From Pseudomonadota bacterium (lineage in GTDB: Bacteria; Pseudomonadota; Alphaproteobacteria; Rs-D84), in contig JAEXCU010000011.1 in the NCBI GenBank assembly GCA_023402015.1, forward strand, positions 5,275 to 69,274: a stretch of DNA of 64,000 nt, in the 5' to 3' direction. Both the position numbers and the translations under genes were made by a program. Positions 1-64,000 of the stretch are shown piece after piece (positions within the stretch are counted from its first letter, which is position 1; the number at the start of each line of letters is the position of its first letter). The notes below the pieces were generated by a model that did not search any database, was not told where the DNA came from, and saw only the letters and a list, made by a program, of their open reading frames with translations.

Positions 1-9514: not shown

Positions 9515-9530
9515 AACTTTGCACCTTTTC

Positions 9531-11321
9531 TTAGACTTTTAATGCATTGATAAACGCGCTTTGCGGTATTTCTACATTGCCAAATGTGCGCATGCGCTTT
9601 TTACCTTCTTTTTGTTTTTCCAACAATTTGCGTTTACGCGTTATATCCCCGCCATAGCATTTGGACGTAACGTCTTTGCGAAATGCCGCAATGGTTTCAC
9701 GTGCAATAATTTTGCCGCCAATTGCCGCCTGCAAAGGAATTTTAAATTGATGACGTGGAATTAAATCTTTTAATTTTTCAACAATTTGACGACCACGTTT
9801 TTCTGCAAAAGACCGATGACACATAAACGATAACGGTTCCACATTTTCATCATTTACCAAAATGCAAACCTTGACCAAATCAGATGCCTGATACCCCTGG
9901 ACAACATAATCAAATGATGCGTATCCCGAAGACAATGATTTCACCCGGTCGTAAAAATCAAATACAATTTCTGCCAATGGTAATTGATAAACCAAAACCG
10001 CGCGATTGCCGACGTATGAAATATTTTCTTGGATACCGCGGCGTTCAGAACACAGTGCCATAATTCCGCCCATATATTTATCCGGCATCATAATTGTTGC
10101 GCGCACCCACGGTTCTTCAATCGTTGCAATTTTCGTCAGGTCTGGCATATCAGCGGGATTTTCCAAATCAATCACACTGCCATCACGCAGGTGTATTTTA
10201 TACAGCACACTGGGAACAGTGTTTATCAGGGTTAAATTAAATTCCCGGGCCAGGCGTTCGCTGATGATTTCCATATGCAGCAAACCCAAAAATCCGCAAC
10301 GCAATCCAAACCCCAGCGCAGATGATTTTTCCGTTGTGAACATAAATGATGCATCATTCAGCGCCAGTTTTTCTGCGCTGTCGCGCAGGGTTGGATAATC
10401 ATCGGCCTCTACTGGAAAGAACGAAGAAAAAACAACCGGAACAGATGGTTTAAACCCCGGCAATGGTTGTGCATCAGATGTGCGCGCATCTGTAATTGTA
10501 TCGCCAACCTTGCAATCGTGAATAGTTTTCATTCCTGTGATAATAAATCCGATTTCACCGGTCGCCAATTCATTACAATCAATCATTTTTGGCGTAAAGT
10601 ATCCGATTTTATCCACGGTATATTCAGCACCGGTTGCCAAGAATTTTATTTTTTGGCCGCGGGTTAATTTTCCATCCACCACGCGCACCAATATAACAAC
10701 GCCCAAATATGAATCATACCAAGAATCAATCAGCAACGCACGCGTTGGCGCATTTTCGTCGCCATGTGGACTGGGTAATTTGTGAACAATTTCTTCCAGT
10801 AATTCTGGCACACCTGCGCCCGTTTTGCCCGATACGCATTGCGCGTCCGCCGCATCCAGACCAATAACATCGGCAATTTGTTCGCGCGTGGCGGCAACAT
10901 CACTGGATGGCAAATCAATTTTGTTCAATACCGGCAACATTTCCAAATCGTTGTCCAGTGCCAAATACGCGTTGGCCAGTGTTTGGGCCTGGACCCCCTG
11001 GGTTGCATCAACCAAAACCAACGCACCTTCGCACGCAGCCAGACTGCGCGATACCTCGTACGAGAAATCAACATGCCCCGGTGTGTCCATTAAATTCAAT
11101 TGATAAACCTGGCCGTCTTTGGCGGTATAGTTTAAACGCACCGTTTGGGCCTTGATTGTGATACCACGTTCACGTTCAATATCCATAGAATCCAATATTT
11201 GCGCCTTCATTTCGCGCGATTGCAGGCCGCCGGTGTATTCAATTAATCTGTCCGACAGTGTGGATTTACCATGGTCAATATGTGCAACGATTGCAAAGTT
11301 TCGGATATTATGTTGGCTCAT
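9531..11321 (-). CDS. lepA: Elongation factor 4
   Basis: Start [22 protein letters not shown] at 11321. G motifs [21 protein letters not shown]. LepA C-terminal region is present. Confidence 0.95.
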
Positions 11322-11452
11322 GTAAAAACACCTAATGTATGCGGCAATGATACACCAGTATATGCGTCCCCGCAAGGTGAAATTTACCAAATATGATTAT
11401 AAACAGGGCAAAAAAATTGCCCGGCGAGTTGCACGGGCGGACGATTAATAAT

Positions 11453-11809
11453 TTATTTTTCTGAAATTTCATCTAACAAAGAATCTATGCGCGATGCACG
11501 GTCCAATGTGTCGTCATATGAAAATTGAATTTCTGGGACATATTTTTGGTCCATTTTTGCGGCCAATTCATAACGCACTGTCTTGGTAATTTCATCCAAA
11601 CGATGCTGGACGACGGGAATATCAGTATTACGTGAATAATAAAATAAACGAACAAATTGCAACCCGCCGTGGGCAATGGCGCCCACCAGCGACACACCTG
11701 AAACAATTGTATCATCTGAATAATTATCACGTAAAATTTCCGCCACCAGTGTTTGAACCTTGGCTGCAATGCGTTCTGCGCGATTTGAATTTGTTTGCTT
11801 TTTCATCAT
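11453..11809 (-). CDS. rbfA: Ribosome-binding factor A
   Basis: 118 aa with typical RAERIAAKVQTLVAEILR and PEIQFSYDDTLDRASRIDSLL. Confidence 0.85.
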   Translation of the reverse strand: MMKKQTNSNRAERIAAKVQTLVAEILRDNYSDDTIVSGVSLVGAIAHGGLQFVRLFYYSRNTDIPVVQHRLDEITKTVRYELAAKMDQKYVPEIQFSYDDTLDRASRIDSLLDEISEK

Positions 11810-11895
11810 TTTTTATCCCTGAAATATATAATGATTGTAAAGTAGTAAATATTAAATTACAATCAAGTAAATTTTTTTAAACATAGGAATCTGGC

Positions 11896-12468
11896 ATGAA
11901 GTTTGCCGAATATATACTTAAAAAGGCGCAGCATCCTGCGTATTCATGGATTGTATTCATATTAACGGTTTGTGAATCTATATTTTTGTTCATCCCGCCC
12001 GAGGTTTTTATGACACCACCCATTATCGCGGATAAAAAGCGCGCGGTTCCAATAACTGTTGCGGCATCACTGGGGTCAATTGTGGGCGGTATTATCGCAT
12101 ACATGATTGGACTGTGGTTGTTTGATTCGGTTGGCATGTGGCTGATTAATAATTTTGCCAGCATGGAAAAGTTTCAAATGGCCCAGGATTTATTTATAAA
12201 ACACGGGGTATTTATTATTGTACTGACAGCCGTAACGCCCATTCCATATAAATTAATGGCGATATGCGCGGGATTTATGGGATTCCCGGCGGCATTGTTT
12301 ATCGGGGTTTCGGCGATATTCCGCACGGGCCGCTTTGCCACGGTGGCAACATTGCTGTATTTCTTTCAGGAACGCGCAAACGCAATTGTAAAAAAATATT
12401 TCTGGCCATTGACGTTGGTTGCAATAATTGTGGCCGGCCTGGGTATTGGATTAATGCTGATGCTGTGA
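11896..12468 (+). CDS. DedA/YqaA-family inner-membrane protein
   Basis: 190 aa with 4-5 hydrophobic helices and a YqaA-like N-terminus (FILTVCESIFLFIPPEV). Confidence 0.7.
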   Translation: MKFAEYILKKAQHPAYSWIVFILTVCESIFLFIPPEVFMTPPIIADKKRAVPITVAASLGSIVGGIIAYMIGLWLFDSVGMWLINNFASMEKFQMAQDLFIKHGVFIIVLTAVTPIPYKLMAICAGFMGFPAALFIGVSAIFRTGRFATVATLLYFFQERANAIVKKYFWPLTLVAIIVAGLGIGLMLML

Positions 12469-12518
12469 TATTAAATCAAACAATTTGTGCAAATAATTTT
12501 ATTTAAAACACATATCCC

Positions 12519-12545
12519 AAAACCATCAATGAAATTGGTGGTTTT
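12519..12545 (+). terminator. Terminator after the DedA-family gene
   Basis: AAAACCATCAAT-GAA-ATTGGTGGTTTT followed by a T-rich run. Confidence 0.6.
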
Positions 12546-12899
12546 ATTTATTGGCGATGTCGCATGGGCCCGCTATATTTACGTGTGTGTAAATTAACGG
12601 GAATCAAGTTAATAAAAAACAACCCGCACGGATTTGTATGGTAAAGATGGCTGGATTACGAACAGGCCAACGCATTTCACATAATATTTATGAATTTGTT
12701 ATTCCTGCGCCCTGGTGCCCCATACAAACGCGTGTTTATACGGGATGACCGCGCCAGAAACACGGTCTTTAAAAATTATATTACCCAACCCCCTGCCCGG
12801 GCACGATTAATCAGAAAGAAACATGAATGACAAACGGGATTAAGTTTGAAACAGTTGCGAAAAACATTCCCCTGCCCGAAATTTTATTAATGATAAACA

Positions 12900-12930
12900 G
12901 AGAAACAGCGGTCATTGACCGCTGTTTCTC
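12900..12930 (-). terminator. Perfect 15-bp hairpin downstream of fibre gene F1
   Basis: GAGAAACAGCGGTCA-T-TGACCGCTGTTTCTC. The T-run is weak. Confidence 0.45.
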
Positions 12931-12993
12931 TCTCTCCTCTATGTGGGGGGCCATGTGGGATGCCGCCCCGTCCCATCCTCCCTCGCGGGAAAC

Positions 12994-14076
12994 TTATTCA
13001 ACCCAAATTGTGGCGTACGTTGTTCCGGTTGCAGAACCCACCGGAATTTGTACATTACCCTTTGTAACGGCAACCTTGCCGTCCGTCTGGGAAACCGCTG
13101 TTACAACGGCGCCGGTACCGGTACTGGTGCTGTCCAGTGCATTAATCTGGGCCTTGGTTGCATATGTCGCCGCCGCATTGGTTTTTGTTTCCATATCTGC
13201 GATTGCGGATTTTGTTGCGTACGTGGACACAATGTTATTACCACTGGCGTCGGCCGTTGCCTTGGCCGCCGTGCCGGTTGTGCTTAATTTGCCGTCCAAT
13301 GCCGCACTGACAACTTTGTTCTGAACAGGATTCGTGCTGGTGCCACTTAATGCAGTATCCACAGTTATCGCAGCCGGGATTGTAGGCTTATCAGACAAAT
13401 CGTCATATGAACCAGATGTCGCCACCGTGGCCAGACCGGAAACTTTGCCACTGGGGATTGTGGGAATATCGGTCGCTGTTAATGCGGCACTGCCCGTGAC
13501 CAATCCCTTGGTATCATATGTAATTTTTGTTCCCGTTCCCGCTGTAATTGCAGCGTTGGCCACAACCTTGGAATTTGCCGCAGTTTGTGCGGCATCCGCA
13601 GCGGCCTGGGCATCATCTGCGGCACTTTGCGCCGCCGCGGCCGCGGCCGTATTGGATGCGATTGTTGCCGCATAACCATCATAAGTTGTTATCTTTGCCG
13701 CCGTTATTCCAGAATTTGCCGCCGCCAATTGTGCCGTGGTCAAAGAGGCCTGTTTACCCGCCAGGGCGGTATTTATTACCTTGTTCTGGACTGGGTTTGT
13801 ACTGGTCGCACTTAACGCGAAATCAACCGTTATTGCGGCTGGAATTGTGGGTTTGTCCGTCAGATTATTGTATGAACCGGTCGTTGCAACGGTTGCCAAA
13901 TCACCGGGTTGAACCGCCGAGTCCGCGGTCGCCTTGACCTGATTCAATGCCGCAGTTGTCGCCAAAGACTTAACAACGGTATCAACATAGGCCTTGGAGG
14001 ATATATCGGCATTCGCCGCACCCGCAACCAAAATTGCAACCAAAGATACTGTAAAAATACTTGTTATTTTTTTCAT
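12994..14076 (-). CDS. Secreted Ala/Thr-rich fibre protein F1 with phage-tail-fibre-like repeats
   Basis: 360 aa with signal MKKITSIFTVSLVAILVAGAANA and then DISSKAYVDT. An internal duplication carries ATVAT[TS]GSY[ND][ND]L[TS]DKPTIPAAITVD.ALS.TSTNPVQNKV. No TM anchor. Confidence 0.8.
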   Translation of the reverse strand: MKKITSIFTVSLVAILVAGAANADISSKAYVDTVVKSLATTAALNQVKATADSAVQPGDLATVATTGSYNNLTDKPTIPAAITVDFALSATSTNPVQNKVINTALAGKQASLTTAQLAAANSGITAAKITTYDGYAATIASNTAAAAAAQSAADDAQAAADAAQTAANSKVVANAAITAGTGTKITYDTKGLVTGSAALTATDIPTIPSGKVSGLATVATSGSYDDLSDKPTIPAAITVDTALSGTSTNPVQNKVVSAALDGKLSTTGTAAKATADASGNNIVSTYATKSAIADMETKTNAAATYATKAQINALDSTSTGTGAVVTAVSQTDGKVAVTKGNVQIPVGSATGTTYATIWVE

Positions 14077-14191
14077 GACTGATTTTATTTAATTATATTA
14101 CCACACTCTGTTTACTTTATACTATCCGCGGCGCAAAGTTCTGATTGGTATGGTTCGGTTCCACGAACCATACCATTATCAGATTGAACAA

Positions 14192-15328
14192 TTATCTTTG
14201 TACAACTTCCCATTCAAATGTGGTTCCGTTTGTTGTCAGAACACATTTTGCATCAACTGCTGAACATGCTGTCTGCGGTTTTGGAATGGCCTTGCCAGCC
14301 GTTGTGTTCGCGGTATCTGCCGTTGCCTGGGCCGCATCTGCTGCATCTTGGGCATTGTCTGCCGCGGTTTGTGCAGTTGCCGCCGCCGCTGTGTTGGATG
14401 CGATTGTTGCCGCATAACCATCATATGTTGTTACCTTGGCCGCTGTGATGCCGGAATCTGCCGCCGCCAATTGTGCCGTGGTCAGAGTATCCTGTTTGCC
14501 ATCCAAACCATCGCTCAATGCAGTTTTTGTTGCATATGTTGCCGCTGCATTAGTTTTTGTTTCCATATCTGCAATTGCGGTTTTGGTTGCATATGTTGCG
14601 GTGGCATTTGCTTTGGTTTCATATGTTGTTGCAACATCAGCACTCTTGGCATAATCGTCCAGGTCAGCTGCCTGTAATGCTGTATCTGCTTTGGCACCCT
14701 GGGCCGCGGTTGCGAAATCCGCCGCGTCATGTGTTACAACGTCGCCATATGTTGCAACTGTTGCCGCTGTGCCCTTGGCCGTTGCGTTAACTTCGTTGAT
14801 TGCAGCAACCGTGTTTCCTTTGGCTGTTGTTGTCAATGTGGACAAAGTACCAATGTTTGTTAATGCCGCCGATGCATTTGTGGATGCAGTGTTTGCGACA
14901 CCTTCTGTTGACTTGACAGCATATGCTGCGTCGGCCGCTGTTTTTGTCTGATACGCATCCAAATCTGCGGATTGCAATGCGCTGTCGGCTTTACCCAAAG
15001 ATGTTACGATATCGTCGGCCAATTTTGCCTTGGTTACGTTTTTATCTGTAATCTGTGCGGTTCCAACGGCATCCAATTCTGCCAATGCGCCCAAATCTGC
15101 TGTGTTTGCCTTGGCCTCCAAACCGGTTGTTAATTCAGTTTTGGTTGCAGCGTCTGTAATGCCATATCCAGCCAATGTTGTTGCTTTGTCGGCTTTGCCC
15201 GCGATGGTTGTATTTTGTGTTGTATTCTGCGTGTCAACGTATGCCTTGGACGCGATTTCCGCGTTCGCCGCACCAACACCGACCACGGTCAGTAAAGTTG
15301 CAAAGATACCTGCTGTTAATTTTTTCAT
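14192..15328 (-). CDS. Secreted Ala/Thr-rich fibre protein F2
   Basis: 378 aa with signal ...VGAANA/EIASKAYVDT, motif KADKATTLAGYGITDA, and C-terminal tip IPKPQTACSAVDAKCVLTTNGTTFEWEVV. Confidence 0.8.
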   Translation of the reverse strand: MKKLTAGIFATLLTVVGVGAANAEIASKAYVDTQNTTQNTTIAGKADKATTLAGYGITDAATKTELTTGLEAKANTADLGALAELDAVGTAQITDKNVTKAKLADDIVTSLGKADSALQSADLDAYQTKTAADAAYAVKSTEGVANTASTNASAALTNIGTLSTLTTTAKGNTVAAINEVNATAKGTAATVATYGDVVTHDAADFATAAQGAKADTALQAADLDDYAKSADVATTYETKANATATYATKTAIADMETKTNAAATYATKTALSDGLDGKQDTLTTAQLAAADSGITAAKVTTYDGYAATIASNTAAAATAQTAADNAQDAADAAQATADTANTTAGKAIPKPQTACSAVDAKCVLTTNGTTFEWEVVQR

Positions 15329-15373
15329 TGTTTTTTCCTTTCTTTCGTTTGGTTAGTTTTTTTTGTTAAATTC

Positions 15374-16309
15374 TTATTTTACCGGATTTGTTACCTCTAC
15401 CCATTCCAATGCGCCACTGGTGTTAACAGATAATACGCATGTTCCAGATGCAGCGGTGCAATTTGTGGACGGTTTTGGAATTGCATAATCTTCAATTTGT
15501 TCAACCGTTTCCGTTTTGGTGTATGCATCCGTAATGCCATATCCGGCCAAAGTTGTTGCTTTGTCTGCTTTGCCCGCAACGGTGGTTTCCATTGTGGTAA
15601 TTTTGTTGTTCATTTCTTCAAAATTACCTTCGGTCGCCATACCGTCTGTTTTGGTTTTCAATTCATTAACAGCCGCGACGATTGTCTGTGCAGTTGTTGT
15701 CAATGTACCCGTACCAACTGTACCCTGCAATGTGTCAATTTCACCTTCGGCGGTGGAAACGCGCGATGTCAACGCGGTTAAATCTGTTTGTGATGCCTTG
15801 GTTGCCAAACCATCAGTCGTGCTGTTAACTTTGCCGGCCAATGTATCAACATCACCCTGGGCGGCGGCGGCGGCATTTCCTGCGGCGACGGCTTTGTCAT
15901 CCGCGGCCTTGGCGGCGGCGGCGGCGTCTGCGACACCTTTGACCAATCCAGACGTTTCATCGCCAACAACTGTTTCCAACGCATCAACGTCTTTCTGGGC
16001 GTTTTCGGCCGCGTTTTTTGCAGCGGCGGCGTCTGTGGCGGCCTGGTCAGCCTTGGCGGAAATACCCGTTTCGGCATTATTTAACGTATCATCTAAATCT
16101 GTAATTTGTTTGGTTATGTTGGTGATATTTGTTGTAATACCTTCAACCGTTGACTGGGTGGCATACGTATCACCAACCGTTGTCATAATGGCTGTTTCTT
16201 TGTCATCAACATACTGTTTGCTGGCAATCTGTGTGGTCGCCGCGTTTGCACCGGCACTTAACATAATTGCAGCCATAGCACCCGAGAAAGCAATTTTTTT
16301 GTTTTTCAT
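15374..16309 (-). CDS. Secreted Ala/Thr-rich fibre protein F3
   Basis: 311 aa with signal ...SAGANA/ATTQIASKQYVDD, coiled-coil-like heptad-rich middle, KADKATTLAGYGITDAYTKTE, and tip IPKPSTNCTAASGTCVLSVNTSGALEWVEV. Confidence 0.8.
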   Translation of the reverse strand: MKNKKIAFSGAMAAIMLSAGANAATTQIASKQYVDDKETAIMTTVGDTYATQSTVEGITTNITNITKQITDLDDTLNNAETGISAKADQAATDAAAAKNAAENAQKDVDALETVVGDETSGLVKGVADAAAAAKAADDKAVAAGNAAAAAQGDVDTLAGKVNSTTDGLATKASQTDLTALTSRVSTAEGEIDTLQGTVGTGTLTTTAQTIVAAVNELKTKTDGMATEGNFEEMNNKITTMETTVAGKADKATTLAGYGITDAYTKTETVEQIEDYAIPKPSTNCTAASGTCVLSVNTSGALEWVEVTNPVK

Positions 16310-16389
16310 CTTTTACCTTATCCCCAGAATCAGAAATTGCAGGACCATAACTTGTTTCCAAATCCGTCCATAAATCACGTCATCCTTGT

Positions 16390-18354
16390 TTAATAAACCA
16401 CTTCAAACCATGCCTTTTCGCCATTTGAAACGGCCAGAACATGGTCCCCCGTACGTGGCGCATCAGACGTGCTTACGGCCTGGTCCGCCTTGGTCAAAGA
16501 TGCCTGAACATCTGTGGCCAGTTTTGTTTTTGCGATTGCCGCGTCATCGGCAACATCCGCATTTACAATTGCACTTTTGGTTGCCAAGGTACCCAGACTG
16601 GATTTATCTGCCTTGGTTGCCAATTGTTCATTGACATATGTTGTGTCGGCCTTGGTTGCCAGTACGGTTTCAACGCCTTCCAGGCCGCCAACGGTTATGT
16701 CTTCTAATTTTTTATCAATTTGTGTGGTGGTATACGCATCTGTAATACCATATCCGGCCAATGTGGTTGCCTTGTCCGCCTTGGCCGCAACCGCAGTTGC
16801 CGCATTATCAGCCGCCGTTTTGGCCGCAGTCGCATTTGTATTTGCAGTGGTTGCCAATTCTTTGGCCTCGCCCGCGGCAGTATTCGCAGCCGTTGCATTT
16901 GTATTCGCCGTTGTTGCCAGCGTCTTGGCCTCGCCCGCGGCAGTATTTGCCGCGTTCGCAGTAGAATTTGCAGCGCTGGCCGTGCTTAGCGCACTGGCCG
17001 CCGCCGTTGCGGCATCACCGGCCAAATCATTGATTTCGCCAATTTCTGTATTAATGGCATCAACGCGTCCGGCCAACGTATTAACCGTTGTGTTATCTGC
17101 CTTGGCCGCCAAATCTGTTGTTGTCGCATATCCCGCCAATTGTGATTTGTCTGCCTTTAATTCCAACGCCGAATTTACATCTGCGGTTTTTGCATATGCC
17201 TTTAACGCTTCGCCCATATCACCGGCAACAACGTCGGCAACTTTTTCATCAACCTGGCCCTTGGTGTAAACATCCGCCACATTGGCCTTGGTTTCCAATT
17301 CTGCCTTGGTCGCCAATGTCGTTAATTCGGTTTTGTCTGCTTTGCCCGCCAAATCGGTCGTGGTCGCCATATCCGCGATATCAACCTTGGTTGCATATCC
17401 GGTCAACGCCCCTGGCTGTAATGCCGTTTCCGCCAACGCCCCCTGGGCCGCGGTCGCATAATTCGCGGACGCCGTCGCAATCGCAGACGCAATCGCCGTA
17501 TTCATTGCAGCGGTCGTCGCATATGACGCGGCAATATCCGCCGTTTTTGCATATTCGCTTAAATCAATACTGGCCGCATCACCGGGTTCACCCTTGTCCC
17601 CTTTTTCACCCTTTTCACCCTGGGGACCCTGGGGACCTGTGATATCATTCTTAGAAATCAAAACATTCCATGTTGTATCGCCAACATAACGCCATAATAA
17701 ATTGTCATCGTTTGAACCGATTTCAACTTCACGACCGTCTTTGCCGGCAACAGTATTTAATTCATCTTTTAAATTTTCAACATCAACGTAAATTTCATTG
17801 GTTGTGTCATCAATAATAATGTACCCATCCGCAGTCGTGTTTAACAAATCCTGCTTTTCCAGCAATTTATCCGAAAACGCAATATCGGCATCTTGCAATT
17901 TATCAACATCACGACGAACCTGATCCACCTGGGATTGCAAATCTGCGGCCGTACCCGGATCCATAGAACCACCACCGGTTGAACCACTGGATGAATTGCC
18001 CGGCCCCTGGGGTTTAATAGAACTGCCACCACTGATTGATGTTCCGCCACCCAAATATTTTCCGATTGATAAACGCGGTGTTGTCGCCACGCGACCGGAC
18101 GTTGTTGTCCCAGCAGAAGGCTTGGCAACCGTTCCGGTTTTACCGGTTGTTGGCGTGACGCGCACAGAACCACCGCGCGCCGCAGCAATCGCATTAGAAC
18201 CAGACGATGTGTTTGCCGCCGCCGCGCTGGATGCGCTGTTATAGGTTCCACTGCCCCCCAGCGACCGAACCGACGAAGCACCATATGCACCAGATACGGT
18301 CGTGCACAGCACACAAACCATTGCCAACGTTGATATTTTCAGTTCGTTTTTCAT
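16390..18354 (-). CDS. Secreted fibre protein F4 with a collagen-like G-X-Y run
   Basis: 654 aa with a signal-like N-terminus and a Gly/Ser-rich linker. GPQGPQGEKGEKGDKGEPG, KADKATTLAGYGITDAYTTTQ, and long Ala/Thr repeats (ANTAAGEAK.LATTANTNATAA x2). Confidence 0.8.
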   Translation of the reverse strand: MKNELKISTLAMVCVLCTTVSGAYGASSVRSLGGSGTYNSASSAAAANTSSGSNAIAAARGGSVRVTPTTGKTGTVAKPSAGTTTSGRVATTPRLSIGKYLGGGTSISGGSSIKPQGPGNSSSGSTGGGSMDPGTAADLQSQVDQVRRDVDKLQDADIAFSDKLLEKQDLLNTTADGYIIIDDTTNEIYVDVENLKDELNTVAGKDGREVEIGSNDDNLLWRYVGDTTWNVLISKNDITGPQGPQGEKGEKGDKGEPGDAASIDLSEYAKTADIAASYATTAAMNTAIASAIATASANYATAAQGALAETALQPGALTGYATKVDIADMATTTDLAGKADKTELTTLATKAELETKANVADVYTKGQVDEKVADVVAGDMGEALKAYAKTADVNSALELKADKSQLAGYATTTDLAAKADNTTVNTLAGRVDAINTEIGEINDLAGDAATAAASALSTASAANSTANAANTAAGEAKTLATTANTNATAANTAAGEAKELATTANTNATAAKTAADNAATAVAAKADKATTLAGYGITDAYTTTQIDKKLEDITVGGLEGVETVLATKADTTYVNEQLATKADKSSLGTLATKSAIVNADVADDAAIAKTKLATDVQASLTKADQAVSTSDAPRTGDHVLAVSNGEKAWFEVVY

Positions 18355-18418
18355 AAAATCTCTCTACCTAGTAAGATAATATCACATTTGTGCGAATCGG
18401 GTCAACTATTTTCCCAGA

Positions 18419-19135
18419 CTAAAATTCATATCTCAGCCCGACAGATATGGAATTGTCCAGAATCAGGCCGATTTTATTTTCCAAATAGTACTGGTTATTG
18501 TCATATGTTTCAAAATGACGCGTCTGTTTTGTTCCACTGAAACCGGCGAAACGATACCGCAAATCCAATACCAGATTATCATCCAATTTTGTTGTATAAC
18601 CCAGCATTACGCCCGCCATCGGTGATACAGATGTTTTTGTTCTGTCGCCTGGGATAAAGAAATTTCCGTCCAATTGCGTAATTGGTATCGCCATACCAAC
18701 ACCGGCACCAACATACAAACCATTTGTAAAGTCATAATAACCATTTGCCATTACATATGGCGCAGACAATTTAAATTCTGTTCCTGCATCTTTATCACTG
18801 AATTGTCCGATATATCCAGCCTCTAATTCACCGCGCCAGAAATATCCGAAATGACGTCCCGCCGACAATGATCCAGTGAACACAGGTTCAAAAGAATATT
18901 TATCGTCATCAAAATCCGCGTTTGCCAACGGCCAATCAGATTTATATTTATTTTTCCAATTCAGGAAACTGGCCTCCACGCGACCGACAACATACCAACC
19001 GGTTTTTGCCTTGTCTGTATAATCATATGTAATGTTATATCCGCCACGATTATCGCGTTGAATATAACTGGGGGCCGCATGCGCCGCACCAGTGGTCAAG
19101 CCGACCAAAACAAATAAAGAAACCAATTTTTTCAT
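18419..19135 (-). CDS. Small outer-membrane beta-barrel protein (OmpX/Opa-like porin-family fold)
   Basis: 238 aa with signal ...GAAHA/AP, alternating amphipathic strands, and the C-terminal aromatic signature GLRYEF. Confidence 0.75.
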   Translation of the reverse strand: MKKLVSLFVLVGLTTGAAHAAPSYIQRDNRGGYNITYDYTDKAKTGWYVVGRVEASFLNWKNKYKSDWPLANADFDDDKYSFEPVFTGSLSAGRHFGYFWRGELEAGYIGQFSDKDAGTEFKLSAPYVMANGYYDFTNGLYVGAGVGMAIPITQLDGNFFIPGDRTKTSVSPMAGVMLGYTTKLDDNLVLDLRYRFAGFSGTKQTRHFETYDNNQYYLENKIGLILDNSISVGLRYEF

Positions 19136-19272
19136 GATTATCCTTCCTCCAAATTTTTTCCTAAGTATATCACAATTTCAGACCTTATCCAAAACATAAA
19201 ATATGCTGTTGACTTCTTTTCTGTTATTTTGCTACATTTTTTATAACACTATTAAGTAGGAAAGGATTAAAA

Positions 19273-19674
19273 ATGAAAAAAATTTTATCAGTTATCGCAT
19301 TGTTGGGACTGGCCGCGTGTTGCGGAACGCCGGATAAAATTAACGGCGACCAGGTTTACTTTGCGTTTGATTCTGCGGCAATTACGCCATCTGCACGTCA
19401 AGATTTGGAACAACAGGCATTGTTCTTGAAAAAAAATCCAAATGTAGAGATTGTATTACAGGGCCATTGCGACGAACGTGGTTCCACAGAATATAATTTG
19501 GCATTGGGTGCATTGCGTGCCGGAAACGCGGCCCACGTTTTAATCAAAGACGGTATTGAACCAGACAGAATTAAAACAATTTCGTATGGCAAAGAAAATC
19601 CGCAGTACCCAGGTACAGGCGAAGAAATCTGGGCCAAAAACAGAAATGTAACGACCAAAGTTATTGATGAATAA
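19273..19674 (+). CDS. pal: Peptidoglycan-associated lipoprotein
   Basis: Lipobox LGLAAC. OmpA-C domain: VYFAFDSAAI, QGHCDERGSTEYNLALGALRA. Confidence 0.9.
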   Translation: MKKILSVIALLGLAACCGTPDKINGDQVYFAFDSAAITPSARQDLEQQALFLKKNPNVEIVLQGHCDERGSTEYNLALGALRAGNAAHVLIKDGIEPDRIKTISYGKENPQYPGTGEEIWAKNRNVTTKVIDE

Positions 19675-19697
19675 AAATCGCCCATTTGGGCGATTTT
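19675..19697 (+). terminator. pal terminator
   Basis: AAATCGCCCA-TTT-GGGCGATTTTTT. Confidence 0.7.
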
Positions 19698-19791
19698 TTA
19701 TTTGGTTATTTTTTATCAAAAAGCCAAATATTATCACCGAGCAAATTTATAAAAAACTTTCGGTTTGACGGAAAAATCTTTTTTTACTACT

Positions 19792-20586
19792 ATGCATATT
19801 ATGGAAGATAATACAGCAATTTCTTTTGCAAATGTTGGCGCGGAATATGACGGCGCACGCGAAGTTCTGACAGATGTTTCTTTTAACATCAGTGGGGGTG
19901 CATTTTATTTCCTGTCTGGTGCATCGGGGGCGGGTAAAACAACGCTGTTGCGTCTGATATATCAATTGCATCGCCCCAGTCGCGGTCAAATAAAATTATT
20001 CGGTCAGACCACAAATGACATGACGCGTGATGACATTGCGCGCCTGCGTCATAAAATGGCAATTGTTTTTCAGGAATATTCATTGCTGTCCCATTTATCG
20101 GTTTTTGACAATGTTGCATTGCCATTGCGCGTGCGCGGCCTGCCCGAGGCAAAGATAAAAAAACTGGTGGCCAAGGTTTTGGAATGGGTCGGCCTGGGGA
20201 AATATGCCGATGCAAATCCCCGCGCCCTGTCTGGCGGTCAACAGCAGCGCGTATCCGTTGCCCGCGCGATTATTGTCCAGCCGGCAATTTTACTGGCCGA
20301 CGAACCGACGGGTAATTTGGATGATGAAAATGCATCGCGTTTAATGGAATTATTTATTCAGATGAACAAAATGTTCGGCACCACAATTATATTGGCCACG
20401 CACAGTAAAAAATTAATGGATACATATAAATTCCCGGTTATTCATGTTGAAAATCATCGGGTCAGTTTTGTTGGAAATAAAACATCCACACCCGCGGCCG
20501 AAACCAAAAAGGTATGGAAAGGCCCCAAACCGCAAAATTATTTTACAGAATTATCAAAACAGTTTGACGATATTGGAAACGCATAA
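19792..20586 (+). CDS. ftsE: Cell-division ABC ATPase FtsE
   Basis: Walker A GASGAGKTT, LSGGQQQR, ILLADEPTGNLD. Followed by ftsX. The start is ambiguous (TTG 19765, ATG 19792 or 19801). Confidence 0.88.
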   Translation: MHIMEDNTAISFANVGAEYDGAREVLTDVSFNISGGAFYFLSGASGAGKTTLLRLIYQLHRPSRGQIKLFGQTTNDMTRDDIARLRHKMAIVFQEYSLLSHLSVFDNVALPLRVRGLPEAKIKKLVAKVLEWVGLGKYADANPRALSGGQQQRVSVARAIIVQPAILLADEPTGNLDDENASRLMELFIQMNKMFGTTIILATHSKKLMDTYKFPVIHVENHRVSFVGNKTSTPAAETKKVWKGPKPQNYFTELSKQFDDIGNA

Positions 20587-21423
20587 ATGAAAAAACCGAT
20601 TGTATTTTCACTGGTTCGCGATCAGTCAATTTTTATGACGGCAATTATGTCATTGCTGACATTTTTATCTGTGCTGGCATTGGGTATTGCATTATCAATT
20701 GGCACCGGTGTCATGCGTTGGAATGCCCAGTGGGATTTATTCGCAACTGTTCAGGTTATGAACAAAGATAACGCACCGGCCGTTAAAAAAATCTTGAACG
20801 ACAACCGCGACAAAATCGCAACAATAAATGAATTAACGACCGACCAAATGCAGGATTTATTGCGCCCATGGATAACGGGTGGTGGCGCGTTGAAAAATTA
20901 TTTGCCACAAATGTATGAATTAAAATTTAAAACCAAATCCGATTTGGCCAATGTCGCCCAGGAAATTTCCAAACATGCACGTTTCTTGACCCACGCCCAG
21001 GCATTAAAGACATCCACCAACGCGGGATGGAAAATGATTTTGATTTCTGGATTGGTTTTGGCATTAACACTGGGGGCGATTGGTGTATGCATTTCATACA
21101 TTGCACGAAACACCGCATTATTACATCGTCGTGAATTGGAAATATTAAATCAAATTGGCGCAACCGATTCGTTTGTTGCACACCAAATGCAGATTATTGT
21201 CGCCAAAATATGCGCTGTTGCGGGACTGGCGGGATTTGCGGTGGCGGTTCCTGTATTACTGCTGATATTGTCGGCGGCGCATTCCGCGCGCATTGGATTA
21301 ATGGCAATGCTGGGATTATCAGGTGGTGGATGGATTGCATTGGTGCTATTACCGGTTTTGATTATTGTATTTGCAATTTGGATAACACGCCGTACAACAT
21401 TAAACATTCTTAAAAATAACTGA
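20587..21423 (+). CDS. ftsX: FtsX-like permease
   Basis: 278 aa with 4 TM segments and a large periplasmic loop. Starts one nt after the ftsE stop. Confidence 0.8.
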   Translation: MKKPIVFSLVRDQSIFMTAIMSLLTFLSVLALGIALSIGTGVMRWNAQWDLFATVQVMNKDNAPAVKKILNDNRDKIATINELTTDQMQDLLRPWITGGGALKNYLPQMYELKFKTKSDLANVAQEISKHARFLTHAQALKTSTNAGWKMILISGLVLALTLGAIGVCISYIARNTALLHRRELEILNQIGATDSFVAHQMQIIVAKICAVAGLAGFAVAVPVLLLILSAAHSARIGLMAMLGLSGGGWIALVLLPVLIIVFAIWITRRTTLNILKNN

Positions 21424-21932
21424 TGAAATTTTTAACGCCGTCTTTATTAATTCTGTCGTGTTTTGTATTGGGTGGAATGATGTTTAAATCAATGGCCCCA
21501 TCCCGTTGCGCGACAATTTTGCCAGATGACAGCATATTCGTCCTGACGGGTGATGCGCGGCGCATTCCGTTCGCAATGCGATTGCTGCGCAAATATCCAG
21601 ATGCAGATTTATATATTATCGGTGCCGGCGCCCAGGGATCTTTTGATATGGCACGACGCGTTACAATTGAATCCGATTCGAAATCCACATATCAAAATGC
21701 ATTGGCAATCAAAGAAATTGCCCAGCGGGCCGGTCTGGACAGATTGGTGATTATTACGACCGAAGACCACATGAACCGCGCGCGTTATTTGATAAAACAG
21801 GAAATGCCATATGCGGAAATTGTGGCCTGCCCTGCGACACTGGCGGGAATGCCACCTGGAAAAAGACTTGAACGATGGGCCACAGAATATATAAAATACA
21901 TTGCAACAATGTTGGGAATCAAAGAAAGTTAA
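21423..21932 (+). CDS. DUF218/YdcF-ElyC-like protein
   Basis: 169 aa with IFVLTGDARRIPFAMRLL and VIITTEDHMNRARY, typical of the family. TGATG overlap with ftsX. Confidence 0.65.
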   Translation: MKFLTPSLLILSCFVLGGMMFKSMAPSRCATILPDDSIFVLTGDARRIPFAMRLLRKYPDADLYIIGAGAQGSFDMARRVTIESDSKSTYQNALAIKEIAQRAGLDRLVIITTEDHMNRARYLIKQEMPYAEIVACPATLAGMPPGKRLERWATEYIKYIATMLGIKES

Positions 21933-21944
21933 AAGGAAGTCTGA

Positions 21945-22652
21945 ATGTTAAAAACAATTGCTTTTAAAATAATACTGGGATTGTATTTCGTGTTATGGTC
22001 GCCAATTTTATTGGTGGGATTGGTAAATAAAAAATTAACGACATGGTTGGTACGCACATGTGCAAACGGTGTTTTGATGCTGGCACGTGTGGTTGGTGGC
22101 ATTAAATACCAGGTTCATTATCCATGCCCAGAAGAAGACGGCGTTCCAGCGGCACCAAATGAAAACAACCGCCTGGATGGCAAGGCAATTGTTGCCGCAA
22201 AACATATGTCTATTTTGGAAATTGCCGTTCTGTCAAACGTGATTCCAAATTCATTTTTTATTATTAAGCGTGAATTGCTGTGGATTCCAATTTACGGTTG
22301 GGCGTTTTGGCGTATGGGGTTGCAACCTGTTAACCGCGCGCGTGGTGCAACCAATATGCAGAAATTAACAAATGCGGTTGCAAAAAAAATTATGGACGGC
22401 CAGGTTTTAATCATTTTCCCCGAAGGAACCCGTGCAAAACCAGGCCAGCATATTCCATTGCGTCGCGGCCTGTTGTATTTGGCGCACCAATTAAAATTGC
22501 CGATTTTGCCGGTGGGAACTGATGCCGGTCTGTATTGGCCAAAACATGGAAAAATGCGCCGCGGCACCGCGAATGTTTGGTTTGAACCATTGTTGCCATG
22601 CAATGCATCACTGGACGAAATCAGCGGCGCAATCAACCGCCACAGTGCATAA
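21945..22652 (+). CDS. plsC: 1-acyl-sn-glycerol-3-phosphate acyltransferase
   Basis: 235 aa with an HxxxxD-like block (KHMSILE) and FPEGTR. Confidence 0.85.
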   Translation: MLKTIAFKIILGLYFVLWSPILLVGLVNKKLTTWLVRTCANGVLMLARVVGGIKYQVHYPCPEEDGVPAAPNENNRLDGKAIVAAKHMSILEIAVLSNVIPNSFFIIKRELLWIPIYGWAFWRMGLQPVNRARGATNMQKLTNAVAKKIMDGQVLIIFPEGTRAKPGQHIPLRRGLLYLAHQLKLPILPVGTDAGLYWPKHGKMRRGTANVWFEPLLPCNASLDEISGAINRHSA

Positions 22653-22659
22653 GAAATTA

Positions 22660-22684
22660 ATCCCGGGCCACCGGGATTTTTTAT
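22660..22684 (+). terminator. plsC terminator
   Basis: ATCCCGG-GCCA-CCGGGATTTTTT. Confidence 0.7.
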
Positions 22685-22724
22685 TTAATCTTTACACTTT
22701 GTCATTTTTATATTACAGTTTAAT

Positions 22725-22905
22725 TGTTTCGGGGCGTTCCCGGGACGAGGACTTGAAACCTCTCTTATAACGTGGTGCATCGCGATAGTATGCAAACAAT
22801 CTCCGGCCAAATGGGTTGGAGGGTGGTGATATACATGAATAATCCACGCTATTTTATAAGATAGTTTCAAGCCTCCAACCACCTGATTTTTTCGGTGGTT
22901 TTTTC
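22725..22905 (+). ncRNA. Conserved structured leader RNA, copy A (three-way junction 22814-22880 plus terminator 22878-22905) upstream of P4
   Basis: P1 GGUUGGAGG/CCUCCAACC, P2 GUGG/CCAC, P3 GCUAU/AUAGU, then CCACC-N-GGUGG-U6. The ATG of P4 is 27 nt after the T-run. Confidence 0.6.
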
Positions 22906-22932
22906 ATTCGTACGAAAGAAAAGGAGGTTTGA

Positions 22933-23502
22933 ATGAAAAAATTTATGCGTATCTTTTTGCTGGGGCCCGGATTAATCATATCTTATCATGCAATGGCAAT
23001 GTCAGATAACACGATTCAAATCTGTGATACGGGACAATTCCCCGATGATATCGCATGTAAATTATACCTGGCGGGTTATACAATTTCATCCACAATGGCA
23101 TGCAGTATGTGCACAGATATAATGGGTTGTGTTTATGATAAAATTTACAATATGGGCACAACAACATCATCCGCATTACAGGAATGTTATGATAACGAAG
23201 GCTATGACAATGGTGATGTTGCAGCAATATTTAACATCATTGCGGGCGGTGATACCACAAATTTGGATGTTAATTTATCAGGGGGCAATTTTATCGCCGC
23301 ATGCCAAAATTATTCTTTGTGCCAATGTTGGATTGGTACATATGGCGCAAACGGCGAAAATATTGTGTGCAATGATTGCCCACAAAACGGATGGTCCGCC
23401 ACCGGTGCCACATCCATAACCCAATGTTATATGATACCCGGTAATTCCAGTGATACAACAGGCCAATTTACATATACCGCAAATTGTTTTTATACAAATT
23501 AA
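22933..23502 (+). CDS. Small secreted Cys-rich protein (P4)
   Basis: 189 aa with RBS AAGGAGG and signal MKKFMRIFLLGPGLIISYHAMA. N-domain has CxxCx5C...Cx5C. C-terminus CNDCPQNGWSATGATSITQCYMIPGNSSDTTGQFTYTANCFYTN. Confidence 0.82.
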   Translation: MKKFMRIFLLGPGLIISYHAMAMSDNTIQICDTGQFPDDIACKLYLAGYTISSTMACSMCTDIMGCVYDKIYNMGTTTSSALQECYDNEGYDNGDVAAIFNIIAGGDTTNLDVNLSGGNFIAACQNYSLCQCWIGTYGANGENIVCNDCPQNGWSATGATSITQCYMIPGNSSDTTGQFTYTANCFYTN

Positions 23503-23553
23503 ATTATCGCCCCAAATCAGAAATTGGGGCGCGCGATATATTACAGAATAACG

Positions 23554-23793
23554 TTATACGTTATTGGGTTGATTAAACAGACGAACAAATTCTTCGGGAC
23601 TGGTGCTAGTTGTTATTAATATTTTGGATATTAATTTCGTAGAAGGCCAACGTGGTTTGCCGTAAACTGTCCACCGTTTACTTTTGTTAAACGTGGTCGG
23701 ATCCAAACCGCAATAAATCGCCAATCTGGAACAAGACATTTTATTTCGGGTTGCAATCATATCAATGGCATGCCATATTTCTGCATGAGTCAT
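23554..23793 (-). CDS. Small HTH DNA-binding protein (Cro/CI-like, repressor N-domain only)
   Basis: Start MTHAEIWHAIDMIA at 23793 with RBS GGGGGAGAG. LAIYCGLDPTTFNKSKR...GKPRWPSTKLISKIL resembles the N-terminal HTH of alphaproteobacterial S24/LexA-like repressors. Confidence 0.65.
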   Translation of the reverse strand: MTHAEIWHAIDMIATRNKMSCSRLAIYCGLDPTTFNKSKRWTVYGKPRWPSTKLISKILITTSTSPEEFVRLFNQPNNV

Positions 23794-23929
23794 TTTCTCT
23801 CCCCCTTTTTTAATACAGGAATAAGTTGTAATTTTGATTGATAAAACAAATGTATTCAATGGTTAATTCTTTGTAAAAATTCCTATTATTGGTTAAAAGA
23901 AAAAATGATTGTTGACTTACCGGGTGTAA

Positions 23930-24100
23930 AACCGTAAAATTTATATGATTTATACCAGAAAACCATGGAATTTTGATTAAATTCCCGGTGAATAATGTGC
24001 CTAATGCAAACCTCCGTTTATAATAGGTTTTATCGCCTGTAAAAAAGTCCTGGATTTCTGCATTTTTTTCTCCTCTTTTTTCGCCGAATCCAAACGGAGG
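23930..24100 (+). promoter_or_regulatory. P5 leader with an anti-SD/SD pairing
   Basis: CCTCCGTTT (24011-24019) is the exact reverse complement of AAACGGAGG (24092-24100), which contains the only strong SD before the P5 ORF. Confidence 0.5.
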
Positions 24101-24176
24101 ATTACTTTCTTCTTTTATTTTAATCGTATCGTTAACGTCAACATGCATTTTCCGACCTGCATTTGGATATGGATAC

Positions 24177-24713
24177 ATGTGTCAAATGGATGCAGATTGC
24201 GCAGCCGGCCAAAAATGCTGTAATGGTTTATGCTATCAAGAAGATTACGAAGGCGATTGTCCCAGTGGTGGTGGCGGTGGCGGCGGCAGTTGCGGCAGCA
24301 GCGGTTGTTATTGCGTAAATTCCAATTCATGTTGGGACGGGTATTATTGTAAACTTAATTCCGGTGGTACATCAGGCACATGCCAACCAATTCCCGATTG
24401 TTCCCAGGGTTGCACAAATTGCGATACAACCACCTGGACATCATACAGCACCGGATATCAATCACGCGTTTATGCCACATGTGATTGCACAACATGCAGC
24501 AAAAGAACACAATATCGTTGCGCGGCGGGTTATTATGGCACCCCCAGCACCGGAACCAGCGGTTGTACCAAATGCCCGTCATCCGGTACATCACGCGAAA
24601 CGTGTACCGCGGGCAGCACATCTGCAACATCATGTTATTTACCGGCCAGTGTATTTATCAGCGATGCGGCAGGTAAATATCAATTTACAACGAATTGTTT
24701 TTACACAAATTAA
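24177..24713 (+). CDS. Cys-rich protein (P5) with uncertain start (possibly N-terminally truncated or a pseudogene)
   Basis: C-terminus CTKCPSSGTSRETC...SCYLPASVFISDAAGKYQFTTNCFYTN. The frame is open upstream to 24027 and encodes a signal-like LLSSFILIVSLTSTCIFRPAFG after GGAGG, but has no ATG/GTG/TTG before 24177. Confidence 0.6.
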   Translation: MCQMDADCAAGQKCCNGLCYQEDYEGDCPSGGGGGGGSCGSSGCYCVNSNSCWDGYYCKLNSGGTSGTCQPIPDCSQGCTNCDTTTWTSYSTGYQSRVYATCDCTTCSKRTQYRCAAGYYGTPSTGTSGCTKCPSSGTSRETCTAGSTSATSCYLPASVFISDAAGKYQFTTNCFYTN

Positions 24714-24716
24714 CCA

Positions 24717-24741
24717 AAATCCCACGCTGGTGGGATTTTTA
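24717..24741 (+). terminator. P5 terminator
   Basis: ATCCCAC-GCTG-GTGGGATTTTT. Confidence 0.65.
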
Positions 24742-25149
24742 TTCACACCACCCTGCCCGGCGGCCGCCATTATATGGGCGGCCCAATTTTTCATTTATTA
24801 AGACAATCCCAACATCACGACCATTGGGCATGATAACGTTTGCATCAATTCTGCCCAGATATTTATCATCTTTGATATTTGCCAGTTCAACGCGACTGCC
24901 AATCGGAATTAATTCACCCAATCTGTCCCGCGCACGTTTTGCGGCGACAATTTCCGCCGCGCATTCACCATGAATTTCAGGTGTATCAATATTTATCAAA
25001 CGAACACGCACGGGAATACTGATGTCATCATCCACATGTGCAAAACCTGCAAAAGTATCACCATCAAAAATATATTCCACCGTCGCCGGCATGGCATATG
25101 AATTCATGCAGTAAAACAACATAAAAATACTAAATATTATTTTCTTCAT
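24739..25149 (-). CDS. Secreted thermonuclease (staphylococcal-nuclease-like)
   Basis: 136 aa with signal ...MNSYA. DGDTF, VRLINIDTPE, DKYLGRIDANV and GRPYNGG match SNase-fold motifs. Confidence 0.8.
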   Translation of the reverse strand: MKKIIFSIFMLFYCMNSYAMPATVEYIFDGDTFAGFAHVDDDISIPVRVRLINIDTPEIHGECAAEIVAAKRARDRLGELIPIGSRVELANIKDDKYLGRIDANVIMPNGRDVGIVLINEKLGRPYNGGRRAGWCE

Positions 25150-25186
25150 ATAATCATCTTAATAATTAAATAAAATAATTAAAAGT

Positions 25187-25207
25187 AAAACCGCCATTGG
25201 CGGTTTT
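25187..25207 (-). terminator. tolB terminator
   Basis: AAAACCGCC-ATT-GGCGGTTTT. Confidence 0.65.
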
Positions 25208-25214
25208 ACAGTCA

Positions 25215-26534
25215 TTAGGGTAATTTCGGGGACCAGGTGGGTTCCACACCATTAACATCATCAGGCAATTCAATGTCATATACATTTTGACCGGTAATAT
25301 CAACACTGCGGATATGACTGATGCGTTCTATGCCGTCCAATGCACGTTCTGTTTCATAATAAACAACGCGGCGACTGCCCGGGGCCCAGGACGGGGCCTC
25401 CATATACCAACCACCGGCCAATATTTTTTCATTGCGACCGCGTGGATCCATAATGCCGATATAAAACGTATTATCGGCCATTTTGGTAAATGCGATAAAC
25501 TGGCCATCGGGCGACCACGCCGGCGTGGCATAACGACCCGCCCCGTATGTCAGGCGATTTTCCACGCCCGTTTCCAAATCCAAAACGTGAATTTGTTGAT
25601 TACCGGAACGGTCTGAATTAAACGCCATTTTTTTACCGTCCGGGGAATAAGACGGACTGGTATTTAATGAATTGCCAAATGTTAATTGACGCAGCGCTTT
25701 GGATTCAATGTCATATTCATAAATATGTGTGATTCCATTTTTAACCAAAGATAACGCAATCTTGGTTCCGTCGGGTGAAAAACGCGGTGCAAAGTTCATC
25801 CCGCCAAATTGCCCCAGGCGTCGTTGTTCACCGGTATCTAAATCCAATGTCCAGACCATTGGATCGTCATCGCGGAACGATAAAAATACAACTGTCTGCA
25901 TGTTGGGTGAAAAATGCGGCGACATAACAAAAGTTTTTTTATCAGACAAATAACGCATACCATGACCGTCTTGGTCCATTATCGCCATTCTTTTTACACG
26001 ATTATGTACCGGGCCGGTTTCGGCGATAAATACAATTTGCGTATCAAAATATCCGATTTCACCGGTCAGGCGTTCATAAATTGCGTCCGCCATAATATGG
26101 GCCAAACGCCGCGCAGATTTCCGGGAAGATACCAGTGATTGCGCCTCTATCTGTTCTTTGCCATTAATATCCCAGACATAGAATTCCAATTTATACTTGC
26201 CACCGGCCTGAGCAGATAATTCGGCCTGGACCAATACCTGGGCCTTGATTGCCATCCATGATTGAAAGTTCGGTAATTCACCCATTTTTACATACTCAGG
26301 AAATGCATCATGCGAAACAATGCGAAACAATCCGGTGGATTTTAAATCTGATTCAACCACGCCACGTATCATCGCGGCATCTTTGGTGGAAACATCACCT
26401 TTGACCTGAAACTTTTGCACGGCAACCGGAATGGGTTCCGTCGCCCCGGCAATAATATCCACCTTTAATTCACCGCGCGCTGGAATAATTACCAGGGTGC
26501 ACAATACCAGAAAAGACATTAATTTTTTCAACAT
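25215..26534 (-). CDS. tolB: Tol-Pal system periplasmic protein TolB
   Basis: 439 aa with a signal, an N-terminal TolB domain, and repeated P.[WF]SPDG beta-propeller blades. Confidence 0.92.
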   Translation of the reverse strand: MLKKLMSFLVLCTLVIIPARGELKVDIIAGATEPIPVAVQKFQVKGDVSTKDAAMIRGVVESDLKSTGLFRIVSHDAFPEYVKMGELPNFQSWMAIKAQVLVQAELSAQAGGKYKLEFYVWDINGKEQIEAQSLVSSRKSARRLAHIMADAIYERLTGEIGYFDTQIVFIAETGPVHNRVKRMAIMDQDGHGMRYLSDKKTFVMSPHFSPNMQTVVFLSFRDDDPMVWTLDLDTGEQRRLGQFGGMNFAPRFSPDGTKIALSLVKNGITHIYEYDIESKALRQLTFGNSLNTSPSYSPDGKKMAFNSDRSGNQQIHVLDLETGVENRLTYGAGRYATPAWSPDGQFIAFTKMADNTFYIGIMDPRGRNEKILAGGWYMEAPSWAPGSRRVVYYETERALDGIERISHIRSVDITGQNVYDIELPDDVNGVEPTWSPKLP

Positions 26535-26737
26535 ACGGGTTTCCTTTCCATAAAAACAATCATTCGTAATTTTATATACATATTATTAAAAAAGCAAGGC
26601 CGCCCACCAACCATTTTAATCCCAACGGTCCTGGGATTTTATCACCCACACATCAAAATTAATCGCATTTTTACAACAATACACCTGCCCACACGAACGA
26701 CATTACACACGTGATTACAGACGCAATTACAAATGTA

Positions 26738-26765
26738 TTGACATACGCCAATACAATGTTATAGT
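26738..26765 (+). promoter_or_regulatory. Candidate sigma70-type promoter
   Basis: TTGACA-16 nt-TATAGT, about 45 nt before the ATG at 26811. Confidence 0.5.
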
Positions 26766-26810
26766 CATCTGTAAAGACGTCAGTATTGTGGTTTGTATAG
26801 GAGATTGTGT

Positions 26811-27035
26811 ATGCCAAACGTTATGCAGCAATTGTTCATTATGAACATAGAATCATTGCTGAAAGAATATGCGGCCTATCGCACTTTTAATAAATCAGAT
26901 TGCGTTATAAACATGCGCATTCCGCGTCCAATTTTGGACCGGATTAAGCAATTGGCTGAACAACAACACGTTCCATATCAGTCATTAATATCGTCGGTAT
27001 TATTTTCCCTGGCGAACATAGAAGACGGAAAATAA
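26811..27035 (+). CDS. BrnA-like (CopG/RHH-type) antitoxin-like protein without an adjacent toxin
   Basis: 74 aa with RBS AGGAG. INMRIPRPILDRIKQLAEQQHVPYQSLISSVL matches the BrnA-type signature (...PYQ.LI...L). Confidence 0.55.
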   Translation: MPNVMQQLFIMNIESLLKEYAAYRTFNKSDCVINMRIPRPILDRIKQLAEQQHVPYQSLISSVLFSLANIEDGK

Positions 27036-27189
27036 CCCCCGCATTTCTTTTTCATTTTTTCGCTCTTTATTGCTGCTGCACGCGGTTGCCGAAACAATAA
27101 AAAATTTTATTTAATAAATTTATATTTAATTTCGTCGTCCCTATTTCCGTCTGGACCACCCACGTAAATTTCATTTGCGCGGGGCCCGG

Positions 27190-27445
27190 ACGCAGGAATG
27201 ACAAATTGGGGGAACGTAGTAAAGACAAATGAAAGTATGCGGGAATGACAAAATCAGCAATTCACGTATCACTATCTCATTGCAACGAAGTACAGTTTAT
27301 TCACCATTGTCATTGCCAGGACCAATGCCATTTTCCCCTTTGTCATTGCCAGGACCAACGGGACGAAGCAATCCAGTTTATTAATGAACTTTGCTACCTT
27401 ATATAATGATTACCGCGGTCGTTTCACTCCCTCGCAATGACAAAA
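27190..27445. repeat. Cluster of short palindromic repeat fragments (GTCATTGC...GCAATCC family)
   Basis: TTGTCATTGCCAGGACCAA occurs twice (27308-27326, 27340-27358). ACGAAGCAATCCAG is at 27363-27376. CCGCGGTCGTTTCACTCCCTCGCAATGACA (27413-27442) is the exact reverse complement of 30137-30166. Confidence 0.7.
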
Positions 27446-27460
27446 GCGAATAAAACAAAA

Positions 27461-27491
27461 AACGGGGCGCCATATTGGCGTCCCGTTTTTT
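27461..27491. terminator. Bidirectional terminator hairpin
   Basis: AACGGGGCGCC-ATAT-TGGCGTCCCGTTTTTT, with A-rich 5' and T-rich 3' flanks. Confidence 0.65.
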
Positions 27492-27508
27492 GTTTTTATT
27501 ATTGACTA

Positions 27509-27865
27509 TTACCAGTTCATGATAATCTGGCTGCAACCGATTGCATTCATACCGGTTGAGCTTAAGAAGAACTGCAAAACAACCCCGATACCAAACAGCA
27601 ATACAAACCCAACCAGCATACCGGTACCCTTGTCTTTCAGGTCATCTTTTTTAACATCACCCTTGGAAATATATCCCCATGCCCATCCGGCAATTGTAAA
27701 CGCCGCACCAACGAATGCCAGTGTACGCAGAATTTGGAACACGCCATGCATTTGCTGTATCAATGCGCACAGACCACTGTTGTTAACGCCCGGGGCCGCA
27801 AACGCCGCCGTGGAAACCATAACGCCAATCAGCGCCATATTTATTTTTTTTGCCAATTTTTTCAT
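27509..27865 (-). CDS. VirB2/TrbC-like type IV secretion pilin candidate
   Basis: 118 aa with a long signal ending AAFA/AP, then two hydrophobic helices (ILRTLAFVGAAFTIAGWAWGYI; GMLVGFVLLFGIGVVLQFFL) separated by a charged loop. The architecture is typical of VirB2/TrbC. No other T4SS gene is adjacent. Confidence 0.4.
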   Translation of the reverse strand: MKKLAKKINMALIGVMVSTAAFAAPGVNNSGLCALIQQMHGVFQILRTLAFVGAAFTIAGWAWGYISKGDVKKDDLKDKGTGMLVGFVLLFGIGVVLQFFLSSTGMNAIGCSQIIMNW

Positions 27866-27939
27866 ATAAAACCCCTTTCCTTTTCTGTAATTTTATCATA
27901 AATTTTGCCACCATTCAAGCATCATAAACGTCATAAAAA

Positions 27940-27963
27940 ATCGCCGCCAAATTTGGCGACGAT
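27940..27963 (-). terminator. Terminator after the lipoprotein gene
   Basis: Minus strand reads ATCGTCGCC-AAATTT-GGCGGCGATTTTTT. Confidence 0.65.
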
Positions 27964-27986
27964 TTCAGTAATGCGCATTTGTTCAC

Positions 27987-28343
27987 TTAGATTGCCGGAA
28001 CAATAATATATCTGCGTTTCAAAACCGGCTGGTTGCATGCTTGGCATGGGCATGTTGGTGCAACATCGGCCGCCTGGGTCAGAACTTTGCGTGCCGGTTG
28101 CGGAATTAAACCTTCGTTGTCGCGGTTGAATAAATCGGCACAACGTGTATTGCGGTAAACAACTTTTTTGTTTGCGTCCATTCCGGAAATATCGCGGGAA
28201 TAATTACGGCCATATTCGCCGGCATAATAAATGCAGTCTTCGCCGTCTTGGGTGTATCTGACACCGCCCTTGTAATAATCATAATAACCACCACATCCGG
28301 CCAATGCCGTCAGGGCCAAAACAGAAACAAACATTTTCTTCAT
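27987..28343 (-). CDS. Small lipoprotein, Cys-containing, unknown function
   Basis: 118 aa with lipobox LALTALAGC. Confidence 0.65.
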   Translation of the reverse strand: MKKMFVSVLALTALAGCGGYYDYYKGGVRYTQDGEDCIYYAGEYGRNYSRDISGMDANKKVVYRNTRCADLFNRDNEGLIPQPARKVLTQAADVAPTCPCQACNQPVLKRRYIIVPAI

Positions 28344-28498
28344 AACACGTGTCCTTTTAAAATCGTTTTATACCCTGTCCATCTCCCCGATTCGTATGTA
28401 TTTATTGTTGCACAAAAACCGACGTTGTCAAGGCGCAGGTAAAAAATAAAGGCGCGAAATAATTAGAAATATGCTATAATTTCCGCAAAGGTGAAAAT

Positions 28499-29443
28499 AT
28501 GAAATATACAGATTTTGGATTGGTAAATACGCGCGAAATGTTCGCGGATGCAATTGCCCGCGGATATGCGGTACCGGCATTTAATTTTTACAACATGGAA
28601 ACGATGCAGGCAATTTTATCCGCCGCCCGCGACACGCACAGCCCTGTTATTTTGGCGGTATCAGAATCGGCATTAAAATATATGGGCGGCGATACATTAA
28701 TGGGAATGATTTCCGGCCAGAAATTAACACCGTCTGACGGGGTTGCATTGCATTTAGACCATGGGTCTTCATTTGTTGCATGCGCGACGGCGGTTGATTT
28801 GGGATTTTCATCCGTCATGATAGACGGCAGCAGCCTGCCATACGATGAAAACATCGCCCTGGCCCGCCGCGTTGTGGAATACGCACATAAAAACGATGTA
28901 TCAGTAGAGGCCGAATTGGGCCAATTAACCGGTATCGAGGACGAAAACACATTCAGCGATATTTCCAGTTATACAAACCCGCGCGATGCAATTAACTTTG
29001 TCCAGGAAACAGGAATTGATTCCCTGGCCATTGCAATCGGCACCAGCCACGGCGCATACAAACGCAAAGGCGATGATGAAGAACTGCGATTTGATATTTT
29101 AACGGAAATTGCGGCGGCATTGCCCGAATTCCCATTGGTATTGCATGGCGCATCAACAATTCCCGGCCAGTTTGTTAAAACCATAAACGAATTCGGCGGT
29201 GAATTGTCCGGTGCACGCGGAATTCCGGCGGAACAATTGCGCCGCGCCGTAGAGATGAACATTTGCAAGATTAACATAGACAGTGATTCCAGATTGGCAT
29301 TCACCGCATCGGTGCGACTGAACCTGGCCCAGCATCCGACAAACTTTAACCCGCGCGAATATTTATCGTCAGGCCGCGGCGCAATGCATGCAAATTGCAT
29401 TGCCGAAATCCGCGACATCATGGGTTCAGAAAACCGGATTTAA
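28499..29443 (+). CDS. fba: Class II fructose/ketose-bisphosphate aldolase
   Basis: 314 aa with AFNFYNME, LHLDHG, VLHGAS and IDSD motifs. Confidence 0.9.
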   Translation: MKYTDFGLVNTREMFADAIARGYAVPAFNFYNMETMQAILSAARDTHSPVILAVSESALKYMGGDTLMGMISGQKLTPSDGVALHLDHGSSFVACATAVDLGFSSVMIDGSSLPYDENIALARRVVEYAHKNDVSVEAELGQLTGIEDENTFSDISSYTNPRDAINFVQETGIDSLAIAIGTSHGAYKRKGDDEELRFDILTEIAAALPEFPLVLHGASTIPGQFVKTINEFGGELSGARGIPAEQLRRAVEMNICKINIDSDSRLAFTASVRLNLAQHPTNFNPREYLSSGRGAMHANCIAEIRDIMGSENRI

Positions 29444-29448
29444 AAATT

Positions 29449-29898
29449 ATGCCAAATAAATTTAACATTGAAAATATTCATGACGGCACCCAACTGACAA
29501 TTGAAAACCAAAATTATGTGGTGGTCGGAATGGCGCAGTATAAAACGCATGACGGCGCAACATATTATAAAATATTTCTGTCAGACAATCATGTAATCTG
29601 CACAGATTCATCCAATGATGACGTACTGGAATTTGGTCATGAAATTCCCCCTGTGATTTATGAAGCACCCTTTCCAAATGAAATAGAATATGGTGGCGAA
29701 ATTTATTCATTGGATATATCCGCGCATCAGATTTTACAAAAAAAATTCTTTGGCATTGTGGAAAGCGATTGCGATTTTTGGGATTATAAAAATGACGACA
29801 AAAAAATTTCTGTCGGCATTTTATGCCCCAGCAAAAAACGCGCAGATGTAGCAATTAAAATGATTAATAAAAACCTGATTCAAATAACCAAAATTTAA
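29449..29898 (+). CDS. Hypothetical protein (possibly DUF4178-like)
   Basis: 149 aa from the ATG at 29449, just after the fba stop. The ORF-track start at 29395 overlaps fba. Confidence 0.5.
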   Translation: MPNKFNIENIHDGTQLTIENQNYVVVGMAQYKTHDGATYYKIFLSDNHVICTDSSNDDVLEFGHEIPPVIYEAPFPNEIEYGGEIYSLDISAHQILQKKFFGIVESDCDFWDYKNDDKKISVGILCPSKKRADVAIKMINKNLIQITKI

Positions 29899-29902
29899 GT
29901 AT

Positions 29903-29931
29903 TTGCAAAGTTAAAACGCATATTATATAAT
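29903..29931 (+). promoter_or_regulatory. Near-consensus sigma70-type promoter driving leader RNA copy B
   Basis: TTGCAA-17 nt-TATAAT. Confidence 0.6.
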
Positions 29932-29936
29932 TCCCA

Positions 29937-30086
29937 TGCATCGGCCGATTACCGATGCGGGGTGTGATAACCCTTTAAGACACTTTTTACTCCACATTGG
30001 TTGGAGGGTCGCGAATATCCAATAAGCGACACTATTGTCTTAGTAGTTATCAACCTCCAACCGCCCTTAATCACGGCGGTGTTTTT
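29937..30086 (+). ncRNA. Conserved structured leader RNA, copy B (three-way junction 29999-30062 plus terminator 30060-30086)
   Basis: P1 GGUUGGAGG/CCUCCAACC, P2 GUCGC/GCGAC, P3 ACUA/UAGU, terminator ACCGCC-N-GGCGGU-U5. Upstream hairpin GCATCGG/CCGATGC and GGGGUGUGAUAACCC. Confidence 0.6.
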
Positions 30087-30089
30087 ATT

Positions 30090-30172
30090 AACTGGATTGC
30101 CACGCTGCACTTCGTTTGCTGGCAATGACAATTCTCTGTCATTGCGAGGGAGTGAAACGACCGCGGCAATCC
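30090..30172. repeat. Palindromic repeat element (GTCATTGC...GCAATCC family) inserted between leader B and the HTH gene
   Basis: CTGGATTGCC...TGGCAATGACA-ATTCTC-TGTCATTGCGAGGGAGTGAAACGACCGCGGCAATCC. 30137-30166 is an exact inverted copy of 27413-27442. Confidence 0.7.
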
Positions 30173-30197
30173 ATACAAAAAACAGAGAGGAAAAAAC

Positions 30198-30422
30198 ATG
30201 ACAACATTAATTGATTCAAAATACGTCGGCGCAGCGTTGTGCTGTGCACGACGCAACGCAGCGTTCAGTCGGATAGAGGCCGCCAGAATGCTGAACACAT
30301 CGTACCAGGAATTATTACGATACGAACATGGCCAGGCGGTTATACCGCGGGCGATGCTGCACAGTTTGCTGACATTGGGATTTATGATGATGCGCGCGCG
30401 AAACTTTGTCCGCAACCAATAA
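30198..30422 (+). CDS. Small XRE-type HTH protein
   Basis: 74 aa with RBS GAGAGGA. ARRNAAFSRIEAARMLNTSYQELLRYEHGQAVIP is an XRE-like HTH. Confidence 0.6.
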   Translation: MTTLIDSKYVGAALCCARRNAAFSRIEAARMLNTSYQELLRYEHGQAVIPRAMLHSLLTLGFMMMRARNFVRNQ

Positions 30423-30424
30423 CC

Positions 30425-30446
30425 AATCCCCCATGACGGGGGATTT
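30425..30446. terminator. Bidirectional terminator hairpin (copy 1 of an identical 22-mer)
   Basis: AATCCCCCATGACGGGGGATTT. Identical at 31361-31382. Confidence 0.65.
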
Positions 30447-30473
30447 TTACAAAGCCATATAACAAAATTTGCC

Positions 30474-31088
30474 CTATTGCCAATCAGTTAAATCATCATC
30501 TTCGCCATAACTGGCATAGCAAAAATCACTGAGGATACCGCTGCCCGTTTCATCCGAAAAATTGCCGGGCACCAAAAAACACGACGTAATAAAAATTGAA
30601 TTTTCATATGACAACCCATTCATGGGACATCGCAAACATTCAGAATTTATTCCCCATTTCAGGGCCGAAATACCACGCGGTTGTATGTACGAACCATTGG
30701 TACAATAACAATAACCGATATTAACACAGGATTCCAAAACCCTGCCCGCCAGCGTTTTATGTGTTTCATTCATACGGACATTTTCCAACATGTCGCAGGT
30801 TTTATCATACCAATACGTATTGGTAATATCCCTGGCATTTTCGGCCAATGTTCCTGAAAATTCCGCAACGGATGGATATTTATCCAGACATATTGCAGCG
30901 GCATCTGAATAATCCGCCACGTCATAAGAATTGCAATTCTGGGCCGCCACATTGGGATACACCGCATTCGCAACACATGATACAAAATTAACGCAACTGT
31001 CGCATGATTGTCCCAGGTTTATTGTGCCGCCCCCAGATTCACACATAATTAATACGACAAAAAATAATGACCAAAAGAATTTTTTCAT
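30474..31088 (-). CDS. Secreted Cys-rich protein (P6)
   Basis: 204 aa with signal-like MKKFFWSLFFVVLIM. N-domain has CDSCVNFVSC...C...C. C-terminus CLRCPMNGLSYENSIFITSCFLVPGNFSDETGSGILSDFCYASYGEDDD. Confidence 0.8.
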   Translation of the reverse strand: MKKFFWSLFFVVLIMCESGGGTINLGQSCDSCVNFVSCVANAVYPNVAAQNCNSYDVADYSDAAAICLDKYPSVAEFSGTLAENARDITNTYWYDKTCDMLENVRMNETHKTLAGRVLESCVNIGYCYCTNGSYIQPRGISALKWGINSECLRCPMNGLSYENSIFITSCFLVPGNFSDETGSGILSDFCYASYGEDDDLTDWQ

Positions 31089-31116
31089 TTTTCAAACCCC
31101 TGTTTGTTTTGTTAAA

Positions 31117-31320
31117 CAAAAAACCACCGAAAAATTCAGGTGGTCAGGAGGTTGGAAACAATCATGTGAATTGTGCCGCGTATTTTGTATTCCGCGACCC
31201 TCCCGACCCAATGGGCAGGAGTTTTTTTATTGTTGCCACCGGCGATATAAAATACCGCAGGATGTTCTTTGCAACACACATGTCGGGTTTCCACACCCCA
31301 TTTCGGCAACACACCGAAAC
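31117..31320 (-). ncRNA. Conserved structured leader RNA, copy D (junction 31142-31208, terminator 31117-31145) upstream of P6
   Basis: On the minus strand: P1 GGUCGGGAGG/CCUCCUGACC (an extra compensated pair relative to A-C), P2 GUCGCG/CGCGGC, P3 ACAAU/AUUGU, terminator CCACC-N-GGUGG-U6. Upstream GGGGUGUGGAAACCC. Confidence 0.6.
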
Positions 31321-31360
31321 AAATTTATTATATCTGATATGAATTTTTTTAAAAGTAAAA

Positions 31361-31382
31361 AATCCCCCATGACGGGGGATTT
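31361..31382. terminator. Terminator hairpin (copy 2 of an identical 22-mer)
   Basis: AATCCCCCATGACGGGGGATTT. Confidence 0.55.
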
Positions 31383-31397
31383 GAAATAAGTATTCTG

Positions 31398-31475
31398 ATT
31401 ACAAATAAATTAGAATGGCTTAGATGCGGACGGGGGTAACGACGCGGTGTTCGTATTACAAATAAATTAGAATGG
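31398..31475. repeat. Direct 21-nt repeat, two exact copies with 57-nt period
   Basis: ATTACAAATAAATTAGAATGG at 31398-31418 and 31455-31475, with a degenerate third copy near 31533-31550. A 16-bp perfect-stem hairpin lies at 31559-31612. Confidence 0.7.
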
Positions 31476-31640
31476 TGCAGATATGCGAAAACCCGATGGC
31501 GTAGTGTACAAATGCTACATCAGCCGATCAGCATAAATTTATTAGAACGATACAGATACAGGCGAAAAATTTGCGTAGTGTATTAGACATACACAAGCAA
31601 ATTTTTCGCCTGTAGATGTGTTGTTATGATAAATTTTGTT

Positions 31641-32210
31641 TTATTTGGCGCGTTCTACGTATTCCAGGGTTTCCGTATTTACCACGATTTTTTCGCCTGC
31701 ATTGACGAACAAGGGAACCTGAACGCGAACACCGTTGTCCAAAATGGCCGGTTTGCCGCCACTGGATGATGCGGTTTGACCTTTCAGGGCCGGTTCGGTT
31801 TCTTCAACGGTCGCAATTACGGTTTTTGGCAAAGAAATGGAAACCGGATGGCCTTCTACGAAATTTGCCTTGACCAACATTTCAGGGGCCAAGAATTTCA
31901 TTTGATCGCCCAGTGAATCAACCGGCATTGTGAACTGTTCATAATCGGACAGATTCATAAAGAATGCATCTGTGCCGTCCGAATACAAATACTGGCATTC
32001 AAAATCTTCCACCATCAGTTTTTCAACTTTGTCTTCGGCGCGCCAGCGGTCGCCACCTTTGTTGCCCGAATCAATATCACGCAGGTCGGCCTGGACGAAT
32101 GCGCCGCCCTTGCCGGGTTTTACCTTGGTAATTGATGTTATGGAATAGCGTTTGCCGTTGTGGGAAATAACCCAGCCCACGCGCATATCATTTGCAATAT
32201 ATGATGCCAT
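31641..32210 (-). CDS. efp: Elongation factor P
   Basis: 189 aa with VKPGKGGAFVQADLRDI and three OB-like domains. Confidence 0.93.
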   Translation of the reverse strand: MASYIANDMRVGWVISHNGKRYSITSITKVKPGKGGAFVQADLRDIDSGNKGGDRWRAEDKVEKLMVEDFECQYLYSDGTDAFFMNLSDYEQFTMPVDSLGDQMKFLAPEMLVKANFVEGHPVSISLPKTVIATVEETEPALKGQTASSSGGKPAILDNGVRVQVPLFVNAGEKIVVNTETLEYVERAK

Positions 32211-32270
32211 TGTTATACCTCTTTATTTTATGGTTGGATTATAAGAACCAATCCCCCAAACCGCAAGCGT

Positions 32271-32813
32271 TTATTGTACTTCGCGCTTGTGCGCCCAATA
32301 ACGGTCAATTGAATCCATAATCAGTTTGTCGGCCGCCGCGCGGTCTGCCCAGCCCAAAATCTTGGACCATGCGTTTGGTTGCAGGTCTTTGTAATGCTGA
32401 AAGAAATATTCAATTTTTGACCGCAGGATTTCCGGCAATTGTTCCACGTATTCAGTATTTGTGTAATAAGGGTCAATTTTATCGCGCGGAACGCATATAA
32501 TTTTTTCATCGCCACCGGCCTGGTCTTCCATCAGCAGCGCGCCAATCGGGCGCACTTCTATTAAAACGCCGGGACGCAGCGGCGCGTTGCAAACAACCAC
32601 GCAGTCCAGCGGGTCGCCGTCATCGCCCAATGTTCCCGGAAAATATCCATAGTTTGCAGGATACGCCATGGGCGCATGCAGAATACGGTCAACCTTTAAC
32701 AGGCCCGTTTCTTTGTTAATTTCATATTTTACAAAGCCGTTTTCCGGCACTTCTATGATTGCATTCATCTTTTTGGGCGGTAATTTGCCCGGTGCAATTT
32801 CTTCTAATGTCAT
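32271..32813 (-). CDS. ppa: Inorganic pyrophosphatase
   Basis: 180 aa with YPANYGYFPGTLGDDGDPLDCVV. Confidence 0.93.
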   Translation of the reverse strand: MTLEEIAPGKLPPKKMNAIIEVPENGFVKYEINKETGLLKVDRILHAPMAYPANYGYFPGTLGDDGDPLDCVVVCNAPLRPGVLIEVRPIGALLMEDQAGGDEKIICVPRDKIDPYYTNTEYVEQLPEILRSKIEYFFQHYKDLQPNAWSKILGWADRAAADKLIMDSIDRYWAHKREVQ

Positions 32814-32898
32814 TTATTATACCTTCTTTTTTGCCGGGCAATACTATCACAAAAAATGACATTTGCAATTACGAATCGGCACCCAGGTATTTAATTCC

Positions 32899-33495
32899 TT
32901 AATCATAAACATAATAACATTTATCTGAGTATTCACCGGCGCCGGTATCATCGTTGAAATTTCCGGTCAAATAGCATTTATTCAGCGAAAAGTTATCACC
33001 ATAATCACTTTTCCCGCCATTTGGACATTGGGAATATATCATTTGCACAACCAACGCCTGTTGCGCATCATTTTGCACGCCCACGCCCGCCCAGAAATAA
33101 TTTGCATCCGGAAATTCGCATACCCCATGTTCCATACAACGACGCGCCGCAATCAGCGCAATCTGATGCAATTGTTCCTGCAAATGTTCGGCACTCATCC
33201 CCGTATTCGCGTCATAATCGTAATCTTGGCCCATCCGCCATCCCAAATCGGCCAAATCTTCACACATGTATGGTGATTCTGTGCACATTGCGGCAATGGC
33301 GGCATTAGATCGGTTATCGCAGAATGTTTTTGCACTGGCCGCATCCAGTTTATTATAAAAATATTTGCTGGCGTTGCATGATATGTATGCCATGCAGGCC
33401 TGGCATTTTGCAGTTGGCGTTGTCGCAGCATATGCATCTGTACCCAACACGAAAACCATAATACCCACAAGCAAACGTCCGTTAAGATTCGGCAA
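32899..33495 (-). CDS. Secreted Cys-rich protein (P7)
   Basis: 198 aa with a TTG start in the ORF track and signal-like LLVGIMVFVLGTDAYA. N-domain has CQACMAYISC...C...Cx5C. C-terminus QCPNGGKSDYGDNFSLNKCYLTGNFNDDTGAGEYSDKCYYVYD. Confidence 0.75.
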   Translation of the reverse strand: MPNLNGRLLVGIMVFVLGTDAYAATTPTAKCQACMAYISCNASKYFYNKLDAASAKTFCDNRSNAAIAAMCTESPYMCEDLADLGWRMGQDYDYDANTGMSAEHLQEQLHQIALIAARRCMEHGVCEFPDANYFWAGVGVQNDAQQALVVQMIYSQCPNGGKSDYGDNFSLNKCYLTGNFNDDTGAGEYSDKCYYVYD

Positions 33496-33671
33496 AAACC
33501 AAGGAAGAAAACATGCAGAAATCCGCGAATTTTATAAGAAAAGAAACCGCTAAAATTATGGGAGGTTTAGATTCAGCATTGTTAATGGTTTTATTATACC
33601 CCGGATTTCCGCATGTTTCAAGCGAAAACTGTGTCCGCACCGCCCATATTAAACATAAATTAATTCATATG

Positions 33672-33701
33672 AAAAAATCCCGCACGCGGCGGGATTTTTT
33701 T
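33672..33701. terminator. dnaN terminator (bidirectional)
   Basis: AAAAAATCCCGC-ACGCG-GCGGGATTTTTTT. Confidence 0.7.
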
Positions 33702-33718
33702 ATTCGCGGATATATTTT

Positions 33719-34837
33719 TTACATACGCATTGGCATCAATACAAACAATGCGTCTGTCTTTTTATCCGTGGATTTAATGATTGTCGGTGATAATGGGTCC
33801 TGCATTTCCATTTGGAATTTGTCCCCTTCTACCTGGCCGGCAACATCCAGCAAGAATTTCACGTTAAACACAACGGTAAACGCACTGTCGCCATTGTATT
33901 CAATATCCAATTCCTGGGTTGCGGTTCCAGCATCGGGACTGGATGCATTAACAACCAATTTATTCATGGAAAATGTTAACTGAACCGATTTTGTTTTATC
34001 AACACTGGCAACAGATACCAGATCAACCGCGTTAACAAACTGCTTTCTGTCCAAGACGGCAATCTTGTCATTACCCTTGGGTATAACGACGCGGTAATTC
34101 GGATACTGGGCATCAACCAATTTGCTGGTCAATGTTGCGGCACCAACGGTAAAGCGTGCCTTGGTATCAGACAATTCAACCAGGCAATCGTCAACCGTTG
34201 CATCTTCCAGCAATTTTGACAATTCGCCAATAACACGACGTGGCAAAATAACCGCCGGCATTTCCGCGCTGCCCGCCGGGGCCGGAATTGCGCACAGTGC
34301 CATACGCTGGGCATCGGTTGCAACCGCAGTCAGCATTTTTTCTTTGCCTTCGTCAGAAATATGGAAATAAATTCCCCCCAGGTGATAACGAACATCATCG
34401 GTTGGAATTGCAAATTTTGTTTGATTAATCAGATGTGCCAAATCACCGGTTGTCATCTGGAACTTGGTGGTCAGATTGCTGCCCGCCATTGCTGGGAAAT
34501 TTTCCGCCGGCAATGTTGGCAGACGAAATACCGCGCGGCCACTGGAAACAACCAACTGATCCCCAGATTGTTTAAAGTTGATTTCGGCATCGTCTGGTAA
34601 TTTACGAACAATATCATACAACATCTGGACCGGAACCGTTGTCTTGCCACCCAATGTGATATCCGCCGCGACATGTTCAACCAATTCCAAATCCACGTTT
34701 GTCGCAGACAAAACCAAGTCATCTGCAACTTCTAATTTAACATTCATCAATATCGGCAGGGTTGCACGCTTTTCCACAATGGACTGCATATGCCCCAGCG
34801 CACGAATTAAAACCTGACGAAATACTGAAAATTCCAT
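33719..34837 (-). CDS. dnaN: DNA polymerase III beta sliding clamp
   Basis: 372 aa with three-domain beta-clamp layout and C-terminal MPMRM. Confidence 0.92.
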   Translation of the reverse strand: MEFSVFRQVLIRALGHMQSIVEKRATLPILMNVKLEVADDLVLSATNVDLELVEHVAADITLGGKTTVPVQMLYDIVRKLPDDAEINFKQSGDQLVVSSGRAVFRLPTLPAENFPAMAGSNLTTKFQMTTGDLAHLINQTKFAIPTDDVRYHLGGIYFHISDEGKEKMLTAVATDAQRMALCAIPAPAGSAEMPAVILPRRVIGELSKLLEDATVDDCLVELSDTKARFTVGAATLTSKLVDAQYPNYRVVIPKGNDKIAVLDRKQFVNAVDLVSVASVDKTKSVQLTFSMNKLVVNASSPDAGTATQELDIEYNGDSAFTVVFNVKFLLDVAGQVEGDKFQMEMQDPLSPTIIKSTDKKTDALFVLMPMRM

Positions 34838-34963
34838 TATGTGCTCCTGTTAATTAAAATATGCCCTACATTCTTAGGTTTCAGTTTACCAAAAAATGCC
34901 GATTCGGTGCAAGGCCAAAACGACATCCGAAGAATGTACAAAAAATAAGAAAAGTCAAACAAA

Positions 34964-34990
34964 AACACCGCCCTTTTGGCGGTGTTATTT
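34964..34990. terminator. Terminator after cdaA
   Basis: AACACCGCC-CTTT-TGGCGGTGTT flanked by A and T runs. Confidence 0.65.
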
Positions 34991-35002
34991 TTGTGCGCAT
35001 GG

Positions 35003-35761
35003 TTATTTATTCATAACCTTTTCCAATTTTGCACGCAATTTTTTCATGTCGTCATATTTGGTAAACTTTCCTTTTTCGGCAATGGAAATGTCGCCGCTTT
35101 CTTCGCTGACAACCAAAACAGTTGCACTGGATACTTCACTCAGGCCCAATGCGGCACGATGACGGGTTCCATATTTCCAATTCAGATTGTTTTGTGATAA
35201 CGGCAATATTCCACCCGCATACGCAATGCGATTGTTTTCAATTATAACGGCACCGTCATGCAATGGTGTTTTATTAAAAAATATTGTTAACAATAATTCA
35301 CTGCTGATGATTGCATCAATGCGAACGCCCTTTTTATCAATTGCACTTTCGTCCAATGTTGACGGGAATACAATCAGCGCACCGGTATGTTTTCCCGACA
35401 TATATTCCACCGCAGAAACAATCGCATCCAGCGATTCTGTATCACGTTTTGAAACCCCGCCACGTTTGAACATGCGACGCCATCCGTCCAAATTCCCCAT
35501 CAGCGCCATGAATTTGCGCAATTCAGGTTGGAATATAACAATCAATCCCAATGACAGGAATAACGCGGTCCAATGCAAAAATCCGGCCAGCAAATCCAAA
35601 TGCGCCCAAGACAAAATAAAACTGGCCACCCACAACACCGCCAAACCCAACAAACCGCGCACCAATTTTTCCGATGACGTGTTTTGTATAAAACTGCGGT
35701 AAAACATCCATATAATCGCCGCAATAATAACAATTTGAATTAAACCAATCCAATTAAACAT
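35003..35761 (-). CDS. cdaA: Membrane-bound diadenylate cyclase (c-di-AMP synthase), CdaA type
   Basis: 252 aa with three N-terminal TM helices and a DAC domain carrying PLHDGAVII and YGTRHRAALGLSE. Confidence 0.88.
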   Translation of the reverse strand: MFNWIGLIQIVIIAAIIWMFYRSFIQNTSSEKLVRGLLGLAVLWVASFILSWAHLDLLAGFLHWTALFLSLGLIVIFQPELRKFMALMGNLDGWRRMFKRGGVSKRDTESLDAIVSAVEYMSGKHTGALIVFPSTLDESAIDKKGVRIDAIISSELLLTIFFNKTPLHDGAVIIENNRIAYAGGILPLSQNNLNWKYGTRHRAALGLSEVSSATVLVVSEESGDISIAEKGKFTKYDDMKKLRAKLEKVMNK

Positions 35762-35779
35762 TCTTTTACATCCTTTGTT

Positions 35780-37876
35780 TTAATTATTAAATATTTCGTT
35801 CAGCAATTCGTTCAATGGCACCCCCAGCCATTCTGGGTCGCCGCGCTTTTCCGGTGCACCACGTTCCAACGCGGTTTCACATGGATGATCATCGGCCAGC
35901 CAATTTTCCAATAAATCCCCGGCCAATAATCCAACGCCCGCACCTGCAACCAATCCGATACCGCCGGTAAACGGCGCCAATAACAAACCAATTCCGGTTG
36001 CAGATGCAACCTTGCCGGCGACGGCGGCGCCACTGATTTTTATATCGGGTTCTGCCAAATTTCCATTAATTTCAATGGAATTTACAACATTGCCGGTTAA
36101 TGACAATTTCAATCCACGCACCGGCACCGTCGTCAGTGATAATTTCATATTTTCATCGCCTAAATCCATACTGCCCGCCAGGCGAACATTTATCGCATTT
36201 GTTTCCGCCGCAACACCGTGTTGGGTATCGGCATAACCATTTCGCAATTTTGTATTTAATGACACACATGAAATTTTTATTTGACTGTATTTCTTTTCAG
36301 ACCGAAATAAATCCTGGATACTGTGGCGCAATGTTGTCAGGAAATCAGAACCATACATATTTGCAACCAATGCAGAATGTGCATACCCCGGCGCCACAGA
36401 ATACATTTGTACAGGCCCGGTGATTGTGTTCATTAATTCAGACAGGTTTGTTCCGTTTCCTTGCAGATACGCATCAACATTAACCGGTAAATCAGAAATT
36501 AAATCGTTTATGCGAATTTCGTTTAATATATTTCCCACAGAAATATCCCGCCCAATAACACCTGCGCGAACAAACATACGGCCGTCTGCATCAATTGCGA
36601 CGTTTCCTGCGATTGATATATTCCCCCCGCCAACCGTTGTTGTTGCATCAACACGCGCATCGCCGTCATACAATTTAACAGACAGGTCAATGTTTCGTAT
36701 ATTTAATTCGCGATAAACAATTAAATTACCGATATCCGCATGCAGATGCAGATTGAACTTTAAAAATTCTTTACCATATAACGGTATGTCATGAAAAACA
36801 TTCAGTGGTCGGTCCGGATGAATCCATTTTTTCCCATATAAATCAGGGAATAATTCCAATAAATCGATAGATTGCGAGTCGATATTTGCATCTATCATCG
36901 GGATTTTTTTGGACCAATCGTATACCCCGGATACAGATATTTCTGTTCCGCGAACAATTATTGTTGATTTACGCACCGTCAATCTTTTTCGGTCAAATCC
37001 ACCGGCAATATTTACCTTTAATGTTGGCATTTCCAACAAGTCTAAATCAATAATTCGCCCCAGGGCGGCAATATCTGGTATGTCGCCGGTGATTATAAAG
37101 TCTATGGGGGCTTTGCTGGTGGCTTCCAATGCAATGTTTGCAATCAACGCGTCCCCGCCGGTAGAAAACGCAACCCGAACGGGATAAATTTTCCGCTCAG
37201 CATTATATTCAGAATATGAAACAATAAACGGGAACACATCCTTTTCAGATTTTATCCAACCGGCATATTCACGGCCATTCTGGGATGGTGCATATCTGAT
37301 TTGAAATCCGGCCAAAGAATATGTTGTATCAAAAACATGTGCGACCAGATTGCGAACCTCTACCCCACCCAGGCCCGGATCAGTAAACGGGTATTTGGCA
37401 GGTGTTGTGGCCACGGGTTTGGCATCCGTTGTCGTCGCATCTGATGACGCAACAGATTCTGTTTGATCCTGAAACGGCACAACAGATAATTGTCCCTTGT
37501 CGTTTTGTTCAATGCAAACTGTTGCATCATAAATTTTTACATTTTGAATTGTCGGTCGGTTGCGCAACAGCGACAACAGGTTCATCCGAACGTCAACCTT
37601 TTCTGCACTGAACGCGTATTTATGTTTTGCCCAATCGGCATTGGGAACACGAACCTGGTTTAATTCCACCTGGGGACGCAAAGAAAATTTCCATGAAACT
37701 GCGCCGTCTATTTCCACCGGTAATCCGGTTGCATCGCGCAGAATTGCCAAAACATTCCCACGCAGTGTTTCCAGGTTAACCTGGCTGAGTGCGATTATAA
37801 CCGCCACCGCCAGTCCCATTATAAACAGGCCCAGTATGCGTGTAATCGTAAAAAATAATCTTTTTTTACCAGCCAT
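35780..37876 (-). CDS. AsmA-family envelope protein
   Basis: 698 aa with a single N-terminal TM anchor, a long beta-rich periplasmic region, and a Gly-rich C-terminus. Confidence 0.6.
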   Translation of the reverse strand: MAGKKRLFFTITRILGLFIMGLAVAVIIALSQVNLETLRGNVLAILRDATGLPVEIDGAVSWKFSLRPQVELNQVRVPNADWAKHKYAFSAEKVDVRMNLLSLLRNRPTIQNVKIYDATVCIEQNDKGQLSVVPFQDQTESVASSDATTTDAKPVATTPAKYPFTDPGLGGVEVRNLVAHVFDTTYSLAGFQIRYAPSQNGREYAGWIKSEKDVFPFIVSYSEYNAERKIYPVRVAFSTGGDALIANIALEATSKAPIDFIITGDIPDIAALGRIIDLDLLEMPTLKVNIAGGFDRKRLTVRKSTIIVRGTEISVSGVYDWSKKIPMIDANIDSQSIDLLELFPDLYGKKWIHPDRPLNVFHDIPLYGKEFLKFNLHLHADIGNLIVYRELNIRNIDLSVKLYDGDARVDATTTVGGGNISIAGNVAIDADGRMFVRAGVIGRDISVGNILNEIRINDLISDLPVNVDAYLQGNGTNLSELMNTITGPVQMYSVAPGYAHSALVANMYGSDFLTTLRHSIQDLFRSEKKYSQIKISCVSLNTKLRNGYADTQHGVAAETNAINVRLAGSMDLGDENMKLSLTTVPVRGLKLSLTGNVVNSIEINGNLAEPDIKISGAAVAGKVASATGIGLLLAPFTGGIGLVAGAGVGLLAGDLLENWLADDHPCETALERGAPEKRGDPEWLGVPLNELLNEIFNN

Positions 37877-37897
37877 GATATTTACTGCGCCCCCTTA

Positions 37898-38869
37898 TTA
37901 TGGCAGTTTTAATTCCAAGAACCTTATCACCGGCATCATAAAATCCGGAACGGACGCGCGCAGTGTTATCATCTTGCCCGTGCCGGGGTGTTGGAATGTT
38001 ATCTTGTACGCCAATAAAAACAAGTTATTTGTTGGCATCAATGACCCCAAAACATCATCTGATTTTTTTACATACCCATACAACGTATCACCAACAATTG
38101 GCGCATGCAGTGTTAATGCACTGTGGATGCGCAATTGATGTGTGCGCCCCGTTTTTGGGGAAAACAAAACCCACGCCAGATGACCCCCGGCCTGGGACAG
38201 AACCTGGTATTCAGTTATTGCGCGTTGTGGACGCTGGCCCGCACCGTCGTTCATGCGCGCAGGCGTTTCAAATACCTGGCCCTTTAAAATATAATTGTCA
38301 ATTTCACCGCGGGGTGGTTTTACGTCCCCTGCCAACAATGCCAAATATTCTTTATGCGCGGTTTTGTTTTGAAATTCCGCCGCCAAAACCTGGGCCGCAT
38401 GCTGATTTTTTGCAACAACCAACAATCCACTGGTTTCGCGGTCCAGGCGATGAACCAACGATATTTTGTCATATGGAAACAATGCCGCCGCCATTTTATC
38501 AACGGATTTACGTATTCCGGTTCCACCCTGCACTGCCAGACCCGCCGGTTTATTAAAAACAACAATATCCGCGTCATCATGAACAATGCATTGACGTAAT
38601 TTTTCCAAATCGGCCAAAGAATAATTTTCCCCTGATTCAGATTTCTTGGGCGCTGTTTCTGCATATGTTGCAATTGTGGGGGGAATTCTGACCGCGTCGC
38701 CCGCGCGCAGGATTTCCTGGCCACGCACGCGTGCGGAATTCACGCGAATTTGCCCGCCCCGGCACAGACGATAAAATTCACGCTGGGGCATTGCGGGAAA
38801 CCGTCGCAGGAACCATCGCAACAGACGTGTTCCATCTTCGGTTTTGGGAACAATAATTATTTCTGCCAT
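37898..38869 (-). CDS. RluA-family 23S rRNA pseudouridine synthase (RluC/RluD-like)
   Basis: 323 aa with an N-terminal S4-like domain and the catalytic HRLDRETSGLLVVAK. Confidence 0.88.
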   Translation of the reverse strand: MAEIIIVPKTEDGTRLLRWFLRRFPAMPQREFYRLCRGGQIRVNSARVRGQEILRAGDAVRIPPTIATYAETAPKKSESGENYSLADLEKLRQCIVHDDADIVVFNKPAGLAVQGGTGIRKSVDKMAAALFPYDKISLVHRLDRETSGLLVVAKNQHAAQVLAAEFQNKTAHKEYLALLAGDVKPPRGEIDNYILKGQVFETPARMNDGAGQRPQRAITEYQVLSQAGGHLAWVLFSPKTGRTHQLRIHSALTLHAPIVGDTLYGYVKKSDDVLGSLMPTNNLFLLAYKITFQHPGTGKMITLRASVPDFMMPVIRFLELKLP

Positions 38870-38901
38870 GGCAAATCAGCCCTTTATCAGGAATCCGCGA
38901 A

Positions 38902-39366
38902 TTATTCGCCGTATGTTATCTGAACAACATTTTTGCCGTCGGCTGCGTTGCATTTACCAGTTGCGCCGCCTATTTTGCCACCTGACATTTGATATCCAAC
39001 AGAATCAGACCATGCCTTGGTAATAAAATATTCACAATCAGATTTGCTCAGCCCTGTAATGGACACAATAAATTGACGGGAATTTGCAGGGTTTACGGCC
39101 AATTCATAAAATCCGCCATAGGGATTTTTATTGCTCATTCCAATTGCGCCGAAAATCGTTGCGCCATTTATATGCGAATAATCATCGTATTCACCCATCA
39201 AAGAACGAACCTGGGTCACCATTTCAATGACTTCGTCATTAATTGCATTGCGTTTTTGTGTGCGCATCCCGATTGACATCAAACTGATGGCGCCAACCGT
39301 AATAACCCCCATAATAGCCAGCACCCCCAGCATTTCAATCATAGAACGACCATATTCCTGTTTCAT
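38902..39366 (-). CDS. Type IV pilin/pseudopilin-like protein (class III signal)
   Basis: 154 aa. MKQEYG/RSMIEMLGVLAIMGVITVGAISL has Gly at -1, Glu at +5 and a hydrophobic helix. The C-terminal region has 2 Cys. Confidence 0.55.
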   Translation of the reverse strand: MKQEYGRSMIEMLGVLAIMGVITVGAISLMSIGMRTQKRNAINDEVIEMVTQVRSLMGEYDDYSHINGATIFGAIGMSNKNPYGGFYELAVNPANSRQFIVSITGLSKSDCEYFITKAWSDSVGYQMSGGKIGGATGKCNAADGKNVVQITYGE

Positions 39367-39418
39367 GATAATTATCCCCTATTTGCTATTTATTTTTTAT
39401 TATTCTATCATAAATACC

Positions 39419-40843
39419 ATGAATATTCAATTTTCTGATTTAATTGAAAATAGTCCCAATGCCCCCGGCGTATATAAAATGTACGATGCGGATGGGACGC
39501 TGCTGTACGTGGGCAAAGCCAAGAATATTGCCAATCGTCTGAAACAATATCTGGACATATCCAAATTGGAACCGCATAAACAGATTATGCGCACGTTGGT
39601 CGCACGTGTTGATTGGGAAATAGTCCCGACCGAATCAGATGCATTGGTACGTGAAGAAGAACTGATTAAAACGCTGAAACCACGATATAACATAATGCTG
39701 ACCGACGGGAAAATGTATCCGATGCTGGCACTGACCAATCATGAATACCCCCGGTTATTAAAATTTCGTGGCAAAATATCCCAGCGCAGGGATGTATTCG
39801 GTCCATATCCGTCGGTTCTGGCACTGAATGAAACAATCAAGATTTTGCAAAAGGTATGTCGCCTGCGTACATGCAACGACACATTCATGCGCAACCGCAC
39901 GCGGCCATGTCTGCTGCATCAAATCGGCCGGTGCAGCGCACCGTGCGTCCTGCATCAGGCGGATTATTCCCAAAACGTTCATTTGGCACGGCGCATTTTA
40001 ACCGGGGACAGCCAACCGATTATCGCAGACCTGACCGCGGAAATGCAGAAACATTCTGAAAACATGGATTTTGAATCGGCCGCCGTTTGCCGCGATAAAA
40101 TCGCCGCGTTAACACATACGTCAATAACCGGTCGGCGGCGACCCGCAACGCATACAGGTAAAATTGATTGGGACAATACGGTATCTGAATTGGAACAATG
40201 GCTGGGGATAAAAATCCAATCCGCGGGCGTGTTTGATAATTCGCACTTGTTCGGGAAAAGTCCCGTTGGCGCCATGATTGCATTTGGTCATGACGGCTTT
40301 ATAAAATCTGGATATCGTCATTTTAAATTGCGCGATGCCGCGCGCGCTGGCAATGATATTGCCATGATGGCCGAATTCGTATCACGCGCCGTGGCACGTG
40401 GCCCCAAATTGGATTTAATAATTGTTGACGGCGGAATTGCACAATGGAATATCGCACACCAGGTTGCGCCCAACATTCCAATTCTGGGCGTTACCAAGGG
40501 CGAAGTTCGCGACGGCGATGAACATTTTATTATGCCGGACGGTACCGTTTACCGCGACATGCCCAAAGATTCCAAATTGTTCTTATTACTGCGCGCCGTT
40601 CGCGACGAAGCCCACAGATTTGTAATAACATTCCACAGAACCAGACGTGCAAAAAACATGACCGCATCTGTATTGGATGAAATTGACGGCATCGGTCCAA
40701 CGCGCAAACATGCCCTGCTGACCCACTTTGGTTCTGTACGCGCAATTGTGGACGCGGATTTATCGGCACTGAAACGCGTGCCGGGTCTGGGCAAAGCGGC
40801 CGCAGAAAAAATTTATGCATATTTCCATGCCCAGGTGGTATAA
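39419..40843 (+). CDS. uvrC: Excinuclease ABC subunit C (compact form)
   Basis: Start MNIQFSDLIENSPNAPGVYKMYD at 39419. GIY-YIG domain, UVR (FESAAVCRDKIAAL), endonuclease region, C-terminal (HhH)2 LDEIDGIGPTRKHALL...VPGLGKAAAEKI. 474 aa. Confidence 0.88.
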   Translation: MNIQFSDLIENSPNAPGVYKMYDADGTLLYVGKAKNIANRLKQYLDISKLEPHKQIMRTLVARVDWEIVPTESDALVREEELIKTLKPRYNIMLTDGKMYPMLALTNHEYPRLLKFRGKISQRRDVFGPYPSVLALNETIKILQKVCRLRTCNDTFMRNRTRPCLLHQIGRCSAPCVLHQADYSQNVHLARRILTGDSQPIIADLTAEMQKHSENMDFESAAVCRDKIAALTHTSITGRRRPATHTGKIDWDNTVSELEQWLGIKIQSAGVFDNSHLFGKSPVGAMIAFGHDGFIKSGYRHFKLRDAARAGNDIAMMAEFVSRAVARGPKLDLIIVDGGIAQWNIAHQVAPNIPILGVTKGEVRDGDEHFIMPDGTVYRDMPKDSKLFLLLRAVRDEAHRFVITFHRTRRAKNMTASVLDEIDGIGPTRKHALLTHFGSVRAIVDADLSALKRVPGLGKAAAEKIYAYFHAQVV

Positions 40844-40871
40844 TGCACATATTCATATAAAGGAGAAAAAT

Positions 40872-41504
40872 ATGAAATCGTTTGTTAATTTTTTATCTGC
40901 ATTCCGTATTGCCGCGGCATTTGCAATTATTCCGACCATGCTGGTCGGCTGGTATTGGATTTCATTCATATTGTACGTACTGGCATCGCTGTCTGATTTC
41001 TTTGACGGATGGCTGGCCCGTAAATATGATGTATGCAGTAAAATTGGTGGTGTTATGGACCACATTGGCGACAAATTGCTGGTTGTGAACACATTAATTG
41101 TTCTGGCAATGGTTTTGACTTTCATTCTGCCCATGTTTGTGCCATATACAGCGCCATGGATGATTATTATCCCTGTTATTCTGATGGTATCACGTGAATT
41201 GTATATCAGTGGCCTGCGCGAATTCTTGGGGACACAAAAAATTGAAATGCCGGTACCCAAGGCACGTTTTTCCATGGGTAAAATAAAGACAACGTTGCAA
41301 ATGATTGCATCGTCTGCATTGTTGTTGGGATTGTGCATGCCCACTTTGTTTGGTGTTCCCACATTTGCTGGAACCGCACCATATGCGTTTTTGGTTTTAA
41401 TGTACGCAGGTATAATTGGCGTGTGGCTGGCGCTGGTTGCATCGGTGTGGAGTGCGACGCAATACACATTCACATTCTTGGAAAAAATTAAAAAAATAAA
41501 ATAA
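40872..41504 (+). CDS. pgsA: CDP-diacylglycerol-glycerol-3-phosphate 3-phosphatidyltransferase
   Basis: Start at 40872 with RBS AAGGAG. CDP-alcohol motif DFFDGWLARKYDVCSKIGGVMDHIGDKLL. Confidence 0.88.
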   Translation: MKSFVNFLSAFRIAAAFAIIPTMLVGWYWISFILYVLASLSDFFDGWLARKYDVCSKIGGVMDHIGDKLLVVNTLIVLAMVLTFILPMFVPYTAPWMIIIPVILMVSRELYISGLREFLGTQKIEMPVPKARFSMGKIKTTLQMIASSALLLGLCMPTLFGVPTFAGTAPYAFLVLMYAGIIGVWLALVASVWSATQYTFTFLEKIKKIK

Positions 41505-41512
41505 TACGAATT

Positions 41513-41535
41513 GGCCGGCAAATGCCGGCCTTTTT
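41513..41535 (+). terminator. pgsA terminator
   Basis: GGCCGGCA-AAT-GCCGGCCTTTTT. Confidence 0.7.
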
Positions 41536-41562
41536 ATTACCTGGCCCGCAGCAAATGCGGGC

Positions 41563-41591
41563 TTGATTTTATATGCATTTGCTGATTTAAT
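41563..41591 (+). promoter_or_regulatory. Candidate promoter for leader RNA copy C
   Basis: TTGATT-17 nt-TTTAAT. Confidence 0.35.
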
Positions 41592-41597
41592 AAACAA

Positions 41598-41786
41598 ATG
41601 AATCAGGGATACCTGGTTTGGGGTGTCGAAACCCGGAAATTGGCGTTCTGGCAACAGAATGAAAAATGTCTCCAACGGATTAATCCGGTTGGAGGGTTGT
41701 GAATAATGCGTTCGCGCAAAATAAGCACACTATACCAATTTATAGTTTCGAACCTCCAACCGCCCTTAAAAACGGCGGTGTTTTTC
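41598..41786 (+). ncRNA. Conserved structured leader RNA, copy C (junction 41687-41761 plus terminator 41759-41786) upstream of P8
   Basis: GGGGUGUCGAAACCC hairpin. CUCCAACGG-N-CCGGUUGGAG alternative helix. P1 GGUUGGAGG/CCUCCAACC, P2 UGUG...CACA (with nested UGCG/CGCA), P3 CUAUA/UAUAG, terminator ACCGCC-N-GGCGGU-U5. ATG is 27 nt downstream. Confidence 0.6.
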
Positions 41787-41812
41787 TTAACAAAAACGCG
41801 GAGAAAAAAACT

Positions 41813-42286
41813 ATGAAACTTTTTTACATCTTTATCATACCGTTGTTGTACACAACATCTGCAAATGCGCTGTGTGCATCGGACACGGAAATCACCACAG
41901 AAATACCAAACGGAAAAATTGTACGCAGAGATTGCGCATACGTTGCGCCCAATTGTTCCGGCACATGTCCATGTTGCAGAACATCGCCAGTTTATACATG
42001 TACATGCAACAGTGGATATTACGCAACCGGTGGCGGAACCACCAATTGTACATGTAATGCATGTCCGACAAACAGCACCTGCACCAGTGCCACCAGTTTT
42101 ACATGCAATGTCGGATATTATAAAAATGGCGTTGTTTGTTCGCGATGTCCATCGTCGTACGGTGTGGACGGGACAACCACGCGCGGTGCAACATCCATAA
42201 CCAAATGTTATTTACCGTCCGGCACAATCGGCACAGATACATCAGGTGATTTTGCATATTCTGAAAATTGCTTTTATTCAGAATAA
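41813..42286 (+). CDS. Small secreted Cys-rich protein (P8)
   Basis: 157 aa from MKLFYIFIIPLLYTTSANA with RBS GGAG. CNSGYYATGGGTTNCTCNACPTNSTC, CNVGYYKNGVVCSRCPSSYG...ATSITKCYLPSGTIGTDTSGDFAYSENCFYSE. Confidence 0.82.
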   Translation: MKLFYIFIIPLLYTTSANALCASDTEITTEIPNGKIVRRDCAYVAPNCSGTCPCCRTSPVYTCTCNSGYYATGGGTTNCTCNACPTNSTCTSATSFTCNVGYYKNGVVCSRCPSSYGVDGTTTRGATSITKCYLPSGTIGTDTSGDFAYSENCFYSE

Positions 42287-42287
42287 A

Positions 42288-42330
42288 AAACGCGCTATGT
42301 GCAATAAATCATGCACATAGCGCGTTTTTA
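42288..42330. terminator. Bidirectional terminator between P8 and dnaJ
   Basis: 13-bp stem CGCGCTATGTGCA/TGCACATAGCGCG with A-run and T-run flanks. Confidence 0.7.
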
Positions 42331-42349
42331 TGCATTTATTTTTTTGATG

Positions 42350-43486
42350 TTAAAACCAACCTTTTTTGTCCGATTTAGTTCCGGCGAATTCGTTCAATAT
42401 TTTCTTTTGTTTTTCATTCAGTTTCGTCGGAATGCGAATCGCAACCGTGATATACATATCACCAAAACTGCCCGCACGACGACCTGGCATTCCATGTCCA
42501 CGGACACGTAATTTTTCACCAACCTGGGTTCCGGCCGGAACCTTGACGGACAATTTCTTGTCATCAATTGTTTCAACCTCTATCTCGCCACCCAGGGCCA
42601 ATGTTGTAAATGGAATTTCCATTCTGGTTATTAAATCGCTGCCCATGCGTTCAAAACGTTTGTCGGGACGAACACGCACATCCAGGTAAAAATCACCGGC
42701 CGGTGCACCACCCTGGCCTGCTTCGCCCTGGCCGGGCAAACGCAAACGCGCACCATCTTCTATGCCGGCGGGTATTTTAACTTCCAGCGTTCTGCTTTTA
42801 TGGACCGTCCCTGTACCGTCGCATTCGCTGCATTTCTTATCAATTTTGTGTCCCAAACCATTACAGTCCGGACACGGTGTTTCCACGGCAAAGAATCCCT
42901 GGTTTGTGTGAACATATCCGGTGCCACCACACCGCGCGCAATCAGGCGCCGGTTTGCCATCCGCCGTACCATTGCCATTGCATTTTTCACATGCAACATC
43001 ACTGGAAAATTTAACAGTGTGGGTTGTGCCAAAATATGCATCACGCAGGTCAATTACAACCTCGTCCAATAAATCGCGCCCGCCACGTTGGGCGCGACCA
43101 CGTGGTGCACCACCGCCAAAATCGCCAAAGCCAAAACCACGCATCGCCTCGCGCAGAATGTCTTCCATTCCGTTGCCACCGCCCATATCAAAACGAAAGG
43201 CCCCATTTCCAAATGGATTTGCACCACCACCGAAACCACCGCCCGCAGATGCCCCGTTGCCGCCGGCAAATGCCGCATCACCAAACCTGTCATATGCCGC
43301 ACGTTTTTGCGGGTCCTTTAAAATATCAAATGCGTTGTTGACTTCTTTGAACTTTTCTTCGGCGCTTTTATCCCCGGGATTTTTATCCGGATGATATTTC
43401 ATAACCAATTTATGATATGCCTTTTTAATATCGGCATCCGATGCGTCGCGCGCAACACCCAAAACTTCATAAGGATTTTTGTTCAT
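42350..43486 (-). CDS. dnaJ: Chaperone DnaJ
   Basis: J domain with HPD (KYHPDKN), G/F region, and four CxxCxGxG repeats (CEKCNGNG, CARCGGTG, CPDCNGLG, CSECDGTG). Confidence 0.95.
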   Translation of the reverse strand: MNKNPYEVLGVARDASDADIKKAYHKLVMKYHPDKNPGDKSAEEKFKEVNNAFDILKDPQKRAAYDRFGDAAFAGGNGASAGGGFGGGANPFGNGAFRFDMGGGNGMEDILREAMRGFGFGDFGGGAPRGRAQRGGRDLLDEVVIDLRDAYFGTTHTVKFSSDVACEKCNGNGTADGKPAPDCARCGGTGYVHTNQGFFAVETPCPDCNGLGHKIDKKCSECDGTGTVHKSRTLEVKIPAGIEDGARLRLPGQGEAGQGGAPAGDFYLDVRVRPDKRFERMGSDLITRMEIPFTTLALGGEIEVETIDDKKLSVKVPAGTQVGEKLRVRGHGMPGRRAGSFGDMYITVAIRIPTKLNEKQKKILNEFAGTKSDKKGWF

Positions 43487-43611
43487 TTATCATCGCCCAA
43501 TGTTATTATGTACCGAAATATATAAGTCTATTATACTAAAAATCAAGCCCAATTGAAAACACATGAACGAAAAAAACATGCGGTACGGAAAACAAACCTG
43601 ATGTTATCGGA

Positions 43612-44211
43612 TTATTTTCTGCGTTCCAAATAATTTGCAAATTCCTGCAACGTCATAAATGTCCGCGCCCCCAATTCATCTTTGGCACGGCGCCACAAAG
43701 ACGCTTTATCGGATATCAGTACGGGATTCATACGCAAATCGTGCGCAATTACCAAATTTTCCAATTGGTTATCAACAACATATATATCTGAATTCACATT
43801 TGCCGCATTAACATTTGACAGATATGCACGTTTGGATTGCAAAGGACTGATTAATTCATAATGCGCAACCAAATCCATTGTCCGCCATTGCGTGCGATAA
43901 TGATTTTCCATGTCGCTGACACGGGCGGGAAATGCACTGCGCGAACAAACATTCAATTGGGTATTGGGAATATTTGCAATTTTCTGAATCGCGGAAAACG
44001 CACCCGGAATTGGCAATGCATCACGCGCACTGTCATACACAACATCGGATAAATTTTGTTCGATAAATTTTTTACCAAGGCCCGTTTTATAGCACATAAA
44101 CAATGCCGCAGACTTTGCCAAGTTATATTTCATCAAAGAAGATTGTATCACCATTCTGTCTATGGGATAAAAAACAACACCATGTAAATCTAAGATTACA
44201 ATTTTTTTCAT
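43612..44211 (-). CDS. Hypothetical protein (possibly a HAD-like fold)
   Basis: 199-aa ORF whose N-terminus KKIVILDLHGVVF resembles HAD motif I but lacks DxD. Confidence 0.45.
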   Translation of the reverse strand: MKKIVILDLHGVVFYPIDRMVIQSSLMKYNLAKSAALFMCYKTGLGKKFIEQNLSDVVYDSARDALPIPGAFSAIQKIANIPNTQLNVCSRSAFPARVSDMENHYRTQWRTMDLVAHYELISPLQSKRAYLSNVNAANVNSDIYVVDNQLENLVIAHDLRMNPVLISDKASLWRRAKDELGARTFMTLQEFANYLERRK

Positions 44212-44368
44212 ACAACGACCCTTGGTTTCTAATTTTTAGCCCGGCCATTATACAAATCGCCCGATTTTTGTCAACCTGGATTTTTTCTGCATATAATGGC
44301 AGAATTTGGCCGGTTGGCGAATTGTTTCACTTGCGCAAAAACAAATTTTGCGCTAATAATATTACGCT

Positions 44369-46348
44369 ATGACAGAAAAAAATACACACACTTATGATGC
44401 ATCAGATATCCAGGTTCTGGAAGGGTTGGAACCCGTCCGTCTGCGTCCGGGTATGTACATCGGCGGCACCGATGAAAAGGCCTGGCACCATTTGCCCGTG
44501 GAAATCATGGACAACGCGATTGACGAAGCGGTTGCCGGATTCGCCAAGAAAATCACCGTAAACCTGATTGATTCTAAAACAATTGAAATTACCGATGACG
44601 GTCGCGGTATTCCGGTGGACGAACATCCAAAATATCCGGGTAAATCCGCACTGGAAGTTATTTTGACCACCCTGCATTCGGGCGGCAAATTCAATAATAA
44701 TGTATATAAAACCAGTGGCGGCCTGCACGGCGTGGGCAGTGCGGTGGTAAATGCCCTGTCATCTGAAATGATTGTTGATATTTCCCGCGATGGGTATGAA
44801 TGGCGGCAAACTTTTTCACGCGGTCTGCCAACATCCACGATGACACGCGGCAAAGAAACCAAGAACCACGGCACAAAAATCCGATTTACCCTGGACGACG
44901 ACATATTCGGCGCATCGGCAGTTTTTAAACCAATTAAAATTTATCGCATGGCGCGCGCCAAGGCATTCTTGTCGCGTGGGGTTAAAATTGATTGGCAATG
45001 CAATCCCGAACTGTTGACCGAGGATATGGAAATCCCGGTTCAAAAAACATTTTATTACCCCAACGGCGTGGCCGATTTTCTGGAAGAAAAAACAAACGCC
45101 AAGCCGCGCATTTTGCCCCGCATATTCAGTGGTAGCGTGGATTTCCCAGATGATTCGGGACGCGTGGAATGGGCATTGACGTTTTTAACCGATGAAAATG
45201 GCGCCGCATCCGATGACGGATTCTTTGCATCATACTGCAACACCATTGCAACAATTGACGGCGGAACGCATGAAACCGGGTTTAAATCTGCAATAACCAA
45301 GGGTATCAAGGCATACGGCGAAAAGGTTAATAACAAGGCCGCATCCACAATAATCGGCGACGACGTATTTGATTCTGTGGCGGCAATTGTATCTGTATTT
45401 TACAAAACACCGCAATTCTTGGGTCAGACCAAGGAAAAACTGTCTAACCCGGAAATTGCACGTTATACCGAAAATGCTTTGCGCGATCCGTGGGATATTT
45501 TCCTGGCATCTGATCCGAAAACTGCAAACGCGGTGTTGGATTTTGTAATTAATTTGGCAAATGCGCGTATTAAAACCAAACAGGTCAAAGAAATCGCGCG
45601 TAAAACACCAACAAAACGCGCACGCATGCCGGCAAAACTGGCCGACTGTTCCAAACACGGTATCGCCGGCACGGAATTATTCCTGGTTGAGGGCGAATCG
45701 GCCGGTGGAACCGCAAAACAGGCGCGCGATCGCGCGACCCAGGCAATTATGCCCCTGCGCGGGAAAGTATTAAACGTAATTTCAAATTCTGACGAACGAT
45801 TTGGCGCGAACAAAGAATTGAATGAATTAATTGACATTATCGGTGCCGGCACGGCCAAGGATTGGGACGACAGCAAATTGCGGTATGAAAAAATTATTGT
45901 CATGACCGATGCCGACGTTGACGGCAGTCATATTGCATCACTGTTAATGGCGTTCTTTTACCACCACATGCCCCAATTGATTTATGGTGGCCATTTATAT
46001 TTGTCTTGCCCGCCATTGTATAAACTGACCTGTGGTACCGAATCGCGTTATGTTGACACAGACGAAGAATTGGAAGAATTGCAGAACGGCAAATACAAAA
46101 ATAAAAAAGTGGAAATTTCCCGGTTTAAAGGTTTGGGTGAAATGATGCCGAACCAGTTAAAGGAAACAACCATGTCGCCAAAAACCCGTCGTCTGATTCG
46201 TGTTGAATTGCCGCCACGCACCGACGAAGGCGCCGAAGACACGGAAAAGACACGCACAATTGTTTCCGAACTGATGGGCAAGAAACCCGAATTCCGATTC
46301 CGTTTTATCACCGAACATGCCCAATTTGTCAAAGACCTGTTTGTGTAA
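44369..46348 (+). CDS. parE: Type IIA topoisomerase B subunit, most likely topoisomerase IV ParE
   Basis: 659 aa with a GHKL ATPase N-terminus, EGESAGG, PLRGKVLNV and IMTDADVDGSHI. The length favours ParE over GyrB. Confidence 0.8.
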   Translation: MTEKNTHTYDASDIQVLEGLEPVRLRPGMYIGGTDEKAWHHLPVEIMDNAIDEAVAGFAKKITVNLIDSKTIEITDDGRGIPVDEHPKYPGKSALEVILTTLHSGGKFNNNVYKTSGGLHGVGSAVVNALSSEMIVDISRDGYEWRQTFSRGLPTSTMTRGKETKNHGTKIRFTLDDDIFGASAVFKPIKIYRMARAKAFLSRGVKIDWQCNPELLTEDMEIPVQKTFYYPNGVADFLEEKTNAKPRILPRIFSGSVDFPDDSGRVEWALTFLTDENGAASDDGFFASYCNTIATIDGGTHETGFKSAITKGIKAYGEKVNNKAASTIIGDDVFDSVAAIVSVFYKTPQFLGQTKEKLSNPEIARYTENALRDPWDIFLASDPKTANAVLDFVINLANARIKTKQVKEIARKTPTKRARMPAKLADCSKHGIAGTELFLVEGESAGGTAKQARDRATQAIMPLRGKVLNVISNSDERFGANKELNELIDIIGAGTAKDWDDSKLRYEKIIVMTDADVDGSHIASLLMAFFYHHMPQLIYGGHLYLSCPPLYKLTCGTESRYVDTDEELEELQNGKYKNKKVEISRFKGLGEMMPNQLKETTMSPKTRRLIRVELPPRTDEGAEDTEKTRTIVSELMGKKPEFRFRFITEHAQFVKDLFV

Positions 46349-46349
46349 T

Positions 46350-46634
46350 ATGAAAACATTGCACCTGGTTTTAAAGGGTATTTGGTACGATAAAATCGCC
46401 GGTGGCGAAAAAACATGCGAATATCGTGAATGCAAAGATTATTGGAATGCACGTTTTATACGCGCAGATGATGCGGCACCCTGCCCTTATAAAATTGTAC
46501 GTTTCCGTCGCGGATATGGCGCAAATGCCCCAACAATGGAATTTGAAATATTAGATATCTTCATTTGCGAAACACCCAATGATTTGGGACTGCCCCGTTG
46601 CTGGGCAATAAAAATGGGAAAACGTTTAAAATGA
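46350..46634 (+). CDS. ASCH-domain protein
   Basis: 94 aa from MKTLHLVLKGIWYDKIAGGEKTCEYRE (ASCH-like beta-barrel signature). Confidence 0.55.
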   Translation: MKTLHLVLKGIWYDKIAGGEKTCEYRECKDYWNARFIRADDAAPCPYKIVRFRRGYGANAPTMEFEILDIFICETPNDLGLPRCWAIKMGKRLK

Positions 46635-46873
46635 ACGAGAAAATAAATCCCCAACTTCTGCATACAACAAATGGCGGCGCAATACGCGTAAAACGCAACC
46701 TGGGCCTGGCGCCGGATACTGATGTCGTAAAATGGTGCCAGAATGTATTGCGCGACAATACAAATTTCACAATTTCCCGGCGCGGGAAAAATTTTTATGT
46801 ACATGACGAAAATTACATAATCACAATTAATGCGCACAGCAATACAATTATTACGGCACATAAAATAAATTAA
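46631..46873 (+). CDS. DUF3781-like small protein
   Basis: 80 aa with an ATGA overlap with the upstream gene. VVKWCQNVL...RRGKNFYVH...ITINAHSNTIITAHKI matches my memory of that family. Confidence 0.5.
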   Translation: MNEKINPQLLHTTNGGAIRVKRNLGLAPDTDVVKWCQNVLRDNTNFTISRRGKNFYVHDENYIITINAHSNTIITAHKIN

Positions 46874-46892
46874 GCCCCCCCCTATCCAATAC

Positions 46893-46920
46893 TTGACAAT
46901 TATTTATTTTGTATTATATT
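46893..46920 (+). promoter_or_regulatory. Candidate sigma70-type promoter
   Basis: TTGACA-16 nt-TATATT upstream of the 46955 ORF. Confidence 0.45.
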
Positions 46921-46954
46921 TTGATTATGATTAAAACAACCCAAGGGGAACCAA

Positions 46955-47476
46955 ATGTCGTTTTTAAGTGATAACCAAGGAATCAATCAGCCAAAACCTG
47001 CAAATACCGCTGTTATCAAAACCGCACGCAATTTAAAGGCAACACATAAAAAGAAAAATACAATGGTGATTAAATATTCACCATTTTGCGATGCAACATT
47101 ATTTGGTGGCCGTCGGAACATACCTTTGGCCGTCGTTAAAAGAAACGGTGTTCCCGTTCAGAACGAATCTGATTTTATGACTTTAACAGAATTTCCCAAC
47201 CCATGCGCATATAATATGGCGGTTGAATATAAAGTATTGTCGCCGGTTATGGGTGAATTGGCACGAACAATTACAGAATACCTGGACAAAGAAACCGGTC
47301 AACCGGTATTAATGTTGTTCCCGACAACCGATGTATATGTATATGACGGATTTGAAAATAATTATATGGAACGCCTGAATCATGCATCACGCCGTGATTT
47401 TTATTACCAGGTTAACAGACTCAGCCAATTAATTGACACAGCCATAAGAAACGAAATGCAAAAGAAAAGAAATTAA
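46955..47476 (+). CDS. Hypothetical protein
   Basis: 173-aa ORF with RBS-like GGGGAACCAA and a terminator downstream. No recognisable motif. Confidence 0.5.
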   Translation: MSFLSDNQGINQPKPANTAVIKTARNLKATHKKKNTMVIKYSPFCDATLFGGRRNIPLAVVKRNGVPVQNESDFMTLTEFPNPCAYNMAVEYKVLSPVMGELARTITEYLDKETGQPVLMLFPTTDVYVYDGFENNYMERLNHASRRDFYYQVNRLSQLIDTAIRNEMQKKRN

Positions 47477-47493
47477 TATCAATTAAAACATAA

Positions 47494-47514
47494 AAACACC
47501 GCATCGCGGTGTTT
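47494..47514. terminator. Bidirectional terminator
   Basis: AAACACCGC-ATC-GCGGTGTTT with A and T flanks. Confidence 0.7.
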
Positions 47515-47536
47515 TTATTATTTCACTTTCTTATTA

Positions 47537-47806
47537 TTAATGAATACCCACGCGGAACTGGTCGCCCCAACCGGCAACAACCTGGCCGCCAACGGTGCAT
47601 TGGATATCTTCGAAGCCATTTGCAACCTGGTTCTTTTTTATTACATTACTGGTGATTAAACCGCCCGCAGTTCCCAATACAACACCTGCAACTGAATCGG
47701 ATAATAAACGCGTACTGTTGAATTTACCTTCCTCGGTCTTCCATACCGTGCGTTCAAAATCTGATTTCTGCGTGTTTATTTTCTTTATTGTTTCTTTTAT
47801 GCGATT
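47537..47806. repeat. Left arm of the about 270-bp inverted repeat (3' ends of G1 and G2)
   Basis: The reverse complement matches 50258-50525 at roughly 90% by eye, and most differences are synonymous. Confidence 0.85.
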
Positions 47807-49018
47807 ACGCGAATTCGTTAACAATAACTGGCTGTTGGCAGATTCGCGTTTTTCACGTGCCGCAGACGATTCTATACACGCCGTTCCCGCCGAATTCATT
47901 TCTTTGTCAGGGTCCGTACAATAACATGTTTTGGTCGCATTATTCCATGCCGCACCGTATATCTGGGTGCATGCCGCAATTGCTGGATTAATTTGGCAGA
48001 TTTTATTTAACCAAACATGCTGGGGGTTGGTGCACAGGCAACTTTTGGTCGTTGCATCCCAATACGCACCAGAATTACGACTGGCCGTTTCTTCGCAATC
48101 GCGTTGTAATGCCGCAGCATCCGTTATTTCGCAATGGTCGCCAACGCGTTTGTAATTTACATCATCCGGGCATTGGCAAATATCATTACGCGATACCAGG
48201 TTTTTGGCCGCATCACATTCGCATTTATTGTTTTTCCATGTACCCCCTGATTGTTGACATGCCAATTGACGCTGTTGATTCTGTTTTTGTTGACGCCGGC
48301 GGTCTTCGTCGTCAATAACAGACTGTTTTTTATTGCAACGTTTTGCGCCACTGTCGTATTCATAATCACCGCTGATGCATTCACAAGATTTTCCATCCGC
48401 TTTCGGTTTTAAATGTTTAGCACTGCTGCATACGCAAGAAGAACCATTCCATGTCCCACCAGACGATTCACATTGGCTTTGGCGATTATCCTCAATACAT
48501 TCAGAACTATTCTTTTTATCTTCTGCATTTGGCATATATCCATCATTACATTTTATATACACACACGCTGTATTTCCGGCCTTTAATACCGTATCATCAC
48601 CAGAAACATATCCGATTGTTTTGTTTCCATTATCCAAACTGTATGATTTATAGGAATGGGGAAATGTTGCATCCGGATCTCCTATTTGAATATCACTGTC
48701 AGGACAAAAAATCGGTGGATTAAAATCTTTCCAATAATCATTTTTCCATGTTTCTATACACTGTTTAAGATTTGTGATTCTGCCTTGGGGATCAACCTGT
48801 CCGATAACAGCGCCGCCACCACACTGTTTATCACCAGCATAAGAATCATTACAATAATAACATTGCGAACCATAACCATTCGCGCTGGCATTCACAGAAT
48901 CAGAACCACCGCAACTGAACAATTGACAATTAGCAGCGGCATTTGCCCCAGACATAAATCCAAAAAATCCGCAAAACAATGCTGAAATTACTAAATATTT
49001 TTTCATATTCTTCTCCAT
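47537..49018 (-). CDS. Cys-rich surface protein G1 with repeated C..SGGTW...C.C units and a C-terminal Gly-zipper hydrophobic segment
   Basis: 493 aa with signal MKKYLVISALFCGFFGFMSGANA (ATG 49006 is the likelier start, with GGAG 6 nt upstream). About 40 Cys. The C-terminal 89 aa are nearly identical to G2. Confidence 0.78.
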   Translation of the reverse strand: MEKNMKKYLVISALFCGFFGFMSGANAAANCQLFSCGGSDSVNASANGYGSQCYYCNDSYAGDKQCGGGAVIGQVDPQGRITNLKQCIETWKNDYWKDFNPPIFCPDSDIQIGDPDATFPHSYKSYSLDNGNKTIGYVSGDDTVLKAGNTACVYIKCNDGYMPNAEDKKNSSECIEDNRQSQCESSGGTWNGSSCVCSSAKHLKPKADGKSCECISGDYEYDSGAKRCNKKQSVIDDEDRRRQQKQNQQRQLACQQSGGTWKNNKCECDAAKNLVSRNDICQCPDDVNYKRVGDHCEITDAAALQRDCEETASRNSGAYWDATTKSCLCTNPQHVWLNKICQINPAIAACTQIYGAAWNNATKTCYCTDPDKEMNSAGTACIESSAAREKRESANSQLLLTNSRNRIKETIKKINTQKSDFERTVWKTEEGKFNSTRLLSDSVAGVVLGTAGGLITSNVIKKNQVANGFEDIQCTVGGQVVAGWGDQFRVGIH

Positions 49019-49169
49019 CCCCTGCCTAATGCAAACGTCGGTTTATTTTTGGTGTTTTACACCTAATTATTATAAACATTTTATCATATTTTCTGCGCCT
49101 TTCCAACAATGAATTTTGGCCTAATCCAATGGGACGTTTGTCTTATGCATATCACCAAGGGGTAGGAAT

Positions 49170-50525
49170 ATGAGATTTAAGCCAATTTTTAATATAATCT
49201 GTTTGTCTGTTATGACGTTCACGCCAATCCTGGGCCATGGTGGTACCAACGATGATATAACCAATGCCTGTTATGCCACAAACCATTGTGGCGCGCGCAG
49301 CAACCTAAAAACGTTGGCTGCGGTTCTGGGCGCAACCCAGGGCGCAAAAATTGGATTTTTTACCCCCATATCCGGCGGAACAATTATGGGGGGATACGCA
49401 GGATATGTTATCGGGGATAATTTGGGCGGCAAATTATCCACAGCATATTCGGCCAATGAATACATATATTTTGACGATAAAACATGTCTGGAATGCGACA
49501 CATATCAAATGGGCGAACATTACGAATGCCCCAACGGAACAATTGTTTCAAATGGCAGTCATGTATTAAAATGCCATACAACATCCGGTGGCGATTACTG
49601 GCAAGAATATACATTGTCCCCATGTTCAAACAGTCCGATTAAAAGCAAAGATACCACAGGCACATATGCAGAAATCCGTGCAACGGTGAATAAACCAGTT
49701 GCCAGCGGTGTTAATGTATACAGCGGGGACGCATGCCTGTATATAACAAAGTCCAAGTCCACCTCAAACGACAACAATCCTAAAAAAGAAACACCTGTGA
49801 AACAAAATTCAACCACCAGTTTGCAAAAATGTCTGGACCAGCGCACAACTGACGAAGGCCGGGCGTGCTGTTATGTACCAAATTCGGTCGCAACCTGGAA
49901 TGGAAACAAATGCGTTTGTACCGATAATACCCAGGTTTTTGACATTACTACCCACAGTTGTATAACCGCGTCTGCGGACATCACGGTAATTGTGCAAACG
50001 TCTGCATATGTGTGCAGTGTAAATGATTTAACACAATTGTATATGTGGCGGGATGAATATTTAAATAACAATGCAATTGTTAATCTGATTGATAAAATCC
50101 TGTTATTTTGCACCACGGGCGAAAACCGTACAGGCACAGATTACAATAATATGATTGCGCAACTGCGTGCGTTAATTTCCCAGGAAAACGCAATAGCGCA
50201 AAAACTGCAAGAATCTGCGGCGCAATCACGCATAGTCCTGCAAAATAAATCCGCCATGCGAATCAGTGAAACAATAAAGAAAATAAACACGCAGAAATCA
50301 GATTTTGAACGCACGGTATGGAAGACCGAAGATGGCAAGTTCAATAGTACACGTTTGCTGTCCGATTCTGTTGCGGGTGTTGTATTGGGAACTGCGGGCG
50401 GTTTAATCACCAGTAATGTAATAAAAAAGAACCAGGTTGCGAATGGCTTTGAAGATATCCAATGCACCGTTGGTGGCCAGGTTGTTGCCGGTTGGGGCGA
50501 TCAGTTCCGCGTGGGAATAAATTAA
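49170..50525 (+). CDS. Cys-rich surface protein G2, divergent paralog of G1
   Basis: 451 aa with signal-like MRFKPIFNIICLSVMTFTPILG and a Gly-rich segment. C-terminal RISETIKKINTQKSDFERTVWKTEDGKFNSTRLLSDSVAGVVLGTAGGLITSNVIKKNQVANGFEDIQCTVGGQVVAGWGDQFRVGIN. Confidence 0.78.
   Translation: MRFKPIFNIICLSVMTFTPILGHGGTNDDITNACYATNHCGARSNLKTLAAVLGATQGAKIGFFTPISGGTIMGGYAGYVIGDNLGGKLSTAYSANEYIYFDDKTCLECDTYQMGEHYECPNGTIVSNGSHVLKCHTTSGGDYWQEYTLSPCSNSPIKSKDTTGTYAEIRATVNKPVASGVNVYSGDACLYITKSKSTSNDNNPKKETPVKQNSTTSLQKCLDQRTTDEGRACCYVPNSVATWNGNKCVCTDNTQVFDITTHSCITASADITVIVQTSAYVCSVNDLTQLYMWRDEYLNNNAIVNLIDKILLFCTTGENRTGTDYNNMIAQLRALISQENAIAQKLQESAAQSRIVLQNKSAMRISETIKKINTQKSDFERTVWKTEDGKFNSTRLLSDSVAGVVLGTAGGLITSNVIKKNQVANGFEDIQCTVGGQVVAGWGDQFRVGIN
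50258..50525. repeat. Right arm of the inverted repeat
   Basis: See 47537-47806. Confidence 0.85.
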
Positions 50526-50546
50526 TACATGAATTAACAAAAAAAT

Positions 50547-50568
50547 AAACCGCCAATTTGGGCGGTTT
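50547..50568. terminator. Bidirectional terminator between G2 and dnaA
   Basis: AAACCGCC-AATTT-GGGCGGTTT. Confidence 0.7.
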
Positions 50569-50586
50569 ATTATTAAACTGAATTCT

Positions 50587-51876
50587 TTATTTGCATTCGG
50601 CTATTAACTGACTGATTTGCGCGGACAATACCAAATCTGATTTCTTTAATTTTTCAATTTGCGCAATTGCATAAACAACCGTTGCATGATCACGACCACC
50701 AACCAGGCATCCGATTTCTGACAAAGACATATTTGTCGCACCTTTTAACACCGCCATCATTGTCTGACGCGCCAAAACCAAAGCGCGACTGCGACCACGG
50801 CCACATACTGCATCATATGAAACACCCAATTTTTCACACATCGTGCGAACCATTGCAATTGGCGTTTTGGATTTTTGCAATGTATCGGCCAACAAATGCT
50901 GTGCAACGGCCATATCAACAGATGTTCCCATTAATTCGCAATATGTTTTGATTTTCATCGCAACGCCTGCAACCAAATGACCATCACCCGCAATACGTGA
51001 TGCCAATTCATCTGCAACGTTTGTTGCAACACCCGCACGCATCAGCATAACACGTTTTACGTTTGTGGTTGGTGCCGCAACATCTGCAACCAAACCAGAT
51101 GCCAGTAATGATTGCATACGACGATCAAAACCCGTCAGATTGTTCGGTGCCGCATTCGCCGTCAGGACAACGTTCTTGCCCGCCGCGCGTAAATCCACAA
51201 CCAATTGCAAGAATTCTTCGCATGTTGCGCGTTTGCCGGCCAGTGTTTGAACATCGTCTAAAATAAATGTATCGCAATTACGGCAGTAATCTTTGAATGC
51301 AAATACTGTGCGATCATGTAAACTGCGTGTGAATTCAGATACAAATTGACCGCCATTCATCATAATTGTGCGACCGGTGGTGGCATTATTAATGCAACGT
51401 GCCAGCAATGATTTACCGCAACCCGCCGCGCCGTAAATAAACAGCGGTGAAAACGAAACCGCCCCCGCCGCCAATTTTTTACATGCAGATAATACAAATG
51501 TGTTTTCATCGCATGAAATAAAAGAATCAAATGCATCCGCAACACAAACCGTTTCTGTGGTGGTTGTCGCCGGTGCATAAACCTGGACATTATTGTCGTT
51601 TGCAATTGGTCCATCCACCGTTTTCACCGCACCGCGCGCACATATGTTCCATGTTAAGCCAAACTGGGCCGCAACGGCGTTTAATACATTTGCATGAACA
51701 CTGCCAATAAAGTCGGCCGAGAATTGATTTTGTGCCGTCAGTTTTAATACGCCATCAGAAATATCAAACTGCAACGGCGCAATCCAGGAAGTAAAACTTG
51801 CAGAATCCATTTTTGCGGCAATGGCCCCCTTGATTTGTTCCAAGTTAGTCATTTGTTTTGTTGCCGCTGCCTGCAT
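50587..51876 (-). CDS. dnaA: Chromosomal replication initiator DnaA
   Basis: 429 aa with Walker A GAAGCGKS, DDVQ (Walker B) and C-terminal HTH ...GGRDHATVVYA. Confidence 0.92.
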   Translation of the reverse strand: MQAAATKQMTNLEQIKGAIAAKMDSASFTSWIAPLQFDISDGVLKLTAQNQFSADFIGSVHANVLNAVAAQFGLTWNICARGAVKTVDGPIANDNNVQVYAPATTTTETVCVADAFDSFISCDENTFVLSACKKLAAGAVSFSPLFIYGAAGCGKSLLARCINNATTGRTIMMNGGQFVSEFTRSLHDRTVFAFKDYCRNCDTFILDDVQTLAGKRATCEEFLQLVVDLRAAGKNVVLTANAAPNNLTGFDRRMQSLLASGLVADVAAPTTNVKRVMLMRAGVATNVADELASRIAGDGHLVAGVAMKIKTYCELMGTSVDMAVAQHLLADTLQKSKTPIAMVRTMCEKLGVSYDAVCGRGRSRALVLARQTMMAVLKGATNMSLSEIGCLVGGRDHATVVYAIAQIEKLKKSDLVLSAQISQLIAECK

Positions 51877-52194
51877 GCTGTTTCTCCTTTCCTTCCCTAA
51901 AAGAGTTCCGCCTGCGCAAGAGTATAAAAATCACCTGCACATAAACGCTAAATTTTACTTCATCCGATAAGATGTCATAAAAATTAAGTGTTTATGTAAA
52001 GCCCTACTTTTAATCTCTCTCGCGTTGGTGATTGAGGTTTCTCAATCGTTTTGGATACGTCAGTTAAGTTATAAGATTTATTTCTATTTGCAACTTATTG
52101 TTAAACGATTTTTGAACATTTATTTTTTGACAACGATTCGTTTTTTTGCCCGTTTTCCGCGGTTTGTATATACATTGTATTGACATGAAAACAT

Positions 52195-53223
52195 TCATAC
52201 ACGAACGTATCCACCGTCTGTTTTTCTTACCAAACCCTGCAATTCCAATATCACTAAATCACGTTTAATTTCCGAAATACTTTTTTTGACAACGTCTGCC
52301 AATACAGATTCGGACACCGCAACACTGCCTAATTTATCCAACAAGGAATTTTCGCTGTCATTTTTTTTGTCAGAATTTTTTTGTTGTGGGGATTTTTCAT
52401 TGTTATCAAAAAAATCCCGTGGCCCCATACACAATTTTGCCGCCCCTGATTGTATCAGGGAATTCGGTCCCATGCCCCGGGAATCGGCCGGATGCGATGG
52501 AATTGCATAAATTTGGCGTCCATATTGGGCAGCGAATCGGGCGGTTGCCATACTGCCGGAATTTAAATCAGCCTCGCCCAGAATTAATTTTTCCCCGATT
52601 CCTGCGACCCAGCGGTTGCGTTGAACAAAATTTGTTGATTTTGGGACAAATCCAACGGGCATTTCACTGATAATTACACCACGCGCGACAATATCCCAAT
52701 ATAACGATTCGTTTTCTAATGGCCATATATAATCCACCCCGCCCGCGACAACGGCAATCGTCTGCGCGTCCCCGGCCGCACGCAATGCACCGCGATGTGC
52801 CGCGGTATCTGTTCCCATGGCCATCCCAGATACAACGGCGTGGCCATTTTCTGCAAACACCCGGGCCAGCGTGGCAACAAACTCCATTCCGGCGGCCGTT
52901 GCATGGCGGGTGCCAACAATCGCAACAGCCGCCCGCGTCAGGGTATGCACATTTCCGCGCGCCGTTATAACGGGGGGATGATTTTTTATTTCGCGCAAAT
53001 TGGCTGGATAAAATTCATCTGTATCACATATATAATATATATGTAATTTGTCTGCGCATTCCATTTCACGCATTACTGCATCGCGAATCGTCGTATCACG
53101 GCCCAGTGTATCTGCCGCCGCATCCACAGAGCCAAATTTCGCAACCAATTCGTTATATTTTGCCGGTCCAATACCGGGCGTACGCAAAATCAATAACTTG
53201 TTAAACAAATCTGACATGCACAT
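52195..53223 (-). CDS. dprA: DNA-processing protein DprA (Smf)
   Basis: VAIVGTRHATAAG, SGMAMGTDTAAHRGAL and FVQRNRWVAG motifs. C-terminal winged-helix-like tail. Confidence 0.88.
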   Translation of the reverse strand: MCMSDLFNKLLILRTPGIGPAKYNELVAKFGSVDAAADTLGRDTTIRDAVMREMECADKLHIYYICDTDEFYPANLREIKNHPPVITARGNVHTLTRAAVAIVGTRHATAAGMEFVATLARVFAENGHAVVSGMAMGTDTAAHRGALRAAGDAQTIAVVAGGVDYIWPLENESLYWDIVARGVIISEMPVGFVPKSTNFVQRNRWVAGIGEKLILGEADLNSGSMATARFAAQYGRQIYAIPSHPADSRGMGPNSLIQSGAAKLCMGPRDFFDNNEKSPQQKNSDKKNDSENSLLDKLGSVAVSESVLADVVKKSISEIKRDLVILELQGLVRKTDGGYVRV

Positions 53224-53284
53224 ACTATAAAGAATATATTACCAATAACGAAAGCAAATTATTTACCAACGGCCCAATAAAAAA

Positions 53285-53301
53285 AACGCCCAATGGGCGT
53301 T
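53285..53301. terminator. Terminator hairpin
   Basis: AAAAAACGCCC-AAT-GGGCGTTTTATTTTTT. Confidence 0.65.
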
Positions 53302-53308
53302 TTATTTT

Positions 53309-54160
53309 TTAAGAATCCAAACTCAGCAATCTATCATAATCAATGCTGCTGCATTCTTCTGGTTTACCATCCGGGGCGGTATCCCAAACTTTGCTTTCAC
53401 ATTCCTGTTTCAGAATTTTCAGATTGCGAATAAACTGGTCATATTCACTGCCATTTTCTTTTTTCAGAACCAATAATTGACTGCGCAACAATTCATCACC
53501 TTCCAGGGCCTTTTGTCCCATAACCTTGCCGCCAATTAATCTGTTGCCGAATAATTCCATTGCACCAACACCGACACCTGCGCCACCAACGACACCTGCA
53601 ACCGTGCCCCATGTGCGACCGGATTTTTTTGCATCCAATATGCGCTGTTTTAATTTGCCTTCGTCGGCCCATGCACCACATGTAATATCGCGCCCCATTT
53701 CATAATATTGACTGGGGACATCGGATACACTGACCTTGGCATCATTGGATTTTATTTCCACTTTGACAAAACAAGTATTGTTTTCAGGGTTTTCGGTATC
53801 TTCAACCATTGCAGCATAGTTGTTTGTATTGCTGTATCGCGACGCCCAAACAAATGTATTGCCAACACCAATATTATTATTAATGCACGCAGTGCGTTCT
53901 TTTTCGCGGGTATCAACGGTTGGGATGGTTGCTTCAACCTCTTCTACCCTAACGCTGGATTTATCAGGATTGGTGGATACAGAAATTGACGCCATTGCGC
54001 TGAGTTGATTTGTAGATGCCGTTGCGCGTGGTGCGGCCATAACCGGTCCGTTCACCGCACGACGTGGCGAACCACCCATTTCAGAACGCGCGGCCGCAAA
54101 TGCAGACCCAGAAATTAAGCATATTGCCAAGACTGATACAATTTTTTTCATTCTTCCCAT
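53309..54160 (-). CDS. Secreted/membrane-anchored protein G3, distantly related to G1/G2
   Basis: 283 aa with signal MKKIVSVLAICLISGSAFA. NNTCFVKVEIKS compares with G1 NTACVYIKC and G2 DACLYITKSKS. Gly-zipper segment WGTVAGVVGGAGVGVGAMELFG. Confidence 0.7.
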   Translation of the reverse strand: MGRMKKIVSVLAICLISGSAFAAARSEMGGSPRRAVNGPVMAAPRATASTNQLSAMASISVSTNPDKSSVRVEEVEATIPTVDTREKERTACINNNIGVGNTFVWASRYSNTNNYAAMVEDTENPENNTCFVKVEIKSNDAKVSVSDVPSQYYEMGRDITCGAWADEGKLKQRILDAKKSGRTWGTVAGVVGGAGVGVGAMELFGNRLIGGKVMGQKALEGDELLRSQLLVLKKENGSEYDQFIRNLKILKQECESKVWDTAPDGKPEECSSIDYDRLLSLDS

Positions 54161-54235
54161 CCTGATGTATTCTGGGTGTATTATACCATAAATGGGCGGT
54201 AAAATAAAGAATAAATACTGGCCGATTTAATAAAA

Positions 54236-54256
54236 AACCGCGCATAATGCGCGGTT
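54236..54256. terminator. plsY terminator
   Basis: AACCGCGCAT-AA-TGCGCGGTT. Confidence 0.6.
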
Positions 54257-54258
54257 GA

Positions 54259-54846
54259 TTATTTTTTCCATTTCCAAACTATCTTGGATTCGGTCCCACC
54301 CACCAGGCGACCAATATTTTCACGATGCCGCCACATGCACAGCAATGCGATTGCCAAAAATGCCAATCCGATTTTCCACCCTATAACAAAACCCAACACT
54401 GGCATCAGACAGAAAACCACCACCGCCCCCAGGGATGAATATCCCGATGACAATGCAACAATCAGCCATTCAATCCCGCATATAATAAATGACAGCGGAC
54501 TGACCGCCAACAATACGCCAAACAAAGACGAAATTCCTTTGCCCCCATGAAAACGCAGCCACACCGGATAACAATGCCCAACAATCGCGGCAAAACCACA
54601 CCATGCACCAAATGCATCACCAGCAATCCAATTTCCGATAAAAACGGCCGCAATGGCCTTGGCCATGTCCAGCAACCAAACAGCCGCCGCCATACGCAGG
54701 CCACCGACACGCATAACATTTGTTGCACCGATGTTTCCACTGCCCACCTGGCGCAGGTCGCCCTTGCCCATTGCACGTGTCAGCAAAAGGCCCATTGGAA
54801 TGGACCCCAACAGATAAGAAATAATAATTGCGATTGCGTATATCAT
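54259..54846 (-). CDS. plsY: Glycerol-3-phosphate acyltransferase PlsY
   Basis: 195 aa, multi-TM, with GSGNIGATNV. Confidence 0.92.
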   Translation of the reverse strand: MIYAIAIIISYLLGSIPMGLLLTRAMGKGDLRQVGSGNIGATNVMRVGGLRMAAAVWLLDMAKAIAAVFIGNWIAGDAFGAWCGFAAIVGHCYPVWLRFHGGKGISSLFGVLLAVSPLSFIICGIEWLIVALSSGYSSLGAVVVFCLMPVLGFVIGWKIGLAFLAIALLCMWRHRENIGRLVGGTESKIVWKWKK

Positions 54847-54919
54847 TTTATTTTTCCTTGATTTTATGTTTGTTTTCTATAAAATAACAAAAAACATGAC
54901 TAAATAAAAGGAAAATAAA

Positions 54920-55180
54920 GTGGCAAATCACAAGTCATCAGAAAAAAGAATTTTGGTAACAGCCAAGAAAAACGCTGTTAATACCGCACGTCGCAGCGCG
55001 GTCAAAACCGAAACCAAAAAGGCGTTAAAGGCAATTGAATCCGGCGACAAAGCCGCCGCAACCGCCGCCGCACGCAATGCAGAAAGCAAAATTATGAAAT
55101 CTGCCGGCAAAGTTATGCCGAAAAAACGCGCCGCACGCAAGGTTTCCCGTCTGACCAAGAAAGTTGCGAAAATGGCGTAA
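54920..55180 (+). CDS. rpsT: 30S ribosomal protein S20
   Basis: GTG start. MANHKSSEKRILVTAKKNAVNTARRS, highly basic, 86 aa. Confidence 0.92.
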   Translation: MANHKSSEKRILVTAKKNAVNTARRSAVKTETKKALKAIESGDKAAATAAARNAESKIMKSAGKVMPKKRAARKVSRLTKKVAKMA

Positions 55181-55200
55181 TTCTTTTTGATAAGATATTA

Positions 55201-55227
55201 AAAAATCCGCCGATTGGCGGATTTTTT
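55201..55227. terminator. rpsT terminator (copy 1 of an identical 25-mer)
   Basis: AAAAATCCGCCGATTGGCGGATTTTTT. The same 25 nt recur at 55841-55865. Confidence 0.7.
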
Positions 55228-55279
55228 ATTTATGTACAGAAAAATATAAAACCGGCAAATGCCGGTTTCATATGTTGAA

Positions 55280-55762
55280 CTATTCTTTGTCTGATTTCAC
55301 ATGTTCATACTGTACCAGCGCAATTCCCACATCACCCGGAATTACATAAAAACCAAATTTCATTCCATCGGTTATCATATGCGTTGAAATTGGCGTTGCA
55401 CCGGCGGCAACAACTTTATCATGCATGGCATCATAATCTTTGACCGTCAGATATGCGGTTGTGCCAACGGGACCGCGACTGCCATCGGGCAATTTTGGCG
55501 TTTCCATAACACCGGCAAAGGGCCATACCTGGCCTGGGGCCTTGATAATTATATAATCCTGGCCGGTTGGCGTTTTATGCGCAGCCGTTGTCTTGATACC
55601 CAAATTATCATTTAAAAATTCAACCGTTGCGGTGGGGTTATTTGAATAAATATCAATCCAAGACAACGCGCCGGTTGTTTTCATTGGATTTGTCTTTAAG
55701 AACAATGCAACGCAACCAATTAATAAAACCAATAAAATATAAAAACCTATTTTGTAAAACAT
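55280..55762 (-). CDS. Membrane-anchored VOC/glyoxalase-fold protein
   Basis: 160 aa with an N-terminal TM helix, followed by a region resembling glyoxalase/bleomycin-resistance family repeats. Confidence 0.6.
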   Translation of the reverse strand: MFYKIGFYILLVLLIGCVALFLKTNPMKTTGALSWIDIYSNNPTATVEFLNDNLGIKTTAAHKTPTGQDYIIIKAPGQVWPFAGVMETPKLPDGSRGPVGTTAYLTVKDYDAMHDKVVAAGATPISTHMITDGMKFGFYVIPGDVGIALVQYEHVKSDKE

Positions 55763-55840
55763 AATTTCTCCTTTTGAATCTGTTTGACATAACTGATTAT
55801 ATCACAGTTTTATTGATTTATCTGGAATAGTTTCATAAAT

Positions 55841-55867
55841 AAAAATCCGCCGATTGGCGGATTTTTA
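55841..55867. terminator. Terminator after the giant Cys-rich gene (copy 2 of an identical 25-mer)
   Basis: AAAAATCCGCCGATTGGCGGATTTTTA. Confidence 0.65.
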
Positions 55868-58513
55868 TTGAATCGCATGATATGTTGTACCACCAAAATT
55901 TACATTTATCGCATTTTGGGAATTTCCGGCGGCCAAACTGCCATAGCAAACCTGGGATGCATAACCAACACCCAATGCGTGGTCGGTTTGTTTTGCTGAA
56001 TACAGCGGAACTGTAATTCCATTACCCATTTTTAATTGTGTTATTCCGGCCCTACACAATTGGGCGCAGACATTTTGCGATGTCAGATTGTATCCAGAAT
56101 CACATACCCACGGGCAACTGTTGGATGCCGCGTTGGACGTATATGATGAATTGGCAATTTTGTTTGTGCATGCCACACATGCGGATGCGCCACCCGCACT
56201 GTATTTTCCAACCGCACATTCTGTGCATGTTGGATTTGCGGTTTTATTACCCGCTGCGCCATATTTGGCATTGCAATTTACATTATATGTACACGCCCGA
56301 TATGCCGAACCAGAATAATATTCATGGGCATTGACCACCGTGGTGGTACCGCCTGAAATTGATTTGGCCGTGCAACTGATATAACAATCACCAATTTCAT
56401 CGCGTCCATTGTCAGAACCAGATGCCGTCGGTGGGCACGTTTTGCGTGAATTATCCCCCGGGCAATAATATCCACTTTCGCATGCGGTGCATGTGCCATT
56501 GGCATTTTTATAAAAGCCAGGGTTGCATGTTATTGTTATATCGCAGGTGGATTCCGCCGCACTGCACGAACCACCGTAATATTCTGTGCCAGATGTGGAC
56601 GACGAACCGTGGGTGCATGTTGCATTTGCGGGACATGTCTGTTGTGTGCATGCGCGTGTGCATGATTTCCAACATGCCCCAATGCCCCCGGTGGTGCCAT
56701 TGGCACTGTTGGGATACGTCGCCGGGCATCCGGCGCATGCCCCAGACGACAAATAATATCCGTCATTACAACTGGCGGCGACGCACGATGTGCTGCACAC
56801 GCCATAACTGCTGCACCCGGTGCACGATGCACCCGCGGACGAACACGCACTGTTGGTATAATTTCCGTTGCATGTTTTTGTGCCCGCGGGACAAGACACG
56901 CTGTATGCATTTGCAACACTGTTTGACGGCGTGCATGACGTGGTGGATGACCGGTTGGCAACACTGGTGCAAACAGTATTGCATGAACATCCCGATGCGG
57001 TCGCAGTGTATCCGGTTTCGCAACTGTATGTCCATGCACCATATGACCAATCACCACAACTGGCCGATCCGGTGCATGCGGACGCAGACGTACTGCCCGC
57101 GGGACTGGTGGTGCGATAACATGTGCGCGATTTGCTGCGACTGCGCGTGCCACCCGTGGTGGATTCACTATCCGTGCCGGTTTCGGTAAATGAAACGGAT
57201 GAACATGCGGCGCATGAACTGCCCGATTTATAGTAATTCGCATTACATTGCCATGGACAATTATCTTCAACCGCATACATGGATGACGGTGTACTATAAC
57301 TGGTGTATGTGGCGTTGGCCGGTGCATTGGTACATGCCGTACAAATGTTGTACCAATCGTTAAAATTCAACGGGTCAGACGCATAATATCCCGTACGACA
57401 CCAATCATAATGGGTATAATTGTTTCCACTGGGGCCGTTATAACATGTGGTCTGATTTAAATATTGTATTCTGGTACTGTCGCTAAGGTACCAGTTGCAA
57501 ATACAATCTGACGAACTGACTGCATGTTCATAATCAGACCAACTGCCACTGGACAAACTGACAATGCTTTCCGGTGTTGGCGAACCGGATTTTACCGTGC
57601 TGGCGCATGTTGCGCGGTTTGTGCCACCGGTACAATAATTACCACTGCCACAGGCGGCGCAAGATGTATTGCCATTTGCGCTGGATCCGTAATATCCAGC
57701 ATTACATGACCATGGGCATGAATTGGCCGTCGCAGAACCAACGTATTCAGAATTTGCAGGCTTGTTGCTGCAACTGTTCAGGCCATAACCATTGCTTAAA
57801 TTCCCCTCGGCAACACTGCTGAATCCGGGGCAATAACTGCCCGACGGGCATGAACCACATGCCGAACCATTCCAATATGTTCCGGCCGGACACGTTATAT
57901 ATCGCGTGCCACCGGTGCATGTGCCCCACGAGGAACAACCACTGCACGATGCGCCGGCCGACGAACAATCACCATTTGTGTAATTACCCGCACATATCTG
58001 ATATGCGCCGGAATAAGAACACGTTCCCCCTGATACAGAACATGACCGCGTACACGATTGGGTGGACGCGCGATTTGCGACACTGGTGCATGGCGTAGTG
58101 CAAACGCATGAATTATTGCTGTTGGTGTATCCACTGTTGCATGATGAAACATAACATGTTCCGGTGGATGTACGCCCCCATGATGAACACCCCGTACATG
58201 ACCCGGTACAGTTATCGCCACCGGTGTAATAACCATTACAGGTGTTGGTATATGACCGCGTCCCGGCGCCGTTTGTTATACCGCAAGATTCGCTGCCTGA
58301 TGATGTACTGGACGAATTGGGCGTGCTGGTACACGTATTTGTGCAACATACCGGGGCGTTCGTTCCACCCGCACATGTACAACCCGACGGACACGACGAA
58401 CATGAATTACCGGCCGTCGTTCCGTTCAAATAGTACCCCGCATTACACGATGTATATTTCTTATACGTAGGGCAAGAATACCCAGCCGCACCAGCAACGG
58501 AAACACTTAACAA
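55865..58513 (-). CDS. Giant Cys-repeat surface protein (furin-like / ephrin-receptor-like / VSP-like CxxC repeats)
   Basis: 882 aa, roughly 13% Cys, very Ser/Thr/Gly/Asn-rich. About 10 units of C[ND].G[YF]Y...C..C..G.YC. Recurring blocks ANS.Y....A.NSCPW.C[ND].GY and NYTN..CSSAGASC.GCSS.G. The frame stays open to 58555 (RFFFSLTFLLLSVSVAGAAG, signal-like) but has no canonical start there. Confidence 0.8.
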   Translation of the reverse strand: MLSVSVAGAAGYSCPTYKKYTSCNAGYYLNGTTAGNSCSSCPSGCTCAGGTNAPVCCTNTCTSTPNSSSTSSGSESCGITNGAGTRSYTNTCNGYYTGGDNCTGSCTGCSSWGRTSTGTCYVSSCNSGYTNSNNSCVCTTPCTSVANRASTQSCTRSCSVSGGTCSYSGAYQICAGNYTNGDCSSAGASCSGCSSWGTCTGGTRYITCPAGTYWNGSACGSCPSGSYCPGFSSVAEGNLSNGYGLNSCSNKPANSEYVGSATANSCPWSCNAGYYGSSANGNTSCAACGSGNYCTGGTNRATCASTVKSGSPTPESIVSLSSGSWSDYEHAVSSSDCICNWYLSDSTRIQYLNQTTCYNGPSGNNYTHYDWCRTGYYASDPLNFNDWYNICTACTNAPANATYTSYSTPSSMYAVEDNCPWQCNANYYKSGSSCAACSSVSFTETGTDSESTTGGTRSRSKSRTCYRTTSPAGSTSASACTGSASCGDWSYGAWTYSCETGYTATASGCSCNTVCTSVANRSSTTSCTPSNSVANAYSVSCPAGTKTCNGNYTNSACSSAGASCTGCSSYGVCSTSCVAASCNDGYYLSSGACAGCPATYPNSANGTTGGIGACWKSCTRACTQQTCPANATCTHGSSSTSGTEYYGGSCSAAESTCDITITCNPGFYKNANGTCTACESGYYCPGDNSRKTCPPTASGSDNGRDEIGDCYISCTAKSISGGTTTVVNAHEYYSGSAYRACTYNVNCNAKYGAAGNKTANPTCTECAVGKYSAGGASACVACTNKIANSSYTSNAASNSCPWVCDSGYNLTSQNVCAQLCRAGITQLKMGNGITVPLYSAKQTDHALGVGYASQVCYGSLAAGNSQNAINVNFGGTTYHAIQ

Positions 58514-58667
58514 CAGAAACGTTAAAGAGAAAAAAAAGCGGTCGTTTAAATTAGGCTATCACAGGGGGAACAAATGACGCAGAAATTGGGGATTTTTTGT
58601 AAACCAAATATTACGAATATAATCCACCATTTGGATTAGGCCAGGCATTTTGCCCTACATGCCAGGC

Positions 58668-58696
58668 ATTATATAGAATTTTAACACATTTGACAA
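58668..58696 (-). promoter_or_regulatory. Near-consensus sigma70-type promoter for the giant Cys-repeat gene
   Basis: Minus strand reads TTGTCA-17 nt-TATAAT. The plus-strand 10-mer GCCAGGCATT occurs twice (58640-58649, 58661-58670), overlapping or following the -10. Confidence 0.6.
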
Positions 58697-58745
58697 GATT
58701 AAATTTTCGGAATAGATACGTACCAAAACTGCGGTTTTCCGGTGC

Positions 58746-58795
58746 AAAAAACCGCCCAGATTCCTAATTTGTGGAAAAACTGGGCGGTTTTTATA
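58746..58795 (-). terminator. Terminator after the secretin gene
   Basis: ACCGCCCAG-20 nt-CTGGGCGGT with a T-run on the minus strand. Confidence 0.6.
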
Positions 58796-58820
58796 TTTTT
58801 TATGCAAAATAATGCATTTT

Positions 58821-60449
58821 TTAATTCAACGGCGCGCCCCAATGTTGCTGGATACTGCGTTCTGCATCCATTGGGCTTACCAATACCTGGGGCGTCAAAA
58901 TCACGACCAGAACATCACGCTGGGCCGATGTTTCGCGCGAACCTGACAACGCCATAAAGTCCGGGTCGCCCAAACCATAACGTGTATCGGAATTGCTTTG
59001 CTTTTCAAATCCGGATACAACCAGCATCTGGCCCGATTCCATAATTACTTCCTGCATGAATGAACGTTCTTCAACCTCGGGCAATTGCAGGGTTACTTCG
59101 CCAATTGTCTGGGTTGACATTTTCAGCAATTCACGCACCGACATTCTGAACAACAGCAATATTTTGCCATTTTCCAAAACATTGGGCAGCAACTGCATTG
59201 AAAATCCGGTTTCCAAATCGTCCTGGTCAACGGTGGATGATTCAACGGTTGTAAAGTTGCGGGATTCAAATCGTTTGATGTACCCGGTTGTACGCGTGTT
59301 GTTTACCGGCGCAACGCGGTTGCTGCGCGTGGTGACACCAACGTTTGTAACCAATGATACTTTGCCCTGCTTGGCCAATGCCTGAATTAATGCATTACTG
59401 CCTGCGGCACCTGACAACGAACCATTTTGAATTTGATCCTGGGTGTATGCACCGGCAACTTCCTGGCCATTTTCCATGTGGGTTGCACCCGTCATTGCTG
59501 ATACAGTATTGGACAAAACCGCAATGTTCATGGAACTGGCCTCGGTTGATGCCAAATTATTTTTCGGGTTTGCAACCAAATTTAATCCTGATGCAGAATT
59601 AATCGCCGCGGCCAAATTCAAACCGAACGCAGAATCATTTGCGATTGAAACCTGTAATACTTTGACGTCGATTGTCACCAACTGCGACAAACGTTTGTTC
59701 TGGCGCGCAATGTATTCACCCACGCGTGATAAAACAGACGGTGGCGCGGTAACGGTAATTGTTCCCAAACTGCGCGAAACGGTAAAGTCCGCATTGTCGG
59801 CCTTGCCAATAATGCCAGAAATGGCGTTTTCAACCTCGTCCCATTCTTTTAATGTAGATTCCAAAGACACCTGATTTCCGTCATCTGTCTGGACAGCCGT
59901 CTGATATGAAATTTCCGTCCCCAGTGCATATAATGTATATGTCTTGGTTTCTGTTTCATAAAAAACAATCGCGTTTTTATCATAATACCACAGCAAGTCT
60001 AAATCCGTCGCCACCTGGGACAACAGACCGGACAATTTGCCGGTGTACGCAATGTTCATCAATTTTTTTAATTTTTCAGAATTTACCTGGCTGTCAATTT
60101 TCACAGGTATGCCAGTTATGGAATTAATGTCATTTGCCAAAACCTGCAAACTGACCGGTTCGTTCAGCAAAATTGTAATACCAGTATCTGTTTCAAACCG
60201 CGCAGGCAAATTATTTCTGTGTTCCAAAATTGTGGATTTATTCCCCAGCCATACACCCTCAGACATGGAAACGGTATCACCACTGGCCACCTTGGCACGT
60301 GGATTTTTGGCCATTTCAAACGCATCGTATGCGTTGATAAAATCCTGGTCCACGGACGCCGCAACCTTTGCAGATTCCTTGGTGGTGCACCCTGTCAGCA
60401 TCGCCGTCAGCACAGTGCACATAACAAAAAAATTAATTGGTTTTGACAT
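58821..60449 (-). CDS. Secretin-family outer-membrane lipoprotein, PilN (type IVb pilus)/BfpB-like
   Basis: 542 aa with lipobox LTGC. C-terminal secretin-like block GFSMQLLPNVLENGKILLLF...GQMLVVSGFEK...GLGDPDFMALSGSRETSAQRDVLVVILTPQVL. Confidence 0.7.
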   Translation of the reverse strand: MSKPINFFVMCTVLTAMLTGCTTKESAKVAASVDQDFINAYDAFEMAKNPRAKVASGDTVSMSEGVWLGNKSTILEHRNNLPARFETDTGITILLNEPVSLQVLANDINSITGIPVKIDSQVNSEKLKKLMNIAYTGKLSGLLSQVATDLDLLWYYDKNAIVFYETETKTYTLYALGTEISYQTAVQTDDGNQVSLESTLKEWDEVENAISGIIGKADNADFTVSRSLGTITVTAPPSVLSRVGEYIARQNKRLSQLVTIDVKVLQVSIANDSAFGLNLAAAINSASGLNLVANPKNNLASTEASSMNIAVLSNTVSAMTGATHMENGQEVAGAYTQDQIQNGSLSGAAGSNALIQALAKQGKVSLVTNVGVTTRSNRVAPVNNTRTTGYIKRFESRNFTTVESSTVDQDDLETGFSMQLLPNVLENGKILLLFRMSVRELLKMSTQTIGEVTLQLPEVEERSFMQEVIMESGQMLVVSGFEKQSNSDTRYGLGDPDFMALSGSRETSAQRDVLVVILTPQVLVSPMDAERSIQQHWGAPLN

Positions 60450-60482
60450 CCATTATCTCCTCAATCTGTGCCCGATTATATC

Positions 60483-61397
60483 TTATTCTTCGGCCGTAGA
60501 AATTACCAGAACACGATTTCCCTTGTAAAATTTGGCATATGGCACCGGTGTTGCGCGACCAAAATTGCGCACCAATGCAGACGCAACATCAACAAAGCGT
60601 CCCTTGAAGACAGCGCTTGCCTCAATCGGGTATTCACGCGATGTCGCCCATACCAAATCCCATCCTTCTTTATCACACCAGTTTTGTAAAACTTCGTGCA
60701 GGGATTGACCACTGGCGACAACCCACGAACGAACCTGATCCATCAGCATCGGTGCCGGTTCGGCATCTGCGGAAATATCCACAGAAATTTCTTCTTCGCT
60801 AACTTCGCCATTTGCATTTTCTGTCTGGGTCATACCCATTTTTGCCGCGAACGCCGCATATCCATCGGCGTATTTACCGCAATTGCCACGACCACTGCGC
60901 GACACAGTTAAAACATCACCACCGTCATCTTCCAATACTTCGCGATGCAGCAACGGCATTTCCGAACCGTTATTGCATTCATCGTCAAATCCGACAGGGA
61001 TTTGCGTACCATGCAACATGTTTGCCCCGCCCGACCATCCACCGAAATCGCCACGTGCACCCAAATTGAAATTATTTTCAACAACCAAATCCGCCCCGAT
61101 TTTAGATACAATGCGAATATTGTCAGAATCTTTATTTTTAGAACACGCCCCGTCTTCACATGCAACAACAACGTCGGCATCAGATCCAGTTAACGGCCAC
61201 ACCGGCACCGGCGCAGGCTGGGCAACGGTTTCTTGAACCTGATACGACGTGTCGTATTCAACATATTGATTTTCGTCAATTGTTTTGTCCTGGGTGTAAA
61301 AAACCTCTGACGTAACAACCTGGGGCAAATTTTGCGCGGCAAAACAATACCCTGCGGCAGTTGCAAACATGGCGACAATAAGAATCTTGCGGAACAT
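60483..61397 (-). CDS. PilL/TcpQ-domain protein
   Basis: Start MFRKILIVAMFATAAGYCFA at 61397 with RBS AAGGAAG. C-terminal SGQSLHEVLQNWCDKEGWDLVWATSREYPIEASAVFKGRFVDVASALV resembles the TcpQ/PilL domain. Confidence 0.6.
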   Translation of the reverse strand: MFRKILIVAMFATAAGYCFAAQNLPQVVTSEVFYTQDKTIDENQYVEYDTSYQVQETVAQPAPVPVWPLTGSDADVVVACEDGACSKNKDSDNIRIVSKIGADLVVENNFNLGARGDFGGWSGGANMLHGTQIPVGFDDECNNGSEMPLLHREVLEDDGGDVLTVSRSGRGNCGKYADGYAAFAAKMGMTQTENANGEVSEEEISVDISADAEPAPMLMDQVRSWVVASGQSLHEVLQNWCDKEGWDLVWATSREYPIEASAVFKGRFVDVASALVRNFGRATPVPYAKFYKGNRVLVISTAEE

Positions 61398-61581
61398 AAA
61401 AACTTCCTTTCCTGAATGTTTTTCGTATTTATTATGCTTATTATAACAATTTGACCGAATCTGTGCAAGATTAAAACGCACATAAATCAACCACGATTTG
61501 AAATATCACCAAGATAAAATCGCACGAATCGGGAAAAAATGTTATACTGTTTTCATCAGTTTAAATTTTCAGGAGTGGTAT

Positions 61582-62130
61582 ATGCAAAATATTTTGATTT
61601 TGGTGGGAATTACCCTGGTTATTGTTATGGGTTTGGGATTGCTGTATTTCATGGTGCGAATTAATACGCGCGTTCGGGATATGACCAAAACGCTGACGCA
61701 CCAGTATAATTTGATTGTAAAAATGCAAATGGTTTTGAAAAATAAATACGCAACAAATGCCGTGGCCGAAAACGCAGAAATGATATACCAAGATTTACTG
61801 CAAAATTTAATTCCAATTATGGCTGCAATTGACATCATGCCACGAAACACGGCCGAACACCCATTATGGCGCGCCCTGGGCGGGATTTTGGATGAATACG
61901 CAAAAAATCCATTTGCATTGGAAAAACTGCGCAGATGCATTAAACTGGACGCGGAAATCGCGCGCAGTGTTGACAACTATATGAACCGTGCGGACGGATT
62001 TCTGCATCATTTGACAACAACCGAACCTGATGGAATATTGGCCGCAACGTTTACGGACGGTTTGCTGGGGCAATCGCTGACATTCTTTGCCCAGGCAAAA
62101 CAATTGGCCGCGCAAAGCAACGAAATGTAA
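61582..62130 (+). CDS. Hypothetical single-pass membrane protein
   Basis: 182 aa from the ATG at 61582 with RBS AGGAG. N-terminal TM ILILVGITLVIVMGLGLLYFMV. Confidence 0.55.
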   Translation: MQNILILVGITLVIVMGLGLLYFMVRINTRVRDMTKTLTHQYNLIVKMQMVLKNKYATNAVAENAEMIYQDLLQNLIPIMAAIDIMPRNTAEHPLWRALGGILDEYAKNPFALEKLRRCIKLDAEIARSVDNYMNRADGFLHHLTTTEPDGILAATFTDGLLGQSLTFFAQAKQLAAQSNEM

Positions 62131-62138
62131 ATGATTAA

Positions 62139-64000: not shown

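What the first reader, a model, noticed from the sequence alone, without database searches (positions are those of the whole stretch)
12994..19135. Five-gene same-strand block: OM beta-barrel plus four secreted phage-tail-fibre-like fibre proteins
F1-F4 all start with a Sec-type signal followed by I[AS]SK[AQ]YVD. They are extremely Ala/Thr-rich. They contain motifs that I associate with phage tail fibres: ATVATSGSYDDLSDKPTIP, STNPVQNKV and KADKATTLAGYGITDA. They end in small, different tips, two of which are disulfide-loop tips: C.....CVL...G...EW.VV. There are no tail, baseplate or capsid genes nearby and no membrane anchor. The genes are separated by only 45-115 nt and follow a 238-aa OM beta-barrel gene. 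This looks like a chromosomal family of trimeric adhesion fibres with exchangeable tips, analogous to mosaic adhesive fibres, rather than a prophage remnant.
Basis: partly seen in the sequence, partly recalled or inferred. Interest (0 to 1): 0.65.

Follow-up and report, generated by a model that had tools for sequence, protein, structure and literature searches.

The report
Conserved secreted fibre operon in Enterousia
A tiny-genome, uncultured gut alphaproteobacterium (Candidatus Enterousia group) carries, at one fixed chromosomal site shared by the related species sampled, a set of exported fibre proteins built partly from phage tail-fibre modules. They are the best candidate so far for how these partner-dependent bacteria touch other cells.

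Summary
The five minus-strand genes are real: a small outer-membrane beta-barrel (18419-19135) followed by four Ala/Thr-rich proteins with Sec-type signal peptides.

- Only three of the four fibres carry I[AS]SK.YVD. The 654-aa protein has a different, conserved Gly/Ser/Thr-rich N-terminus and a collagen-like run.
- The phage-like motifs are unevenly distributed among the four proteins.

The block is not a prophage remnant. About 30 species-level genomes of gut Rs-D84/Enterousia alphaproteobacteria have the same arrangement: ftsX-ftsE-pal-[OMP, A, B, C, (C'), D]-dedA-rbfA-lepA.

Each position keeps its own signal peptide, N-terminus and small C-terminal cap, while shaft length and sequence vary widely. 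The caps are therefore position-specific, not exchangeable; the shafts are the mosaic part.

The shafts contain alanine-zipper heptads, beta-layer motifs, a collagen run and roughly 56-aa modules shared with genuine phage tail fibres. This points to trimeric fibres.

The family has no significant match in Pfam, NCBIfam or PDB sequences. Neither cap type was found in the viral collections searched.

Best reading: exported, probably surface-exposed trimeric fibres for cell contact in an obligately partner-dependent lineage. They are analogous to, but not members of, the Bdellovibrio MAT fibres. The export route and the anchor are unknown.

The parts
18419..19135 (-). Small outer-membrane beta-barrel protein (238 aa). 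It has a signal peptide, a conserved ~25-aa N-terminal extension, and then about 10 long strands.
   Evidence: PF13505 scores 25.3 bits, just under its cutoff, but PF13505/PF01389 hits are on record for its homologues. The AF2 model has pLDDT 87.7 and pTM 0.78. The best Foldseek matches are OmpA-TM, NspA, Ail, OmpX, OprG and OpcA. Orthologues at 47-69% identity occupy the same position in 30+ loci.
16390..18354 (-). Fibre A (654 aa). It has a signal peptide but no IASK motif, and is always the first fibre gene.
   Evidence: There are 863 homologues, all unnamed or annotated 'hypothetical protein [Ca. Enterousia]'.
17950..18279 (-). Fibre A N-terminal Gly/Ser/Thr/Arg-rich region (residues 26-135). 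It carries motifs conserved across species: ASSVRSLGGSGTY, RGGSVRVTP, RVATTPRLSIGKYLGG and SxSGGSS[LI][RK]P. It is a candidate anchor or linker.
   Evidence: Alignment of 21 A-type orthologues; coordinates checked by translation.
17575..17820 (-). Fibre A small domain (DGREVE..LLWRYVG..W..LI) followed by a collagen-like run of six Gly-X-Y triplets, GPQGPQGEKGEKGDKGEP (within 17575-17637).
   Evidence: phrog_19976 matches residues 179-253 at 1.3e-8. TRF finds a 9-nt repeat at 17587-17637. The triplet number varies among orthologues. PF01391 Collagen hits are on record for orthologues P0277, P0281 and P0351.
16811..16999 (-). Three tandem 63-nt (21-aa) repeats in the fibre A shaft. The copy number differs between strains.
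   Evidence: the repeat finder family D6. Contig L002 of the same species lacks one unit.
16393..16467 (-). Fibre A C-terminal cap, a Cys-less version of the T2-type cap (..GDHVLAVSNGEKAWFEVVY).
15374..16309 (-). Fibre B (311 aa). It has a signal peptide, then ATTQIASKQYVD, a coiled-coil shaft, a KADKATTLAGYGITDA module (15521-15571) and a Cys-loop cap (15377-15481).
   Evidence: B-type orthologues have the same signal peptide and cap in all loci.
14192..15328 (-). Fibre C (378 aa). It has a signal peptide, then EIASKAYVD, a KADKATTLAGYGITDA module, YATK beta-layer repeats, alanine-zipper heptads and a Cys-loop cap (14195-14293).
   Evidence: It shares 194 nt at 79% identity and 71 nt at 87% identity with fibre D.
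12994..14076 (-). Fibre D (360 aa), always the last fibre gene. It has a signal peptide, then DISSKAYVD, two phage-type ~46-56-aa modules (13768-13905 and 13303-13440), an alanine-zipper helix (13543-13701) and a T1 cap (12997-13131, ..VTKGNVQIPVGSATGTTYATIWVE).
   Evidence: The AF2 model has a helix at 126-178 with pLDDT about 90-97. The modules are 68% identical to repeats in the phage tail-fibre protein P0090.
12899..12931 (-). Strong terminator-like hairpin (15 bp stem) 62 nt after the fibre D stop codon; the likely end of the transcription unit or units.
18376..18405 (-). Promoter-like site (10/12 match with a TG extension) between the barrel gene and fibre A. Similar TGTGATAT-type extended -10 elements lie upstream of the barrel gene (19164-19191) and of fibre D.
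   Evidence: These are consensus matches only, and the count is not above shuffles.

Best explanation
This is a lineage-wide, vertically inherited chromosomal locus of the reduced-genome gut alphaproteobacteria of order Rs-D84 (Candidatus Enterousia and relatives). It encodes three to five paralogous, Sec-exported, homotrimeric fibre proteins downstream of a small outer-membrane beta-barrel gene.

Each fibre is modular:
- A position-specific signal peptide.
- A short conserved N-terminus. In B, C and D this is an IASK.YVD element that looks like an N-capping beta-layer starting the trimeric coiled coil directly at the mature N-terminus. In A it is a ~110-aa conserved Gly/Ser/Thr/Arg-rich region.
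- A highly variable shaft assembled from alanine-zipper heptads, beta-layer repeats, a collagen run (A only) and repeat modules shared with phage tail fibres.
- A small conserved C-terminal cap. This is either a ~30-aa hairpin around an invariant Trp, with or without a disulfide loop (A, B, C), or the IPVGSAT..YATIWVE cap (D).

The proteins are exported to the periplasm, where the disulfide caps can form. They are most likely displayed outside the cell as fibrils that mediate contact with a partner cell, host surface or substrate. Shaft sequence and length drift and recombine between paralogues and species, while the ends needed for folding, registration or docking stay fixed.

Shown: the gene structure, the synteny, the conservation pattern, module homology to phage fibres, and absence from viral collections.

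Inferred: trimer state, surface exposure and adhesive role.

Unknown: how the fibres cross the outer membrane and what holds them on the cell.
For: - Synteny. 36 related loci were found, nearly all in gut 'Alphaproteobacteria/Enterousia/Rickettsiales' MAGs. The order ftsX-ftsE-pal-OMP-fibres-dedA-rbfA-lepA is conserved. Identity to the window is about 84-93% for lepA, 47-69% for the OMP, and 33-40% between orthologous fibre shafts of different species.
- Fixed architecture. All 30 loci (29 plus the window) where both the barrel gene and dedA were in range show one A, then 1-3 IASK/T2-cap genes, then one IASK/T1-cap gene.
- Conservation pattern. The termini are conserved, while shaft lengths vary 119-992 aa.
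- Export. All have signal-peptide features and no other hydrophobic segment. Cys residues occur only as one pair in the cap, apart from two in FA's signal peptide.
- Trimer indicators:
  - A collagen Gly-X-Y run conserved in position with a variable number of triplets.
  - AQxAAxx heptads modelled as a 53-residue helix at pLDDT about 90-97.
  - Weak Alanine_zipper hits.
  - Enrichment of [aliphatic]-A-T/S-K and KADK motifs. These match the beta-layer consensus of trimeric alpha/beta coiled coils (PMC4786415).
  - A weak PDB sequence hit to that structure, 5apz (E=0.084), and to the T5 L-shaped tail fibre, 8hqz (E=0.036).
- Phage modules. The FD module is 68% identical to repeats in P0090, which lies just downstream of the tape-measure, Dit, sheath-initiator and wedge genes in a phage contig. 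The hairpin unit before the T1 cap recurs in tandem in signal-less proteins that hit PHROG tail-fibre families.
- Not phage-borne:
  - No T1 cap was found in IMG/VR.
  - The 16 degenerate-pattern hits for the T2 cap in IMG/VR were all chance matches.
  - Full-length FC and FD had no GenBank phage match.
- Lifestyle. Rs-D84 genomes are <1 Mb, lack flagella and most biosynthesis, and are proposed to depend on partner cells (PMC12306168). A ~6-kb locus kept in every sampled genome is therefore a notable investment.
Against: - There is no direct evidence of expression, trimerisation or surface location.
- Only monomer AF2 was possible. The FD model is mediocre (mean pLDDT 64) and has no Foldseek match in the PDB.
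- No outer-membrane translocator or anchor was identified. The adjacent barrel is OmpA/OmpX-sized.
- B, C and D have no recognisable anchoring domain at either end, so they could be released rather than displayed.
- The caps are small and conserved, which is unusual for receptor-binding tips. The ligand-binding part, if any, is undefined.
- Conserved synteny of the whole neighbourhood means that gene adjacency alone does not prove a functional link with the barrel.
- Signal peptides were judged heuristically.
Confidence: 0.55

Rival explanations
1. Segmented, end-to-end fibre. The gene products assemble in gene order into one long multi-protein fibre, as in the T4 long tail fibre (gp34-37). 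A is anchored to the cell by its unique N-terminal region. The T2-type cap of each segment docks the IASK-type N-terminus of the next (B, C, C'). D, with its unique T1 cap, terminates the fibre.
For: - Across 30 loci there is always exactly one A first and one D last, with 1-3 IASK/T2 genes between them. The number of T2-type caps therefore equals the number of IASK-type N-termini.
- B, C and D have no anchoring domain of their own.
- Minimal D proteins of 119-169 aa consist of little more than the IASK motif plus the T1 cap.
- A divergent protein (P0485) joins an A-like N-terminal region directly to a T1 cap.
- Position-specific conservation of both ends, with free shafts, is what interfaces would show.
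Against: - A mirror-tree test on 14 complete loci, controlling for lepA distance, gave no preference for the predicted partners. Predicted: capA-ntB 0.26, capB-ntC 0.06, capC-ntD 0.19. Non-partners: capA-ntD 0.47, capC-ntC 0.39. The test is underpowered, but it gives no support.
- The equal counts follow trivially from the domain layout.
- The IASK motif is equally well explained as a beta-layer N-cap of a coiled coil.
- No multimer modelling was possible.
Confidence: 0.1
2. Envelope-internal structural proteins. These would be periplasmic trimeric coiled coils (Lpp/OprI-like alanine zippers) that tether or space the outer membrane in a lineage lacking Braun's lipoprotein. The neighbouring barrel and Pal-like genes would be functional partners.
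For: - Sec signal peptides are present, but no export system has been identified.
- There are weak Alanine_zipper (PF11839) and Ala_zip_lipo hits.
- The locus sits beside pal and near tolB.
- The OMP has a conserved periplasm-side N-terminal extension.
Against: - There is no lipobox.
- Shaft lengths range from about 90 to about 960 mature residues between species. This is incompatible with a fixed periplasmic spacing.
- Phage tail-fibre modules, a collagen run and rapid mosaic divergence are typical of exposed proteins.
- The Pfam hits are below threshold.
Confidence: 0.1
3. Released (non-anchored) secreted fibres. Possible roles include matrix or aggregation factors, or decoys that mimic phage receptor-binding fibres and occupy receptors on neighbouring bacteria or host glycans.
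For: - B, C and D have no anchor domain.
- A secretin plus a TcpQ-like gene are present in the same window, which could export folded periplasmic proteins.
- The modules are shared with phages of the same habitat, for example crAss-like head fibres.
Against: - Nothing links the secretin to these proteins. It lies about 40 kb away, within ~6 kb of dprA in the same window, so it may serve DNA uptake.
- Conserved ends suggest docking.
- Fibre A has a conserved N-terminal region suited to anchoring.
Confidence: 0.15
4. Degenerate prophage, gene-transfer-agent or tailocin remnant whose tail-fibre genes survived.
For: Modules are shared with phage tail and head fibres. An integrase-like ORF lies about 4 kb away at 8094-9092.
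Against: - All fibres have Sec signal peptides, which virion proteins assembled in the cytoplasm lack. The phage relatives found here have none.
- There are no capsid, tail or baseplate genes in the flanks.
- The locus is syntenic and intact, between housekeeping genes, in about 30 species.
- The caps are absent from viral collections.
Confidence: 0.03

Closest known systems
Bdellovibrio bacteriovorus MAT (mosaic adhesive trimer) fibres (Caulton et al. 2024, PMC10769870)
   Same: Both are chromosomal multigene families of signal-peptide-bearing, phage-tail-fibre-like trimeric fibres in a bacterium that must contact other cells. Both have a mosaic construction, no classical membrane anchor and an unknown surface attachment.
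   Different: MATs share a ~130-aa beta-rich N-terminal domain and carry large variable tips (S74 chaperone-protease or diverse binding domains). Here the fibres start directly with a coiled-coil motif or a low-complexity region, and the caps are 30-45 aa and conserved. Variation lies in the shaft. The genes form one fixed-order locus instead of being dispersed. There was no Peptidase_S74 or other Pfam hit.
Trimeric autotransporter adhesins (type Vc; YadA, BadA/Vomp, OMP100)
   Same: Both are Sec-exported trimeric surface fibres with coiled-coil stalks containing beta-layers (KADKAD-type motifs). Tandem paralogous genes are known, for example the Bartonella vomp genes (own knowledge).
   Different: There is no C-terminal YadA-type 4-strand membrane anchor, and no Pfam anchor hit. 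The C-termini are small soluble-looking caps. The separate neighbouring barrel is a monomeric OmpA/OmpX-like fold.
Phage tail and head fibres (myophage tail fibre P0090; crAss-like head fibre; T5 pb1; T4 gp34-37)
   Same: They share the repeat modules ..SGLATVATSGSYxDLxDKPTIP..STNPVQNKV, KA[DN]KATTL[AS]GYGI[TQ]DAYTK and the SGTGAVVTxVSQTDGKVTVTKGNV hairpin unit. In T4, gene order equals assembly order (own knowledge), which is a model for the segmented-fibre reading.
   Different: The phage proteins have no signal peptide, have phage-type N-termini and lie in tail modules. The Enterousia N-termini and caps were not found in viral collections.
Alpha/beta coiled coils (Tcar0761, OMP100; Hartmann et al. 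2016, PMC4786415)
   Same: [aliphatic]-A-T/S-K-x-x and KADK motifs interrupt the heptads. [quoted passage not shown] The motifs are enriched here.
   Different: The evidence is motif-level similarity plus one weak PDB hit (E=0.084). There are no long regular nonad arrays.
Bacterial collagen-like surface proteins (Scl, BclA) and Lpp/OprI alanine-zipper lipoproteins
   Same: A short Gly-X-Y triple-helix segment (fibre A) and alanine-zipper heptads imply parallel trimers.
   Different: There is no LPXTG motif or lipobox. The collagen run is only about 3-15 triplets. The Pfam scores are below threshold in the window proteins.

Membership tests
Bdellovibrio MAT fibre family | Signal peptide | tested here: met
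   Heuristic n/h/c-region analysis of all four fibres.
Bdellovibrio MAT fibre family | [quoted passage not shown] | tested here: not met
   B, C and D begin with IASK.YVD, and helices start at residue 28 in the AF2 model of FD. A has a Gly/Ser/Thr-rich low-complexity region instead.
Bdellovibrio MAT fibre family | Variable C-terminal tip domain (S74 chaperone-protease or other >100-aa binding domain) | tested here: not met
   There are no Pfam hits. The caps are 30-45 aa and conserved per position across about 30 species.
Trimeric autotransporter adhesins (type Vc) | C-terminal YadA-like beta-barrel anchor | tested here: not met
   Pfam and NCBIfam scans found no anchor. The C-termini are short caps.
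Trimeric autotransporter adhesins (type Vc) | Trimeric coiled-coil stalk with beta-layers | tested here: inconclusive
   The motifs are enriched and a long helix is modelled, but the oligomeric state could not be modelled.
Phage tail fibre / prophage remnant | Gene lies in a tail/baseplate module of a (pro)phage | tested here: not met
   The flanks are housekeeping genes and the locus is syntenic in about 30 genomes. The phage relative P0090, by contrast, does lie in a tail module.
Phage tail fibre / prophage remnant | Shared fibre repeat modules | tested here: met
   68% identity over a 56-aa module; PHROG tail-fibre hits for relatives; short GenBank phage hits.
T4 fibritin foldon-like C-terminal trimerisation domain (my own lead for the T2 caps) | Detectable sequence or profile similarity to the foldon | tested here: not met
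   A profile of 40 caps against PDB sequences gave no foldon hit at E<=10. hhalign against the foldon gave probability 0.3%. Structural similarity was not testable because no multimer prediction was available.
Collagen-like proteins (PF01391) | Uninterrupted Gly-X-Y repeats | tested here: met
   Fibre A only: GPQGPQGEKGEKGDKGEP, six consecutive Gly-X-Y triplets starting at residue 240. The number of triplets varies in orthologues. PF01391 is on record for three orthologues.
Lpp/OprI alanine-zipper lipoproteins | Lipobox Cys plus a PF11839 match above threshold | tested here: not met
   There is no lipobox in B, C or D. PF11839 scores 16 bits against a cutoff of 23.1.
Small OM beta-barrels (OMP_b-brl PF13505; OmpA-TM/OmpX/Ail/OpcA-like) | 8-10-stranded antiparallel barrel with a C-terminal aromatic residue | tested here: met
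   The AF2 model has pLDDT 87.7. Foldseek E-values are 1e-7 to 1e-5 against OmpA, NspA, Ail, OmpX, OprG and OpcA. The protein ends in ..RYEF. The window protein's own Pfam score (25.3) is just under the cutoff (28.7).

The most novel reading that the evidence does not exclude
The locus encodes a Sec-exported, multi-protein segmented fibre that self-assembles outside the cytoplasm in gene order: A anchored to the envelope, B/C/(C') as extension segments joined cap-to-N-terminus, and D as the terminal cap. This would be a cellular analogue of the T4 long tail fibre. It would serve as the attachment organelle of an obligately partner-dependent, reduced-genome gut alphaproteobacterial order.
Probability: 0.1. 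Interest if true: 0.8.

Novelty: new variant of a known kind. Interest (0 to 1): 0.6.

Why it matters
Rs-D84/Enterousia bacteria are widespread in human and animal guts. Their genomes are under 1 Mb, they lack most biosynthetic pathways, and they are thought to live off partner cells. They are uncultured, and nothing is known about how they make contact (PMC12306168).

This locus is kept in every sampled genome, is about 0.5-1% of the genome, and encodes exported phage-fibre-like proteins. It gives a concrete, testable candidate for that contact apparatus, and targets for antibodies, enrichment and partner identification.

It also extends the idea, so far documented mainly for Bdellovibrio MAT fibres, that bacteria living on other cells domesticate phage tail-fibre modules for Sec-dependent display. 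The design here is different: conserved small ends, variable shafts and a fixed gene order.

The protein family has no Pfam, NCBIfam or PDB counterpart.

Tried and rejected
1. Foldon hypothesis for the Cys-loop/Trp caps. By eye, IP.P...[CY]VL...G..W..V resembles [23 protein letters not shown]. It is not supported by hmmsearch of a 40-cap profile against PDB sequences or by hhalign. I keep it only as an untested structural idea.
2. Foldseek of the FD monomer model against the PDB gave no matches. The model is too extended and of too low confidence to be informative.
3. Full-length FC and FD by tblastn against 50,697 GenBank phages gave no match at 1e-5. Only short module queries gave marginal hits. 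The crAss-like cr60_1 hit shares only the KANKATTLSGYGIQDAYTK motif, not the cap.
4. Cap searches in IMG/VR:
   - T1 patterns matched 178 stretches, none confirmed.
   - The T2 alignment was too variable for the tool.
   - A degenerate NKCVLT...WE DNA pattern gave 16 hits, all out-of-frame or stop-containing chance matches.
5. NCBIfam had nothing for the fibres. There was only a sub-threshold Rickettsia Adr-like hit for the barrel.
6. The barrel as translocator is rejected on size and fold.
7. A mirror-tree covariation test of the segmented-fibre model gave no preference for the predicted cap/N-terminus partners.
8. I looked for secretion machinery. I found only a secretin plus a TcpQ-like gene about 40 kb away, in the same window as dprA, and no other pilus or T2SS genes in the window. 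No link to the fibres is established.
9. The higher GC of the block (0.47-0.49 against about 0.42-0.44 in the immediately adjacent stretches) is explained by Ala/Gly/Thr codon content and is not evidence of horizontal transfer. The long plus-strand ORFs inside the block are antisense artefacts of the same composition.

Full report
**What is in the sequence.** Five consecutive minus-strand ORFs occupy 12994-19135:
- a 238-aa protein at 18419-19135;
- four Ala/Thr-rich proteins that I call FA (16390-18354, 654 aa), FB (15374-16309, 311 aa), FC (14192-15328, 378 aa) and FD (12994-14076, 360 aa).

The gaps between them are 64, 80, 45 and 115 nt. A 15-bp-stem terminator-like hairpin follows FD. All five products have an MKK-type n-region, a hydrophobic core and an AxA-like site. 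None has another hydrophobic segment. Ala+Thr content is 32-44%.

- I[AS]SK.YVD follows the signal peptide in FB, FC and FD only.
- FA instead begins ASSVRSLGGSGTY...
- The ATVATSGSY..L..KPTIP and STNPVQNK motifs occur only in FD, twice each.
- KADKATTLAGYGITDA occurs once each, identically, in FA, FB and FC.

FB and FC end in a C-x6-C loop followed by VL...G...W..V. FA ends in a Cys-less version of the same motif (GDHVLAVSNGEKAWFEVVY). FD ends differently (VTKGNVQIPVGSATGTTYATIWVE). The flanking genes are housekeeping: LepA, RbfA, a VTT/DedA protein, a Pal-like OmpA-family lipoprotein, an FtsE-like ABC ATPase and an acyltransferase.

**Whose genome, and how general.**
- FD has 1816 database relatives. 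The closest all combine a signal peptide, an IAS[KQS]GYVD motif and the same C-terminal cap.
- A scan of one genome per prokaryotic species returned 36 loci. Nearly all come from gut MAGs labelled uncultured Alphaproteobacteria, Candidatus Enterousia or Rickettsiales. They include circular chromosomes of 958 kb and 716 kb.
- In these loci the neighbourhood is syntenic: ftsX-ftsE-pal-[barrel, fibres]-dedA-rbfA-lepA. Identity to the window is mostly about 90% for lepA (84-93%) and 47-69% for the barrel.
- In all 30 loci where both the barrel gene and dedA were in range (29 plus the window) the layout is the same. One 'A' gene comes first, with the ASSVRSLGG-type N-terminus and a Cys-less Trp cap. 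Then come one to three genes with an IASK-type N-terminus and a Trp (usually Cys-loop) cap. One 'D' gene with an IASK-type N-terminus and the YATIWVE cap comes last.
- Each position keeps its own signal-peptide sequence, for example MKKLTAGIFATLL.. for C.
- Mean pairwise identity is higher for the first 45 residues in every class (0.43-0.69) than for the shaft (0.33-0.40). The last 40 residues stand out only in D (0.73); they are 0.35-0.41 in A-C, where conservation lies in the cap motif with its invariant Trp.
- Shaft length is free: A 443-929 aa, B 282-668, C 285-595, D 119-992.
- Within the window the paralogues share DNA tracts: 194 nt at 79% and 71 nt at 87% between FC and FD, and 102 nt across FA, FB and FC.
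- Strains of the same species differ by one 63-nt repeat unit in FA and by a 49-nt indel in FB.

The variable, mosaic part is therefore the shaft. The 'tips' are fixed.

**Fibre character.**
- Pfam, NCBIfam and PDB sequence searches give nothing significant for the fibres. The family is uncurated.
- FA has a run of six Gly-X-Y triplets preceded by a small DGREVE..LLWRYVG..W..LI domain that hits a phage PHROG at 1.3e-8. The collagen run is conserved in position, with 3-15 triplets in orthologues. Three orthologues carry PF01391.
- FC and FD contain AQxAAxx alanine-zipper heptads. In the AF2 monomer model of FD these form a 53-residue helix with pLDDT about 90-97. The whole model averages only 64 and has no Foldseek match.
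- Motifs of the form [aliphatic]-A-T/S-K and KADK are strongly enriched against shuffles. They match the beta-layer consensus of trimeric alpha/beta coiled coils. Such beta-layers can also cap the N-terminal end of a coiled coil (PMC4786415).
- On that reading, the conserved IASK.YVD is the N-cap that starts the trimer right at the mature N-terminus. It is not an anchoring domain. This step is inference.
- FA also gives weak PDB hits to the beta-layer structure 5apz (E=0.084) and to the T5 L-shaped tail fibre 8hqz (E=0.036).

**Relation to phages.**
- More distant FD relatives lack signal peptides and carry PF11133 or Mtd_N.
- One of them, P0090, lies just downstream of the tape-measure, Dit, sheath-initiator and baseplate-wedge genes on a 67-kb contig. 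It shares a ~56-aa repeat with FD at 68% identity.
- GenBank phages match only at the level of these short modules, for example crAss-like head fibres and jumbo-phage tail proteins.
- A phmmer search of the last 65 residues of FD against 1.84 billion representatives found only 144 proteins. At least 79 of the 134 newly returned ones end in the same cap, allowing up to two extra residues, and 82 have signal-like N-termini.
- Most of the remaining hits are long, signal-less proteins with phage-type N-termini. These match only the hairpin unit, in tandem copies. The three of them scanned hit PHROG families, two of them tail-fibre families; the other hits are short, signal-bearing proteins with variant caps.
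- Neither cap type was found in IMG/VR.

The fibres are therefore cellular proteins that have borrowed phage shaft modules. They are not phage genes.

**The barrel.** The 238-aa protein has 486 close homologues, annotated at most as 'outer membrane beta-barrel', 'porin family' or 'opacity protein-like'. Its AF2 model is confident (pLDDT 87.7). It shows a small barrel of about ten long strands with a conserved ~25-aa N-terminal extension. It is closest to OmpA-TM, NspA, Ail, OmpX, OprG and OpcA. A barrel of this size cannot pass a folded trimer. It could be an anchor, for example by strand augmentation, or simply a neighbouring abundant porin-like protein. Because the whole neighbourhood is syntenic, adjacency alone does not decide between these.

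**How it most likely works.**
- Shown: Sec-type leaders, cap-restricted Cys pairs, fibre-type repeats, lineage-wide conservation, variable shafts.
- Inferred: the proteins are exported to the periplasm, oxidise their cap disulfides, trimerise into parallel fibres and are displayed on or released from the cell surface. There they would mediate contact. The exposed shafts diversify, while the ends needed for folding or docking are held constant.
- This fits what is published on the lineage: genomes <1 Mb, no flagella, missing biosynthesis and glycolysis steps, and a proposed partner-dependent lifestyle (PMC12306168).
- Unknown: the outer-membrane route and the anchor. The window does contain a secretin and a TcpQ-like gene, but they lie about 40 kb away in the same window as dprA and cannot be tied to the fibres.

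**Alternatives.**
- *Segmented fibre (A-B-C-D joined end to end, as in T4 gp34-37).* This would neatly explain several observations. Gene order is fixed. A has a unique N-terminus and D a unique cap. Some D proteins are minimal, at 119-169 aa. P0485, a divergent protein, fuses an A-like N-terminus to a T1 cap. However, a mirror-tree test gave no preference for the predicted partners. The IASK motif also has the simpler beta-layer explanation. I give this model about 0.1.
- *Periplasmic Lpp-like role.* This is contradicted by the free shaft length.
- *Prophage or GTA remnant.* This is contradicted by the signal peptides, the synteny and the housekeeping flanks.
- *Release as soluble fibres.* This cannot be excluded.

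**Comparison with known systems.**
- The nearest functional analogue is the Bdellovibrio MAT family: Sec-dependent, phage-like trimeric fibres of a bacterium that attacks other cells. Its defining ~130-aa beta-rich N-terminal domain and its large or S74 tips are absent here, so this is not a MAT member.
- These are not trimeric autotransporters, because there is no YadA-type anchor.
- My own foldon idea for the caps failed the sequence tests.

I therefore class the locus as a new variant of a known kind, a bacterial surface fibre built from phage-fibre modules. It belongs to an uncharacterised family restricted, as far as sampled, to Rs-D84-type gut alphaproteobacteria.

Noticed in passing
window 311-1051(+), 1033-1806(+), 5600-5980(-), 22933-23502(+), 24177-24713(+), 30474-31088(-), 32899-33459(-), 41813-42286(+), 47537-49018(-), 55865-57280(-), 63495-63971(-): At least eleven ORFs encode Cys-rich proteins (6-13% Cys, up to 47 Cys), most with a signal-peptide-like N-terminus. 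Those scanned have no Pfam family, apart from one weak TNFR-like hit. This looks like a second large class of probably secreted proteins in a <1 Mb genome.
   Followed up: partly
window 58821-60449(-) and 60483-61397(-): A secretin (PF00263, 5.7e-14, lipoprotein-like N-terminus) lies next to a TcpQ-like gene (PF10671, 1.9e-16). No other pilus or T2SS genes were seen in the window. dprA lies nearby at 52195-53223. The published description of Rs-D84 genomes reports type IV pili only for the UBA9783 lineage, not for Rs-D84.
   Followed up: partly
window 8094-9092(-): An integrase-like ORF (Arm-DNA-bind_3, Phage_int_M and SAM-like N-terminal domains, but no catalytic-domain hit) lies just beyond lepA. 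The only tRNA gene in the window (tRNA-Pro, 3687-3763) is about 4 kb further on.
   Followed up: no
window 16811-16999 and ~16001-16051; loci L001, L002: Contigs of the same species from other samples differ only inside the fibre genes. L002 has one 63-nt repeat unit fewer in FA, and L001 has a 49-nt deletion that splits FB into two ORFs. FC, FD and the flanks are essentially identical (99.6-100% nucleotide identity). This could be real strain or phase variation, or assembly error in repeats.
   Followed up: partly
locus L038 (OZ246409.1, 716,531-bp chromosome): The record is titled 'uncultured Muribaculaceae bacterium', but it carries the same syntenic ftsEX-OMP-fibres-dedA-rbfA-lepA locus with 88% LepA identity. 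It is probably a mislabelled Rs-D84-type alphaproteobacterium.
   Followed up: no
protein P0485 (192 aa): This divergent relative combines an A-like Ser/Thr/Arg-rich N-terminal region (..SSIRTVS..) directly with a short coiled coil and the T1-type cap. It shows that the end modules recombine as units. Its genomic context could not be fetched.
   Followed up: no
window 35780-37876(-) and 25215-26534(-): An AsmA/YhdP-family protein and TolB are present, so envelope lipid-transport and Tol-Pal functions are retained despite the genome reduction.
   Followed up: no
locus L042 (crAss-like phage cr60_1, NC_055891.1 58731-61786): The small phage protein sharing the KANKATTLSGYGIQDAYTK motif sits immediately upstream of a 'tail protein / major tropism determinant'-like gene and a reverse transcriptase. 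That is, it lies next to a probable diversity-generating retroelement.
   Followed up: no

Follow-up and report, generated by a model that had tools for sequence, protein, structure and literature searches.

Five genes in the window, by which we mean the whole 64,000-nucleotide stretch of DNA analysed here, are each preceded by the same structured leader RNA of ~190 nt, so that every unit reads as promoter-like region, leader and gene. The leader has two mutually exclusive folds, both backed by covariation, and the overlap of one of them with an intrinsic terminator is conserved. Our proposal, held with moderate confidence, is that each copy heads an autonomous transcription unit and acts as a two-state transcription attenuator, which is based on an RNA module of the C4/sRNA-Xcc1 type and serves genes for secreted Cys-rich proteins and small HTH proteins.

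Leader copies in the window

A preliminary description of this DNA had reported four copies (A to D) of a three-way junction with helices P1, P2 and P3, a U-rich joiner, a terminator and an upstream CUCC segment. We confirmed all of these parts at the same coordinates, and all four copies are real. A fifth, more divergent copy (E, 6031-6117 on the minus strand) had been missed, as had the 5' half of the ~190-nt leader, of which only the 3' half had been seen. An upstream hairpin (hp2) had been noted in B, C and D, where it is present, but copy A has a variant of it (GAGGACUUGAAACCUC) too. The parts of the five leaders are as follows.

Copy A, 22714-22719 (+): -10-like TACAGT
Copy A, 22727-22904 (+): whole leader, beginning with the 5' hairpin hp1 and ending with the T-run of terminator T2
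Copy A, 22747-22770 (+): upstream hairpin hp2 GAGGACUUGAAACCUC with b1
Copy A, 22752-22759 (+): a1, CUUGAAAC, complementary to a' (GUUUCAAG, 22864-22871)
Copy A, 22763-22770 (+): b1, UCUUAUAA, complementary to b' in the P3 loop (UUAUAAGA, 22854-22861)
Copy A, 22814-22880 (+): three-way junction core (R1 model 79.3 bits; fold z −3.55)
Copy A, 22814-22822 with 22872-22880 (+): P1
Copy A, 22823-22847 (+): P2
Copy A, 22848-22865 (+): P3
Copy A, 22877-22904 (+): intrinsic terminator T2, with AACC common to its 5' arm and the P1 3' strand
Copy B, 29903-29931 (+): promoter-like TTGCAA-N17-TATAAT
Copy B, 29938-30086 (+): whole leader
Copy B, 29959-29982 (+): hp2 GGGGUGUGAUAACCC with b1
Copy B, 29965-29971 (+): a1, UGAUAAC, complementary to a' (GUUAUCA, 30046-30052)
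Copy B, 29976-29982 (+): b1, UAAGACA, complementary to b' (UGUCUUA, 30036-30042)
Copy B, 29990-29994 (+): P0 arm CUCCA, pairing with the P1 5' strand
Copy B, 29999-30062 (+): three-way junction core (R1 74.0 bits; fold z −5.2)
Copy B, 30060-30086 (+): terminator T2
Copy C, 41601-41785 (+): whole leader
Copy C, 41620-41643 (+): hp2 GGGGUGUCGAAACCC with b1; it contains a1, UCGAAAC, complementary to a' (GUUUCGA, 41745-41751)
Copy C, 41637-41643 (+): b1, AAAUUGG, complementary to b' (CCAAUUU, 41735-41741)
Copy C, 41670-41676 (+): P0 arm CUCCAAC
Copy C, 41687-41761 (+): three-way junction core, the P2 loop of which holds an additional P2a hairpin (R1 69.9 bits)
Copy C, 41759-41785 (+): terminator T2
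Copy D, 31327-31332 (−): -10-like TATAAT
Copy D, 31118-31319 (−): whole leader
Copy D, 31277-31299 (−): hp2 GGGGUGUGGAAACCC with b1
Copy D, 31287-31293 (−): a1, UGGAAAC, complementary to a' (GUUUCCA, 31153-31159)
Copy D, 31277-31282 (−): b1, CAUGUG, complementary to b' (CACAUG, 31163-31168)
Copy D, 31213-31221 (−): P0 arm CUCCUGCCC
Copy D, 31142-31208 (−): three-way junction core with a 10-bp P1 (R1 63.2 bits)
Copy D, 31118-31145 (−): terminator T2
Copy E, 6002-6249 (−): whole leader
Copy E, 6205-6222 (−): hp2 GGGGACGUAAGAAAUCCC
Copy E, 6196-6205 (−): b1, CAUAGAAUAU
Copy E, 6121-6125 (−): P0 arm CCCCG
Copy E, 6031-6117 (−): three-way junction core with a long P2 (fold z −2.65); its P1 is GGCCGGGGGG/CCUCCCGACC, with one C.A mismatch
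Copy E, 6051-6060 (−): b', AUAUUCUAUG
Copy E, 6002-6034 (−): terminator T2

The three-way junction and its homologues

From A to D we abstracted the DNA pattern GGAGGGT-N30-60-GTTWYNARCCTCC, which matches exactly these four copies in the window (expected: 0.00, from 100 shuffles). Their isolated cores each fold as a P1/P2/P3 junction (z = −3.6 to −5.2). The pattern retrieved at least 118 DNA stretches, mostly from Enterousia-like gut Alphaproteobacteria, together with bona fide sRNA-Xcc1 members (59–67 bits). A covariance-model search of relatives, which the preliminary description had proposed as a check, was carried out with the model R1, built from Enterousia-type copies; it returned 120 matches, and window copy E was recognised by it at 24.4 bits (E=1.8×10−4). 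Counting both these matches and 19 pattern-match loci outside the model search, there are at least 135 elements in ~800 kb of related genomes. The density in the window is five copies per 64 kb.

The three-way junction shows strong covariation, as had been claimed from the four copies. In the 120 homologues aligned to the covariance model (117 distinct rows), 95.1% of cells were paired, compared with 30–51% when partners were slid. Both sides had changed in 14 of the 20 junction pairs and none of 500 shuffles reached the observed values, with the reservation that the seed pattern fixes some invariant positions of the alignment, a bias that is partly offset by 16 matches found by the covariance model only. 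RCC or RCU after P1 was kept in copies found without the pattern. The P2 loop (GAAUAUAUUGAAUAA) is strongly conserved; by inspection we found no partner for it, and it has no role in the attenuator model.

The alternative fold

The U-rich joiner of the preliminary description is present, but it is really the partner (a') of a segment, a1, that forms the loop of the upstream GGGGUGUNNNAACCC hairpin (hp2). The P3 loop, too, has an upstream partner: it constitutes b', which is complementary to the segment just 3' of hp2 (b1, directly adjacent in 78 of 87). Variable spacers and register shifts prevent reliable alignment by columns, and we therefore judged the long-range fold by own-versus-other complementarity tests. 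Complementarity of at least 7 nt between a1 and a' was found in 89% of own pairs and in 6% of cross-copy pairs (p=2×10−45), with at least 25 distinct sequence pairs. For b1 and b', complementarity of at least 6 nt occurred in 93.5% compared with 21.7% (p=2×10−43). Both pairings thus covary copy by copy (p about 10−43 to 10−45) and both are present in all five window copies. The joiner has no conserved sequence and covaries with a1, and b1 is hypervariable (88 distinct sequences among 109 copies).

The CUCC segment had been thought to pair alternatively with P1, and this is borne out across the family. Watson-Crick pairing of at least 6 nt between this anti-P1 arm (P0) and P1 was seen in 94 of 118 copies but in only 4.6% of shuffles, and the arm follows the P1 type (TT with AA 43 times, CA with TG 34 times). 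A covarying anti-P1 arm is confined to the terminator-bearing lineage.

The long-range helices contain 123 G.U pairs and 2 A.C mismatches, so the long-range pairing acts at the RNA level, on the sense strand. This bears on the idea, raised in the preliminary description as a potential refutation, that the element is a known repeat or MITE, or more broadly a dispersed repeat or integron-type DNA site that has no RNA function. The element is multicopy, and canonical sRNA-Xcc1 is found in integron cassettes, plasmids, prophages and other mobile elements, as such an explanation would have it. However, compensatory changes keep the helices while the sequences differ, G.U is tolerated where A.C is not, and the element keeps a constant orientation and spacing relative to the next gene. 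No terminal inverted repeats were found at the element, the window is housekeeping chromosome (dnaN, gyrB, dnaJ, uvrC, tolB, efp, ppa, cdaA), and 2.9 million viral contigs yielded just 4 matches, all of them canonical prophage copies. We regard a mere DNA repeat as extremely improbable and effectively refuted by the sense-strand covariation. Since the viral contigs hold canonical copies only, they give no direct sign that the window copies came from phages.

Terminator and served genes

In the intrinsic terminator T2, the stem measures 8 bp in the median (−10.8 kcal/mol). The 5' arm of T2 had been described as overlapping P1, and it does so by 3–4 nt in 89 of 93 copies. A simple terminator scan was uninformative, the loops of the leader terminators exceeding its loop limit. 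Just 5' of hp1, a -10/-35-like profile was apparent; in a simple promoter scan, promoter-like matches in the window were no commoner than in shuffles.

The genes served by the five leaders are:

22933-23502 (+): gene of A, 189-aa signal-peptide Cys-rich protein
30198-30422 (+): gene of B, 74-aa XRE-type HTH protein, 108 nt past T2
41813-42286 (+): gene of C, 157-aa signal-peptide Cys-rich protein
30474-31088 (−): gene of D, 204-aa signal-peptide Cys-rich protein
5600-5980 (−): gene of E, 126-aa signal-peptide Cys-rich protein with a C-terminal module as in the A, C and D proteins

Cys-rich genes had been reported downstream of the element, which is correct for A, C and D, and also for E, but not for B with its HTH gene. 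The ATG, said to lie about 27 nt past the T-run in A, C and D, was measured at 27–29 nt. In the family census, the downstream gene was always co-oriented and started a median of 25 nt past the T-run (IQR 21–27). This distance leaves no room for a separate promoter, and the served gene therefore depends on read-through. Among 118 copies, 62 served signal-peptide Cys-rich proteins, 12 other signal-peptide proteins and 26 small proteins, ~20 of which were HTH proteins of a single family (70–92 aa), a recurrent second class. A common metabolic or transport theme among the served genes was not found in this census. In these uncultured gut bacteria, it is probably this leader that chiefly regulates the secreted Cys-rich proteins.

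Alternatively, the junction and T2 could constitute a stand-alone sRNA like C4 or Xcc1, which has its targets elsewhere or is sponged by its own a1b1, and read-through into the gene would then be a by-product that the fold does not control. In Xanthomonas, and only there, sRNA-Xcc1 is known as a stable RNA of 88 nt (PMC2996969), processing to stable RNAs is likewise known for C4 and CI (PMC11143913, PMC4825925, PMC3632133, PMC12197685), and hypervariable a/b segments are what one expects of antisense addresses. The fixed spacing and orientation of the served gene speak against this explanation, as do the T2 5' arm that is built into P1 and the confinement of the covarying anti-P1 arm to copies of the terminator-bearing lineage. 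Moreover, the P3 loop showed no excess complementarity near the ribosome-binding sites of the served genes (own 4.90 compared with other 4.66 nt), where a target of the a2/b2 type would be expected. We therefore consider a stand-alone sRNA doubtful.

The served genes and leaders also bear on a ribosome-mediated (leader-peptide) attenuator and on a protein-bound antiterminator, for which the candidate proteins would be the co-occurring small HTH proteins or else Hfq, acting at the AAYAA-like P2 loop. The 1:2 / 2:3 / 3:4 logic resembles that of classical attenuators, the conserved P2 loop carries AAUAA/AAUAU motifs, and the ~20 HTH genes would supply a candidate protein. However, the five window leaders share no conserved small ORF (a chance 12-codon GTG ORF occurs in A only), which refutes the leader-peptide version, and XRE-type HTH proteins bind DNA. 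Together, these mechanisms appear very unlikely.

Proposed attenuation model

In the two-state attenuator that we favour, the OFF fold would form when the GGGG strand of hp2, a1 and the next 6–10 nt (b1) form long-range pairs with the 3' portion of the junction, namely with the P3 loop (b'), with the end of P3 and the joiner (a') and with CCUC of the P1 3' strand. The CUCCNNN arm (P0) would at the same time sequester the P1 5' strand. AACC-RCC would thereby be freed, T2 would be completed and transcription would stop ~25 nt before the start codon. In the ON fold, hp2 would be closed on itself and the three-way junction formed; P1 would then take 3–4 nt of the T2 5' arm and RNA polymerase would read into the gene. 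Termination at T2 and read-through into the gene are both predicted.

Folding of 88 full leaders gave probabilities of 0.92 for the a pairing, 0.93 for b, 0.94 for P0, 0.88 for T2 and 0.00 for P1. With a1b1 masked the probability of P1 rose to 0.33, and with a1b1 and P0 masked to 0.85, although this masking model weakened T2 just partly (from 0.88 to 0.54). Locally, P0+T2 and P1 are almost equal in energy (−0.5±3.7 kcal/mol). At equilibrium the leader is overwhelmingly in the OFF fold, and the ON state hence needs a kinetic route or a factor.

As for the fold that wins in vivo and its decider, we infer that the arbiter is most likely RNA-RNA pairing at the hypervariable a/b address, by analogy with C4 of phages P1/P7 and CI of P4, which are processed from a leader and act by locus-specific a/b pairing. 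For example, free junction RNA from earlier transcripts might occupy a1b1 on the nascent leader. A small molecule would be a less probable arbiter.

The element had been called riboswitch- or attenuator-like. The attenuator logic stands, with P1 set against the CUCC arm and a terminator ~25 nt before the start. The riboswitch part does not, given the gene content and a joiner that is a pairing segment, and on the same grounds c-di-AMP, which had been named as a candidate ligand, is not supported. A metabolite or ion riboswitch would use the junction as aptamer, the ligand stabilising P1 and so preventing the terminator; the conserved P2 loop in the junction, the overlap of P1 and terminator and the near-isoenergetic local states would all be consistent with this. 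The joiner and P3 loop, however, vary freely as pairing addresses, unlike a conserved pocket, the homologues belong to the C4 type of antisense RNA and have their targets at ribosome-binding sites, the window element matched no Rfam riboswitch family, and the served genes have no metabolic theme. A metabolite riboswitch is thus unlikely. With its two exclusive, covariation-backed folds, the proposed attenuator offers a clean natural test case for metabolite-free RNA switches.

A bolder extension of the attenuator model, to which we give only a small chance, is that every gene has its own orthogonal a/b address and that the junction RNA of terminated leaders feeds back in trans on its own locus only. 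The result might be a heritable, locus-specific ON/OFF switch, that is, RNA-only phase variation of the secreted or surface protein repertoire by a domesticated immunity module from phages, in an alphaproteobacterium of the gut whose genome measures ~1 Mb.

Relation to known systems

The preliminary description could not assign the element to a known class, and at gathering thresholds a tRNA was indeed the sole Rfam match in the window. In E-value mode, however, full-length sRNA-Xcc1 (RF02221) was matched by A (42.5 bits), C (37.4), D (34.3) and E (30.4), B not being listed; these scores of 30–42 bits do not reach the gathering score of 53, and bona fide sRNA-Xcc1 loci score 59–73.5 bits. The match covers model positions 1–87, with a full-length P1/P2/P3 junction, a UUUnnAR joiner and RCC after P1. 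There is a continuum with accepted members, as one pattern retrieves both Enterousia-type copies and the loci L050, L053 and L080, which pass the gathering score and to which R1 gives 33–43 bits. The window element is a divergent relative of the phage-type sRNA-Xcc1/C4 antisense RNAs, below threshold for sRNA-Xcc1 itself, and a large group of elements is thereby placed in a known RNA lineage.

With sRNA-Xcc1 the window copies share a 9–10-bp P1, a P2 with AAUA.../GAAUAA loop residues, P3, a 6–7-nt joiner and RCC after P1, as well as the upstream hp2, with a1 in its loop paired to the joiner and b1 on its 3' flank paired to the P3 loop, and the position 5' of a co-oriented gene. They differ in that P2a is usually deleted. 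Only canonical sRNA-Xcc1 has a2/b2 targets, at the SD/ATG of genes of the KilA-N/Bro-N/Rha/ORF6N/symE type, its served genes being antirepressor-like (KilA-N/Bro-N/Rha). It carries an intrinsic terminator 3' of b1 and, following P1, a CACC...GGUG hairpin that has no U-run. In the window copies, by contrast, a U-run turns the post-P1 hairpin into a terminator, the anti-P1 arm covaries, and the setting is a housekeeping chromosome with secreted Cys-rich and HTH genes. The window variant may thus exemplify the rewiring of a module, in which loss of ribosome-binding-site targets and gain of an anti-P1 arm and a U-run would have turned a translational repressor into a transcription attenuator of ordinary chromosomal genes. 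Rfam treats sRNA-Xcc1 as a stand-alone sRNA and does not include it in the C4 clan, yet its targets are arranged in full as in C4-type immunity RNAs (a1b1/a2b2), an arrangement for which we found no description in the literature searched.

In ON-type three-way-junction riboswitches, such as the adenine riboswitch pbuE, P1 shares nucleotides with the terminator 5' arm and its closure leads to read-through. In the window copies, too, P1 of a three-way junction and the 5' arm of the intrinsic terminator overlap. In contrast to pbuE, the junction strand and one loop serve as addresses that pair with a segment farther upstream in the same leader, and the gene set is not metabolic.

C4 with a1b1/IsrK (RF01695, RF03163, RF01394; phages P1/P7; CI RNA and seqA of P4) has the same topology position for position: two adjacent 5' hairpins with a1 in the loop of the second and b1 just 3', then a junction RNA carrying a' as its joiner and b' as the loop of its 3' hairpin, then RCC. 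We checked the positions of a1, b1, a' and b' on bona fide C4 loci and found them to be the same. RNAs of the C4 type are encoded in the leader of the gene they control, and their a/b sequences are specificity addresses (heteroimmunity; PMC12197685, PMC4825925, PMC3632133). The C4 5' end is matured by RNase P (Hartmann et al. 1995, as cited in PMC11143913); of such maturation, the window copies show just the conserved RCC that follows P1. The covariance models for C4, c4-a1b1 and isrK gave no match at E≤10 in 22000-42500 or 5500-6500 of the window, and all three were detected at the control locus L122. P1 comprises 9–10 bp in the window copies compared with 17 bp in C4. Nor do the window copies lie in a phage immunity region: the phage or plasmid immunity setting, with antirepressor or replication genes downstream, was not encountered in the window. 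C4 blocks a ribosome-binding site via a2/b2, targets of a kind found at canonical Xcc1 loci as well as at C4 loci, and P4 CI uses seqC. The window copies are devoid of such a downstream target, so the analogy with C4 leaves the action of an RNA in trans unspecified here; unlike C4, they appear to act through the overlap of P1 with the terminator.

Results

A pattern abstracted from the four leader copies of the preliminary description (A to D) matched just those four sites in the window, with none expected by chance, and the copies are present as described. Their isolated cores each folded into the proposed three-way junction of helices P1, P2 and P3, far below shuffled controls, and a covariance model from relatives recovered A to D at 63-79 bits. 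It also recovered a fifth copy, E, with the same terminator as the others; 21 nt beyond, a fifth member of the Cys-rich gene family begins.

Features of the leader copies in the window
6028-6119 (-), core of copy E (covariance model 24.4 bits, E 1.8×10−4)
6002-6249 (-), leader of copy E, preceding Cys-rich gene 5600-5980(-)
30087-30197 (+), insert of copy B between terminator and gene, with two inverted repeats (TTGCCA...TGGCAA and TGACA...TGTCA)
22823-22847, P2 region of copy A
30008-30030, P2 region of copy B
41696-41730, P2 region of copy C
31175-31198, P2 region of copy D

We scanned one genome per prokaryotic species with the DNA pattern GGAGGGT-N30-60-GTTWYNARCCTCC-N2-3-CCRCC, and at least 118 stretches matched. 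Of the matches listed, nearly all belonged to uncultured Alphaproteobacteria of animal guts, under the labels Candidatus Enterousia, Alphaproteobacteria or Rickettsiales; one source was a closed chromosome of 0.96 Mb, and contigs carried multiple leader copies. Typical Enterousia-type copies at three homologous loci (L036, L070, L083) lay on contigs recorded as Prevotella sp. or Bacteroides fragilis; mis-binning or mislabelling of these assemblies is the probable reason. Searching 99 pattern loci and the window with the model gave 120 matches, 16 of which lay outside the pattern and were thus free of its forced invariants. In the 120-match alignment, 95.1% of cells were paired, and sliding the partners lowered this to 30-51%. 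Of the 20 junction pairs, 14 varied on both sides, and none of 500 shuffles attained the observed values, which bears out the covariation first seen in four copies. The GGAG-G of P1 covaried in pattern-free copies too (e.g. GGAGU/ACUCC, GGAGA/UCUCC).

At gathering thresholds, Rfam gave no match for the leader copies. In E-value mode, copies A, C, D and E matched the whole sRNA-Xcc1 model (RF02221; gathering score 53) at 42.5, 37.4, 34.3 and 30.4 bits, respectively, so that the element can no longer be said to belong to no known class. The threshold was passed by the pattern's few gamma- and alphaproteobacterial matches (Azomonas, Thiodictyon, Pseudovibrio) and by relatives from plasmids and prophages that BLAST retrieved (62-73.5 bits). 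Accepted relatives under the same pattern, together with the sub-threshold matches in the window, argue that the window element is a divergent sRNA-Xcc1 subfamily missed by the curated threshold.

The preliminary description had captured the 3' part of the leader correctly; the full leader is larger. In aligned upstream regions, a -35/-10-like profile is followed in fixed order by a covarying hairpin of 7 bp with a pentaloop (hp1), an abutting second hairpin (hp2; GGGGUGUNGNAACCC or GAGG...CCUC), a variable segment of 6-10 nt, usually a hairpin starting with CGUC, an A-rich tract, CUCCNNN and P1. The P3 loop (b') is perfectly complementary to the segment immediately 3' of hp2 (b1): best runs reached at least 6 nt within the own copy for 93.5% of 93 distinct loops, compared with 21.7% against other copies' leaders (Mann-Whitney p 1.9×10−43). 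Segment b1 lay directly 3' of hp2 in 78 of 87 cases and was hypervariable (88 distinct sequences in 109 copies); P3 arm types numbered only 18. The hp2 loop (a1) is likewise complementary to the last two P3 nucleotides plus the joiner (a'), with runs of at least 7 nt in 89% of own-copy and 6% of other-copy comparisons (p 2.1×10−45) and at least 25 different covarying pairs. The previously noted U-rich joiner and GGGGUGU...AACCC hairpin are therefore partners. Both rules hold in all five window copies.

The CUCC segment suggested to face P1 (the P0 arm) proved real and covaries with P1 type: CUCCAA accompanies GGUUGGAG in 43 copies and CUCCUG accompanies GGUCAGGAG in 34. Of the 118 copies listed, 94 have at least 6 nt of Watson-Crick complementarity between it and the P1 5' strand, compared with 4.6% of shuffles; canonical gammaproteobacterial loci have no P0 arm. 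Copy E is nearer to canonical sRNA-Xcc1 in its P1 (GGCCGGGGGG) and long P2, and carries an additional terminator-like hairpin, GGCGCAUUUGCGCC plus a U-rich run, between b1 and P0. The most conserved junction part, pattern-free copies included, is the P2 loop GAAUAUAUUGAAUAA, whose canonical form is GAAUACAA...GAAUAA either side of a P2a hairpin. On inspection, no pairing partner was found for this loop. Its AAYAA-like motifs resemble the sites recognised by the distal face of Hfq.

We folded 88 complete leaders from hp1 through the T-run. One structure (the proposed OFF state) dominated, composed of a long-range helix, the P0 hairpin, P2 and the intrinsic terminator T2. The 5' side of this helix consists of the hp2 GGGG strand, a1 and b1; b', a' and CCUC from the 3' strand of P1 make up the other side. 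Mean pair probabilities were 0.92 for a, 0.93 for b, 0.94 for P0 and 0.88 for T2, as against 0.00 for P1 and 0.01 for P3. The core alone adopted the junction fold (the proposed ON state). Barring a1b1 from pairing raised the computed probability of P1 to 0.33; barring the P0 arm as well raised it to 0.85 and lowered that of T2 to 0.54. Locally, P0 plus T2 and P1 are near-isoenergetic. T2 has a median stem of 8 bp (-10.8 kcal/mol), and its 5' arm has 3-4 nt in common with P1 in 89 of 93 copies. The two folds are mutually exclusive. Since covariation is found in both, both must matter. G.U pairs number 123 in the long-range helices and A.C mismatches only 2, which indicates selection on this strand as RNA.

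The downstream gene was co-oriented in every case, its start codon a median of 25 nt (IQR 21-27) after the T-run with a Shine-Dalgarno sequence within. Among the 118 distinct copies listed, 62 lie before genes for signal-peptide proteins of at least 4% Cys, 12 before genes for other signal-peptide proteins and 26 before genes for small proteins; about 20 of the last form one XRE-type HTH family of 70-92 aa. Copy B is of the HTH class; its T2 lies 108 nt from the start codon, compared with ~20 nt in other such copies. The four Cys-rich proteins of the window have a common C-terminal module (C..CP..G.S..G..IT.CY..G..D.TG.F.Y..C[FY]Y), which gives a weak Pfam signal of the ephrin-receptor-like/TNFR type. 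An 882-aa protein (55865-58513(-)) with a TNFR/ELAPOR-like Cys-rich repeat (Pfam PF23091, E 3×10−6) may be related to them in module type; the model search found no leader copy before its gene.

Genes around the copies are housekeeping. The only mobile-element-like genes noticed were an ORF matching the N-terminal and central domains only of phage-type integrases (8094-9143(-)) and an 80-aa CopG-antitoxin-like ORF (26793-27035(+)). A near-perfect palindrome of ~75 nt (31548-31623), downstream of efp and before the copy D promoter, gives a microRNA-precursor score on either strand, as a long hairpin would. A perfect 20-bp hairpin between A- and T-runs (27452-27496) resembles a bidirectional terminator.

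Discussion

We consider it rather probable that the leader is a two-state transcription attenuator, in which T2 would terminate transcription, the junction helix P1 would act as antiterminator and the long-range helix with P0 as anti-antiterminator. The equilibrium fold favours OFF, and read-through would need a trigger or a kinetic route. C4 and CI suggest, by analogy, that pairing of an RNA with the locus-specific a/b address is the likeliest input; the pairing RNA may be the junction RNA of earlier transcripts, with feedback of either sign.

sRNA-Xcc1 is a stable 88-nt RNA in Xanthomonas (PMC2996969). It lies before symE in integron cassettes and, in APSE phage, before an ORF6N gene; Xylella has tandem arrays of it. 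Canonical loci (L050, L053, L080, L105, L119-L124, L125-L128) have the same hp2-a1-b1 module as the window, but an intrinsic terminator then follows b1, and second target copies (a2, b2) lie between junction and start codon, b2 adjoining or overlapping the SD/ATG of KilA-N, Bro-N or Rha-type genes. The terminator would free a short IsrK-like RNA bearing a1b1. Together with the targets, which are located where ribosomes bind on transcripts of antirepressor-like genes, this terminator suggests that sRNA-Xcc1 is a C4-type repressor encoded in cis and not a general virulence sRNA that acts in trans. Rfam lists no clan for sRNA-Xcc1, placing it outside the C4 clan, and the literature mentions of sRNA-Xcc1 that were consulted yielded no description of an a1b1/a2b2 layout. 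This layout across the family appears to be new. So does the occurrence in gut Alphaproteobacteria of a derivative that is chromosomal, multicopy and coupled to a terminator.

In P1/P7, C4 pairs around the ribosome-binding site and so keeps the antirepressor from being made, with heteroimmunity set by the C4 a/b sequences (PMC12197685); a reference listed in PMC11143913 attributes C4 maturation to RNase P. The CI RNA of P4, a product of leader processing, causes premature termination by pairing with seqA and seqC; the structural homologue of seqA is IsrK and that of CI is C4 (PMC4825925; PMC3632133). In bona fide C4 loci (L105, L122), the second IsrK hairpin loop holds a1 with b1 right after, a' is the joiner, b' is the 3' hairpin loop, and the ribosome-binding site downstream is where a2 and b2 are found. 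L122, a phage-plasmid (E. coli plasmid NZ_CP114132.1), carries a complete IsrK/c4-a1b1/C4 module (773-971); a distinct sRNA-Xcc1 module (1499-1582), with a1b1 and a2b2 of its own, lies 500 nt downstream. The two paralogous RNA systems thus coexist in one element.

The window element failed tests with the C4, c4-a1b1 and isrK covariance models, and no a2/b2 targets were found near the genes served. Nonetheless, the a/b segments occupy the same positions in canonical sRNA-Xcc1 and C4, so the window element is C4-type in build and presumably in working. It differs from C4 in lying outside any immunity region. Its additions are the P0 arm and a U-run, the latter on a hairpin found after P1 in every relative.

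Follow-up and report, generated by a model that had tools for sequence, protein, structure and literature searches.

Near-identical 3' ends in a divergent gene pair

The divergently transcribed genes G1 and G2 end in 3' segments that are almost identical, and comparison of their sequences argues that this near-identity is very probably the result of concerted evolution, in which recombination between the two arms of an inverted repeat is combined with purifying selection on a tail that would act as a shared anchor or assembly module. Both genes lie in the window (the whole 64,000-nucleotide stretch of DNA that was analysed; Table 1), and their tails form an inverted repeat because two members of one family sit head to head. 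A repeat search detected one inverted pair, with arms of 269 nt that are 92% complementary and 2455 nt apart, in agreement with the near-identical repeat of ~270 bp that the preliminary description placed at the 3' ends of the genes.

Table 1. Features of the G1/G2 locus (coordinates of the window)
Feature	Position	Strand	Description
Terminator-like hairpin	47490..47518	.	Bidirectional; just beyond the left arm
Left arm	47535..47803	-	Last ~86 codons of G1 and stop codon
G1	47537..49018	-	ORF; 493 aa, exported, Cys-rich: signal peptide, ectodomain with 33 Cys, long helix, family tail
Glycine-zipper hydrophobic segment of G1 (DSVAGVVLGTAGGLITSNVI)	47639..47698	-	Followed by KKNQ and a Cys-containing C-terminal motif
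Shared divergent control region, 151 bp	49019..49169	.	1 of 151 positions differs from L062
Leader motif, 17-nt inverted repeat	49023-49039 and 49133-49149		In both 5' UTRs, one per divergent gene
Promoter-like site for G1	49106-49078	-	TTGGAA-17-TAAAAT with TG; conserved
G2	49170..50525	+	ORF; 451 aa, exported paralogue of G1: other ectodomain, same tail
Right arm	50259..50527	+	Last ~86 codons of G2 and stop codon
Patch of 11 substitutions	50330..50375	+	Codons -65 to -50; window G2 tail only; from four-way site patterns
Glycine-zipper segment of G2	50364..50423	+	Same as that of G1; from hydropathy and family alignment
Terminator-like hairpin	50544..50571	.	Between G2 and dnaA, just beyond the right arm
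G3	53309..54160	-	Exported protein, conserved and single-copy, that has a glycine-zipper segment of its own; candidate tail partner

A codon-by-codon comparison from the stop revealed a sharp 5' edge of the repeat in both genes. Upstream of about codon -86 (counted from the stop), each codon is different; downstream of this edge, long identical runs are found and the differences are mostly synonymous, as had been noted earlier. Over the 86 codons, the Nei-Gojobori method counted 16 synonymous and 4 non-synonymous differences (dS 0.346, dN 0.020, omega 0.058). The two proteins differ at three of the last 86 residues (K/S, E/D and H/N) and at four of the last 89, which is the approximate number given before. 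Because the same arrangement is present in two independent assemblies, L062 (ENA) and L063 (JGI), an assembly artefact was ruled out as the source of the pair. Antisense ORFs lie within the arms (47595-47924 on the plus strand and 50141-50467 on the minus strand) and were rejected as genes, because this frame has stops in 21 of 24 related tails.

The N-terminal parts had been described as unrelated. This wording is slightly too strong: a BLASTP match (25% identity over 209 aa, E 2e-4) indicates that G1 and G2 are distant paralogues. The hydropathy peaks of G1 are at residues 7-29 and 438-460. In its AF2 model, the ectodomain (residues 60-410) has a pLDDT of 80-94, with a helix at residues 385-420, and a Foldseek search of the PDB with this model yielded nothing significant (best E 0.024, TM below 0.11). 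No fold could be assigned to the tail, because its pLDDT is low both in full-length G1 (below 50) and when it is modelled alone (59).

Concerted evolution is limited to the tail

We compared the orthology of the N-terminal parts with the grouping of the tails across three genomes (window, L062 and L063). The N-terminal part of G1 has orthologues in L062 (93% identity), L063 (54%) and L143/L145 (61%), and that of G2 in L062 (98%), L063 (50%), L101 (45%) and L146 (40%); between G1 and G2, the identity is about 25%. Scans of metagenome contigs with the G1 N-terminal part, in single-sequence and in alignment form, found no relative. In the N-terminal tree, the G1 and G2 clades are separated with 100/100 support, and the AU test rejected the within-genome topology for these parts (p = 3e-55). 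The remainder of each gene follows orthology, whereas the 3' ends are closer within a genome than between orthologues. The nucleotide identity of the two tails in one genome is 92.3% in the window, 93.1% in L062, 97.3% in L063 and 98.1% in G003, versus 76-79% for orthologous tails of the window and L063, and AU tests on tail DNA rejected the orthology topology (p = 1.5e-6 and 4e-7). The proposal that the repeat is a substrate for gene conversion is thus backed by incongruent phylogenies and by these tests. It is also in line with the sharp 5' edge and with a repeat length that varies among genomes, between about 270 nt and over 600 nt.

The same divergent pair is present at eight further species-representative loci; seven of these retain both genes intact, with tails that share 93-100% identity. 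In the tail tree, the two tails of a divergent pair group as sisters (99-100 support) in L063, L101, L121, L124, L129, L136 and L139, and the two tails of L085 are identical. Since the window pair is the least homogenised of those seen (92%), conversion in the window is neither very recent nor complete.

An alternative account is purifying selection without any recombination, acting on a shared domain of ancient origin, and both the very low omega (0.06) and the 16 tail columns that are invariant family-wide are in line with it. However, selection on the protein leaves synonymous sites free, yet within a pair dS amounts to 0.35 in the window and 0.13 in L063, compared with about 1.0 (0.9-1.3) between orthologous tails. 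In addition, the tails cluster by genome and the identity edge is abrupt. Selection alone, the most improbable of the explanations, is rejected by the AU tests and by the dS comparison. It is also very unlikely that a whole gene was recently duplicated in inverted orientation and that the ectodomain then diverged very rapidly, with the tail still to follow. This scenario finds some support elsewhere, in longer repeats (about 500 nt in L101 and more than 600 nt in L121) with N-terminal parts that are 38-41% identical, which fits younger duplications in those species. At the G1/G2 locus, however, both ectodomain types predate the split between the window and L063 (orthologues 50-54%, paralogues 25% identical), the tails are younger, and the AU result rejects this scenario.

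Site patterns in the arms point to recombination at a finer scale. Relative to the conspecific L062, the arms of the window are mosaic, with orthologous arm ends and a concerted middle. The patch of 11 substitutions listed in Table 1 marks a short recombination tract, because it is unique to the window G2 and is missing from the window G1 and from both L062 tails. RecA is encoded in the genome (TIGR02012, 538 bits), and a motif search of the genome found sequence motifs of MutS, MutL, RuvB, RecG and RecJ. The data thus show directly that concerted evolution is limited to the tail, that the tail is under strong selection, that the pattern recurs in other species and that RecA is present. The mechanism that we propose would proceed as follows. 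With G1 and G2 placed head to head in the parE/gyrB-dnaA slot, their tails provide a local inverted repeat, and homologous recombination between its arms, presumably RecA-dependent, would repeatedly resynchronise the tail DNA. The mode would be non-reciprocal gene conversion, probably with occasional inversion, and it would add to the strong purifying selection on the tail protein. A third donor copy of the tail could exist, since the genome is 81% complete.

Possible inversion of the interior segment

The geometry of the arms, which flank the 2.4-kb interior as inverted repeats, permits this interior to flip, and a programmed invertible segment that flips often and thereby switches or varies surface proteins (a shufflon, a Hin-like system or a RecA flip-flop) has to be considered. 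Between the window and L062, a pair of neighbouring sites (codons -28 and -25) is 'swapped', which fits an inversion followed by re-inversion. In Salmonella, where tufA and tufB are inversely oriented, almost half of the selected tuf conversions are accompanied by an inversion (PMC5485169). Furthermore, reciprocal orthologues of L124 and L136 (one pair with 44% identity over 382 aa, E 3e-99; the other with 60-64%, E 5e-77) lie on opposite sides relative to parE/orf173, which suggests a past swap of gene positions in this species pair. However, the far flank of L124 contains an AMP-binding gene, not dnaA, and because this flank also differs, the swap needs more than one event. The L124 arrangement is identical in six samples of its species, and the G1 type is parE-side and the G2 type dnaA-side in the window, L062 and L063, all of these being consensus assemblies.

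Two further observations argue against a programmed switch. No recombinase-family match was obtained among the neighbours, namely the parE/gyrB-like gene, orf105, orf91 (DUF3781), orf173, dnaA and dprA (neither orf105 nor orf173 had a Pfam or NCBIfam match). Moreover, both genes, both promoters and the near-identical proteins stay intact after inversion, so that nothing is switched. A flip of 47804-50258 would have no functional consequence, as two intact genes merely trade positions. For these reasons, a programmed invertible segment appears improbable.

The 151-bp intergenic region is likewise rejected as a switch on present evidence. The 17-nt inverted repeat within it, which might be taken for part of an invertible promoter, is a single leader motif carried by each of the two divergent 5' UTRs. 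In all seven genomes in which the conserved core can be recognised, it points the same way relative to the genes, and the core of the G1 promoter is likewise retained ahead of single-copy genes in L143, L145 and L146.

The tail module and its family

The tail of about 85 aa consists of a coiled-coil end, a W-x4-G-x-F-N-x2-R-L motif, a glycine-zipper hydrophobic helix, KKNQ and a C-x-GGQ-x-VA-x-WGD-x-F-x-VG motif. Alignment across the family yielded 16 invariant columns, and the A, L, G and T of the glycine-zipper segment are invariant in 35 members. With a Kyte-Doolittle mean of 1.52 over 19 residues, this segment is no more than a borderline candidate for a transmembrane helix. The basic KK cluster is succeeded by about 33 conserved residues, and the protein ends in H, N, Q, R or K. 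The omega values (0.06 for the pair, 0.12-0.17 across genomes) bear out the earlier view that the tail is under purifying selection.

The family comprises about 950 representatives/clusters at E <= 1e-3, with the tail nearly always at the extreme C-terminus, and is mostly found in the variable slot between parE/gyrB and dnaA. It is carried by 35 of the 36 genomes of the genus Ca. Enterousia, and no match was obtained in Pfam, NCBIfam or the PDB, including a profile search of PDB sequences. The tail, itself undescribed, is the mark of a family specific to Ca. Enterousia. The preliminary description had raised the possibility that it is simply a common domain present in many unlinked genes; this does not hold, since in its own genome, which is 81% complete, two clear copies and one marginal, very divergent tail were found.

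The members of the G1/G2 family are exported, Cys-rich, hypervariable envelope proteins that all end in one conserved module. Several known types of C-terminal module were considered for the tail and rejected. No Pfam match to the trimeric autotransporter anchor (YadA_anchor, PF03895) was obtained at E <= 1, the hydrophobic segment has no hydrophobic/polar alternation, and the identity of the last residue also speaks against such an anchor, whose four amphipathic beta-strands end in an aromatic residue. Sorting signals of the LPXTG, PEP-CTERM or GlyGly-CTERM-like types, in which a motif, a transmembrane helix and a short basic tail close the protein, were rejected in view of the absence of NCBIfam/Pfam matches and the long conserved stretch beyond KK. 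The sole match to Glycine zipper 2TM/SlyB-like proteins (PF05433) scores below the cut-off (11 bits where 24.2 are required; E 0.42) and lies at G2 residues 69-88, outside the tail. We infer that the tail serves all members as a membrane-anchor or assembly module and has to fit one conserved partner, possibly G3 or the tail itself in oligomers.

G3 as a candidate partner

G3 is syntenic in every slot locus examined, and outside the slot G3-like genes adjoin tail genes. In L052 and L053, the mature part of G3 is fused directly behind the tail domain. Homology between the tail and G3 was rejected (hhalign probability 1%, not significant). A tentative and rather doubtful extension of the partner reading is that the tail and G3 constitute an undescribed envelope anchoring/display system of Ca. 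Enterousia, in which hundreds of swappable Cys-rich ectodomains would plug in via the 85-aa tail. Conversion and silent flip-flop inversion would then keep the tails within one genome alike, because they have to fit a single-copy partner. If the partner reading is true, the fusions would place the tail end in the same compartment as the exported G3, and the glycine-zipper segment would then be no simple inner-membrane anchor with a cytoplasmic tail. G3 is a testable candidate partner.

Implications and comparison with known systems

The G1/G2 pair represents a clean natural case of gene conversion limited to one domain: the ectodomains are ~25% identical, yet the 86 codons behind them appear to have been repeatedly resynchronised, independently in several species. 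In the main variable family of envelope proteins of this uncultured, reduced-genome gut bacterium, the tail thereby stands out as the part that stays constant under functional constraint. In practical terms, MAG assemblies are broken, or can be mis-oriented, by such near-identical inverted tails at this locus next to dnaA.

In the variant-specific surface proteins of Giardia, a hypervariable Cys-rich ectodomain is combined with a C-terminal membrane segment that is highly conserved and with a short tail that is conserved too. Giardia, a eukaryote, controls expression by a different mechanism, and the likeness to G1/G2 is one of architecture only, without a sequence relationship; G1 and G2 did not match the Pfam VSP family.

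The tufA and tufB genes of Salmonella are, like the G1/G2 tails, two inverted copies that are held near-identical by gene conversion (PMC5485169). In Salmonella, however, the whole gene is homogenised and the copies are 762 kb apart, whereas in G1/G2 only the last ~270 nt, 2.4 kb apart, are affected and the rest of the gene diverges freely.

The babA/babB and homA/homB genes of H. pylori, which encode Hop/Hom outer-membrane paralogues, resemble G1/G2 in that the 3' ends are concerted and the remainder is not. In the account of these genes given in PMC3960876, which cites Pride and Blaser 2002, variation in the 5' and middle segments runs with the allele or the strain, whereas the 3' segments, which code for the conserved membrane anchor, are similar within a strain, as in concerted evolution, and this is ascribed to RecA-dependent intragenomic recombination and gene conversion. 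The bab/hom loci are dispersed, whereas G1 and G2 are adjacent and head to head, with converted segments that form a local inverted repeat. The conserved 3' part is a known beta-barrel in H. pylori and an undescribed 85-aa glycine-zipper module in G1/G2. The process is well known in other bacteria, and here it acts on an undescribed protein tail.

An inverted repeat at the 3' ends of a divergent gene pair

A repeat search of the window identified two arms of 269 nt each that are 92% complementary, lie 2455 nt apart and constitute the only long inverted repeat in this region. The arms coincide with the 3' ends of G1 and G2, two head-to-head genes for exported, Cys-rich proteins, whose ORFs diverge from an intergenic gap of 151 bp. 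Upstream of approximately codon -86 (counted back from the stop), all codons differ between the two genes, and the N-terminal parts are no more than remote relatives (25% identity over 209 aa, E 2e-4). Downstream of it, in the shared 'tail', there are identical runs of at least 20 codons. The preliminary description had reported the inverted repeat, the dissimilar N-terminal parts and mostly synonymous differences between the tails, all of which proved accurate. The dN/dS analysis that it had proposed (Nei-Gojobori, 86 codons) yielded 16 synonymous and 4 non-synonymous differences (dS 0.35, dN 0.020, omega 0.06).

Features of the G1/G2 region and its surroundings in the window
Feature	Position	Strand	Remarks
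DUF3781 protein	46598-46873		small ORF between parE and G1; Pfam E 1.2e-22
Left arm	47535-47803		G1 3' end; repeat search
G1	47537-49018	minus	ORF, 493 aa
Antisense ORF, left arm	47595-47924	plus	109 aa; mirror image of right-arm ORF
Leader motif, inverted 17-nt repeat	49023-49039 / 49133-49149		both divergent 5' UTRs
G2	49170-50525	plus	ORF, 451 aa
Antisense ORF, right arm	50141-50467	minus	108 aa; mirror image of left-arm ORF
Right arm	50259-50527		G2 3' end; repeat search
G3	53309-54160		single-copy exported protein, conserved

The antisense ORFs within the arms were ruled out as genes; in-frame stops are present in 21 of 24 related tails, and the ORFs are spurious.

Concerted evolution of the tails

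The same divergent pair is present in two further assemblies, L062, which belongs to the window's species (dnaA 97.4% nt identity), and the more distant L063 (dnaA 80% nt identity). The N-terminal parts behave as orthologues: those of G1 in the window are 93 and 54% identical to their counterparts in L062 and L063, and those of G2 98 and 50%, against about 25% between G1 and G2. The tails show the reverse. Within one genome, the two tails share 92.3% (window), 93.1% (L062), 97.3% (L063) and 98.1% (G003) nt identity, whereas orthologous tails of the window and L063 share only 76-79%; dS is 0.9-1.3 between orthologous tails and, within pairs, 0.35 and 0.13. A maximum-likelihood tree built from tail DNA placed the two tails of each divergent pair as sisters with a support of 99-100. 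The window and L062 tails, four in all, formed one starred clade with the L063 pair as its sister. AU tests rejected the orthology topology for tail DNA (p = 1.5e-6 and 4e-7) and, for the N-terminal parts, the topology that groups them by genome (p = 3e-55). The earlier suggestion that the repeat is a substrate for gene conversion is therefore well founded.

The repeat is ∼270 nt long in the window, L062, L124, L129, L136 and L139, ∼300 nt in L063, ∼450 nt plus 60 nt downstream in L085, ∼500 nt in L101 and >600 nt in L121, and this variation points to independent events whose end points differed. Between the window and the conspecific L062, site patterns are mosaic: both arm ends are orthologous, codons -43 and -41 are concerted, and codons -28 and -25 are swapped. 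A 46-nt patch (50330-50375) carries eleven substitutions, ten of them synonymous, that are specific to the G2 tail of the window and occur neither in G1 nor in either tail of L062. To judge from this clustering, the patch is probably a recombination tract rather than the product of serial point mutations, and looks like an imported or unconverted segment. The genome encodes RecA (TIGR02012, 538 bits versus a cut-off of 325), and a motif search found motifs of MutS, MutL, RuvB, RecG and RecJ.

The slot beside dnaA and possible inversion between the arms

The pair occupies a variable site, or slot, in a gene order that is kept in every relative examined: a parE/gyrB-like gene, small ORFs, one or more tail genes, dnaA, dprA and G3. 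No family could be assigned to orf105 and orf173, which adjoin the DUF3781 ORF. In most species, the slot contains a single tail gene in the same direction as dnaA, which is of the G1 type in L143 and L145 and of the G2 type in L146. Among 79 species-representative loci, eight pairs are divergent, two tandem and none convergent. Tail DNA identity is 93-100% in the seven divergent pairs with both genes intact, 96.5% in the eighth (L081), in which one copy is truncated, and 83-86% in the tandem pairs. Because near-identical tails probably break MAG assemblies, tail-gene pairs are likely under-counted.

If the two arms recombined, 47804-50258 would be inverted. This segment contains both promoters and both N-terminal parts, and each tail is in frame, so the outcome would be the same two genes with their places exchanged, altered at most at a few arm-specific residues. 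With two intact genes as the product, it follows from the sequence geometry that inversion cannot serve as a switch.

The comparative evidence on inversion is mixed. In the window, L062 and L063, the parE side is of the G1 type and the dnaA side of the G2 type. In L124 and L136, whose tails form neighbouring clades, the reciprocal orthologues (44% over 382 aa, E 3e-99; 60-64%, E 5e-77) have opposite placements relative to parE/orf173, a swap that a single inversion across the tails would yield, although MAG assemblers can mis-orient the interiors of long near-identical inverted repeats. However, the far flank of the L124 pair (4354-7790) differs as well, with the gene of an AMP-binding enzyme and one unknown gene in place of dnaA, and the same arrangement was found in six samples of this species, so a rearrangement has a break point at the slot. 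The swapped codons -28 and -25 are the pattern expected from inversion followed by re-inversion. Among the small ORFs flanking the pair, no match to a recombinase family was detected in Pfam or NCBIfam.

The intergenic region

A promoter-like site facing G1, TTGGAA-17-(TG)ATAAAAT (49078-49106, minus strand), is also conserved in other species, ahead of slot genes present as a single copy. Each of the two divergent leaders contains a motif, GACGTTTG..TTA.GCA, shortly 5' of the ribosome-binding site; in L063, both copies are altered together (GTCGTTT). Similar motifs also occur elsewhere in the genome. An invertible promoter at this 17-nt repeat was set aside on present evidence, because the motif holds one orientation in all seven genomes in which it is recognisable.

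Distribution of the tail family

The window's genome is a MAG of 966 kb in 18 contigs (44% GC, estimated 81% complete), and the related loci derive from Candidatus Enterousia or uncultured gut Alphaproteobacteria in human, mouse, ruminant and chicken samples. Published work describes this lineage as gut bacteria with reduced genomes (PMC12306168). A genome-wide search for the tail, as the preliminary description had proposed, found the two clear copies and one very divergent version on another contig, outside the window: a 1040-aa ORF with 38 Cys (G000:C4:15083-18202) that ends in STIGAVTTGLAGGFLV ... IQCYIGGDEAGEYGD and matches the tail HMM only at E 0.38. The module may thus be part of a wider superfamily. 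In the genus, 35 of 36 genomes contain one to five copies in ORFs of about 220 to 920 aa, and the search of related genomes gave only weak matches outside it. Several contigs of related MAGs start inside a tail (G015:C36:1-105, G015:C48:1-105, G034:C24:1-120 and G025:C51:3-161).

Against 1.84 billion cluster representatives, the tail profile matched 950 proteins at E <= 1e-3, 928 of them at E <= 1e-10, with the module at the extreme C-terminus in almost all. The family is therefore tight and isolated, and its N-terminal part is very diverse. G1, G2 and the tail profile had no match in Pfam, NCBIfam or PDB sequences.

Structural features and a candidate partner

An alignment of 35 diverse members has invariant positions at W38, G43, F45, N46, R49, L50, S52, D53, A56, L60, G61, T62, K73, G80, C86 and D98. 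The hydrophobic segment of the tail, (S/D)SVAGVVLGTAGGLITSNVI, has glycine-zipper spacing and a Kyte-Doolittle mean of 1.52, a borderline value for a transmembrane helix. Structure prediction, suggested earlier for the tail, succeeded for the ectodomain and not for the tail itself. The AF2 model of the G1 ectodomain (residues 60-410; window 47540-49018) is confident (pLDDT 80-94) and shows small disulfide-type beta-hairpin modules arranged in a chain, together with two long helices at 232-256 and 385-420, the second of which enters the tail. A Foldseek search of the G1 model against PDB found nothing significant (best E 0.024). The tail has a pLDDT of <50 despite being better conserved than any other part of the protein, which would be consistent with a segment that reaches its fold only when inserted in a membrane, assembled into an oligomer or bound to a partner.

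In proteins of the G2 type, an additional Gly-rich hydrophobic stretch, LAAVLGATQGAKIGFF..GGTIMGGYAGYVIGDNLGG (49300-49440, residues about 45-90), follows right after the signal peptide, with a sub-threshold match to the Glycine zipper 2TM family (E 0.42); partial tail-like matches occur at this N-terminal position in some relatives.

A candidate partner is G3. Besides a Cys-containing domain, this protein has a glycine-zipper segment of its own, and in every locus examined its gene is syntenic with the slot. Natural tail-G3 fusions of 845 and 924 aa occur in two Enterousia species (L052, G036:C4:1-3000; L053, G008:C18:8000-13500), in which an internal tail domain leads straight into a G3-like mature part with 52-55% identity to G3 residues 88-257. 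A G3-like gene also directly adjoins a tail gene at five loci outside the slot (L021, L027, L032, L039 and L040). The fusions and this adjacency suggest a functional link between the tail and G3; hhalign detected no significant homology between the two. The signal peptide of G3 implies an extracytoplasmic location; if G3 does reside there, the tail end should do so as well, which would speak against simple anchoring in the inner membrane with the tail in the cytoplasm.

Comparison with known systems

The architecture of G1 and G2 recalls, without homology, that of the variant-specific surface proteins of Giardia. The tails represent a genuine case, with good support, of an evolutionary mechanism that is already known, here at work on a protein module not described before; what is new is the arrangement as an inverted pair, the formal demonstration of conversion and the suggested link to G3. 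As to the process, the tails match the concerted evolution of 3' segments in babA/babB and homA/homB of H. pylori (PMC3960876), and also the inversely oriented tufA/tufB genes, in which conversion between the copies occurs with associated inversion (PMC5485169).

Follow-up and report, generated by a model that had tools for sequence, protein, structure and literature searches.

The host, Ca. Enterousia, is an uncultured Alphaproteobacterium of the order Rs-D84, with genomes of ~0.9 Mb. In the window, that is, the whole 64-kb stretch of DNA that was analysed, genes for a PilL-like protein and a PilN-type secretin are followed on the same strand by a large ORF encoding a Cys-rich modular protein. 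The locus contains the following features.

60483-61490, minus strand: PilL-like protein with a TcpQ domain (PF10671, 60.1 bits)
58821-60449, minus strand: PilN-type lipoprotein secretin (Pfam Secretin PF00263, 52.5 bits, above the cut-off)
58741..58792, minus strand: terminator-like hairpin and T-run after pilN (16-nt arms, 94% complementary)
58558..58698, minus strand: promoter and 5' leader element of ~140 nt, conserved across species
58668..58696, minus strand: sigma-70-like promoter TTGTCA-17-TATAAT (11/12 positions match)
55865..58513, minus strand: ORF of the Cys-rich modular protein, 882 codons and TAA, with TTG as the callable start
55280..55762, minus strand: 160-aa ORF, 102 nt downstream, with a lipobox-like LIGC and a weak glyoxalase-fold match

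The original prediction had placed pilL-pilN-like genes, with a secretin, directly before the Cys-rich gene on the same strand, and both were recovered. PilN scored 236.7 bits against TIGR02520, below the cut-off of 287.65, and has a visible lipobox (LTGC). It is 86-92% identical across >80 species, which exceeds the conservation of SufB and DnaA. Between pilN and the Cys-rich gene lie the terminator-like hairpin, which overlaps a hairpin detected in a second scan, and then a separate promoter. As had been claimed, this promoter is the gene's own and close to consensus. It was the best site in the 7 kb scanned, and its -35 and -10 boxes are conserved in the family to which the protein belongs. 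The leader gave nhmmer scores of 72-122 bits upstream of every family member examined, and promoter and leader are conserved across both species and loci. No Rfam family matched the leader at gathering score, and RNAalifold found in it only a weak 5-bp helix (-0.66 kcal/mol), so that it was rejected as a known or structured RNA. The 160-aa ORF, which was found in same-species strains only, is possibly co-transcribed with the Cys-rich gene, as a terminator stands after it (55273..55244) but not before it.

The ORF is a genuine gene that selection has maintained, and it encodes a large Cys-rich protein. It is not disrupted in related strains, being identical in three other assemblies and intact in three strain lineages. 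Compared with two other strain lineages, its dN/dS was 0.08-0.10 over 114-206 substitutions; there was no stop or indel, and each of the 91 Cys was kept. The gene is under purifying selection, with fast modular divergence between species. Orthologues of the protein are 30-47% identical, against 87-92% for the adjacent PilN, and syntenic orthologues range from 517 to 1227 aa in length. Divergence from the L003 sequence was 0.7% in pilN and the spacer and 4.3% in the ORF, and dS relative to L170 reached 0.29 for the ORF, compared with 0.13-0.18 for the genes around it.

Cys-rich modules between two conserved ends

The protein can be divided into the following parts.

58391..58486, minus strand: conserved N-terminal module AGYSCPTYKKYTSCNAGYYLNGTTAGNSCSSC, the predicted mature N-terminus (NT HMM E=2e-17)
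57905..58333, minus strand: 'SVANR' modules 1 and 2 (residues 61-203), from self-alignment, with low AF2 confidence
57674..57775, minus strand: 'PANS..NSCPW.CNAGYY' block 1 (residues 247-280)
57194..57607, minus strand: central region (residues 303-440), conserved among orthologues and including a second 'PANS..NCPW.C' block
56789..57025, minus strand: 'SVANR' module 3 (residues 497-575), 56% identical to module 2 (92.8 bits, E=6e-28)
56426..56527, minus strand: unit CNPGFYKNANGTCTACESGYYCPGDNSRKTCPPT, the protein's only Pfam match (TNFR_ELAPOR1_6th, sub-threshold)
56072-56173, minus strand: 'PANS..NSCPW.CNAGYY' block 3
55868..56113, minus strand: all-beta C-terminal domain (residues 801-882), with a core of ~60 residues

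Cys makes up 91 of the 882 residues (10.3%), less than the ~13% first estimated, and there are only 12 CxxC and 7 C..G[YF][YF] motifs. The description of the protein as almost entirely repeats was correct in that the repeats are real, but ~220 residues lie outside them, in the central region and the C-terminal domain. The four repeat units originally quoted are present at residues 23-47, 208-230, 270-297 and 663-687, as are the duplicated blocks ANS..NSCPW.C (three copies), C.SVANR.ST.SCT (two) and NYTN..CSSAGASC.GCSS.G (two). We made the internal repeat map by self-alignment. The top match, between residues 124-200 and 497-574, had 56% identity and 92.8 bits, compared with at most 39 bits in 10 composition-preserving shuffles, and off-diagonal HSPs numbered 144 in the real sequence and 15-38 in the shuffles. 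The internal repeats far exceed chance. No DNA-level tandem repeats of note were seen within the ORF. The central region has nearly invariant residues C337, G375, Y376, C391 and C394 and a pLDDT of mostly ~60-95, and had no match in Pfam. In agreement with the original prediction, Pfam, NCBIfam and PHROGs gave no sign of an enzymatic domain; sequence searches of NCBIfam, PHROGs and PDB with the protein or its C-terminal domain returned nothing.

The protein contains units of the form C..G[YF]Y....C..C..G.YC.G, which resemble TNFR/ephrin-receptor-like Cys-rich domains (PF07699, PF23091; ELAPOR1 ectodomain, PDB 9vql/9vqm). Residues 663-696 matched PF23091 (TNFR_ELAPOR1_6th) with 27.4 bits and E=3.2e-6, short of the gathering cut-off of 33.2. 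This match is not purely compositional, because none of 10 shuffled copies of the protein matched Pfam at E<=0.1. Among 46 homologues, nine matched PF23091 and seven matched Ephrin_rec_like (best E 1.7e-7). The window protein itself had no match at E<=0.1 to Ephrin_rec_like (PF07699), Furin-like (PF00757) or Giardia VSP (PF03302). A family profile searched against PDB sequences found ELAPOR1 only (E=4.9e-4), and the top Foldseek matches were ELAPOR1, the EphA2/A4 CRD, 4-1BB, DcR3 and mastigoneme, at E>=2e-3 and with low TM scores. The Foldseek query was a model with a mean pLDDT of 69, in which the SVANR modules were of low confidence. These three concordant lines, all below curated or significance thresholds, weakly place the modules in a TNFR/ephrin-receptor/ELAPOR1-like CRD class. 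Of the likenesses first proposed, that to ephrin-receptor repeats thus persists weakly, while those to furin-like and VSP repeats found no match. The modules differ from the eukaryotic domains in their bacterial, predicted Sec-exported context and in having no receptor or kinase parts, and most of the chain (SVANR modules, central region and C-terminal domain) matches nothing. Giardia VSPs and ciliate surface antigens are also large multigene Cys-rich (~10-12%) CxxC families of surface proteins, in which the body varies and the C-terminal end is conserved. However, Giardia VSPs end in a transmembrane helix and CRGKA, whereas the last part of the present protein is a soluble beta domain that lacks a hydrophobic segment. 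The organism is bacterial and the Pfam VSP model was unmatched; that likeness is one of design and not of descent.

The protein is a member of an undescribed, lineage-specific and fast-evolving multigene family of Ca. Enterousia. We found 82 homologues, and all those with a source name came from gut 'Alphaproteobacteria bacterium' MAGs, with 2-3 locus tags per MAG. The family was defined by an N-terminal AGY[ST]CP..K.YTSC..GYY module, a C-terminal beta domain and the conserved promoter and leader. The window protein has all of these (NT HMM E=2e-17; CTD HMM E=1e-37; leader nhmmer 116 bits). The hallmarks are a Sec-type signal followed by a 'AGYSCPTYKKYTSC..GYYLNGT' module, a variable array of Cys-rich modules between conserved ends, and a strictly C-terminal all-beta domain. 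The homologues share signal-like N-termini, AGY[ST]CP.YKKYTSC and the C-terminal domain, and some carry bona fide extracellular binding domains, namely Flg_new (E=6e-33) and F5/8 type C. As originally noted, the protein shares its repeat vocabulary with the small-P family and lacks the small-P C-terminal tail; a relationship between that tail and the C-terminal domain was rejected (hhalign probability 0.7%).

The AF2 model of the C-terminal domain had a pLDDT of 94.7 and a pTM of 0.82. The domain has 549 cluster representatives, in proteins of up to 2921 aa, and lies at the extreme C-terminus in all but a few of the matches listed. It matched nothing in PDB, by structure or sequence, or in Pfam. 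A BFVD fold search returned three uncharacterised gut-phage proteins (TM ~0.5, E=0.07-0.45), a link that is suggestive only. Like the T9SS CTD, it is a beta domain of ~60-80 residues found at the very C-terminus of diverse secreted proteins in one lineage; it differs in having no sequence or fold match to that domain. Its homologues include a second type of C-terminal domain and the N-terminal part of Gly-rich proteins, a position in which a pure sorting signal would not be found. T9SS is not known from Alphaproteobacteria.

The start region

The reading frame stays open upstream of the callable TTG to 58555, which the original prediction gave as the end of the gene. Two features precede the ORF.

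58514..58555, minus strand: in-frame extension PNLNDRFFFSLTFL, the n-region of the family signal peptide with the first half of its h-region
58556..58561, minus strand: TGA TAG, with TAG standing where relatives have their start codon (TTG, GTG or ATG)

The extension PNLNDRFFFSLTFL aligns to the N-termini MPNLNDR.. (L169), MPNKKDHFF.. (L167), MPKKIHHFLFS.. (L008) and MPNLNVGF.. (P0020). The predicted signal peptide has an R in its n-region, an h-region and a VAGA|AGY site, and its start codon is replaced by TAG, while the signals of relatives are complete. The TAG is common to all three strain lineages. No ATG, GTG or TTG was found upstream of the h-region. Most housekeeping genes here have a Shine-Dalgarno sequence, but none stands before the TAG or before the TTG at 58513. 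Initiation at TTG 58513 would leave only ~10 signal-peptide residues. Start-proximal lesions were also found in relatives: a TAA occupies codon 4 in L023, L065 and L068 and codon 3 in L168, and L007 has TGG at the start position. The ORFs bearing such lesions, including that of the window, are intact for 528-1204 codons, and no internally disrupted family member was seen among the loci examined.

Several further possibilities were tried and rejected. Frameshifting or transcriptional slippage at T8 or C5 would not restore a start, as all three upstream frames stop and contain none. A recoded genetic code does not fit the 21 confident genes, which stop at TAA (19), TGA (1) and TAG (1) and are of normal length. 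An invertible promoter was rejected because no flanking inverted repeats were found beyond the terminator hairpin. A scan of metagenome DNA with a signal-region pattern gave 77 matches, all of them by chance and none a family member. Because TAG occupies the family's start codon and the gene is nevertheless kept under selection, translation would have to start non-standardly, inefficiently or only after a switch.

Possible roles of the protein

The original prediction made the protein a candidate cargo or surface partner of the neighbouring secretin. TcpF and CofJ are soluble proteins exported by type IVb pilus machines, and their genes lie in the tcp and cof operons. As in those systems (TcpC/TcpQ, PilN/PilL class), a gene for a signal-peptide protein here adjoins genes for a secretin and a TcpQ-domain protein. 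The gene stands directly downstream of pilL-pilN on the same strand, and the same arrangement occurs at at least nine other species loci (L005/L033, L006, L007, L023, L024, L039, L065, L068). A folded disulfide-rich protein would need a wide outer-membrane channel, the conserved mature N-terminus and C-terminal domain could be recognition signals, and the unusual conservation of PilN (87-92%, above SufB and DnaA) speaks for an important job. However, TcpF and CofJ genes sit in complete pilus operons with pilins and an ATPase, while pilL-pilN here is an orphan pair. Neither the 64-kb window nor the 10-kb flanks examined at 80 loci showed a pilin or pseudopilin, ATPase or platform gene, and the published Rs-D84 genome description reports no type IV pili. 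Nor is there sequence similarity to TcpF or CofJ; the position next to pilN is not a conserved one, and a promoter of its own serves the gene behind a terminator-like hairpin. In 68 informative species loci found with a PilN alignment, the pilN-rpsT slot was empty in 27 and held a family member in only six. Elsewhere it held unrelated genes (phage-fibre-like, small-P and an autotransporter, which needs no secretin). Family paralogues occur at other loci with no secretin nearby, and the secretin may have other roles, for example in DNA uptake. Because of the terminator and separate promoter, the empty or variable slot and the paralogues elsewhere, the link is weak: adjacency to the secretin gene is not evidence of partnership, and the secretin route gains nothing from it. 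We regard a dedicated PilL-PilN cargo, moved folded across the outer membrane in the manner of TcpF/CofJ, as unlikely. A Slam/T11SS exporter was rejected as well: one paralogue (L168) is immediately preceded by a Slam gene, but this gene is paired with a lipobox-bearing protein that is TbpB-like by eye only and has no Pfam match, and none was found at the other loci examined.

The recurrent lesions at or near the start codon, in ORFs that are still intact, suggest another reading, in which the gene is a silent (phase-OFF or donor) copy in a system of variable surface antigens. Switching would take place at the start region, or through recombination involving the conserved 5' end (leader, signal and N-module) and 3' end (C-terminal domain). 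A variable middle lies between these conserved ends, divergence between strains jumps at the 5' end of the ORF (L003 and L170 comparisons), and 12 of the 80 contigs end within 1.5 kb beyond pilN. In Anaplasma msp2/p44, Neisseria pilE/pilS and Borrelia vls, too, the ends are conserved around a hypervariable centre, and several copies lack a usable start. In contrast to those systems, no expression site or truncated cassette was seen here, and both a full promoter, unlike in classical silent cassettes, and a full-length ORF are present. Moreover, no ON allele (TTG) was seen in four same-species sequences, the lengths in the 90% cluster are only 854-882, and neither invertible-promoter repeats nor a homopolymer change restoring the start was found. 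A silent copy is a doubtful explanation. The loss of the canonical start with a TGA immediately upstream, and a next TTG that lacks a Shine-Dalgarno sequence and would spare only a remnant of the signal, could describe a recently inactivated pseudogene with no present function. This is highly improbable, since the lesion is common to three strain lineages that differ by 114-206 substitutions with a dN/dS of 0.085-0.10 and no stop, indel or Cys change, whereas by our estimate neutrality would have made ~4-5% of substitutions stops; similar lesions in other species also lie in intact ORFs. No beta-barrel, lipobox, transmembrane segment, known sorting signal or outer-membrane anchoring or translocation motif was recognisable. 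This would suit a protein that is exported to the periplasm or cell envelope only, for example as a structural or disulfide-buffering part, and is neither surface-exposed nor adhesive. Against it stand the fast divergence and module shuffling beside conserved neighbours, which are typical of exposed proteins, the relatives with discoidin and InlB-B-repeat domains, and the use of the same slot and leader by autotransporter and fibre-like proteins. We consider it very unlikely.

We favour, with a probability of roughly 60%, a variable exported, disulfide-rich, elongated modular adhesin or surface-coat protein of Ca. Enterousia, an organism believed to rely on a partner. Transcription would be driven by the promoter and leader that the family has in common. 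The Sec-type signal peptide, which contains the only hydrophobic stretch of the protein, would be cleaved after the AxA-like site, just before 'AGY[ST]CP', releasing into the periplasm a protein that is predicted to be exported and probably rod-like. There the 91 Cys would form the disulfides of stacked TNFR/ephrin-receptor-like Cys-rich modules. The variable middle may be exposed and mediate interactions, as an adhesin or surface coat directed at host or partner cells; adhesion is suggested by the architecture and the lifestyle of the host. The N-terminal module and C-terminal beta domain may serve family-wide functions such as sorting, anchoring or assembly.

A more extended version, rather unlikely as a whole, would be a hitherto undescribed surface-variation system of Enterousia in which TNFR-like rods share a promoter and leader and a new terminal beta domain directs display, possibly via the orphan, hyper-conserved PilLN. 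Copies would be silenced or throttled by lesions in the first four codons (TAG or TGG at the start, TAA at codon 3-4); recombination, reversion or non-canonical initiation would turn them on. If true, a ~0.9 Mb genome would here use contingency control of a new kind. The recurrence of start-proximal stops in genes otherwise under purifying selection is a testable puzzle concerning initiation or phase control in reduced genomes. The C-terminal beta domain, with 549 representatives and no Pfam or PDB relative, and the shared leader likewise deserve curation or experiment.

In the literature, Rs-D84 and Ca. Enterousia are described as having a reduced genome with uncharacterised membrane proteins and as presumed symbionts or parasites. 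They are widespread in human and animal guts, their genomes are <1 Mb, and they are believed to live at the expense of other cells. The present family, small-P and other Cys-rich families take up a sizeable share of the tiny genome. Because of this share, an evolution several-fold faster than that of its neighbours and the conserved leader, the Cys-rich family is the best current candidate for the interaction surface of Ca. Enterousia.

The 882-aa protein and its family

The gene adjoining pilL-pilN is a member of an Enterousia family, undescribed in the literature searched, of putatively exported, Cys-rich, TNFR-like modular proteins with a novel terminal domain and a common regulatory leader. 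The ORF and its recurring modules are as follows.

55865..58513, minus strand: Cys-rich modular protein ORF, TTG start, 882 codons, frame open back to 58555
'SVANR' module: three copies in the 882-aa protein
'PANS..NSCPW.C' block: three copies in the 882-aa protein
C..G[YF]Y..C..C..G.YC units: recurring type in the 882-aa protein
'CWKSCTRACTQQTCPANATC' module: single copy in the window protein, 2-3 copies in relatives

The protein contains 16.8% Ser, 12.4% Thr, 11.6% Gly, 10.3% Cys (91 residues), 10.2% Ala, 8.5% Asn and 7.1% Tyr; the Cys content of about 13% in the original prediction was too high. The repeat units and duplicated blocks quoted there were all located in the protein. The internal repeat map that it proposed was made by self-comparison, which gave 144 off-diagonal HSPs against 15-38 in ten shuffled copies and four recurring module types. 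The strongest self-match, residues 124-200 against 497-574, had 56% identity and 92.8 bits (E=6e-28), while the shuffles (n=10) reached at most 39 bits. No tandem repeats were found at the DNA level in the ORF. The sole hydrophobic segment of the protein is N-terminal.

A search of 5.8 billion proteins returned 82 homologues; those with a source name were proteins of gut alphaproteobacterial MAGs, each MAG contributing several locus tags. Family members are about 520 to about 1540 aa long, and the search with the C-terminal domain found proteins of as much as 2921 aa. They have in common a signal-like N-terminus with an AxA-type site at its end, a mature N-terminal module (AGY[ST]CP.YKKYTSC..GYY[LM]NGT..GN.C..C) and a C-terminal domain (C.SGYN.T..N.C.Q.C..G[IV]T.L..G.G...PLYS...T.PA[IL]N[VI]......CYG.L......[IL]N[VI]...G.TYH). 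There is also a second C-terminal type (DCGR.L.VG..K.YLRS.KKT.PSL.V......YGNM....L.[IV]..G.TY.V.DDS), and hhalign shows the two types to be homologous (97.4%, E=1e-11). Among 1.84 billion proteins, the domain profile matched 549 representatives of 50%-identity clusters, 366 of them at E<=1e-10, and the match was almost always at the extreme C-terminus. A small all-beta fold was predicted (pLDDT 94.7, pTM 0.82), for which no PDB relative was found by fold (best E about 1) or by sequence, and no Pfam match; three uncharacterised gut-phage proteins resembled it weakly.

The repeats had been described as eukaryote-style. The only Pfam match of the window protein was PF23091 (TNFR_ELAPOR1_6th), which scored 27.4 bits over residues 663-696, under the gathering score of 33.2, and ten shuffled copies gave no Pfam match at E<=0.1. 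Among 46 relatives, TNFR_ELAPOR1_6th was matched in nine and Ephrin_rec_like in seven; other extracellular domains were Flg_new (4/46, E=6e-33) and F5/8 type C (3/46). When the family profile was compared with PDB sequences, ELAPOR1 alone was found (E=4.9e-4). The full-length AF2 model had a mean pLDDT of 69 and was confident at residues 200-510, 580-700 and 770-882, with the SVANR modules poorly modelled. Foldseek with this model found nothing at E<=1e-3; its top list, all at E>1e-3, consisted of mastigoneme, ELAPOR1, the EphA4/EphA2 CRD, 4-1BB, DcR3 and OPG. The resemblance to the fold class of TNFR/Eph CRDs is therefore real but distant, and it does not amount to family membership. As for the proposed resemblance to Furin-like and Giardia VSP repeats, neither model matched.

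A scan of species-representative genomes with a PilN profile gave 307 relatives, the best 80 of which had 86-90% identity and came from MAGs of Candidatus Enterousia or uncultured Alphaproteobacteria/Rickettsiales from the guts of humans, ruminants, horses, chickens and mice, including one circular MAG of 958,618 bp. According to the literature, Enterousia belongs to the order Rs-D84, has genomes of 0.75-1.0 Mb, and is without a TCA cycle, respiration or standard transporters; type IV pili have not been reported for the lineage.

The leader, the missing start codon and selection

Some 140 nt in front of the gene are conserved between species and between paralogous loci.

58558-58698, minus strand: family promoter/leader, also in related loci L005-L009, L023, L024, L039, L065, L068 and L167-L169

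The layout is CTTGTAAAA-17-CATATAAT, followed by GCATGYAGGGCA..TGCCTAATCCAAAGGGTGGATTA..AAAATCCCCRATTTCTGC..CCCCC and the start. An nhmmer model of the leader scored 72-122 bits upstream of all family members examined, lower upstream of other secreted-protein genes of the pilN-rpsT slot (fibre-like, and a Cys-rich gene in L050), and matched partially upstream of genes for small Cys-rich secreted proteins (small-P) and 'WGD.F.VGI' genes. A second copy of the leader core lies at window 24083-24103 (+). The leader is common to secreted-protein genes, matches nothing in Rfam and shows no convincing conservation of RNA structure, and may therefore delimit a regulon of genes for surface proteins.

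Aligned by codons, 14 different family genes place the start four to five codons ahead of [DH][RH]FFFS. It is TTG in L005, L006, L008, L039 and L167, GTG in L169 and ATG in L024; L008 has an upstream SD and ATG giving a longer N-region, and the homologue P0020 begins with MPNLN. In the window the family start codon is TAG, with TGA directly before it. The next in-frame starts, CTG 58516 and TTG 58513, would leave only about 10 residues of signal, and no Shine-Dalgarno sequence precedes either. Start-proximal lesions recur in relatives: TGG at the start in L007, TAA at codon 4 in L023, L065 and L068, and TAA at codon 3 in L168. In all six lesion-bearing genes, the window's included, the ORF stays open for 528-1204 codons, and none of the loci examined had a member with an internal interruption. 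Each of the three strain lineages of the window's species has TAG at the start position, and the 90% cluster of the window protein holds no longer allele. The start is rescued neither by slippage at the T8 or C5 tract nor by stop read-through or a recoded genetic code, each of which was considered.

The coding sequence is under selection. Compared with L003, a 96%-identical strain, it shows 87.5 synonymous against 26.5 non-synonymous differences (dS 0.156, dN/dS 0.085), and the 25 amino-acid changes leave every Cys in place. Compared with L170, a third lineage, it has 149 synonymous and 57 non-synonymous differences (dS 0.29, dN/dS 0.10) and again 91 Cys. The suggested comparison of repeats between strains gave no indels against either. 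Neighbouring genes have dS of 0.13-0.18 (lower in p160 and rpsT) and much lower dN than the ORF. Between species, PilN is 87-92%, SufB 81-85% and DnaA 77-81% identical, while the syntenic Cys-rich gene is only 30-47% identical and varies from 517 to 1227 aa. The pattern is that of a functional protein with a quickly diversifying modular body, and because of these selection data a dead pseudogene is very unlikely. In the intergenic spacers of 54161-58820, the window and L170 differ at 0-4% of positions, far below the flanking-gene dS of 0.13-0.29.

The protein could be made by low-level non-canonical initiation. The copy could also be silent, or OFF, in a state reversed by recombination or mutation. 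Translation could also depend on something new.

A small-P gene at 24027-24713 (+) (SPNPNGGLLSSFILIVSL...) has TCG in the signal-peptide frame versus TTG in its paralogue at 32899-33495 (MPNLNGRLLVG...). Its first ATG, 24177, lies past the signal peptide, and it is the window's second secreted-protein gene without a canonical start.

The pilN-rpsT slot

The conserved order is SufB - x - PilL(TcpQ) - PilN - [slot] - rpsT - PlsY - p283 - DprA - DnaA. The pilL-pilN pair is an orphan in the window (58821-61490, minus strand), as in L010-L089, the 80 species loci, and neither the window nor the examined flanks contain pilin, ATPase, platform or other pilus/T2SS genes. The window PilN occurs in identical copies on four metagenome contigs. 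Among more than 80 Enterousia species the identity of PilN is 86-92%, above that of SufB, DnaA and PlsY of the same loci, which implies an important role for the secretin. Behind pilN are a hairpin with 16-bp arms and a T-run, then a sigma-70-type promoter matching at 11/12 positions, which bears out the predicted near-consensus promoter of the gene.

The slot is empty (under 600 bp) in 27 of the 80 species loci, holds a family member in six and other genes in 35; in the remaining 12 it is truncated because the contig stops less than 1.5 kb past pilN, as if the assembly had broken in repeated or variable sequence. Other contents are small-P genes, larger insertions, an autotransporter (PF03797, E=1e-31; L063, L083), and a gene pair for a signal-peptide protein with a match to PHROGs of phage head and tail fibres (E=3e-21) and, next to it, a Gly-rich protein. 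The paralogues P0014, P0019, P0017 and P0030 lie at unrelated loci. Therefore adjacency to pilN is a property of a hypervariable 'surface-gene' slot and not of a conserved secretin-cargo pair. A role as cargo or surface partner of the secretin, as originally proposed, is possible and unsupported by linkage. The orphan secretin, because it is so conserved, may be a general exit for the organism's many disulfide-rich proteins.

The fibre-like and Gly-rich pair recurs in L007 (8301-9910) and directly after pilN in L051, L068 and L078. The fibre-like protein ends in ..GDDARF..PPTG.VF.WFN; the N-terminal 60 residues of the Gly-rich protein (about 325 aa) are homologous to the family C-terminal domain (hhalign 96%, E=2e-9). 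The 160-aa ORF that comes straight after the 882-aa gene (55280-55762, minus strand) has a lipobox-like LIGC and a weak glyoxalase-fold match, with a strong terminator (55273..55244) behind it; it is confined to strains of the window species and is therefore part of the variable slot. In L168, family member P0025 is directly preceded by a Slam gene (PF04575, type XI secretion; within 134-2769) together with the gene of a 425-aa lipobox protein that has no Pfam match and is TbpB-like only by eye. No Slam was found in the other loci examined. Further features of the window are as follows.

47537-49018, minus strand, and 49170-50525, plus strand: divergent paralogues of 451-493 aa with a Cys-rich N-terminal half, coiled-coil-like middle and near-identical C-terminus (..AGVVLGTAGGLITSNVIKKNQVANGFEDIQCTVGGQVVAGWGDQFRVGI), a predicted further lineage-specific envelope family, present also in L065 and L039
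12994-18354, minus strand: four consecutive ORFs of 311-654 aa without significant Pfam match; GC higher (0.47-0.49), AT skew strongly negative (-0.2 to -0.3)
8094-9143, minus strand: phage-integrase-like gene (Arm DNA-binding and SAM-like domains) amid housekeeping genes

The original observation holds; the details of the gene are of more interest than the proposed secretin link, and the recurrent start-proximal stop codons are its most surprising feature and directly testable. The family is most likely a variable adhesin or surface layer of a partner-dependent bacterium.
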